A stretch of 32,000 nucleotides of DNA from Geobacter sulfurreducens PCA (GCF_000007985.2 NC_002939.5:3060001-3092000); one strand, 5' to 3'; numbered from the stretch's first letter, positions 1-32,000 are shown. Notes: generated by a model not told the origin, from the sequence alone. A program made the numbers and translations.

Positions 1-405
1 ATCAATCCGGAGGTGGATGCCGAATCGCGCAACATCAAGGTCCAGGCCACGGTGGCCAACCGGGGGGAAAAGCTGCGCCCCGGCATGTTCGTGAACGTGG
101 CGGTGGGGCTTCCCGTGCAGGAGAAGGTGCTCGCCATCCCGGCCACGGCGGTGCTCTACGCGCCCTACAGTGATTCGGTCTTCGTGGTGGAGGACGACAA
201 GGACAAGAAGGGGAAGGTGCTGCGCCAGCAGTTCGTGCGCCTCGGCACCAAGCGGGGCGACTTCGTGGCGGTGACCAGCGGGCTCAAGGAGGGCGAGCAG
301 GTGGTGAGCACCGGCGTCTTCAAGCTGCGCAACGGCCAGGCCGCGGTGGTGGACAACAAGCTCGCCCCCACGTTCCAGCAGGCACCGAATCCGGAGAATA
401 ATTAG
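1..405 (+). CDS. RND efflux periplasmic adaptor (membrane fusion protein), C-terminal part; 5' end lies outside the window
   Basis: Frame 1 is open from base 1 (INPEVDAESRNIKVQATVAN...). The sequence is typical of the C-terminal domains of HlyD/AcrA-family adaptors. It sits directly upstream of an RND permease. Confidence 0.8.
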   Translation: MNPEVDAESRNIKVQATVANRGEKLRPGMFVNVAVGLPVQEKVLAIPATAVLYAPYSDSVFVVEDDKDKKGKVLRQQFVRLGTKRGDFVAVTSGLKEGEQVVSTGVFKLRNGQAAVVDNKLAPTFQQAPNPENN

Positions 406-478
406 ACACCCCAAAAACTGCCAACGCTTCTAACTGCTTGTTACCATGACAAAACCTGACAACTCGACAGCTCATCTC

Positions 479-530
479 ACCCCCCTGCCTTCGGCTTCCC
501 CCCTATTGTATAGGGGGGACTGAGGGGGGT
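479..530 (+). other. nested C-tract/G-tract hairpin element in the adaptor-permease intergenic spacer
   Basis: The outer stem pairs ACCCCCC (479..485) with GGGGGGT (524..530). The inner 10-bp stem pairs TCCCCCCTAT (497..506) with ATAGGGGGGA (510..519) around a 3-nt loop. Confidence 0.5.
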
Positions 531-581
531 CGAATAGTCAATGCACTTGTTAGTATCTTGAACGAGGCTCCACATACCGCC

Positions 582-3500
582 ATGAACATTACCGACCTTT
601 TTATCCGCCGCCCCGTGCTGGCCCTGGTGGTCAGCCTGATCATCGTCATCGCCGGCCTCCAGGCGATCCGCAGCCTGAACGTGCGCCAGTACCCCCGCAG
701 CGAGAACGCGGCGGTGACCGTAACCACCGTGTACGTGGGGGCCAGCGCCGACCTGGTGCGGGGCTTCGTCACCACGCCGCTGGAACGGGCCATTGCCGCG
801 GCAGACGGCATCGAGTACATGGAGTCCCAGAGTACCCTGGGGCTTTCCACCATCAAGGTGCGCCTGAAGCTGAACTACGACGGCACCAAGGCCCTGGCCG
901 AGATCAGCTCCAAGGTGGACCAGGTGCGCCGCGACCTGCCGCCCGAGGCGGAGGTGCCGGTCATCAACATCGAGTCGGCCGACAGCGAGTTCGCTTCGGC
1001 CTACCTGAGCTTCTCCTCAGACATCCTCCAGCAGAACGAGATCACCGACTACCTGGTGCGGATCGTCCAGCCGCGGCTTTCGGCGATCCAGGGGGTGCAG
1101 CGGGCCGACGTGCTGGGGGCCCGCACCTTTGCCATGCGGATCTGGCTGAAGCCCGACCGGATGGCGGCCCTCAACGTGAGCCCGGCCCAGGTGCGCGAGG
1201 CCCTGGCGGCCAACAACTTCCTGGCCGCCCTGGGGCGGACCAAGGGGTCCCTGATCCAGGTGAACCTCACCGCCAACACCAACCTGAACACGGTGGAGGA
1301 GTTCCGGCAGCTGGTGGTGCGGCGCCAGGACGGCGCCCTGGTGCGGCTGTCCGACATCGCCGACGTGTCGCTGGGGGCCGAGGACTATGACGCCGAGGTC
1401 CGCTTCTCGGGCCAGACCGCCGTGTTCATGGGGATCTGGCCCCTGCCCAACGCCAACTCCCTCGACGTGATCAAGCGGGTAAGGACGGAGATGGCGGCCA
1501 TCCAGAGGGACCTCCCCTCGGGGCTTCAGGCCCGCGTGGCCTACGACGCCACCGATTACATCGACAACGCCATCCGGGAAGTGCTCAAGACCCTGAGCGA
1601 GACCCTGCTCATCGTCATCGTGGTGATTTTCCTCTTCCTGGGCTCCCTCCGCTCGTCCCTGGTGCCGGTGGTGGCGATCCCGGTGTCGCTCATCGGCGCC
1701 GTGTTCCTGATGCAGGCCTTCGGCTTCACCGTGAACCTGCTGACGCTCCTGGCCATCGTCCTGTCGGTGGGGCTCGTGGTGGACGACGCCATCGTGGTGG
1801 TGGAGAACGTGGAGCGGCACATGCGGGAGGGGCAGTCGCCCCTGGAAGCGGCGTTCCTCGGCGCCCGGGAGCTGGTGGGGCCCATCATCGCCATGACCAT
1901 CACCCTGGCCGCCGTCTACCTCCCCATCGGCCTCCAAGGGGGGCTGACCGGCTCCCTGTTCCGGGAGTTCGCCTTTACCCTGGCCGGGGCGGTGACCATT
2001 TCCGGAGTGGTTGCCCTGACCCTGTCGCCGGTCATGTCGGCCAAGTTCCTGAAGCCGGGCGCCGGCGAGCACGGCCTGGCCGGACGGATCAGCCGCGACT
2101 TCAACCGGCTCAAGGATGCCTACGGCCGCTGGCTCGACGCCACCCTGGCCGCCCGGCCGGCAGTCTATACGGTCTGGCTGGTGGTGAGTCTCCTGGCCAT
2201 CCCCATGTTCACTATGTCGGCGCGGGAGCTGGCCCCCACCGAGGACCAGGGGGTCATCTTCGGCATCCTGGACGCCTCGGCCAACTCGACCCTGGACCAG
2301 ACGAGCCGCTACGCCGCCGCGGCCAACAAGGTGTTCATGGGCATCCCCGAGACCGACTTCACCTTCCAGATCACCTTCCCCAACTCGGGCTTCGGCGGCA
2401 TGGTCACCAAGCCGTGGGACGAGCGGGAGCGGACCGTGTTCCAGATGATGCCCGAGGTTCAGCAAAAGCTGGCCGCCATCCCCGGCATCCAGATGTTCCC
2501 GGTGACCCCGCCGGCCCTCCCCGGAGGCGGGCAATTCCCGGTGGAGTTCATCCTGGCCTCCACCGCCGAGACCGGCCAGATCCTCGAGTTCGCCCAGAAG
2601 CTCCAGCTGAAGGCCATGCAGAGCGGCATGTTCGCCTTTCCGCCCATCATCGACGTGAAGATCGACCAGCCCGAGGCCCGGTTCGAGATCGACCGGGACA
2701 AGGTGGCCGCCCTGGGCCTCAACCTGGAACAGGTGGGGGCCGATCTGGGCGCCATGGTGGGGGGGAACTTCGTCAACCGTTTCGACATCGCCGGACGGAG
2801 CTACAAGGTCATCCCCCAGATCGAGCGGGTGGGACGCCTCAACCCCGAGCAGCTCTCGTCGGTCTACATCACCGGCCCCGAGGGTAAGCTCATCCCCCTG
2901 TCCACCGTTGCCAGCCTGAAGGAGACCGTGGTTCCCCGCTCCCTCAACCGGTTCCAGCAGCTGAACGCGGTCAAGCTGAGCGGCGTGGCCGTGCGCCCCC
3001 TGGACGAGGCGCTTCGCTTCCTGGAAGGGGAGGCGGCAAAAATCCTGCCCCAGGGATACGTGCTCGACTACACCGGCGAGTCGCGCCAGCTCCGCACCGA
3101 GGGGAACAAGTTCCTCCCGGCCTTCGCCCTGGCCATTGTCCTGATCTTCCTGGTGCTGGCGGCCCAGTTCAACAGCTTCCGGGACCCCTTCGTCATCCTG
3201 GCCGGCTCGGTCCCCCTGGCCATATTCGGGGCACTCATCTTCACCTTCCTGAAGATGCCAGACCCCAACGTGGCCTTCTGGACCCACGGCTGGACCACCA
3301 CCCTCAACATCTACTCACAGGTGGGACTGGTGACCCTGGTGGGGCTGGTGTCCAAGAACGGCATCCTGATCGTGGAGTTCGCCAACCAGCCCCAGCTCCA
3401 GGGGCTGTCCAAGCACGACGCCGTACGCCAGGCAGCCATGACCCGCCTCAGGCCGATCATGATGACCACCGCGGCCACCATTGCCGGCCACTTTCCCCTG

Positions 3501-3692
3501 ACCCTGGTCTCCGGCGCCGGCGCTGCGGCCCGGAATTCCATCGGCCTCGTGCTGGTGGGGGGGATGTTCGTGGGCACCCTCTTCACCCTGTTCGTGGTCC
3601 CCTCCATCTACATGCTGGTGGCCCGCGACCACAGCCGCGACCGGGAGCGCGAGGCGACGGTGGCGGCCGAAGGTGCGGCGACCAATCCCTGA
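582..3692 (+). CDS. RND (AcrB/MdtB-like) efflux permease, 1036 aa
   Basis: The canonical RND N-terminus MNITDLFIRRPVLA starts at ATG 582; the track ORF begins at an upstream TTG at 558. It has two large periplasmic loops and multiple TM blocks. The conserved TM4 motif GLVVDDAIVVVENVERH is present. Confidence 0.95.
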   Translation: MNITDLFIRRPVLALVVSLIIVIAGLQAIRSLNVRQYPRSENAAVTVTTVYVGASADLVRGFVTTPLERAIAAADGIEYMESQSTLGLSTIKVRLKLNYDGTKALAEISSKVDQVRRDLPPEAEVPVINIESADSEFASAYLSFSSDILQQNEITDYLVRIVQPRLSAIQGVQRADVLGARTFAMRIWLKPDRMAALNVSPAQVREALAANNFLAALGRTKGSLIQVNLTANTNLNTVEEFRQLVVRRQDGALVRLSDIADVSLGAEDYDAEVRFSGQTAVFMGIWPLPNANSLDVIKRVRTEMAAIQRDLPSGLQARVAYDATDYIDNAIREVLKTLSETLLIVIVVIFLFLGSLRSSLVPVVAIPVSLIGAVFLMQAFGFTVNLLTLLAIVLSVGLVVDDAIVVVENVERHMREGQSPLEAAFLGARELVGPIIAMTITLAAVYLPIGLQGGLTGSLFREFAFTLAGAVTISGVVALTLSPVMSAKFLKPGAGEHGLAGRISRDFNRLKDAYGRWLDATLAARPAVYTVWLVVSLLAIPMFTMSARELAPTEDQGVIFGILDASANSTLDQTSRYAAAANKVFMGIPETDFTFQITFPNSGFGGMVTKPWDERERTVFQMMPEVQQKLAAIPGIQMFPVTPPALPGGGQFPVEFILASTAETGQILEFAQKLQLKAMQSGMFAFPPIIDVKIDQPEARFEIDRDKVAALGLNLEQVGADLGAMVGGNFVNRFDIAGRSYKVIPQIERVGRLNPEQLSSVYITGPEGKLIPLSTVASLKETVVPRSLNRFQQLNAVKLSGVAVRPLDEALRFLEGEAAKILPQGYVLDYTGESRQLRTEGNKFLPAFALAIVLIFLVLAAQFNSFRDPFVILAGSVPLAIFGALIFTFLKMPDPNVAFWTHGWTTTLNIYSQVGLVTLVGLVSKNGILIVEFANQPQLQGLSKHDAVRQAAMTRLRPIMMTTAATIAGHFPLTLVSGAGAAARNSIGLVLVGGMFVGTLFTLFVVPSIYMLVARDHSRDREREATVAAEGAATNP

Positions 3693-3707
3693 CCCCAAGG
3701 AGACACC

Positions 3708-4283
3708 ATGAGCTACCGACCCACCCGTGACGATGCCTGGAACCTGCTCGCCGAGTACGTGCCCAGCGACAACCTGCGGCGGCACGCCCTGGCCGTGGAG
3801 GCGGTGATGCGCCACATGGCACGCAAGCGGGGCGAAGATGAGGAGATGTGGGGGATTATCGGGCTGGTGCACGACATCGACTACGAGCGCCACCCGGACG
3901 AGCACTGCGCCCATGCGCCGGAGATCCTGCGTTCCCGCGGCTGGCCCGAGGAGTACATCCGGGCGGTCCTGGCCCACGGCTGGGGCCTGTGCACCGACGT
4001 GGAGCCCCTCACCGACCTGGAGAAGACCCTCTACACCATCGACGAGCTGACGGGGCTGGTGGCGGCCGCCGCCCTGGTCCGGCCGTCCCGGAGCATCCTG
4101 GACCTGCCGGTGAAGAGCGTGCTCAAGAAGTGGAAGGACAAGGCGTTTGCCGCCGGAGCCAACCGGGGGGTCATCGAGCAGGGGGCCGCCATGCTCGGCA
4201 TGGAGCCGGCCGACCTGATCGGGGAAACCATCGAGGGGATGAAACCGGCGGCCGAGGAGATCGGTCTCAGGGGCACCCTCTGA
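3708..4283 (+). CDS. HD-domain metal-dependent phosphohydrolase family protein, 191 aa
   Basis: Has an H...HD...H signature (RRHALAVEAV..., GLVHDIDYERHPDEH). An RBS AAGGAG lies 6 nt upstream. It starts only 15 nt after the RND permease stop, suggesting co-transcription. Confidence 0.8.
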   Translation: MSYRPTRDDAWNLLAEYVPSDNLRRHALAVEAVMRHMARKRGEDEEMWGIIGLVHDIDYERHPDEHCAHAPEILRSRGWPEEYIRAVLAHGWGLCTDVEPLTDLEKTLYTIDELTGLVAAAALVRPSRSILDLPVKSVLKKWKDKAFAAGANRGVIEQGAAMLGMEPADLIGETIEGMKPAAEEIGLRGTL

Positions 4284-4339
4284 CAGACTGTTGAAAAACT
4301 GGCGCAGGGACCGGATGCAAGCCGGCGGGCAGCGGAAAG

Positions 4340-4612
4340 CTACTGACCTGCCGGGCTGCGGCCCGCCTCCTCCAGCCGCCTGATGCTCCCTTCGAGCACG
4401 GCGTTGTTCACCCCCATCCCCATGTAGCCGGTCTGGCCGTAGGTGTCGTAGAGCGCCACCTGTCCGGCCAGGTCGGCGATATCGGCCGCCAGGTGCCGGT
4501 AGCGCTCCGGCTGACCGGCGATGCGGCAGAGCCGCTCGGCCAGGAAATCGGGCAGGTCGTTCTCCTCCCGGGCACGGGCAACGGCCCGCCGCAGTTCCTC
4601 GAAGATATCCAT
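4340..4612 (-). CDS. small hypothetical protein (90 aa), paralog of the gene at 4624..4872
   Basis: An internal ATG (MDIFEELRRAV...) is preceded by a G-rich RBS (GAGGGGGG). It aligns without gaps to the neighbouring 82-aa protein (26 identical positions by hand). The track ORF's longer N-terminus overlaps the upstream gene and is rejected. Confidence 0.6.
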   Translation of the reverse strand: MDIFEELRRAVARAREENDLPDFLAERLCRIAGQPERYRHLAADIADLAGQVALYDTYGQTGYMGMGVNNAVLEGSIRRLEEAGRSPAGQ

Positions 4613-4623
4613 GCCATCCCCCC

Positions 4624-4872
4624 TCATTCGTCCAGCCACCGCAGGGTCCGCTTGATGTCCTCGTGGTCGTAGGCCCACTTGCAGCAGCCGGTCTCGGCGT
4701 AGGGATCGTACTCCCTCACCTGGGCCACCAGAATCTCCACCAGGTATTCCTTGCCGGCGTAGCACTCCGGGGTTCTCGCCACGGCCAGGGCCGGGTCGGC
4801 CAGCCAGTGGGGGAGCTCGCCCTGCTCGAACTGGGCGAGCGTTGCCTGTTCCAGTTCTTCGAAAACGGTCAT
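4624..4872 (-). CDS. small hypothetical protein (82 aa) with a Cys-Cys pair
   Basis: RBS GGAGG lies 6 nt upstream of the ATG, which is 13 nt after the desulfurase stop. Third-position G/C is high. Shares MxxFEEL, LPxWLA, PExY and YDxYxxTG with the downstream paralog. Confidence 0.7.
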   Translation of the reverse strand: MTVFEELEQATLAQFEQGELPHWLADPALAVARTPECYAGKEYLVEILVAQVREYDPYAETGCCKWAYDHEDIKRTLRWLDE

Positions 4873-4885
4873 TGAAACCTCCTCG

Positions 4886-6022
4886 TCATGATGCGCGGAG
4901 TCCGCGCAGGATGGAGACGACCTCGTCCCAGTCCACGGCCGGGGTCAGGTGGCACCAGGAAAGCCGCAGCGACGTCTCGACCCGCTCCGGGGAAAGCCCC
5001 ATGGCGGTGAGAACGTGGCTCGGCGCCCGGGTGTGGGAGGTGCAGGCCGAGGTGCTCGACACGGCAATGACCCCCTTGAGGGCGGTGATGGCCCGGTCGG
5101 CCTCGATCCCGGCCAGGGAAAGGTTCACGGCATGGGGAAGGACGTGCTCCTGGTCGCCGTTGAGGGTCGGCTCCAGTGGGGCCAGGGCGGCCAGGAGTTT
5201 TTCCCGGAAGGCGCGGTTGGCGGCGGAGCGCGCCTCGTGGGTGCGCACCGCCAGCTTGGCTGCCTCGCCGAAACCGGCAATGAGGGGGACGGGCAGGGTT
5301 CCGGGCCGCAGCCCCTGCTCCTGGCCGCCGCCCAGCATCAGGGGCCGCAGCGGCGGAAAGGCGCGGTCCCGCTTGCGGGCGATGAGGGCGCCCACCCCCT
5401 TGGGGGCGTAGATCTTGTGGCCGCTCACGGCGATCAGGTCGATCCGCGGATTGCGCAGACCGTCGATCTCCTTGCCGAAGCCCTGGGCCGCGTCCACGTG
5501 CCAGTAGGCGCCGTGGCCGGCCAGGATCTCAGCCAGTTCGGCCAGGGGCTGGACCACGCCGGTTTCGTTGTTGACGTGCATGGTGGAAACGAGAAGGGTG
5601 TCAGGCCGGAGCGCCGCACGCAGCCGGTCAGGGTCCAGCCGCCCCGACGCCCCCACGGGGAGGAGCTCCACCTGGAATCCGCGGCGCGCCAGCTCTTCCA
5701 GCGGTTCGAGCACCGCCTTGTGCTCGACGGCCGTGCTGATCACATGACGTCGCCCGCATGCCAGGCCGTGGTCCGCCAGGCCCAGGAGCGCCAGGTTGTC
5801 GGCCTCGGTAGCCCCGCTGGTGAAGATCACCTCGTCCCGCCGGGCAGCCGCCACCTCAGCCACCTGGCCCCGGGCATGCTCAACCGCCAGCCGCGCGAAC
5901 ACTCCGAAATCATGAATGGGGCTCGCCGCGTTGCCGTAATCCCGCTCCATGAAGCGGGTCACCACGGCCATGACGGCCGGCTCCAGGGGGGTCGTGGCAT
6001 TACAGTCCAGGTAGACGGTCAT
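4886..6022 (-). CDS. cysteine desulfurase, NifS/IscS-type class V aminotransferase, 378 aa
   Basis: Has the PLP-lysine motif SGHKIYAPKGVGAL and the active-site cysteine loop SSTSACTSH. The N-terminus YLDCNATTP is typical of the family. RBS GGGAGG is present. Confidence 0.9.
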   Translation of the reverse strand: MTVYLDCNATTPLEPAVMAVVTRFMERDYGNAASPIHDFGVFARLAVEHARGQVAEVAAARRDEVIFTSGATEADNLALLGLADHGLACGRRHVISTAVEHKAVLEPLEELARRGFQVELLPVGASGRLDPDRLRAALRPDTLLVSTMHVNNETGVVQPLAELAEILAGHGAYWHVDAAQGFGKEIDGLRNPRIDLIAVSGHKIYAPKGVGALIARKRDRAFPPLRPLMLGGGQEQGLRPGTLPVPLIAGFGEAAKLAVRTHEARSAANRAFREKLLAALAPLEPTLNGDQEHVLPHAVNLSLAGIEADRAITALKGVIAVSSTSACTSHTRAPSHVLTAMGLSPERVETSLRLSWCHLTPAVDWDEVVSILRGLRAS

Positions 6023-6144
6023 ACAATCCTCCCGCTCCGAACGGTGAGTGGGGACGCGGAGCCACTGCTCTTGCCCCTGTGCTGATAGTAGGCAAGAGAA
6101 CTCGATAAATACAATAGATTATTTTTATCGTCTTGATAACAGAA

Positions 6145-6153
6145 TGCTATAAT
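6145..6153 (+). promoter_or_regulatory. candidate extended -10 promoter (TGcTATAAT) for the LysR gene
   Basis: A perfect TATAAT at 6148..6153 is preceded by TG at 6145..6146, inside an AT-rich divergent intergenic region. The -35 position is poor (TTATCG) and overlaps a TTATC-N5-GATAA dyad. Confidence 0.4.
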
Positions 6154-6329
6154 TAACCAACACCGGATGCACAGCGGACAAACACGGGATAAAGGGACTT
6201 GATCGCCTGACAACAACTGCGGGTTTCCCGCAGAAACGGTCTTTGCAAATGCAGTCACCCCTGTAACCCATACCGATCAGCTATGGTTTAACAGCATTGA
6301 CCGGCTCACACCCGCACGAAAGGTCACCC

Positions 6330-7247
6330 ATGGAAATCAGACAGTTGCGCTTTTTCATCGAGATCGCCCGGAAACTGAGCTTCACCCGGGCGGCGGAAAC
6401 GCTCCACATAGCACAGCCCGCCCTGAGCACCGCCATCAGGAAGCTGGAGGACGAGCTGGGGCTTACGCTCTTCAACCGCAGCGACCGGAAGATCGCCCTC
6501 ACGGCGGAGGGAGAAACATTCCTGCGCCACGCAACGGCAATCCTTGACGACGTGCGGAAGGCGGAGCGGGAGATGGCCGACATCCGTGGACTAACGGCGG
6601 GGGAGGTACGAGTGGGGGTGACTCCGATGCTCAGCACCTACTTTTTCCCGAAGATCATCGCCGGGTTCAAAAAGCGTCACCCTGCCCTGCAGCTATCGGT
6701 GTACGGTGACAGCGCCGCGCGGATTCAGCGGATGGTCGCGGGCGGAGAGCTCGATATGGGGGTTGTGGCCGGCGGTGCCATCCCGGAGGACCTGGAATAC
6801 CATCATCTCCTCCATGAGGAGATCGTGGCCTGCGTTCCGGCCGATCACCCCCTGGCCGGTCGGAAGTCGGTTCCCTTTGCCGAGCTGCTGCGTGAACCGC
6901 TGATCCTCTTCAAGGAGGGATACCATCTGCGGGAACTGATCGACGAAGCCGCAGCCCACGTCGGGGAAGCCCCCCGGGCGGTGTTCGAGTCGAACCTCTT
7001 CTCTCTTATCAGGAACCTGGTCCTGGAGGGAGTCGGGATTTCATTCCTGCTGCGGATGGTGGTCGCCGACGAGAAGGATCTTGTAGCGCTGCGCTGCGAC
7101 CCTCCCCTCCACCTGGATCTCTTCATCGCCTGGAAACGGCAGACAGGGCTCTCGCGGGCAAACCGCGCCTTTGCCGATTACCTCATTGACCAGACCGACG
7201 AATACTACCGGCTGTCGGAGATGTACGGCTCTTTCCCGTTGCCCTAG
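6330..7247 (+). CDS. LysR-family transcriptional regulator, 305 aa
   Basis: Has the N-terminal wHTH signature MEIRQLRFFIEIARKLSFTRAAETLHIAQPALSTAIRKLEDELG. The C-terminal part looks like a LysR substrate-binding domain. Starts at ATG 6330; the track start at 6297 is TTG. Confidence 0.9.
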   Translation: MEIRQLRFFIEIARKLSFTRAAETLHIAQPALSTAIRKLEDELGLTLFNRSDRKIALTAEGETFLRHATAILDDVRKAEREMADIRGLTAGEVRVGVTPMLSTYFFPKIIAGFKKRHPALQLSVYGDSAARIQRMVAGGELDMGVVAGGAIPEDLEYHHLLHEEIVACVPADHPLAGRKSVPFAELLREPLILFKEGYHLRELIDEAAAHVGEAPRAVFESNLFSLIRNLVLEGVGISFLLRMVVADEKDLVALRCDPPLHLDLFIAWKRQTGLSRANRAFADYLIDQTDEYYRLSEMYGSFPLP

Positions 7248-7256
7248 CTACCATTC

Positions 7257-7284
7257 TTGACACCTCCGGATTGCCTGTTATTTT
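7257..7284 (+). promoter_or_regulatory. candidate sigma-70 promoter (TTGACA-N16-TATTTT) upstream of the OsmC-like gene
   Basis: Hexamers read directly from the sequence: TTGACA at 7257..7262 and TATTTT at 7279..7284. Confidence 0.4.
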
Positions 7285-7402
7285 TTGAGCACAAACCACC
7301 CTGCCCGCCCGTCCCCTGCCACCGAAAAACGCACGCTTCCCGACACGGCCTTCGCCCCCTTGCGCAGAGGGGCCTCAACGACCCGGCAAAGGAGGATTCA
7401 CC

Positions 7403-7963
7403 ATGTCCCAGACAACGGTAGTAAACGGTGTGAACGTGGACCAGCTCATGGCCACCATCGAGCAGATCAAGGCAAAGCCGGAGATAGCGCAGTTCAAATT
7501 CCGCGCCACCAACCAATGGATGGGGGGAACCCACAACCAGGCAACCATAAAGGACTTCTATGGAGCCTGCGCCGAAGACGACACCCGGAAGCCGATGGTG
7601 TTCGACCTGGACGAACCGCCGGTGCTGCTGGGGGAGAACCGGGGCGCCAACCCGGTGGAATACCTCCTGGTTGCCCTGTCGGGCTGCCTCACGACGAGCC
7701 TGGTGGCCCATGCGGCGGCCCGGGGCATTGCGCTGCGGGGAGTGAAATCCCGCTACGAGGGGGATATCGACCTGCGGGGCTTCTTGGGTCTGTCCGAGGA
7801 GGTGCCGGTGGGATACCGGGAAATCCGGGTCTTCTTCTCCATCGACGCGGACCTGACCGACGGGCAGAAGGAGGAGCTCATCCGGATGGCTCAGAAGTAT
7901 TCGCCGGTGTACAACACCGTGGCCAAGCCGGTGCCGGTTGCGGTCCTGCTGGACCGGGGCTGA
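7403..7963 (+). CDS. OsmC/Ohr-family protein, 186 aa
   Basis: Strong RBS AAAGGAGG. Has an OsmC-like core (VEYLLVALSGCLTTSLV ... AQKYSPVYNTV). Only the first of the two usual catalytic cysteines is present; the second position reads Ser. Confidence 0.8.
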   Translation: MSQTTVVNGVNVDQLMATIEQIKAKPEIAQFKFRATNQWMGGTHNQATIKDFYGACAEDDTRKPMVFDLDEPPVLLGENRGANPVEYLLVALSGCLTTSLVAHAAARGIALRGVKSRYEGDIDLRGFLGLSEEVPVGYREIRVFFSIDADLTDGQKEELIRMAQKYSPVYNTVAKPVPVAVLLDRG

Positions 7964-8092
7964 TACCACACGGGCCGGCAACGGCGGAGGGGTGACGCGC
8001 CGCGCAGGAGTGGAGGAAAAGGCGCAGGCACGCTATTGTGCGGGGAAACACTGGATTGGAGCTCGTGCGGGACCAACCGGGCAGGGTAGGAG

Positions 8093-10348
8093 TCAGGGCG
8101 AAACAGGTCTGCCGCCGAGGCAGTCCCCGAGGGTGAACCAGAAGGTGGCGCCGCGGTCGGCAGCGGCGTCCGCCCATATTTTCCCGCCGTGGCGATGGAT
8201 GATCCTCTGGACCGTGGCGAGGCCGATGCCGGTGCCTTCATAGTCATCACGGGCATGGAGCCGCTGAAACGGGACAAAAAGCTTGTCGGCGAAATTCATG
8301 TCGAAACCCGCGCCGTTATCCCTGACAAAAAACGTCTGCTGATCGCCCGACGGAATAACGCCGAACTCGATGCGCGCCCGCTCAGTGCGGGAGGTGAATT
8401 TCCAGGCATTGCCGAGCAGGTTGGACAATACCACGCGGATCAGGTTGCCGTCACACTGGGCCATGACATCGGGCGCGATCTCCGTGTCCACCAGCCGGTC
8501 CGGCGCGGCCTCCCGCAGGTCGGTCACGACGTCCATCGCAATGGTGCTCAGGTTGACGGGGTGACATTCCAGGGGTGAACGGTTCGTCCGTGAGAGACTA
8601 AGCAGCTCGTTGATCAGGGTATCCATCCTCTGGGCACCGCCTTCGATCCGCGTGAGCAGATCACGGCCCCCGTGGTCGAGCCGGTCGCCGTAGTCCTCCG
8701 CGACGACCCGGCTGAACCCGGCAATGTGACGCAGCGGCGCCCGCAGGTCATGGGAAACCGCCGAGCAGAAAGAATCCAGCTCGCGATTGGATAGCTCGAG
8801 CTCCCTCGTGCGCTCCCCCACCCTCCGTTCAAGCTCCTCGTTCAGCTGCCGCATCCCCAGTTCGGCGTTCTTGAGTTCGGTAATATCGTGGTTTACGACC
8901 AGGACCGCGGCGGACGAATCGTCCGCACCCCGTTCGGGGATCAGCGTGGTTTCAAAGTGGCGCAGGCCGCGAGGGGACTGGTAGGTAAATTCGAGCCGCT
9001 GTTCCCTCCCGGACGAGAAGACTTCGTTGATCGCCGCATCCCAGCGATCGACCAGTTCGTCCGGCATGCCGATCTCCCGGTTGGTCCTGCCAATGAAGTG
9101 CTCCGGCGGGAACCCCGTCACCCTTGTTATGGCGGCGCTCACATAGAGATGGCGCAGCTCGCGGTCGAACCGCGCGATGATGTCCGGGATGTTGTCGAGG
9201 ACGAGCCGGTGGCTCTGCTCCTGCCTCCGCAGCTCGTCTTCCATGAGGCGGCGCTCGGTGATGTCGTTGAAGACCGCCGCGAACTTCCCCCTCTCAGGGC
9301 AGTAGGCGCGGACGCTGTAGTATCTCCCGATCGCGCCCGCGTATTCTTCGAACTCCGCCGACCGCCCCGACAGGGCAACGTCCCCGTACCGCTCGATCCA
9401 GTGGCGCTCGGTGCCCGGCATCACCTCAAGGACCGTCTTGCCGACGATGTCGGCGGCCCGAAGCCCCGTCATCCGCTCAAAGGCCCCGTTCACCGCCAGG
9501 AACCGGTAGTCCGCGGGATTGCCGTCCCGGTCGCAGATCAACTCGTGGAGAGCGCAGCCGCTCATCATCTCCTCGAACAGGAGGCGATATCGCTCTTCGC
9601 TCCGGCAGAGCCTTTCCTGGGCGAGAATTCTGTCCGTCACGTCGCGCGCGACGGCGAACACCAGGTCCCCCGCCGGTGCGGCGCGCCATTCGAGCCACCG
9701 GTACGAACCGTCCCGGACGCGGTAGCGATTGGTAAAATCCTTCACCTGCCGTTGGTGCGCAAGGTCGGACATAGCCCCCATCGTCGCCTCGCGGTCGTCG
9801 GGGTGCACCAAGTCGATGAACTTCCTGCCGAGCAGCTCATGGAGAGGGAAACCGAGCACCTCTTCCCATGCAGGGTTGAGCCGCCGGAAATACCCACTGT
9901 TGTCGGCCACGCAGAGCAGGTCGAGGCTGTTGCGGAAGTAGGTGTCGCATTCTTCCGACTTCTGCCTCAACTCTGCCAGGACTCGCGAGAATATCGCACT
10001 GTCCCTGAAGGTGAGGATCACCTGCCCCAGCGCCGGCAGGAAGGCCGCCTCCACCTCCACCTGCCTGACACCGCCTTCCCGCTGCCTGAGCCCGATCTCG
10101 GCGCGGGCCGGGCTGCCCGAGGTTGCCGTGTTTATCAACGCGGTGTGCCATGTGCCGGAACCGCCGGCTTCAAGCTCGGCCAGGGACAGGGAGAGAAGCT
10201 CGGCCCGCGGGTAGCCGCTCAAAAGACACAATCCCTCGCCGACGTCGAGCAGCCGCCCCTGGCCGTCGGCAACGCAGAAGGCTGCCGCGTCCACAGGGGG
10301 TCCGTTGTACTCTTCGTTTGCCGCGTCGTAAGCCATGAAATCGACCAT
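8093..10348 (-). CDS. multi-PAS sensor histidine kinase (about 751 aa)
   Basis: Several PAS-like repeats, then a coiled-coil, then the H-box FCSAVSHDLRAPLRHI and an HATPase region (N-box LLGNAWKF, G-boxes DNGAGF and GTGIGLATV). No TM segments were seen. The start is uncertain between 10348, 10336 and 10405. Confidence 0.85.
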   Translation of the reverse strand: MVDFMAYDAANEEYNGPPVDAAAFCVADGQGRLLDVGEGLCLLSGYPRAELLSLSLAELEAGGSGTWHTALINTATSGSPARAEIGLRQREGGVRQVEVEAAFLPALGQVILTFRDSAIFSRVLAELRQKSEECDTYFRNSLDLLCVADNSGYFRRLNPAWEEVLGFPLHELLGRKFIDLVHPDDREATMGAMSDLAHQRQVKDFTNRYRVRDGSYRWLEWRAAPAGDLVFAVARDVTDRILAQERLCRSEERYRLLFEEMMSGCALHELICDRDGNPADYRFLAVNGAFERMTGLRAADIVGKTVLEVMPGTERHWIERYGDVALSGRSAEFEEYAGAIGRYYSVRAYCPERGKFAAVFNDITERRLMEDELRRQEQSHRLVLDNIPDIIARFDRELRHLYVSAAITRVTGFPPEHFIGRTNREIGMPDELVDRWDAAINEVFSSGREQRLEFTYQSPRGLRHFETTLIPERGADDSSAAVLVVNHDITELKNAELGMRQLNEELERRVGERTRELELSNRELDSFCSAVSHDLRAPLRHIAGFSRVVAEDYGDRLDHGGRDLLTRIEGGAQRMDTLINELLSLSRTNRSPLECHPVNLSTIAMDVVTDLREAAPDRLVDTEIAPDVMAQCDGNLIRVVLSNLLGNAWKFTSRTERARIEFGVIPSGDQQTFFVRDNGAGFDMNFADKLFVPFQRLHARDDYEGTGIGLATVQRIIHRHGGKIWADAAADRGATFWFTLGDCLGGRPVSP

Positions 10349-10486
10349 CCTTGCCGACCAGGTGATATCTCTGTGCAATGTCGGCTGAGCATAGCAGATT
10401 ATCATTGATCAAACAAACAGTTATGATCACGCCGATGCGGGTACCGTGAACCGTGAGATCAGTCAGGGGGGGGCGTTCGACGCCTA

Positions 10487-10909
10487 CTATCCGTTCGCCA
10501 GTTGTTCTTCCAACTCTCGGTAGACCGCTTCCATGACACCGTAACGGTGCCAGTGGCCGGCCAGCTTGCGGGCACATTCGATCATCCCCACGAGTCCGGC
10601 TGCGGTACCGCAAGCCACCAGGGCGGAGAGATCTCCATTGACGACCATAATGATGCCCGCAACGAACAGGGTGAAGCTCGACAGGAAGAGGGCCGTCTCC
10701 ATGTGCCGGAAGGGGGACTGGAGCATCCGCCCGAGGCGGGCGTAAGCGCGGGCATGGGCCCGCAGGCGGCGCCGGTACTCCTCCAGCTCGGCACCGTGAA
10801 ACCGGGCGCAGGCCCGTACGTGCAGACGGCACAGCGCCTGCCTGCTCGATGAGGAAAGGCGTTCGCCCAGGTAGTGTTCAAGTTCCGCGTCGATCATATA
10901 CGTGTCCAT
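10487..10909 (-). CDS. small hypothetical membrane protein (140 aa): basic helical N-terminus, 2 TM helices, C-terminal amphipathic helix
   Basis: ATG 10909 is preceded by GGAGG with a 6-nt spacer. There are two hydrophobic stretches (ALFLSSFTLFVAGIIMVV and LSALVACGTAAGLVGMI). They are followed by HWHRYGVMEAVYRELEEQL. Confidence 0.6.
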   Translation of the reverse strand: MDTYMIDAELEHYLGERLSSSSRQALCRLHVRACARFHGAELEEYRRRLRAHARAYARLGRMLQSPFRHMETALFLSSFTLFVAGIIMVVNGDLSALVACGTAAGLVGMIECARKLAGHWHRYGVMEAVYRELEEQLANG

Positions 10910-11103
10910 ATCAACCTCCCTGTGACACGTATCGGCGCAATTGATCAACTCTTAAAAAAATCTTCCAAAACAACATTTTACACATCATCGTGTCATATGA
11001 GACGGTCGCGTTCCCTCCGGCCGGCACGGGGCCATTTGCGAGTTCGGCCGGAGAGGGTATGCTTTCCATGATATCCACACCCCGGAAGGAGACCAAGAAC
11101 GCC

Positions 11104-11424
11104 ATGATCATCACCACAACTCCCACCATCGAAGGAAAGCGGATCGTCCGCTACTGCGGCGTTGTTGCCGGCGAGGCTATCCTCGGCGCAAACCTGTTCA
11201 AGGATCTGTTTGCCAATATCCGCGACATGGTGGGCGGCCGGTCGGCCACCTACGAGCGGGAATTGCAGCGGGCGCGCGACATCGCCCTGCGGGAACTGGA
11301 GGAGCGGGCCGAAGAACTGGGCGCCACGGCCGTGGTGGGGGTCGATCTTGACTACGAGGTCATGGGACAGGGGAACGGGATGCTGATGGTCTCGGCCAGC
11401 GGTACGGCGGTGGTGGTCGAGTAG
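11104..11424 (+). CDS. YbjQ/UPF0145-family protein, 106 aa
   Basis: [47 protein letters not shown]... is the characteristic YbjQ fold sequence. RBS GGAAGGAG is present. The track's longer N-terminus lacks an RBS. Confidence 0.85.
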
Positions 11425-11440
11425 AAAGGGAGAGGACGCC

Positions 11441-12193
11441 ATGGCGGAGGGGTTCAAGGACTATTTTTCCGACACTTCCGATGCGTACCGGACCTATCGC
11501 CCCGAGTATCCGGACGCGCTCTTCGCGTGGCTGGCCGGGCTTCCGCCCCGCCGGGACGCCGCCCTCGATTGCGGCTGCGGCACCGGCCAGGCATCGGTGG
11601 TCCTTGCCAGCTACTTTCCCCGGGTCTACGCGGTGGACCCCAGCGCCGGCCAGATAGCCAGCGCCGTCCCCCACGAGGGGGTCGTGTACCGCGTGGCCCC
11701 GGCGGAACAGACAGGGCTGCCCGGTGCGAGCGTTGACCTGGTGGTGGCCGCCCAGGCTCTCCACTGGTTCGACTTCGACCGGTTCTACCCGGAGGTGCGC
11801 CGGGTCGGGCGACCCGGCTCCGTATTCGCCGCCTTCAGCTACGGCCTGCTTTCCATCGACGCGGACCTGGACCGGATCATCGGCCGGTTCTACCGCGAGG
11901 TGATCGGTCGCTACTGGCCCCCCGAACGGGCCCACGTGGACGACGGCTACCGCTCCATCCCCTTCCCGTTCCCCGAAATCGCTGCGCCTCCCTTTGCCAT
12001 GGAGGCACGCTGGGAACTGGAGCACCTGCTCGGCTACCTGGCAACCTGGTCTGCAGTCAGGGAATACCGGCAACGGCTCGGCACCGATCCGCTGCCGGAG
12101 CTTGCCCGGGAGGTGCGGGACGCCTGGGGCATCCCGGAGGAGGGACGAACCATTGTCTGGCCCCTGGCGCTGCGGGTGGGGCGCATCGCGTAG
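11441..12193 (+). CDS. class I SAM-dependent methyltransferase, 250 aa
   Basis: Has motif I LDCGCGTGQASVVLA. An RBS (GGGAGAGGA) is present, 16 nt after the ybjQ-like stop. Confidence 0.85.
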   Translation: MAEGFKDYFSDTSDAYRTYRPEYPDALFAWLAGLPPRRDAALDCGCGTGQASVVLASYFPRVYAVDPSAGQIASAVPHEGVVYRVAPAEQTGLPGASVDLVVAAQALHWFDFDRFYPEVRRVGRPGSVFAAFSYGLLSIDADLDRIIGRFYREVIGRYWPPERAHVDDGYRSIPFPFPEIAAPPFAMEARWELEHLLGYLATWSAVREYRQRLGTDPLPELAREVRDAWGIPEEGRTIVWPLALRVGRIA

Positions 12194-12200
12194 GGCGGTG

Positions 12201-12389
12201 TCAGCCCCGCCGGTGGGGTATGGATGCCAGGGCCCCCTTGAGGTCCGCCAGGGCCTGCTCGATCTCCGCCACGTTTGCCTCGATTTCTTCGAGGTCGCCG
12301 TTCACGTCCAGCTTGTCGGCAAACTCCTTGATGATCGCCATGTGCCCTGCCAGCAGCTCATTGACCCGCGATGTCTCGATGTGTGTCAT
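12201..12389 (-). CDS. small acidic coiled-coil hypothetical protein, 62 aa
   Basis: ATG 12389 is preceded by GGAGGAGGGG. Helical heptad-like sequence (EIEANVAEIEQALADLKGAL). The longer track ORF (to 12542) has no RBS. Confidence 0.5.
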   Translation of the reverse strand: MTHIETSRVNELLAGHMAIIKEFADKLDVNGDLEEIEANVAEIEQALADLKGALASIPHRRG

Positions 12390-12477
12390 AGTATCCCCTC
12401 CTCCCGTTCGGCCGCGCCGATCATCCTCCATTATCCCCGGTGGCCGACGAAAACCAGTATAGCCGCCCCGCCCCCGC

Positions 12478-12493
12478 TGGCAAGTGCCCTGCA
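12478..12493 (+). promoter_or_regulatory. sigma-54-type promoter candidate upstream of mscL (cTGGCAAG-N4-CTGCA)
   Basis: GG and GC doublets are at the canonical 10-nt separation. There are two mismatches to TGGCACG-N4-TTGCA. It lies 93 nt upstream of the mscL ATG. Confidence 0.4.
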
Positions 12494-12585
12494 AAAAGAG
12501 GCACGTTCTCCCTTCCAATCGGGCGGGGATGTGGTACAACAAAGGTTATTGCCGGCCCAACGACCAGCCCACTACACGGAGGTGC

Positions 12586-13020
12586 ATGATGTTCAAGGAG
12601 TTCAAGGAATTCGCCATGAAGGGAAATGTGGTCGATCTGGCCATCGGCGTTATCATCGGCGGCGCATTCGGCAAGATCGTCACGTCGGTGGTCAATGATA
12701 TCGTGATGCCTCCCATCGGCCTCCTGATGGGCAAAATGGACTTCTCGAACCTTTTCATCGACCTGTCGGGCAAGGGCTACGAGAGCCTCAAGGCCGCCAA
12801 GGACGCAGGCGCGCCGGTCATCAGCTACGGTGCCTTCATCAACACGGTCCTGGACTTCGTCATCGTGGCCTTCGTGATCTTCCTGGTGATCAAGCAGATC
12901 AACCGCCTGAAAAAGGAGCCGGTGCCCGCCCCGCCCGACACCAAGGAGTGCGCCTTCTGCTGCTCCGCCATCCCCATCAAGGCCACCCGCTGCCCCCACT
13001 GCACGTCGGAACAGAAATAG
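12586..13020 (+). CDS. mscL: large-conductance mechanosensitive channel MscL with a C-terminal Cys4 (zinc-ribbon-like) tail, 144 aa
   Basis: [32 protein letters not shown]... is the hallmark MscL TM1. RBS ACGGAGG is present. The C-terminus reads [20 protein letters not shown]. Confidence 0.95.
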
Positions 13021-13069
13021 CTTTATCCGGGCGGAGACACGATTACCGCTTCAACGGCTTGATGGCACG

Positions 13070-13101
13070 AAAAAGGGCGCTCCGCCGGGAGCGCCCTTTT
13101 T
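13070..13101. terminator. bidirectional intrinsic terminator between mscL and the convergent Fe-S oxidoreductase gene
   Basis: The hairpin is AAAAA-GGGCGCTCC-GCCG-GGAGCGCCC-TTTTT. It has a 9-bp GC stem and a 4-nt loop. An A-run and a T-run flank it, so it can terminate on both strands. Confidence 0.85.
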
Positions 13102-13128
13102 CATTGCCAACCACTGCCGAATGCTGTG

Positions 13129-15114
13129 CTACGAAACCGGCCGCATCCCCTCGGCCACCACCTCGGCAATGTCTCTTACCCGGGTCTGGCCGGCCTGCTT
13201 GTCCTTGAGCCCGTCCTCAAACATGGTCATGCAGTAGGGGCAGGCAACGCAGATGGTGTCGGGGTTCTTCGACAGGGCTTCGGAGACCCGGTTCAGGTTG
13301 ATCCGGGTGCCGGTCTGCTCCTCCATCCACATGCGACCGCCGCCGGCGCCGCAGCAGAACGACTCATCCCGGGCCCGGTCGAACTCGGTCGGTGCAGTGC
13401 CGGTGACCGTGGCCACCACCTCCCGCGGGGCTTCATAGACGTCGTTGTGCCGCCCGAGGTAGCAGGAGTCGTGGAGAATGATCTTCCCCAGATCGCTCAC
13501 CCGGCGGTCGAGCTTCAGCCGGCCCTCGGCCAGGAGCTGCCGGATCAGTTCCGCGTGGTGGATCACCTCGAGCTCGATGCCGTACTGGCGGTAGTCGTTC
13601 TTGAGGGTGGTGAAACAGTGGGGGCATTGGGCAATGACCTTGGTCACCCCCCGCCCCCGGAAGAGAGCCACATTCTCCCGGGCCATCCGGTCAAAGACGT
13701 ACTCGTTCCCCAGGCGCCTGAGGCTGTCGCCGCAGCACTTCTCGTCCTTGCCGAGGATTCCCCAGGATATGCCGGCCGCGTCGAGGATCGTCGCCAGGTT
13801 GACCGTCACCTGCTTGCTGCGGGAGTCGAAGGAGCCGGCGCACCCCACGTAGAGGAGATACTCGGTCTCGCCCTTGGCAAAGGGTTTTACATCCAGGAGG
13901 GACGCCCACTTGGTCCGCTCACCGGGGGCGATGCCCCAGGGGTTGGAGCGCTGCTCCATGTTCTCGAAAAGGTTCAGAAGCTCTTCCGGGAACCGGGCCT
14001 CCATCTCGACCAGGTGACGCCGCATTCCCACGATCTTGGGCAGGTGCTCGATAAAGACCGGGCAGGCCTCCATGCAGGCCCCGCAGGAGGTGCAGGCCCA
14101 GATGGACTCCTCGGACACGCTCCCCGGGCCGCCGTCGCCGATGAGCGGCAGGGTCGGCACCCCGCCCCGCTTAAGGAGCGGCCCGTTGGCCAGGAGGTTC
14201 ACCTTGATGTCATTCACCACCTGGCGCGGGTTCAGGGGCTTGCCGGTGATGTTGGCGGGGCAGACCTGCTGACAGCGACCGCACTTGGTACAGGCAAAGG
14301 GGTCGAAGAGATCCTTGACCGTGAACCGGTCCACCTGGCCGACACCGAAGGCGCGCCCCGCCTCGAAGACTTCGGGGAGCTGGGTGTTGGGCCGTGCCTC
14401 CGGATGGAGGAAGCAGTTGGCGATGGCCGTAAAGACGTGCAGATGCTTGGTGAAGGGGATCAGCACCGTTATGAAGGAGAGGAGCGCGGCGGCATGGAGC
14501 CACCAGTAGAAATTGAAGGTGGCCTCGATGTGCTTGGGGGTCAGATCGGCCAGGAATTCGCCGAAGAAGGAGGCGATCGGCATGAAGGCTGCGGCCCGCT
14601 CCTCGCCCCGGGCGATCTCGGCGGCGCTCACCCCGAAAAAGGCGATCATGTGGACGGCGATGAGCACGAGGATCAGGTACGACTCGAAACTGCGGGCCTC
14701 GGGATAAGGGGGGAAGAAGGTCCGCCGCACCAGGGCGATGGCAATGGCCACCAGCGTGAGGGCCGACATGACGTCCGACAGGAACCGGATCGGCACGTAG
14801 AGGGCATCGGGCAGCGCCGACAGGCGGGCCGCCGGGAAAACGCCGCTCACCACGAATTCCACGTTCACGAAGGCCAGAACCATGCAGGCCCAGAAGATGA
14901 CCAGGTGGTTCAGGCCGAAGAATTTATGGAGCACCCGCTTCTGGACGAAGGCGTACAGCAGCATCTCCCTGAGTCCCTCGCCGACCCCCCGGAACGTGTA
15001 GCCGGGGCGGCCGAGGGTAACAAGGCTCAGCTTGCGGTAGAGGCTCCAGGCAAAGAATGCCAGGGACGCCAGGAGCAGTGGAGCAAAAACGGCAGGATTC
15101 GGATGCATGTACAT
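13129..15114 (-). CDS. membrane-bound Fe-S oxidoreductase: N-terminal polytopic (NarI/DsrM-like) domain fused to a 2x[4Fe-4S] and double CCG (HdrD/GlpC/DsrK-like) domain, 661 aa
   Basis: About 5 hydrophobic helices in the first 230 aa. Ferredoxin motifs CTKCGRCQQVCP and CTSCGACMEACP. CCG-type cysteine motifs KCCGDS and FCCGAGGG plus VACPYC. The start could be ATG 15114 or 15108. Confidence 0.9.
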   Translation of the reverse strand: MYMHPNPAVFAPLLLASLAFFAWSLYRKLSLVTLGRPGYTFRGVGEGLREMLLYAFVQKRVLHKFFGLNHLVIFWACMVLAFVNVEFVVSGVFPAARLSALPDALYVPIRFLSDVMSALTLVAIAIALVRRTFFPPYPEARSFESYLILVLIAVHMIAFFGVSAAEIARGEERAAAFMPIASFFGEFLADLTPKHIEATFNFYWWLHAAALLSFITVLIPFTKHLHVFTAIANCFLHPEARPNTQLPEVFEAGRAFGVGQVDRFTVKDLFDPFACTKCGRCQQVCPANITGKPLNPRQVVNDIKVNLLANGPLLKRGGVPTLPLIGDGGPGSVSEESIWACTSCGACMEACPVFIEHLPKIVGMRRHLVEMEARFPEELLNLFENMEQRSNPWGIAPGERTKWASLLDVKPFAKGETEYLLYVGCAGSFDSRSKQVTVNLATILDAAGISWGILGKDEKCCGDSLRRLGNEYVFDRMARENVALFRGRGVTKVIAQCPHCFTTLKNDYRQYGIELEVIHHAELIRQLLAEGRLKLDRRVSDLGKIILHDSCYLGRHNDVYEAPREVVATVTGTAPTEFDRARDESFCCGAGGGRMWMEEQTGTRINLNRVSEALSKNPDTICVACPYCMTMFEDGLKDKQAGQTRVRDIAEVVAEGMRPVS

Positions 15115-15169
15115 GAACCTCGTAGCAATGAGCGAGATGATGAAGTGCGAACTGGTCGGGCTGTGACCT

Positions 15170-16513
15170 CTAGCCGCCGGTCACAGGACCCTGATTCTTC
15201 AGCTCCCGGATGCGCTGGGTAATGGCCGGGACGATCTGGAACAGGTCACCCACGATGCCGTAGGTGGCCACCTGAAAGATGGGGGCGTCCTTGTCGCGGT
15301 TAATGGCGATGACCACGTCGGAATCCTGCATCCCCACCAGGTGCTGGATTGCGCCCGAGATCCCGCAGGCGATGTAAATCTTGGGTCGCACCGTCTTGCC
15401 CGTCTGGCCCACCTGGCGCTCGTGGGGCATCCAGCCGGCGTCCACGGCGCTGCGCGACGCACCCACAACCCCGCCCAGTTCGTCGGCCAGTTCCTTGAGG
15501 ATGGAGAAGTTCTCCGGCGCCATCATGCCGCGGCCGCCGGAAACGATGAACTCGGCACCGGCCAGGTCCACGTGGTCGCCCTTCTTGTCCCGGATGATCT
15601 CCAGCACCTTGGTCAGGATGTCGGCCTCGTTGATGGCGCACTGTTCGCGGACGATCTCGCCCGTGGCACCCTCGATCCGCTCCGGCATCTTCATGACGTG
15701 GGGCCGCACCGTGGCCATCTGGGGGCGGAACCGGTCGCACATGATGGTGGCCATGATGTTCCCGCCGAAGGCGGGGCGGGTCTGCTTCAGGTTCCTCTTG
15801 TCGTCCACGTCCAGCCCGGTGCAGTCTGCGGTCAGGCCGGTCTTGACCCGCGTGGCCACCGCGCCCGCCAGGTCGCGGCCCATGCCGGTGGCGCCCATGA
15901 GGATGATCTCGGGCTTGTACTTCCCGATCAGGTAGCAGCAGGCTTCCAGGTAGGGTTCGGTCCGGTAGTGAAGGAAGACTTCTTGGTCCAGCAGATAGGC
16001 CTTGGTGGCGCCGTAGGCGAACGACTCGCGGCAGAGATGCTCCACGTCGCGGCCGATGACCACGGCGCACAGCTCCGTGCCGAGGCTGCGGGCGAGCTCG
16101 CCCCCCACCCCAAGCAGTTCCCAGGAAACCTTGGCCGGCTCACCCTCGGTCTGCTCAATGAAGACCCAAACCCCCCGATAAGCGGCGAGCATCCGGGCCA
16201 GGGCAGCTTCTTCCTCGTCCACCTCTTCGGCGGCCCCGCCGGCTCCGGCGGCCTCCTGCTGGCGAGCCAGCTCTTCGAGGATCTTCAGCTCCTCGGGGGT
16301 GAAGAACATCTCCAGGGCCTCGGCCGGGCAGACCTTGACGCACTTGACGCAGCCGATGCACTTCTCGCTGAGAATGATCGGCTCGCCGGCGTCGTTCATG
16401 TCGATACAGTTGACTGGGCAGGCGCTCTGGCACCGGGCGCCGCAGGCGATGCACTTTCCTTCGATCAGCCGTGCCCGGCCCCGGGGTTTCTTCGGTTTTA
16501 CCGGTTGAGTCAT
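15170..16513 (-). CDS. etfA: electron transfer flavoprotein alpha subunit with an N-terminal 2x[4Fe-4S] ferredoxin domain, 447 aa
   Basis: N-terminus has CIACGARCQSACP and CIGCVKCVKVCP. The C-terminal half is EtfA/FixB-like, with FAD-binding region SRSAVDAGWMPHERQVGQTGKTVRPKIYIACGISGAIQH. RBS GAGG is present. Confidence 0.9.
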   Translation of the reverse strand: MTQPVKPKKPRGRARLIEGKCIACGARCQSACPVNCIDMNDAGEPIILSEKCIGCVKCVKVCPAEALEMFFTPEELKILEELARQQEAAGAGGAAEEVDEEEAALARMLAAYRGVWVFIEQTEGEPAKVSWELLGVGGELARSLGTELCAVVIGRDVEHLCRESFAYGATKAYLLDQEVFLHYRTEPYLEACCYLIGKYKPEIILMGATGMGRDLAGAVATRVKTGLTADCTGLDVDDKRNLKQTRPAFGGNIMATIMCDRFRPQMATVRPHVMKMPERIEGATGEIVREQCAINEADILTKVLEIIRDKKGDHVDLAGAEFIVSGGRGMMAPENFSILKELADELGGVVGASRSAVDAGWMPHERQVGQTGKTVRPKIYIACGISGAIQHLVGMQDSDVVIAINRDKDAPIFQVATYGIVGDLFQIVPAITQRIRELKNQGPVTGG

Positions 16514-16556
16514 TGAATACCTCGTCTATGCGTTCACGCGTTCAGGCGTTGATTCG

Positions 16557-17375
16557 TCACACCGCCAGCAGATCCTTTGCCAGCAGTTGATTGATCAGCA
16601 GGTTGGCCGTGCCCACCGGATCTACCATGCCGTCGCCGATGATCTCTCCCTTGGCCCGCTCCGGCGAAAAGATCCGGCTCACCCAGGTGGGCGACCCCTT
16701 GAGGCCGACGCTGTTCACGTCAAGGCGCAGGACCTCATTGTTCCAGACTTTGACCGCGGCGTCAACGGAGGCAAGCCGCAGCGGAACGGTGGGATAGCGA
16801 GGGCGGTTCAGCTCGCGCACCACGGTAATCATGACCGGCAGCGGCGCCTCCACCACCTCGTAGCGTCCCTCCAGCTTGCGCCGCACCCTGATCGTGCGGG
16901 CCGCCGCGTCCAGGTGCTCGATCCGGTCCACCAGCGTGAGCTGGCTGAACCCGAGGCGAACGGCAATGCCCGGCCCCACCTGGGCCGTATCGCCGTCAAT
17001 GGTTTGCTTGCCGCAGAAGACGATGCCGATCTCGTCGCCGGCCTCATCGGCGATCCGCTTGATGGCGGCGGCCAGCACGTTACTGGTGGATAGGGTGTCG
17101 GCACCGCCGAAACAGCGGTCGGAGCAGAGGATCGCCTCATCGGCGCCCATGGCCAGCGCCTTCTTGAGGGCGGCTTCGGCATTGGGCGGCCCCATGGAAA
17201 GCGCCACGGCCCTGAAGCCGTAGCGGTCCTTGATCCGCAGCCCCTCTTCCAGGGCATGGGTGTCATAGGGGTTGACGATGAACGGGATACCCTCCCGCAC
17301 GAGGGTGTTGGTCACCGGATCGATCTGGACCTGGGTGGTATCCGGCACTTGTTTGATGCAGGAAATGGCGAGCAT
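16557..17375 (-). CDS. etfB: electron transfer flavoprotein beta subunit, bifurcating-type motif present, 272 aa
   Basis: MLAISCIKQVPDT... is the EtfB/FixA N-terminus. Contains GKQTIDGDTAQVGPGIA, the FixA/bifurcating-type sequence rather than the DxNQTG-type. RBS GGAGG is present. Confidence 0.9.
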   Translation of the reverse strand: MLAISCIKQVPDTTQVQIDPVTNTLVREGIPFIVNPYDTHALEEGLRIKDRYGFRAVALSMGPPNAEAALKKALAMGADEAILCSDRCFGGADTLSTSNVLAAAIKRIADEAGDEIGIVFCGKQTIDGDTAQVGPGIAVRLGFSQLTLVDRIEHLDAAARTIRVRRKLEGRYEVVEAPLPVMITVVRELNRPRYPTVPLRLASVDAAVKVWNNEVLRLDVNSVGLKGSPTWVSRIFSPERAKGEIIGDGMVDPVGTANLLINQLLAKDLLAV

Positions 17376-17446
17376 TCATATCCTCCGGCCCGTCAAGGGC
17401 TCAGCCGTGAAGGCAGGGGTTCTGCCCTTACTTTAAACAGACGGGC

Positions 17447-17476
17447 ACTATAACAGAAACAGAAAGTGCTAATCAA
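17447..17476 (-). promoter_or_regulatory. candidate sigma-70 promoter for etfB (TTGATT-N18-TATAGT on the minus strand)
   Basis: Read as the reverse complement of aatcaa (17471..17476) and actata (17447..17452). It lies in an AT-rich 197-nt gap about 70 nt upstream of the etfB ATG. Confidence 0.45.
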
Positions 17477-17572
17477 GCATAGTGTGCTTAAAATGTAGGC
17501 ATATATTTTTATCTACACTAAAACATGCCCATTATTTGGGCTGACGATGCGCCATGCCGGTACCGCCGCAAC

Positions 17573-18376
17573 CTACCCCATACTCCCCAGACTGGCCAGG
17601 GAGAATAGCGTCGAGGGATCATATGCCGGACTGCGCCCCACGCACATGAGCGAGGTCCTGCCGGCCACGGAGAAGCCGGCAGCGTTCAGCAGCGCCGCAG
17701 CTGACACGTTGCGTGCCGGCGTATCGAGCACAACCCTCCCTGCCGACCCGGCCACGGCGCGCGCCCCGGCGAGCAGGGCCGTGGCGCAGCCGTTGCCGCC
17801 GCACCAGGGGCCGATCTGAACGCCGTCACCGCAGGGCTGTACCACGAGAAACCCCCCGTCTCCGGCCAGCAGGGTGCCGCGCTCCGCCACGGCCGCCAGG
17901 AGCGCCTCGCGCCGGTCGTCCCACCCCTGCCGGTCCAGCGCCACCATCCCCTCCAGGGGCATCACGCCGGCGGACGCCTCTCCCGGAGCTCCGGCACCGA
18001 CCCAGCGGGTAACGGTGTCCAGCTCGCGGAACCCCATGCGCTCATAGAGAGGACGGCCCGCCGGTGACGCGGTCAGCCAGACCGTTTCCGTGCCGGCGGC
18101 AATCAGCTCCTCCATGGCCCGTTCCATGAGCCGGGCGCCGATCCCGCGCCCCCTGAATTCCCGTTCGACGAGGAGATTGCCGACCCACCCTCCAGTGCCA
18201 TGCCTGACCGCCGTGACAAAGCCCACGGGGCGACCGGCCAGGGTGGCGGCGAGACAGCCAGCGGGAAAGGCCCGCTGCAGGAATGTGAGCTCCCAGGGGT
18301 CGCTGATCCACCCTTCGGCACGGGCCAGGGCCAGGAACAGGTCCAGGGATTCGCCGTTGAACGGACCGATCTCCAT
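17573..18376 (-). CDS. GNAT-family N-acetyltransferase with a C-terminal extra domain, 267 aa
   Basis: Has the acetyl-CoA-binding motif VEREFRGRGIGARLMERA. About 130 aa of additional C-terminal domain follows. The ATG lies 4 nt after the nifB stop (TGAgatcATG), indicating translational coupling. Confidence 0.8.
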   Translation of the reverse strand: MEIGPFNGESLDLFLALARAEGWISDPWELTFLQRAFPAGCLAATLAGRPVGFVTAVRHGTGGWVGNLLVEREFRGRGIGARLMERAMEELIAAGTETVWLTASPAGRPLYERMGFRELDTVTRWVGAGAPGEASAGVMPLEGMVALDRQGWDDRREALLAAVAERGTLLAGDGGFLVVQPCGDGVQIGPWCGGNGCATALLAGARAVAGSAGRVVLDTPARNVSAAALLNAAGFSVAGRTSLMCVGRSPAYDPSTLFSLASLGSMG

Positions 18377-18380
18377 GATC

Positions 18381-19253
18381 TCAGGGGGCGGGCGGCAGCG
18401 CGCAGGCCGACTCGCCCACGGTCAACTCGGCGCCGATGAGCCCCACGGCATCCGCCCGGCACTGGCGGCAATGCTTGAACTGGCCGATGACCGCTTCGTT
18501 GGCGCGGCGGACCACGTCCAGTTCTTTCGGCGTCGGCGGCACGACATGGGCCAGTTCCGCCTGGGGAATGAGGGGCATGATGTTCATGACAAAGGCGCCG
18601 AACTCTTTCACCGTACGTCCTATGTCGCTGACCTGCCCGTCATTGATCCCGGGAATGAGGACGGTGTTGACCTTGACGGTCATGCCCAGGCCGACGGCGC
18701 GCCGGATTCCCTCCAGCTGGTTTTCGATGAGAATCCGCGCCCCCTCTTCCCCCCGGTACACCGTGCCGTGATAGAGGATGTGGCCGTAGATGCGGCTGCC
18801 GACGGCTGGGTCGAGGGCGTTGAGGGTCACCGTGAGGCTGTGGAGCCCCAGGTCGTGGAGCCGGTCGATGCTTTCGGGGAGCAGGAGGCCGTTGGTGCTC
18901 ATGCACTTGATGAGGTGAGGGAACTCTTCCCCCACGAGCCTGAAGGTCTCGAAGGTCTCCTCATTGGCCAGGGGATCGCCGGGGCCGGCGATGCCGATGA
19001 CCTTGATGATCGGTCCCACAACCGGACTCGCCATGACCTCGCGCACCTTGACGATGGCCTCGTCCGGGGTGAGCAGCCGGCTCGTCACCCCGGGGCGTGA
19101 CTCGTTGGCACAGTCATGCTTGCGGGAACAGTAGCCGCACTTGATGTTGCAGCGGGGCGCCACGGCAAGGTGCATCCGGCCGTTCTTGTGGTGATTGCCG
19201 CCAAAACAGGGGTGTCCCTGTATCTTCTTCAACTGGTCACAGGACGTTGCCAT
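18381..19253 (-). CDS. nifB: nitrogenase cofactor biosynthesis radical-SAM protein NifB, stand-alone SAM domain (290 aa, no NifX-like C-terminal domain)
   Basis: HPCFGGNHHKNGRMHLAVAPRCNIKCGYCSRKHDCANESRPGVTS is the NifB signature and includes the CxxxCxxC radical-SAM cluster. RBS GGAGG is present. Confidence 0.9.
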   Translation of the reverse strand: MATSCDQLKKIQGHPCFGGNHHKNGRMHLAVAPRCNIKCGYCSRKHDCANESRPGVTSRLLTPDEAIVKVREVMASPVVGPIIKVIGIAGPGDPLANEETFETFRLVGEEFPHLIKCMSTNGLLLPESIDRLHDLGLHSLTVTLNALDPAVGSRIYGHILYHGTVYRGEEGARILIENQLEGIRRAVGLGMTVKVNTVLIPGINDGQVSDIGRTVKEFGAFVMNIMPLIPQAELAHVVPPTPKELDVVRRANEAVIGQFKHCRQCRADAVGLIGAELTVGESACALPPAP

Positions 19254-19271
19254 AGTCGACCTCCGTGGATG

Positions 19272-19313
19272 ATGAACTGAAAAGGGCGCCGATCTTGGAT
19301 CCCCAGCGCCCTT
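19272..19313 (-). terminator. terminator-like hairpin in the nifB leader, immediately upstream of the nifB RBS
   Basis: The minus-strand RNA reads AAGGGCGC-(16-nt loop with an inner GATC/GATC pairing)-GCGCCCTT, followed by TTCAGTT. The stem is 8 bp. The U-tract is only moderate. Confidence 0.45.
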
Positions 19314-19328
19314 GCCGTGAAACGCAAC

Positions 19329-19357
19329 GAGCCCGGGGTCTCTCGACCGCCGGGCTC
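19329..19357 (-). other. very stable leader hairpin upstream of nifB (12 bp, one bulge, GAGA tetraloop)
   Basis: GAGCCCGG-c-GGTC-GAGA-GACC-CCGGGCTC read on the minus strand. Confidence 0.5.
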
Positions 19358-19693
19358 CCTTGCCTGCGTGAATGGGGCGCCGCCGGGGCGCTCCCTCGTA
19401 TGTGGTGTGCGATACGTCTTCGTATGCCGTATCATTCCCTTAACACTAAGCGTGCCACAATGAAGAAGCGTCCCCGCCCACATGGCAACACCCTTAAATC
19501 GCAGAACATTTACCCGGGCCAAACGTATACACGCACACTAGTGTGACTAATTGTTGGGCAGTGACTGACAGGCATTAGGCACATGTATGCCTCAATCGTC
19601 GCAGCGCGGGAGGGCTCCGCGTTGCAAAGAACCGGCGGTCGGGCGTTGAGGATCGCTGGGGCATGCCGGTCAGTTTTTTGCAATCGATGCCGC

Positions 19694-20623
19694 ATGACCT
19701 TTTCCTGCGAGCCGGCAGAACTTCGTTCCCGCGCCAAGGCGGCCTTCATCGGCCTGGCAGTGGGAGACGCCCTGGGGGCGCCGGTGGAATTCATGACCAC
19801 GGGCGAGATCAAGGCCAAGCACGGCGTCCTGCGTGAGATCGTCGGCGGCGGCTGGCTGCGCCTCAAACCGGGGCAGGTGACTGACGATACCGACATGTCA
19901 CTGTGCGTGGCCCGGGGAGTGGCGAAGGCAGGGGAGTGGAACCTGACGGCCATTGCCGAGGAATTCGCCGCATGGCTCCGCTCCAAGCCCGTGGACGTTG
20001 GAGACACTTGCCGCCGCGGCATCCGCAACTACATGCTCAAGGGGCTGCTCGAAACCCCGTTCAACCAGTGGGATGCCGGCAACGGCGCCGCCATGCGGAT
20101 GCTGCCGACAGCCCTGTTCACCATGGGGGACGACAACCTCCTGTGCCGCTGTGCCGTGGAGCAGGGACACCTGACCCACAACCACCCCCTTTCCGACGCA
20201 GCCTGCATCACACTGGGCAGGCTCGTCCACCTCTCCGTCCTCGGCTTTTCCAAGCCGCGTCTGCGCCGTGAAGCGGACCGGCTCACGGAAAGCCATCCCA
20301 CCTTTTCCTTTGAGCCCTACCGGGGGCTCGCCACGGGCTACGTGGTCGACACCATGCAGACCGTGCTCCATTTTTTCTTCCGCGGCCGCGACTTCGAAGA
20401 GTGCCTCGTCTCCACCGTCAACCAAGGGGGGGATGCCGACACCACCGGCGCCATCATCGGCATGGTCGCCGGCGCCTACTACGGCATGGAGGAAATTCCC
20501 CGGCGCTGGCTCAAAAAGATGGACCGGCAAGTGCTGGACGAGATCGACACCCTGTCGGATCTCCTTATTTCACTATCACCGGCGCTTCGGAGCGGAAACG
20601 GAATTTTGTTGCCTCCCGCTTGA
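19694..20623 (+). CDS. draG: ADP-ribosylglycohydrolase family protein, DraG-like (ADP-ribosyl-dinitrogen reductase hydrolase), 309 aa
   Basis: N-terminus RAKAAFIGLAVGDALGAPVEFMT...GGGWLRLKPGQVTDDTDM, and C-terminus GGDADTTGAIIGMVAGAYYG. A draT gene is nearby. No SD is visible before ATG 19694, and the upstream track start at 19583 gives an implausible N-terminus. Confidence 0.8.
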   Translation: MTFSCEPAELRSRAKAAFIGLAVGDALGAPVEFMTTGEIKAKHGVLREIVGGGWLRLKPGQVTDDTDMSLCVARGVAKAGEWNLTAIAEEFAAWLRSKPVDVGDTCRRGIRNYMLKGLLETPFNQWDAGNGAAMRMLPTALFTMGDDNLLCRCAVEQGHLTHNHPLSDAACITLGRLVHLSVLGFSKPRLRREADRLTESHPTFSFEPYRGLATGYVVDTMQTVLHFFFRGRDFEECLVSTVNQGGDADTTGAIIGMVAGAYYGMEEIPRRWLKKMDRQVLDEIDTLSDLLISLSPALRSGNGILLPPA

Positions 20624-20709
20624 CGGTTCCCCCCCGGGCTGGTACACCTTTAGTGCGCCTTAACTAACGGTGCGAAACAACTCACGTATTTAGATTCAAG
20701 GAGGAAACA

Positions 20710-22176
20710 ATGAGGCAACGCTCTGCCCTGTTCACGATTCTGGCCGTTGTCGCGGCGCTGCTGGCGGCCGCCGGAGCTGTTCAGGCCCGCTCACCGGTCT
20801 TCGACGTGGACAAGGAGTTCTACCCCTACTACCCTTCCCTCATCAAATGGAACAAGTCGACCGTGCCGTTCAACGCGCCCGAGGTCTGCGGTTCCTGTCA
20901 TGAGCAGCAGTTCAACGAATGGAACGGATCGGTCCACAGCCTCGCCTTCAGGGACCCGATCTACCAGGGCGAGCTGAACAAGGCCGTGAAGGCCGTGGGC
21001 CACAGCATCTCCCGCCAGTGCGAAGGCTGTCACTCCCCCGTCGGCGTGGTCACCGGCGAAATCAAGGGCCCCGGCTTCCAGGGTCTTTCCTCCATGGCCA
21101 TGGCGGGTGTCTCCTGCGACGTCTGCCACTCCATCAGCGGCGTCACCCACTGGCAGACCCCGTCCCATGAGCCCGAAAACGGTTCATTTATCCTGACCCC
21201 CGGCGTGGAAACGGCCAATGGGCAGGTGCTGGTCAAGCGCGGCCCCTTCAAGCCCTCGCCGGAGTGCGGCGGTGGGTTTCACCAGTGCGAGGAATCCGAC
21301 CTCCACCTGCGGGCCGACCTGTGTGCCTCCTGCCACCAGGTCTATCACTATGATGCCCACTTCCCCATCGAGGCAACCTACCTGGAGTGGAAGCACGGCC
21401 CCTACGCCCAGAAGTCGATCCTCTGCCAGGACTGTCACATGGTCGATCTCGACACCTTCAAGCGCTCAGCCGACCAGTTCGTGATCCCCGACCGCAAGGA
21501 GTACCGCCACTACTTCAACGGCGCCAACTTCCTGCTGACCTACCTGGCCGCGGGAGCCGCGAAAAAGGCCGGGGACGAGGAACTGGCCAGGAATCTCATG
21601 CGGCAGTACGAAATGGCGATCCAGCGACTGAAGATGGCCGCCGACCTTGAAGTGACCCCGGTCTATCGGAGCGGCAGGCTCGCCGAGCTAAAGGTGCGGG
21701 TGAAAAACATCCGTGCCGGGCACAACCTGCCCACATCACTCACCAACGTGCGGCAGATGTGGCTCGAGATTACGGCCAGAGATGAACAGGGAACGGTCCT
21801 GATGACCAGCGGCACCCTCAACCCCGACGGAAGCCTGCCGGCTGAAGCGCGCGCCTTCACCTCGGACGGCATGGGGAGCGATTTCCATTTCGCCATCGAC
21901 CCCTGGGTGGTGACGGCTTTCTCCAAGCATGAAACCATTCCGCCCAAGGGGTGGAAGGACGTCCACTACGGCATCCAGGTGCCCGAGGGGGTCGGCCGGA
22001 TCACCGTGGAGGCGAAGCTCCGCTTCCGCCAGGCGGACCAGAAGGTGGCCGAGGCCCTGCTCGGAGCGGTGCCCAAAGATATTGACCTGGAGCAGATCTA
22101 CGGCATCAAGAGCGTGCCCCCCCTGCCGGTGGTGGATATGGTGGTGAAACAGGAGACGGTAAAGACGGCGCCCTAG
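20710..22176 (+). CDS. periplasmic pentahaem c-type cytochrome, 488 aa
   Basis: Signal peptide MRQRSALFTILAVVAALLAAAGAVQA. Five CxxCH motifs (CGSCH, CEGCH, CDVCH, CASCH, CQDCH). Strong RBS AAGGAGG. The C-terminal roughly 190 aa contains no haem motif. Confidence 0.9.
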   Translation: MRQRSALFTILAVVAALLAAAGAVQARSPVFDVDKEFYPYYPSLIKWNKSTVPFNAPEVCGSCHEQQFNEWNGSVHSLAFRDPIYQGELNKAVKAVGHSISRQCEGCHSPVGVVTGEIKGPGFQGLSSMAMAGVSCDVCHSISGVTHWQTPSHEPENGSFILTPGVETANGQVLVKRGPFKPSPECGGGFHQCEESDLHLRADLCASCHQVYHYDAHFPIEATYLEWKHGPYAQKSILCQDCHMVDLDTFKRSADQFVIPDRKEYRHYFNGANFLLTYLAAGAAKKAGDEELARNLMRQYEMAIQRLKMAADLEVTPVYRSGRLAELKVRVKNIRAGHNLPTSLTNVRQMWLEITARDEQGTVLMTSGTLNPDGSLPAEARAFTSDGMGSDFHFAIDPWVVTAFSKHETIPPKGWKDVHYGIQVPEGVGRITVEAKLRFRQADQKVAEALLGAVPKDIDLEQIYGIKSVPPLPVVDMVVKQETVKTAP

Positions 22177-22218
22177 CAGCAAGGAAATTGCCGCGCCCCT
22201 TCCGGTTGCATACCTGCG

Positions 22219-22254
22219 AAAAAGCCCCGGCCGCCATGGCGCCGGGGCTTTTTT
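22219..22254. terminator. bidirectional intrinsic terminator between the cytochrome gene and convergent draT
   Basis: AAAAA-GCCCCGGC...GCCGGGGC-TTTTTT. The GC-rich stem is 8 bp or more, flanked by an A-run and a T-run. Confidence 0.85.
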
Positions 22255-22271
22255 GCATCAGAGGTGTACCG

Positions 22272-23069
22272 TCAGATGGTGCACATGATCTGCCGTACCC
22301 GGTACTCGCCGCCGATCACCAGGTATTCCCCCTCCCCCTTCATGATGCTGTTGGGCAGCAGGTCGTTGAAGAAGAAGATCTTCGACAGCGGCGCCCGGAT
22401 CTCCCAGACGGTGAACCCGAACTCCCATGCGCGCTCCTCTACGGATGTGAAGGAAACCAGGTTGTTGAAGCGGACGATCTTCTCCCGCTTGCCAAGCTCC
22501 TCCACCACGTCATAGTCATCGGCGTCGAAGGTGCCGCGGTAGAGGGTGATCCAGCGTTCGCCGGCCATGCGGCGCGCCTGCTCGTACTGGCAGAATTCGT
22601 AGAGGATGTCCAGCTGGGAGTTGATGGCATTGGTCCTCTTGCTCCCGGCGGTGCGGTCCATCACGTAGGTGTAGTAGGACTCGCTCTGGATGCCGCCGAT
22701 GCGGGCCTTGTGGAAGGTTGGGACGATGCCCATGCGGCTCTCTACCCACCCCTTGAGCACGGCCCCCTCGACTGAGTTGGAATCCATCATCCAGCCGCGC
22801 AGGTAGCGCAGGTAACTGTTCTTCAGGCTCTTGCGCGCCGTGTCCGTCTGCTGGGCCTGCCAGTGGTGGAGCTGGAACTTGACCGACATGTAGTCATTGA
22901 AGACCGTGCCGCGCTCTTCGGCCGAGGCAATACCGTCGAGTTTTTCGAAGAGGAACCGGTTGGCGGGCCGCACCCCCTGAACTTCCAGAGGGTGCGGGTT
23001 ATCGTTGAAGTGGCGGGAGGCGATGACCCACGGGGGGAGATTGCAGAGATTGAATCCCGAACTGAGCAT
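22272..23069 (-). CDS. draT: NAD+-dinitrogen-reductase ADP-ribosyltransferase DraT, 265 aa
   Basis: Matches blocks I recall from DraT proteins: NLPPWVIASRHFNDNPHPL, EGAVLKGWVESRMG, QLDILYEFCQ, FNNLVSFTS and KGEGEYLVIGG. These fit an R-S-E ADP-ribosyltransferase arrangement. Confidence 0.9.
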   Translation of the reverse strand: MLSSGFNLCNLPPWVIASRHFNDNPHPLEVQGVRPANRFLFEKLDGIASAEERGTVFNDYMSVKFQLHHWQAQQTDTARKSLKNSYLRYLRGWMMDSNSVEGAVLKGWVESRMGIVPTFHKARIGGIQSESYYTYVMDRTAGSKRTNAINSQLDILYEFCQYEQARRMAGERWITLYRGTFDADDYDVVEELGKREKIVRFNNLVSFTSVEERAWEFGFTVWEIRAPLSKIFFFNDLLPNSIMKGEGEYLVIGGEYRVRQIMCTI

Positions 23070-23127
23070 GGGCCGTCACCTCGTTGTGAAGGAAATGGGG
23101 TGCTCCGGAACCCCGGAGACACCAGAG

Positions 23128-23457
23128 CTACAGAACCTTCGCAAGCTCCACGAGCGTTGCCTTGATGGGGCCGTCGGCCGTGAAGGCTTCCAGGCCGAGC
23201 CGCTCCAGCTCCATCAGTGGCCCCGGTCCGATCTGGGCGCAGACGAGCGCCCGGCAGCCGACGAGGGCTCCGGCTATGGACGAAAGGATATGAGCCCGCT
23301 GGGAGTGGTCGGACTCACCGGTGCAGTAACGCTCGATCTTGCGCTCATCCACCAGCCGGGCATCGCCGCCGTCGACTTCGTAGATGAGGAAACGCTCGGC
23401 ATGACCGAAATGTTGATTGATCTCCCTGCCGTCCCTGGACGTCACCGCGATGAGCAT
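23128..23457 (-). CDS. NifX/NafY/NifB-C-terminal-like dinitrogenase FeMo-cofactor-binding family protein, 109 aa
   Basis: MLIAVTSRDGREINQHFGHAERFLIYEV... is typical of the family. ATG 23457 is preceded by GGAGG. The track's longer start overlaps the ferredoxin gene. Confidence 0.8.
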   Translation of the reverse strand: MLIAVTSRDGREINQHFGHAERFLIYEVDGGDARLVDERKIERYCTGESDHSQRAHILSSIAGALVGCRALVCAQIGPGPLMELERLGLEAFTADGPIKATLVELAKVL

Positions 23458-23485
23458 GGGTACCTCCTGTTCCGGAGATCGGCGG

Positions 23486-23749
23486 TTACATTTCAACCGG
23501 CGCGAAGCTGAAGCACTTCTTCGAGCAGGTCCGGCCGCAGGCCTGACAGCCGATACAGTTGTCCGGGTTCGTCACTTTCATGTACATCTTGGCCGAATCG
23601 TCTTCGTCCACCTCTTCGAAGGTGAGCACGTCGTGGGCGCAGACCTTGTAGCAGCGGGCACAGCCGATGCAGGTTTCCTCGTCGATGGAGACGACGAACT
23701 GGGGGGTGTATTCCGTCTTGTTTCTTCTAAGCCCTGTGATGTAAGCCAT
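23486..23749 (-). CDS. nif-type ferredoxin III-like 2x[4Fe-4S] ferredoxin, 87 aa
   Basis: Two cluster motifs, CIGCARCYKVC and CIGCQACGRTC, are separated by an acidic insert (EEVDEDDSAKMY), as in nif-specific ferredoxin III. RBS GGAGGAAGG is present. Confidence 0.75.
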   Translation of the reverse strand: MAYITGLRRNKTEYTPQFVVSIDEETCIGCARCYKVCAHDVLTFEEVDEDDSAKMYMKVTNPDNCIGCQACGRTCSKKCFSFAPVEM

Positions 23750-23816
23750 TGTCCTTCCTCCGTATCCTGTGATGTATCGCGCAGGATCACGCCGTTGTGC
23801 GCTGCAGCGGGTTAGC

Positions 23817-24206
23817 CTATTCGTTGTCCTCGAACGACACTTCCGCACCCTTGTTCATGGCCTTGCGGAGCCACGGCGGCGGGTTACCCTTCAGGACGTC
23901 CCGGAGCCGGCCGACGGTTTCCTGCAGGCTCACCGGCGTATTGGTCTTCATGGGGTGGATCTTCAGGGCCACGAGCTTGGCCGCGGCCGGTCCGCCGATG
24001 GCCATGGTGTAGACGATGGCGCACTCCTTCAGGGCATTGGCCCGGGCCGCGATCTTGTCTTCCTCGTCATCGCCGTGGGCGCCGATGGCGATAGTTTCCA
24101 CGAAGGACGCCCCCTCGGGCGTGATGTCCCAGATCTGGAACTGCTTCGCCATGCCGAAGTGCTCGTCGATCATCTCGCCGGTCGTACTTGTGAATGCGAC
24201 TTTCAT
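23817..24206 (-). CDS. nifX: nitrogen fixation protein NifX, 129 aa
   Basis: MKVAFTSTTGEMIDEHFGMAKQFQIWDI... together with the C-terminal LKGNPPPWLRK motif typical of NifX. RBS AGGAAG is present. Confidence 0.9.
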   Translation of the reverse strand: MKVAFTSTTGEMIDEHFGMAKQFQIWDITPEGASFVETIAIGAHGDDEEDKIAARANALKECAIVYTMAIGGPAAAKLVALKIHPMKTNTPVSLQETVGRLRDVLKGNPPPWLRKAMNKGAEVSFEDNE

Positions 24207-24287
24207 GTGTTCTTCCTTTCTTGAGCTCCGCCCGATTCGCGCGTGCGGGCAGCGCCGCGGCGAAGTCGGCAGGCATTTCGGCTCGAA

Positions 24288-27047
24288 TCAGTTATGGGCC
24301 AGCTTCTGGGCATCCCCCGCGTTGGCCTGGAACAGGTTGGCCGTTTCGAACAGCAGATTCATGGTTCCCCGGTATCCAACCCACATTTTCTGGTGGGCGC
24401 CGAGGCGGTCGAAAACCGGAAGCCCGGCCCGCAGATGGGCCTTGATGCCGAGTTTGGCCGCGGCCTGGCGGCCGTTGGAGTTGGCTACGATCAGGTCGCA
24501 CCCCTTGGCGGTCGTCTCCAGGTCTTCCAGGTCGCCCACGAAGACGTCCCCGGCCGGGAGGGCGTCCAGCCCCCGGACCCTGGTGGCGGCAATGGCCGCC
24601 CGGATCTCGCATCCCATGCCTGCCAGGAAATTCGTCAGAACCTTCAGGTTGTCGCCTTCCAGGGCAACGGTAACCTTCTTCAGCCCGAACTGGTAGTGGG
24701 AGTCGACCATGGCGTCCATGAGCCGGCTCCGCCAGCGGTTGAACTTCTCCGGGATCGGCCGGCCCGAAATGGCCGACAGGGTTTCCATGAAGCGGTCGAC
24801 CTCGGCCAGGCCCGTGAGGGAGGTGAAACCGTAGTTGGGCATGCCGCAGGTGGTGGTGAGCGCTTCTGCCGCCTTTGCCAGCGAGTCGCCGATGAAGATG
24901 GCGGCGGCGCTGCGGCCGGCCTGACGGATCCGCTCGGGGGAGACACCCCCGGTTGACAGGGGCGAAACCGTTTCGTCGATATGGCCGTCCAGGGCATTGG
25001 CGATGTCCGGCACAATGATGGGATCGAGCCCGAAGGCCTCGCAGATCTCCCGGACCTCCTCCACATCGGCGGGGGTCAGGTGGGCGCCGGGGAGAACCGT
25101 CACCTGGTCCGGGATGGATGCGCCGGGCTCCGGCACGCTCCGGACAATGGCCTCCACCGCCGCCGCGTATCCCTCCTGGAGCGAACCGCAGTAGTCGGGC
25201 GTGGACGCCCAAACCACGGGCACGTTGTCATGCTCCGGGTGCTCCTCCCGGAACTGGTGGATGGCGCTCCGGACGTCATCCCCCATGGTTTCCGTGAGAC
25301 CTGAGGTCATGACGCCGACCACCGTTGGCCTGAATTTCTCCATGACCCGCGCGAGCCCCGCCTTCAGGTTCTCCCAGCCGCCGAAGATGGCGGTGTCCTC
25401 GCTCATGGCGGTGGAGTTGAGGGCGATGGGCTCCTTGAAGTGGCGGGAGAGCTGGAGCCGGATGAAGGTGGAGCAGCCCTGGGCTCCGTGCAGGAGCGCC
25501 AGCATCTGGTCGATGCCCAGGTAAGCCAACGTTGCGCCCAGGGCAGGCGAATTCTTCTGGGGGTTCACCGTGGCCGGCTTGGTGGGGACCTTGACCCGTG
25601 AATCCTTCAGGTCCTCGTCCAGGTAGGCCCGGGCATGGCCGGCCGCCCTGGCCACGCTCGCAGCCAGTTCCTCATCGGACTTCTCCCAGGGGGACTTGGC
25701 GTTCAACACTGGCCAGATGGGGTTGTTTACCGTCAGGTCGAGCTGCTTCGCAAAGGTCACCATCCCCTCGTACCCCGCATAGGGATGGGAACGCCCATGG
25801 TTGATATCCAGGAACGGCGTCTTGGTTTTCAGGGCCAGGAACTTGGTCTTCCCGCCGGCAACGATCAGATCGGGCATCTTGTCATACATGACCTTGAGGA
25901 GCCCGGCGCTGGAAGTGTCCTCGATGATCCCGGCATCCTGGTGCATGAGGGCCTTCATCCGGTAGAAATCCTCCAGGGTCGAGTTCTGGGTGCCGGCGGC
26001 CAGGATCTCCACCCCCAGCTCCCGCAGGGCGTTCACCATGGACCAGGTCTTGACCCCGCCGGTGAAAAGAACCGAGCGCTTCCCTTCGAGCCGTGCCCGG
26101 TAGGGGGCAAGCCGCTCCCGGCATTGCGCCTCTTCCTCTTCCAGGAGCTTCTCCACCCGGTCCTGCATGATCCGCTTCTCCAGCCCGCCCACGGCGTCAT
26201 CCAGCTCCCGGGCGATGTCCCGCAGGGCCTTGGCCGTGTCGGTCATGCCGTAAAAGGACTCCTCCAGGTAGGGCATGCCGTAGTTCTTCTGCATCTTCCT
26301 GGCGAGGTTGGTGAGACTCTTGGAGCAGATGATGACGTTCAGCTTCGCCCGGTGGGCGTAGCGGAGATCCTCGAATTTGGCGTCACCGCTGAAACAGGAG
26401 AGAATCTGGATACCGAGCCGGTCGAACAGCGGCAGCATCCCCCAAAGGTCGCCGGCGATGTTGTATTCGCCGATCAGGTTGATGGGATACTCTCCCAGCA
26501 CCGGCGGCTCGGCGGTGCCGATGACGTGCTTCAGGAGCACCTCGCCGGCCAGGCGGTTGCCGATGTTCTTGTCGCCGATGAAGCCGGGAGTGTTGACCGG
26601 GATCAGGGGGATGGCGACCTTTTTCTGGGCCGCCTTGCAGACCGCCTCCACGTCGTCGCCGGTCATGGCGGTGACGCAGGTGGCATAGACGAACATGGCC
26701 TTTGCCTGGCCCGCATAGCGCTCCGCCAGCTCCAGGATGGCCCGGTAGAGCTTCTTCTCGCCGCCGAAGATCACGTCGTTTTCCAGCATCTCGGTGGTAA
26801 AGCCCCTGCGGTAGAGCTGGGAGCCCGAAGAGCGGGCACCCCGGTTATCCCAGGAGTTGCCGGCGCAGGCGATGGGGCCGTGCACCAGATGGATCACGTC
26901 GGTGACCGGCATGAGCACCACCCGGGCGCCGTCATAGGCACAGGAGCGCTCGGTGCCCTCCCCCGGTTCCGATTTCTTGCAGAATTTCGGGGCACCCTTT
27001 TCGTGGGTTTCGCAGTCGGTTGTGTCGTAATAATCGGGTCTTGCCAT
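24288..27047 (-). CDS. nifEN: fused NifE-NifN nitrogenase MoFe-cofactor scaffold protein, 919 aa
   Basis: The N-terminal half is NifE-like (CAYDGARVVLMPVTDVIHLVHGPIACAGNSWDNRG). The C-terminal half is NifN-like (NPQKNSPALGATLAYLGIDQMLALLHGAQGCSTFIR). It is a single uninterrupted frame. ATG 27047 has GAGG upstream; the track start at 27071 is TTG. Confidence 0.95.
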   Translation of the reverse strand: MARPDYYDTTDCETHEKGAPKFCKKSEPGEGTERSCAYDGARVVLMPVTDVIHLVHGPIACAGNSWDNRGARSSGSQLYRRGFTTEMLENDVIFGGEKKLYRAILELAERYAGQAKAMFVYATCVTAMTGDDVEAVCKAAQKKVAIPLIPVNTPGFIGDKNIGNRLAGEVLLKHVIGTAEPPVLGEYPINLIGEYNIAGDLWGMLPLFDRLGIQILSCFSGDAKFEDLRYAHRAKLNVIICSKSLTNLARKMQKNYGMPYLEESFYGMTDTAKALRDIARELDDAVGGLEKRIMQDRVEKLLEEEEAQCRERLAPYRARLEGKRSVLFTGGVKTWSMVNALRELGVEILAAGTQNSTLEDFYRMKALMHQDAGIIEDTSSAGLLKVMYDKMPDLIVAGGKTKFLALKTKTPFLDINHGRSHPYAGYEGMVTFAKQLDLTVNNPIWPVLNAKSPWEKSDEELAASVARAAGHARAYLDEDLKDSRVKVPTKPATVNPQKNSPALGATLAYLGIDQMLALLHGAQGCSTFIRLQLSRHFKEPIALNSTAMSEDTAIFGGWENLKAGLARVMEKFRPTVVGVMTSGLTETMGDDVRSAIHQFREEHPEHDNVPVVWASTPDYCGSLQEGYAAAVEAIVRSVPEPGASIPDQVTVLPGAHLTPADVEEVREICEAFGLDPIIVPDIANALDGHIDETVSPLSTGGVSPERIRQAGRSAAAIFIGDSLAKAAEALTTTCGMPNYGFTSLTGLAEVDRFMETLSAISGRPIPEKFNRWRSRLMDAMVDSHYQFGLKKVTVALEGDNLKVLTNFLAGMGCEIRAAIAATRVRGLDALPAGDVFVGDLEDLETTAKGCDLIVANSNGRQAAAKLGIKAHLRAGLPVFDRLGAHQKMWVGYRGTMNLLFETANLFQANAGDAQKLAHN

Positions 27048-27066
27048 GGTGACCTCGAATGTTTCC

Positions 27067-27105
27067 TGCAAAAGAAAACGCCGCCATTCCGGAGAATGGC
27101 GGCGT
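27067..27105 (-). terminator. strong intrinsic terminator (attenuator) in the nifEN leader
   Basis: The minus-strand RNA reads ACGCCGCCATTC-TCCG-GAATGGCGGCGT followed by TTTCTTTTGCA. The stem is 12 perfect bp. It ends about 20 nt before the nifEN ATG and lies downstream of the sigma-54 promoter at 27156..27171. Confidence 0.75.
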
Positions 27106-27155
27106 CGTTGCCGCGTCGGTCTCTGCCCTGCTCACTGATGGTTCAAACGCTCCTT

Positions 27156-27171
27156 TGCACCCCACGTGCCA
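27156..27171 (-). promoter_or_regulatory. sigma-54 promoter for nifEN (TTGGCACG-TGGG-GTGCA)
   Basis: The reverse complement of 27156..27171 is TGGCACGTGGGGTGCA. It matches TGGCACG-N4-TTGCA at all positions but one, with correct GG/GC spacing. Confidence 0.7.
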
Positions 27172-27262
27172 ATCGATAACGTGCTGTTTTCATGGGAAAT
27201 TGCAACCAGGATTGCTGCCGGACAACCAGCGTTGCGGGATGGATTTGCTCATTTTTTATGCA

Positions 27263-27823
27263 CTACCAGGTGCGGAAGCGCCCCGAATCCAGGTGGACAA
27301 AGCCCGAGTGCGGATAGTAGCCGACCCCGCCGCACCGGAAGCCCGCGGCCAGATCCCGCAGGACCGCCAGGCTGACCCCGGGCACGGCGATGTCGATGGC
27401 CTTCCCCTCCATGTGGAGGCTCTGCTTTGCCACCGCGCCGTTGTGTTCGCTGAGTATCCGGTTGTATTCGGGGGACCGGTAGCCGGAGATGATGCGGAAC
27501 TCCCTGCCGCCCCCCAGTACCTTGTCGACCATGTTCAGGTATTCGATCACCGCCAGGTCCATTTCGGTATGCTGGTTGGTGAAGTGGCAGCGGAGCAGCC
27601 AGTTGATGGAGTTGAGGGCATCCAGGTCCACCTCGCCGTCCGGAGTCCGGTAGGTCACCGACAGGTGCTCGCCCGTGTGAATGTTACGCAGGGAGAGCCT
27701 GCCGACAGGGTAGCTCTCTTCCAGAAATTCCGTGGCCAGGGCAGACCCTATGCCCCTGAGACAGAGCACCCCCAGCAGTGATGCCCTGAGAAATCCCCGC
27801 CTGCTGAAATAATGATCCGACAC
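27263..27823 (-). CDS. Tat-exported DUF882 / peptidase M15A (YcbK/MepK-like) protein, 186 aa
   Basis: GYRSPEYN...SLHMEGKAIDI...GGVGYYPHSGFVHLDSGRFRTW is the DUF882 signature. The proposed GTG start at 27823 has GGAGG 5 nt upstream. That start yields a twin-arginine signal, SRRGFLRASLLGVL. The track ATG at 27952 would add 43 non-signal residues. Confidence 0.8.
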   Translation of the reverse strand: MSDHYFSRRGFLRASLLGVLCLRGIGSALATEFLEESYPVGRLSLRNIHTGEHLSVTYRTPDGEVDLDALNSINWLLRCHFTNQHTEMDLAVIEYLNMVDKVLGGGREFRIISGYRSPEYNRILSEHNGAVAKQSLHMEGKAIDIAVPGVSLAVLRDLAAGFRCGGVGYYPHSGFVHLDSGRFRTW

Positions 27824-28052
27824 GCCATCCTCCACCGAAAACCAGTTGTCATGTGGTAGCAAAAAGGTGAGGGAGATGTCAATCTTGCGTCCCCGGGGCC
27901 GCTCTTTTTCAGTGAGTAGCACCACCCGGTCCGCATTATCCAGTAACACCAAATAGGTACTGATGCGTAATTTTGCATTGCCCTACTACTTTAATTTTTA
28001 TAGAATCACTCCACATAAAATAATCTCAATAAAGTCTTTCACAGGAGGATAT

Positions 28053-28622
28053 ATGCGCAGACATTCCAACAAAACGAATCCGGTTGCGGCGGGGATTCTG
28101 TTCATCACCCTGGCATGCTGGGCGGGAAACGCCATGGGGTGGGGCACTTCGGGTGACAGTAGGAGTACCTGGGGCGGTTCGGGGTCATCCCTGAATCTAA
28201 ACCTTGCGTTCACTGATTGCGCGAAATGCCATACCTCCACTAACAACGTCAACCGACACCACGACCTGATCACGAAAAAGGGTAAGCAGTGCCTCGCCTG
28301 CCACACCATGACGGCGGACAACTCGGGGCAATATACCGTTCAGGTCCAGCGGGACTGCCAGGCCTGTCACACATCCTCCGTCCACGACAACGTCCAGCAC
28401 AATGTCAGCACCTGTAGCCGTTGCCACGGCAGCGACGTCATCAACATCCACTCGGGGTGGCGTTCATACACCAGCACATTGTCGGTCTGCTACCTCTGTC
28501 ACACCAGCACCAATGCCAAGGTCAAGGCGACCATCGCGAAGGGTGTGAGCGGACAGACCGTTTACTGCACCGACTGCCACGGTAGCAACCCCCACAGTTG
28601 GGGAGGCACCTGGGGGCGCTGA
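28053..28622 (+). CDS. small secreted hexahaem c-type cytochrome, 189 aa
   Basis: RBS AGGAGG lies 4 nt before ATG 28053. The N-terminus is signal-like (AAGILFITLACWAGNAMG). Six CxxCH motifs: CAKCH, CLACH, CQACH, CSRCH, CYLCH and CTDCH. Confidence 0.85.
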   Translation: MRRHSNKTNPVAAGILFITLACWAGNAMGWGTSGDSRSTWGGSGSSLNLNLAFTDCAKCHTSTNNVNRHHDLITKKGKQCLACHTMTADNSGQYTVQVQRDCQACHTSSVHDNVQHNVSTCSRCHGSDVINIHSGWRSYTSTLSVCYLCHTSTNAKVKATIAKGVSGQTVYCTDCHGSNPHSWGGTWGR

Positions 28623-28783
28623 CCGGGACTGATAAGGACGAGGAATCATGCGAAGGGCCGGGGCAGCACATGTTCCGGCTCTTCGTGCGTGCAGCCCGGC
28701 ATAAAGAACCATGTTCATGTCTTGCGAACGGAACAACGCATAAACCTGGGAAATGCCATTTTTGGAAAAAATTCACCCAAGGC

Positions 28784-28812
28784 TTGACTCACCCCCAGTT
28801 GTTAGGTATTTT
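28784..28812 (+). promoter_or_regulatory. candidate sigma-70 promoter of the Fur-family gene (TTGACT-N17-TATTTT)
   Basis: Hexamers read directly: TTGACT at 28784..28789 and TATTTT at 28807..28812. The -10 overlaps an AT-rich operator-like motif. Confidence 0.5.
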
Positions 28813-28831
28813 TCTTACATGGAATCATTAG
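28802..28831 (+). promoter_or_regulatory. operator-like AT-rich site A (contains TTCTTAC core), possible Fur-family autoregulatory box
   Basis: The sequence ttaggtattTTTCTTACatggaatcattag shares an identical 7-mer and flanking AT-rich positions with site B at 29333..29362. Confidence 0.35.
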
Positions 28832-28855
28832 TCAACAAGCGGACGGTCATGTGCC

Positions 28856-29314
28856 ATGCCGAAATCAAACATACTTACCACAGGACAAGAGGACGCCTTT
28901 GAAAAGGCATGCAGAGATGCCGGGTTGCGGCTCACCCATCAGCGCCTGGAGATCTACCGTCAACTGGCCACCTCTACTGACCATCCGTCGGCGGAGACGC
29001 TCCATCAACGGTTGCGCCGGGACAACCCCACCCTCTCCCTTGATACGGTCTACCGGACCCTGGCGGTCTTCGCGCACCACGGTATAATCAATAAAGTCGA
29101 GACGGTCGAAAGCCAGTCGCGATTCGAGGCGAAACGCATGCGGCATCACCACCTGATCTGCAGCAGATGCAAGGAAATAATCGATTTCCAGTGGCACCAC
29201 ATCGACGAGGCCCCCCTGCCCGAAGAGACCAGAACCTGGGGGCGGATCGACAACAAGAACGTCGTGATATACGGCGTGTGCAACAAGTGCCTTGAGGCGA
29301 AAAAGGCATCGTAA
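28856..29314 (+). CDS. Fur-family metalloregulator (Fur/PerR/Zur type), 152 aa
   Basis: wHTH region RLTHQRLEIYRQLATSTDHPSAETLHQRL. Metal-site motifs RMRHHHLICSRCKEIIDF and CNKC. Confidence 0.9.
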   Translation: MPKSNILTTGQEDAFEKACRDAGLRLTHQRLEIYRQLATSTDHPSAETLHQRLRRDNPTLSLDTVYRTLAVFAHHGIINKVETVESQSRFEAKRMRHHHLICSRCKEIIDFQWHHIDEAPLPEETRTWGRIDNKNVVIYGVCNKCLEAKKAS

Positions 29315-29332
29315 CTTTTTTGTGCCCAGCCA

Positions 29333-29362
29333 CTAGTAATTATTCTTACCTGATAATTATTA
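29333..29362 (+). promoter_or_regulatory. operator-like AT-rich site B (TTCTTAC core, GATAATTATTA), upstream of the small ORF and the MauG-like gene
   Basis: The sequence ctagtaattaTTCTTACctgataattatta resembles Fur-box half sites (GATAAT / ATTATC type). It is similar to site A. Confidence 0.35.
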
Positions 29363-29477
29363 CAGCCAGGCTTCCACCTCCCTTCCATGCCCATAAACCG
29401 ACTGATTGCGAGGCTGCCGCGTCCGGCAGCGACGCGACCCGGACGGTTGCGCATTCCATTCGTAAAGGAGATGACCA

Positions 29478-29600
29478 ATGGAGAGGAAACGTCTCACAAC
29501 CAATTCCGTCGCCCCCCTCTGCCTCAAGGCCGACCAGGCCTACGGCACAGAGGTGGTCGACACCCAGGCTATCCCGCTGAACGATGTGACTGCCGACTGA
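29478..29600 (+). CDS. candidate unlisted small ORF, 40 aa (MERKRLTTNSVAPLCLKADQAYGTEVVDTQAIPLNDVTAD)
   Basis: RBS AAAGGAG ends 7 nt before the ATG. An in-frame stop lies two codons upstream of the ATG. By hand count, 31 of 39 third positions are G/C, against a clearly lower fraction in the overlapping 108-aa track ORF. No signal peptide is present. Confidence 0.4.
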   Translation: MERKRLTTNSVAPLCLKADQAYGTEVVDTQAIPLNDVTAD

Positions 29601-29709
29601 CAACGGGGAAATTTCCGATCAGCGCCGGGCAGGGCAGACTTCCGGCCTCCCGCCCGGCGATTCCATGGCAAGTCGATCCATTGGCGCAACAGAACACAAG
29701 GAGGAACTC

Positions 29710-31113
29710 ATGAAAAAAAGGACGTTGATGCTCACGAGGCTTCTGGCGGGAGGGTGTCTCGGGGTGCTGGCCGGGGTAGCCATGGTTCAGGCACAGGCGG
29801 AAAAGAGTGTGACCAGCTATGCTCCGGTGGCGGTAACGGAAAGTATCTCCTCGGTCATCTCCCGGATGAAAGCCGCGAAACCGGAGATCATGAAGCGGCA
29901 GCAGAATCTGCTGGCAGAGCGCTACGATCTCGGCAACCACCCGGCCAAGGGCATCACCATGGCCAACGGCAAGGCAGTGCAAGAAGGTGTCCGCGTCAAG
30001 CTACCCAAGGGAATGACCTGGGAGAAGCTGGCCCGGATGAGCCCCGAGGAAATCCGGGACAAGAATTTGTACCCGGCAGGATTTTTCCCCCTCCCCCACC
30101 CCAATCATCCGGAGGGGGGAATGCTGTTTCCCAAGTTCCATATCGATGAGATCAAAAAGCAGGAGGCGCGGGATCTGACCCGGTTCGACCTGGACTTTGA
30201 CCTGCCCGATCATTTCCTGCCCGAATTCCCGGCACCGATCTACCTGACGACCCGCCCCGACCTGGGCGATGTGTCGAAAGGGAAACTGGTCACGATCAAC
30301 AACTACTATGAGCTGTTCAACGGCATCCTGAACCCCAAGCAGCTGGAAGGGCTGAGACTGCTGGTGACGCCCTTCCCGCAGCAGCAATTCAACCAGACCG
30401 AGGATCGGCGCTCGGAGCAGCCGAGCCGGGGCGTCACCTGCTTTGACTGCCACGCCAACGGGCACAGCAACTCCACAACCCACCTGGTCGGCGATATCAG
30501 GCCCCAGGAATTCCGGCATCGCCTTGACACCCCGACCCTCAGGGGGGTGAATATCCAGCGGCTGTTCGGTTCGCAGCGGGCGCTGAAGAGCGTTGAAGAC
30601 TTCACCGAGTTCGAGCAGCGGGCCGCCTATTTCGACGGTGACCCGGTCATTGCCACCAAAAAAGGGATCAATATCCTCGACCGGGGCCACCAGGTCCACG
30701 CTATGGCGGAATTCATGGCCCTCTTGGACTTCCCGCCGGCCCCCAAGCTGGGCATAGACGGCAAACTGGATCCGAGAAAGGCCACCGAGTCGGAGATGCG
30801 CGGACAGGAGCTGTTCTTCGGCAAGGCCAAATGCGGGGTTTGCCATCCCGCCCCGTACTATACGGACAACACCATGCACAACCTTCGCGCGGAGCGTTTC
30901 TTCAAGCCCCAGATGATCAACGGCAGAATGGCTTCGGCCGATGGCCCCATCAAGACCTTCCCGCTGCGCGGCATCAAAGATTCGCCCCCCTACCTGCACG
31001 ACGGCCGTCTGCTGACCCTGGAAGATACCGTGGAGTTTTTCAATCTGCTCACCGAAACCACCCTGACCGAGCAGGAAAAGCTTGACCTGGTCGCCTTCAT
31101 GCGCCAGCTGTGA
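29710..31113 (+). CDS. di-haem cytochrome c peroxidase / MauG-superfamily protein with a long N-terminal extension, 467 aa
   Basis: RBS AAGGAGG. Signal peptide MKKRTLMLTRLLAGGCLGVLAGVAMVQAQA. Two haem motifs, CFDCHANGH and CGVCHPAP. The family C-terminal block is PLRGIKDSPPYLHDGRLLTLEDTVEFF. The first haem motif lies about 240 residues into the protein. Confidence 0.85.
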   Translation: MKKRTLMLTRLLAGGCLGVLAGVAMVQAQAEKSVTSYAPVAVTESISSVISRMKAAKPEIMKRQQNLLAERYDLGNHPAKGITMANGKAVQEGVRVKLPKGMTWEKLARMSPEEIRDKNLYPAGFFPLPHPNHPEGGMLFPKFHIDEIKKQEARDLTRFDLDFDLPDHFLPEFPAPIYLTTRPDLGDVSKGKLVTINNYYELFNGILNPKQLEGLRLLVTPFPQQQFNQTEDRRSEQPSRGVTCFDCHANGHSNSTTHLVGDIRPQEFRHRLDTPTLRGVNIQRLFGSQRALKSVEDFTEFEQRAAYFDGDPVIATKKGINILDRGHQVHAMAEFMALLDFPPAPKLGIDGKLDPRKATESEMRGQELFFGKAKCGVCHPAPYYTDNTMHNLRAERFFKPQMINGRMASADGPIKTFPLRGIKDSPPYLHDGRLLTLEDTVEFFNLLTETTLTEQEKLDLVAFMRQL

Positions 31114-31146
31114 GAATCGTCAGAGACAGGCAGGGGAAATACTTCA

Positions 31147-31548
31147 ATGACCGCATCGTACCGTTTTGTTCTCATGACCCTGCTGGCAGGGATGTTCGCA
31201 CTGCCCGCCGCCGGCACTGCCGCGGCGGGTAGCGCCCCCCAGTCGGCAGTGACGCCGCAGCAGAAAGAAGCGACAGAGTTCCCCGATGTCATTATCTATA
31301 CCCTGTCCACCTGCCCCCACTGCGCCGAGGCGAAGGCATACCTCGCCAAACGGGGCATCCCCTTCACAAACCGGGAAGTGGACACCGACGACGAGTATAT
31401 GGCGGAGCTGATAAAGATCTTTGACGACATGAAGGTTCCGGACGAACGTCGCGGAGTCCCGCTGTTCGTTGTCGCCGGAAAAACGCGGCTGCAGGGATTC
31501 GACAAGGCCAAGCTCGAAGAGGCGATCAATGGCGGGGCCGAAAAATGA
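31147..31548 (+). CDS. secreted glutaredoxin-like thioredoxin-fold protein (CPHC), 133 aa
   Basis: N-terminal signal-like sequence MTASYRFVLMTLLAGMFALPAAGTAAAG. Then a Grx core VIIYTLSTCPHCAEAKAYLAKRGIPFTNREVD...GVPLFVVAGK. Confidence 0.85.
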   Translation: MTASYRFVLMTLLAGMFALPAAGTAAAGSAPQSAVTPQQKEATEFPDVIIYTLSTCPHCAEAKAYLAKRGIPFTNREVDTDDEYMAELIKIFDDMKVPDERRGVPLFVVAGKTRLQGFDKAKLEEAINGGAEK

Positions 31549-31628
31549 CCATGCCCGCGGGTGAGTGGGTGAAAGACAGGGCCCGTCGCACGCAGCAACT
31601 CAATACACAACTATCGAGGAGATCATCC

Positions 31629-32000
31629 ATGAAACAATTGTCCGTGTCGCTTGCCATCCTCTGTGCAGTCGCAACCAGCGAGGCATTCGCCGCCGATGAG
31701 CTGCAGCAGCGTGCCCAGGGCCTCTTCAAGCCGGTTCCTGCCAAGGCGCCCACCCTGAAGGGCAACCCGGCATCGCCGGTTAAAGTGGAGCTCGGCAAGA
31801 TGCTCTATTTCGACCCGCGGCTGTCCGCCTCCCATCTCATCAGCTGCAATACCTGTCACAACGTGGGACTGGGCGGCGGGGACCTCCAGGCAACCTCCAC
31901 CGGCCACGGCTGGCAAAAGGGGCCCCGCAATGCACCGACGGTTCTCAACTCGGTCTTCAACACCGCCCAGTTCTGGGACGGCAGGGCCAAGGATCTGGCC
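31629..32000 (+). CDS. ccpA: di-haem cytochrome c peroxidase CcpA, N-terminal 124 aa; continues beyond the window
   Basis: Not in the ORF track because no stop falls within the window. My translation from ATG 31629 (RBS GAGGAG) is MKQLSVSLAILCAVATSEAFA...LGKMLYFDPRLSASHLISCNTCHNVGLGGGD...GPRNAPTVLNSVFNTAQFWDGRAKDLA. This is the classic bacterial CCP N-terminus with its first CxxCH. Confidence 0.9.
   Translation, partial: MKQLSVSLAILCAVATSEAFAADELQQRAQGLFKPVPAKAPTLKGNPASPVKVELGKMLYFDPRLSASHLISCNTCHNVGLGGGDLQATSTGHGWQKGPRNAPTVLNSVFNTAQFWDGRAKDLA

Follow-up and report, generated by a model that had tools for sequence, protein, structure and literature searches.

Several described systems share features with the locus analyzed here. 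In the EtfABCX/FixABCX complexes (T. maritima, 7KOE; A. vinelandii), a bifurcating-type EtfAB passes electrons from NADH to a low-potential ferredoxin or flavodoxin and to the membrane quinone, the quinone module being the flavoprotein EtfC together with EtfX, whose clusters (like those of FixX) have been placed in the high-potential route to quinone. In CarCDE and Ldh-EtfAB of Acetobacterium woodii (6FAH, 7QH2), a [4Fe-4S] ferredoxin domain at the N-terminus of EtfA (CarE/LctC-type) links the bifurcating FAD to external ferredoxin by relaying electrons, and a soluble dehydrogenase (caffeyl-CoA reductase, lactate dehydrogenase) acts as the high-potential partner. The EMO/EtfD ETF:(methyl)menaquinone oxidoreductases (S. 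aciditrophicus SYN_02638; M. smegmatis MSMEG_0690, 9OJN) are single polypeptides embedding a five-segment NarI-like heme b membrane domain, an HdrC-like two-cubane part and an HdrB-like double-CCG part. Their membrane domains contain three conserved His, two of which are ligands of the proximal heme and one of the distal heme; both characterized enzymes pair with AMP-type, non-bifurcating Etfs (SaEtfAB binds AMP), and the EMO:ETF structure from S. aciditrophicus shows the FAD domain of EtfA moving over to the non-cubane clusters. [quoted passage not shown]

The window analyzed in this work is a stretch of 32,000 nucleotides of Geobacter sulfurreducens PCA. ORF calling revealed three minus-strand ORFs between positions 13129 and 17375, with the following features:

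16557..17375, minus strand: etfB (GSU2797), 272 aa, small Etf subunit of predicted bifurcating type (Pfam ETF, 1.3e-38)
16971..17012, minus strand: EtfB residues 122-135, GKQTIDGDTAQVGP, the FAD/NADH-site signature replacing the AMP-type sequence
15170..16513, minus strand: etfA (GSU2796), 447 aa, large Etf subunit plus N-terminal ferredoxin domain
16304..16471, minus strand: EtfA residues 15-70, 2x[4Fe-4S]-type ferredoxin domain, CX2CX3CX3CP plus CX2CX2CX3CP (Fer4 family matches, about 1e-7)
13129..15114, minus strand: GSU2795, 661 aa, EMO/EtfD-like membrane cytochrome b/Fe-S oxidoreductase
14395..15114, minus strand: GSU2795 NarI-like membrane domain, five hydrophobic segments; His70, His207, His226
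14050..14307, minus strand: GSU2795 cubane-motif region, found by motif search
13219..13857, minus strand: GSU2795 HdrB-like non-cubane-cluster (double CCG) domain, both CCG motifs complete

EtfB and EtfA are exact sequence matches to the G. sulfurreducens PCA proteins AAR36191 and AAR36190, and the third product, annotated under the names ETF-associated cytochrome b and Fe-S oxidoreductase, to ADI85544; the three genes are the etfB-etfA-GSU2795 operon (GSU2797-2795). The intergenic gaps measure 43 and 55 bp, and a scan between the genes found no internal terminator on the minus strand. The true start of GSU2795 is probably Met3 (15108), which is invariant in 14 homologues. The gene-level description of the trio in the first-pass annotation agreed, in all its sequence statements, with the ORFs, domains and motifs that we checked.

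The type of the Etf is the first point to be considered. The EtfB signature aligns with GKQAVDGDTGQVGP and GRQAIDGDTAQVG in bifurcating Etfs of known structure, and the form G[KR]Q[TS]IDGDTAQVGP was present in all 68 trio EtfB matches covering the motif. The closest solved relatives of EtfB are all bifurcating (7koe_A of T. maritima, 215 bits and 8.6e-63; CarD, 214 bits; 5ol2_B, 195 bits); the five solved bifurcating EtfBs scored 174-215 bits, versus 35-78 bits for the non-bifurcating ones. Similarly, EtfA (Pfam ETF 4.6e-43, ETF_alpha 1.4e-38) scored 272-414 bits with bifurcating EtfAs, and no non-bifurcating one exceeded 178 bits, its closest solved relative being CarE (6fah_A, 6.4e-123), with the ferredoxin domain included in the match. 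This domain, matched as a Fer4-type dicluster at residues 15-69, ahead of the ETF domains, exhibits the motifs CIACGARCQSACP and CIGCVKCVKVCP, whose eight Cys were kept in every one of the 72 homologous loci. Nine other Geobacterales loci have, next to the trio, a canonical Etf with GMQSQDRGSAQVG at the EtfB motif position and without DGDTAQVGP; its EtfA, alignable in eight of the nine, aligns only from residue 120 onwards, i.e., without the ferredoxin domain. By every available sequence test the Etf appears to be of the bifurcating type, and what the first-pass annotation had read from the signature at residues 122-135 is upheld by the bit scores. The signature is nevertheless no proof of bifurcation, because the Etf of the C. 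propionicum acryloyl-CoA reductase, close kin of the bifurcating Etfs, is non-bifurcating; the models of this very Etf were the top NCBIfam ones for the trio, though far under their cut-offs.

Orthology with the E. coli-type FixA and FixB was not found: the NCBIfam models NF002888 and NF002889 gave 71 and 120 bits against cut-offs of 219 and 549. The N-terminal 2x[4Fe-4S] domain of EtfA had been proposed to be equivalent to a fused FixX. The domain itself is present, whereas the equivalence is rejected: the best structural relative is CarE, and the CarE-type domain serves the low-potential branch. The operon holds no separate FixX/EtfX-type 2x[4Fe-4S] bridging protein, the N-terminal domain of EtfA being its sole ferredoxin-like module.

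Concerning the third protein, GSU2795 matches M. smegmatis EtfD (9ojn_A) over residues 52-644, that is, nearly its full length (5.5e-104), and it also matches the Pfam CCG family in two stretches (115.7 bits) and Fer4 dicluster families; no flavin-binding domain was retrieved by the domain search. Within the membrane domain, delimited by hydropathy analysis, His70 and His226 align with the EtfD heme b ligands His78 and His241, and both, as well as His207, are invariant among 14 homologues. We take these three residues to correspond to the three conserved heme His of EMOs; His207 is matched to the distal-heme His by spacing alone (19 residues to His226 versus 18 in solved EMOs), the HMMER alignment not pairing it with EtfD His223. 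Two CxxCxxCxxxCP cubane motifs (residues 275-286 and 341-352) fall in the region that aligns with EtfD clusters D3/D4. All the cysteines of the two CCG motifs (C425..C460C461..C497xxC500 and C551..C587C588..C625xxC628) are invariant. In the two characterized EMOs the distal non-cubane site is degenerate, the first CCG of M. smegmatis EtfD having T in the place of its second Cys. Both motifs are complete in GSU2795, which predicts an Hdr-like distal cluster instead of a [3Fe-4S] or [4Fe-5S] one. Judged by these alignments, GSU2795 belongs to the known EMO/EtfD family of ETF:menaquinone oxidoreductases. Thus, with five transmembrane segments, two cubane and two CCG motifs and no flavin domain, it is indeed not a FixC, as had been claimed, but it is no orphan either, and the proposal of a structurally new complex is not supported. 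An ETF-QO-like flavoprotein (FixC/EtfC) was not found among the scanned ORFs of the window.

The comparison with the known systems can be summarized as follows. The trio shares with EtfABCX/FixABCX the bifurcating-type EtfAB and the proposed reaction, but its quinone module is a cytochrome b/Fe-S protein and its EtfA has the additional ferredoxin domain. With CarCDE/Ldh-EtfAB it shares this ferredoxin domain, while its high-potential partner would be a membrane quinone reductase. GSU2795 resembles the EMO/EtfD enzymes in architecture, in the heme His and cluster Cys and in lying beside etfBA; however, the Etf that it is paired with belongs to the FAD/bifurcating type. Since both characterized EMOs work with AMP-type Etfs, such a partner is experimentally unprecedented in the EMO/EtfD family. 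Unlike HdrDE, GSU2795 is a single polypeptide, always found beside etfBA, in menaquinone-using bacteria and with no known heterodisulfide substrate.

The synteny survey embedded 85 loci from Geobacterales, Dehalococcoidia, Methanoperedens and Deferribacterales. Of these, 69 retain some DNA upstream of the EMO gene, three of them starting inside etfA and three inside etfB; the remaining 16 start with the EMO gene or a short way ahead of it. The order etfB-etfA-EMO was kept in 69/69, which suggests that the three genes represent one functional unit. Ten of the 51 informative Geobacterales-type loci are linked to nif genes, in three different arrangements, and 41 have no nif neighbors; seven further loci adjoin gltBD or gdhA. 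In the Dehalococcoidia/archaeal clade all 14 informative loci are devoid of nif neighbors, and the trio adjoins hydrogenase/MetVF instead. The adjacency to nif was observed in Geobacter, Geotalea, Geomobilimonas, Oryzomonas and Pelotalea.

In the window, the neighborhood of etfB and its putative regulatory elements are organized as follows:

17573..19253, minus strand: nifB(short)-GNAT operon (TIGR01290 and GNAT domains), context and not part of the complex
17527..17541, minus strand: weak hairpin (stem of 5 bp, then a T-rich run) that follows the stop codon of the GNAT gene
17485..17501, no strand assigned: TGCCTA-N5-TAGGCA-like palindrome just upstream of the -35 box, with one mismatch
17447..17476, minus strand: sigma-70-type promoter of the etf operon, TTGATT-18-TGnTATAGT
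17376..17446, minus strand: structured 5' leader of etfB

The GNAT gene (17573-18376) and the short nifB (18381-19253; its product gave 332 bits with TIGR01290 against a cut-off of 343.65) lie directly upstream of etfB on the same strand, followed further on by draG, draT, two NifX-like genes, a ferredoxin gene and nifEN; the ferredoxin, of the 2[4Fe-4S] type, is encoded within the nifEN operon. The adjacency described in the first-pass annotation is therefore real and recurs in several Geobacterales genera. The nifB operon has been described in print as including two genes only, for a radical-SAM protein and an acetyltransferase, with an antitermination leader, and ahead of nifB the sequence shows a hairpin with a T-run (19275-19313) as well as a TGGCAC-N5 site (19442-19457). 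This operon is probably regulated separately from the etf operon. Our scan recovered, at exactly the same coordinates, the sigma-70 site and the hairpin noticed previously. The same -35/-10 layout occurs upstream of etfB in the surveyed loci L001, L002, L006, L008, L045 and L018, the last of which carries it though it is not nif-adjacent, and no sigma-54 match was found in the GNAT-etfB spacer. The palindrome-like site occurs twice in the window versus 0.39 expected, and perfect palindromes are present at the equivalent position in L001 and L002. The leader has an MFE of -26.9 kcal/mol (z = -1.95) and matched no Rfam family. The hairpin region folds no better than shuffled sequences (z = 0.25), so that some read-through from nifB-GNAT may take place.

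Part of this picture is already in print. In a Tn-seq study of 2017, GSU2796 and GSU2797 received zero transposon insertions and GSU2795 was hit at two sites (about 1% of its sites); GSU2795-2797 were listed as essential, the cluster being called essential under fumarate-growth conditions, and the authors proposed both bifurcation and confurcation. In the same study the nif genes are absent from the essential list, and an ammonium-containing recipe is confirmed only for the Fe(III)-oxide medium. The link of the trio to nitrogen fixation was published in 2022-2023 and the up-regulation of EtfAB ('fixAB') under N2-fixing conditions was reported, both as conveyed by citing work. Hence, the ideas of a bifurcating complex and of a supply to nitrogenase, which the first-pass annotation had advanced, both have published precedents.

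We favor, with a probability of roughly 0.6, the reading that the trio encodes a housekeeping, reversible NADH, ferredoxin and menaquinone complex, perhaps also feeding nitrogenase (complex formation, substrates and reaction direction are what we infer here). EtfB, EtfA and the GSU2795 product would most likely form one membrane-bound complex, in which the second, bifurcating FAD would sit in EtfB and exchange a hydride with NAD(H). The low-potential electron would pass to or from soluble ferredoxin by way of the N-terminal 2x[4Fe-4S] domain of EtfA. The high-potential one would be taken by the mobile FAD domain of EtfA to the EMO/EtfD-like protein, where it would enter at the non-cubane clusters and travel on through the two cubane clusters and the heme(s) b to menaquinone. 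The net, reversible reaction would be 2 NADH + 2 Fd(ox) + MK <-> 2 NAD+ + 2 Fd(red) + MKH2, the same chemistry as in EtfABCX/FixABCX, except that an HdrDE-like EMO module stands in for EtfCX. The complex would represent a constitutive, essential hub, under its own sigma-70-type promoter, that keeps the pools of NADH, ferredoxin and menaquinone in balance; in cells growing diazotrophically it may, in addition, provide nitrogenase with reduced ferredoxin, perhaps with the help of read-through transcription from nifB-GNAT. More tentatively, and with rather less confidence than in the general reading, one could speculate about a distinct class of bifurcating enzyme, in which a CarE-type ferredoxin-EtfAB docked on an HdrDE-like EMO module (both non-cubane clusters complete, plus a distal heme site) would couple NADH-driven ferredoxin reduction to menaquinone reduction and proton-motive force, and would represent the main low-potential electron source in Geobacterales, nitrogenase included.

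A less probable alternative is that the same enzyme works mainly in the reverse direction, confurcating electrons from menaquinol and from ferredoxin reduced by 2-oxoglutarate:ferredoxin oxidoreductase to yield NADH for complex I. This was one of the two options of the Tn-seq authors, G. sulfurreducens does make the oxidoreductase, and Ldh-EtfAB, whose EtfA also has a ferredoxin domain, runs in the confurcating direction. However, at standard potentials (ferredoxin about -450 mV, NAD -320 mV, menaquinone -74 mV) the formation of 2 NADH from MKH2 and 2 Fd(red) is endergonic and the bifurcating direction is favored; moreover, by analogy with SaEMO, the conserved distal-heme His would make the reverse direction cost proton-motive force.

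Slightly less probable still is a plain, non-bifurcating ETF:menaquinone oxidoreductase, in which Etf would only take up electrons from an acyl-CoA or other dehydrogenase and the EMO-like protein would hand them to menaquinone, the arrangement found in Syntrophus and mycobacteria. This is exactly what both characterized members of the family do, and non-bifurcating look-alike Etfs exist; but a plain ETF needs neither the FAD-type EtfB motif nor the ferredoxin domain, which are strictly kept. In addition, several Geobacterales harbor, right beside the trio, a separate canonical EMO (35-37% identical to GSU2795) with an AMP-type-like Etf, which argues for distinct functions. We found no link of the trio to beta-oxidation genes and no acyl-CoA dehydrogenase in the 32-kb window. 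The fumarate medium of the transposon experiment reportedly contained acetate as the only organic substrate, hence beta-oxidation would not be needed; the cluster was described in the 2017 study as essential under these growth conditions.

The idea of a Fix-like supply dedicated to nitrogenase, with the trio belonging to the nif regulon, appears improbable. It would agree with the position directly downstream of nifB-GNAT, with the recurrence of this adjacency in different genera, with the nearby 2[4Fe-4S] ferredoxin gene and with the up-regulation conveyed by citing work. Nonetheless, the conserved promoter of the etf operon, the spacer lacking a sigma-54 site, the two-gene nifB operon, the low scores of the FixA/FixB models and the loci without nif neighbors (41/51 and 14/14) all stand against it. 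Furthermore, in contrast to FixABCX, the trio was scored essential under fumarate growth in the Tn-seq study, in which nif genes are not listed as such; because it was needed in that growth, the trio is better seen as a general redox module lying beside nif than as a nitrogenase-specific one.

Finally, a thiol/disulfide reductase of the HdrDE kind, conceivable because both CX(n)CCGX(m)CXXC motifs are complete, as in Hdr, and do not vary, and because the characterized EMOs have a degenerate distal site, is very improbable given the strict linkage to etfBA in every surveyed locus, the full-length match to EtfD (versus about 1e-5 for HdrB) and the lack of a candidate thiol-carrier gene nearby.

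The locus was already annotated, in a model organism, and its discovery is not new. If the chemistry predicted for the NADH, ferredoxin and menaquinone complex is true, the trio would set the electron trade among NADH, ferredoxin and quinone in Geobacter and in many other anaerobes, with a bearing on growth yield, on electrode respiration and on what nitrogen fixation costs in soils and in bioelectrochemical systems, and the newly solved EMO/EtfD family would be extended from plain ETF oxidation to electron bifurcation.

The three genes etfB, etfA and that coding for a 661-aa membrane protein resembling EMO/EtfD (EMO, ETF:(methyl)menaquinone oxidoreductase), hereinafter the trio, lie on the minus strand in a region organized as follows:

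24288-27071, minus strand: nifEN fusion
23817-24206, minus strand: first NifX-like gene
within 23486-23848, minus strand: 2[4Fe-4S] ferredoxin (GSU2804-type)
23128-23496, minus strand: second NifX-like gene
22272-23069, minus strand: draT
20710-22176, plus strand: multiheme cytochrome
19583-20623, plus strand: draG (TIGR02662, 511 bits)
18381-19253, minus strand: short nifB (TIGR01290, 332 bits; cut-off 343.65)
17573-18376, minus strand: two-domain GNAT
16557-17375, minus strand: etfB
15170-16513, minus strand: etfA
13129-15114, minus strand: 661-aa membrane Fe-S protein
12484-13020, plus strand: mscL

EtfB and EtfA match exactly the G. sulfurreducens proteins AAR36191 and AAR36190, and the third protein is identical to ADI85544; since we take the first two to belong to strain PCA and the last one to strain KN400, the locus corresponds to GSU2797-2795. 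The cytochrome between draT and draG, a 488-aa multiheme c-type protein with a Cytochrome_C554 domain, is kept at the equivalent place within the nif cluster in the homologous loci L001, L002 and L006 (L numbers denote surveyed 20-kb loci of other genomes) and appears an odd companion of the DraT/DraG switch.

The first-pass annotation had proposed that the trio represents a Fix-like electron supply for nitrogenase, and what it had read in the two Etf subunits was borne out. EtfB carries the bifurcating-type signature GKQTIDGDTAQVGP (residues 122-135), the motif G[KR]Q[TS]IDGDTAQVGP occurring in all 68 trio EtfB matches that cover it, and EtfA possesses an N-terminal Fer4-type ferredoxin (Fd) domain, with eight motif cysteines kept in 72 of 72 EtfA matches, followed by the ETF/ETF_alpha body. 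When compared with Etfs of solved structure, EtfB scored 215, 214, 195, 193 and 174 bits against the bifurcating proteins of T. maritima EtfABCX, CarD, C. difficile, A. fermentans and LctB, respectively, and 35-78 bits against the non-bifurcating ones; EtfA scored 414 bits against CarE, the match including the CarE N-terminal Fd domain; its scores were 272-334 bits with the remaining bifurcating EtfAs and did not exceed 178 bits with the non-bifurcating ones. As judged from sequence, the Etf of the window is thus of the bifurcating type. An internal control is offered by nine Geobacterales loci, in Geomonas and Geobacteraceae genomes (L013, L017, L020, L030, L036, L044, L046, L059 and L075), where a second set lies directly upstream of the trio. 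This set varies by locus, EMO, EtfB and EtfA not all being retained everywhere; its EMO shares 35-37% identity with that of the trio and its Etf subunits about 30-35% in most of the nine loci, while its EtfB carries GMQSQDRGSAQVG in seven of them and its EtfA is alignable only from residue 120 on, hence lacking the Fd domain, in eight. Since the second sets adjoin the trios and differ from them in both features, two Etf types coexist side by side. The bifurcating-type signature is necessary but not sufficient for bifurcation: the best NCBIfam matches, with scores far under the cut-offs, were the Etf subunits of the C. propionicum acryloyl-CoA reductase, whose Etf is a close kin of the bifurcating ones and yet is non-bifurcating.

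The third protein, as previously suggested, is not a FixC: it exhibits five hydrophobic segments and carries the motifs CxxCxxCxxxCP and CX(n)CCGX(m)CXXC twice each, the latter complete in both copies, and the domain scan found no flavin domain in it. Its supposed structural novelty, on the other hand, does not hold, as it is not an orphan: its residues 52-644 match the cryo-EM-solved EtfD of M. smegmatis (9OJN) at 5.5e-104. Like SaEMO, the EMO of S. aciditrophicus, EtfD is an ETF:(methyl)menaquinone oxidoreductase made up of three domains: a NarI-like one with five helices and heme b, an HdrC-like one with two cubanes and an HdrB-like one with non-cubane clusters. The EtfD heme ligands His78 and His241 are matched in the alignment by His70 and His226 of the third protein, and His207, placed by its spacing and not by alignment, is taken as the counterpart of the distal-heme His found in every EMO membrane domain. 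None of the cubane and CCG cysteines is missing, and these cysteines and the three histidines are invariant in 14 homologues. Both CCG motifs (13219-13857, minus strand; KCCGD and FCCGA) are complete and invariant, unlike those of the two solved enzymes: EtfD reads TCTGD and holds a linear [3Fe-4S] cluster, and the cluster of SaEMO is [4Fe-5S]. Therefore, the distal cluster may be a full Hdr-type non-cubane [4Fe-4S]. A further difference concerns the partner, since the characterized EMO/EtfD enzymes work with plain-type Etfs (AMP binding by EtfB is documented for SaEtfAB), whereas that of the trio is of the bifurcating type. The third protein was assigned by homology; AlphaFold2, run with 14 aligned sequences, gave a poor model of it (mean pLDDT 63.6, pTM 0.45).

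The idea that the EtfA Fd domain is equivalent to a fused FixX is not supported by the electron paths of the known enzymes. High-potential electrons of T. maritima EtfABCX travel from the electron-transferring FAD through the two EtfX clusters to the FAD that reduces quinone, and the bifurcating FAD reduces ferredoxin directly; in CarE/LctC-type EtfAs, the N-terminal Fd domain serves instead the low-potential side, passing electrons between the bifurcating FAD and an external ferredoxin, and its removal from EtfA abolishes confurcation in Ldh-EtfAB. By analogy, the Fd domain of the trio would therefore be a low-potential adaptor, and the role of FixX and FixC would be filled by the EMO-like protein.

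We propose that the trio forms one membrane-bound complex that would operate reversibly as 2 NADH + 2 Fd(ox) + MK <-> 2 NAD+ + 2 Fd(red) + MKH2. The FAD of EtfB would accept the hydride; the low-potential electron would leave through the EtfA Fd domain to soluble ferredoxin, and the high-potential one would be carried by the FAD domain of EtfA, which swings, to the non-cubane clusters and then to the cubanes, heme b and menaquinone, a route in line with the geometry of the SaEMO:ETF structure. At published potentials, the bifurcating direction would be exergonic. By analogy with SaEMO, the conserved distal-heme His may allow the reaction to be coupled to the proton-motive force.

A remaining question concerns whether the trio is dedicated to nitrogen fixation. 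Three lines of evidence disfavor this possibility. The first one is genetic: in the accessible portion of the table of Chan et al., GSU2796 and GSU2797 have zero insertions and GSU2795 two hit sites, and the trio genes are listed as essential whereas nif genes are absent from that portion of the list; NH4Cl is a component of their Fe(III)-oxide medium, and the essentiality call was made in their fumarate medium. The second one is that the published nifB operon, the "Gsul_2799 homologue operon" of Ueki and Lovley (2010), consists of the radical-SAM and acetyltransferase genes, preceded by an antitermination leader. In the nifB leader, a GC-rich hairpin and the T-run after it (19275-19313, minus strand) lie directly before the ribosome-binding site, and a TGGCAC-N5-GTGTT site lies at 19442-19457 (minus strand), some 190 nt before the start codon; these predicted elements fit the published sigma-54 and GnfR antitermination control of this two-gene operon. 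The third one is that the 197-bp GNAT-etfB spacer has its own promoter-like layout, TTGATT-18-TG-TATAGT preceded by a palindrome, and no sigma-54-like site according to the pattern scan. Over the whole window, the sigma-54 pattern shows no enrichment (113 matches vs. 129 expected), its good sites being that upstream of nifB (19442-19457) and that upstream of nifEN (27156-27171). Our scan returned the promoter-like site and the hairpin of the first-pass annotation at identical coordinates, and the promoter layout is repeated before the etfB genes of other genera, one of these loci not being adjacent to nif genes. In favor of some link with nif, the hairpin that follows GNAT is a weak one (z = 0.25), so read-through into the etf genes is possible. 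An Rfam search of 12000-20000 returned nothing meaningful.

The palindrome (17485-17501; consensus TGCCTA-N5-TAGGCA), immediately before the -35 box of the predicted etfB promoter, also occurs in L001, L002, L006, L008, L045 and L018, being perfect in L001 and L002, with or without neighboring nif genes. It bears no resemblance to the HgtR dyad of gltA and does not match a sigma-54 element.

The genomic context also speaks for some link: 10 of the 51 informative Geobacterales-type loci are nif-linked, the arrangement being one of three (nifB-GNAT upstream, draG/nifB-GNAT downstream, nifEN..draT upstream), and gltBD or gdhA neighbors the trio in seven further ones; therefore, about one-third of the informative loci touch a nitrogen-metabolism gene, which may reflect inherited synteny or selection. 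The "gltD" cluster of L022, L034 and L066 was rejected as GOGAT, being an NfnB/GltD-like gene beside a radical-SAM/SPASM gene, and these loci were left out of the count. Upstream of the trio, gltB-gltD was found in L015, L019, L021, L023 and L077, and gdhA, on the opposite strand, in L031, L040, L043 and L080. A single orthologous clade of nif-linked copies, separate from "catabolic" paralogues, is rejected by the NJ tree, which scatters them over several Geobacterales subclades.

Outside Geobacterales, none of the 14 informative trio loci of Dehalococcoidia and Methanoperedens-type contigs has a nif neighbor, and the trio often adjoins NiFe hydrogenase and MetVF. This occurrence, extending to contigs assigned to archaea, suggests a mobile, general-purpose redox module. 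The Dehalococcoidales MAGs L052, L054, L055, L056, L069, L070 and L071 have NiFe hydrogenase subunits and MetV/MetF-like genes adjacent to it; the archaea-assigned Methanoperedens-type contigs are L057, L060 and L072. Moreover, a G. anodireducens-like genome (L004, 1-22000) harbors a paralogous trio, its EMO-like protein being 68% identical, next to genes for aldehyde:ferredoxin oxidoreductase (AOR), Fe-alcohol dehydrogenases (Fe-ADH) and a radical-SAM/SPASM protein and to NfnAB-like genes, which points to a second copy linked to alcohol/aldehyde metabolism.

The locus is annotated in a model organism: the trio was described in 2017 as a probable bifurcating/confurcating complex, its supply of electrons to nitrogen fixation has been discussed in the literature, and, also in favor of some link with nif, EtfAB is reported, second-hand, to be up-regulated during growth on N2. 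The essentiality of the trio points to a central redox-balancing role, with the feeding of nitrogenase as a plausible additional use. Both solved EMO/EtfD enzymes have plain Etfs as partners. There is a moderate residual chance that the trio, if characterized, would represent a distinct class of bifurcating enzyme.
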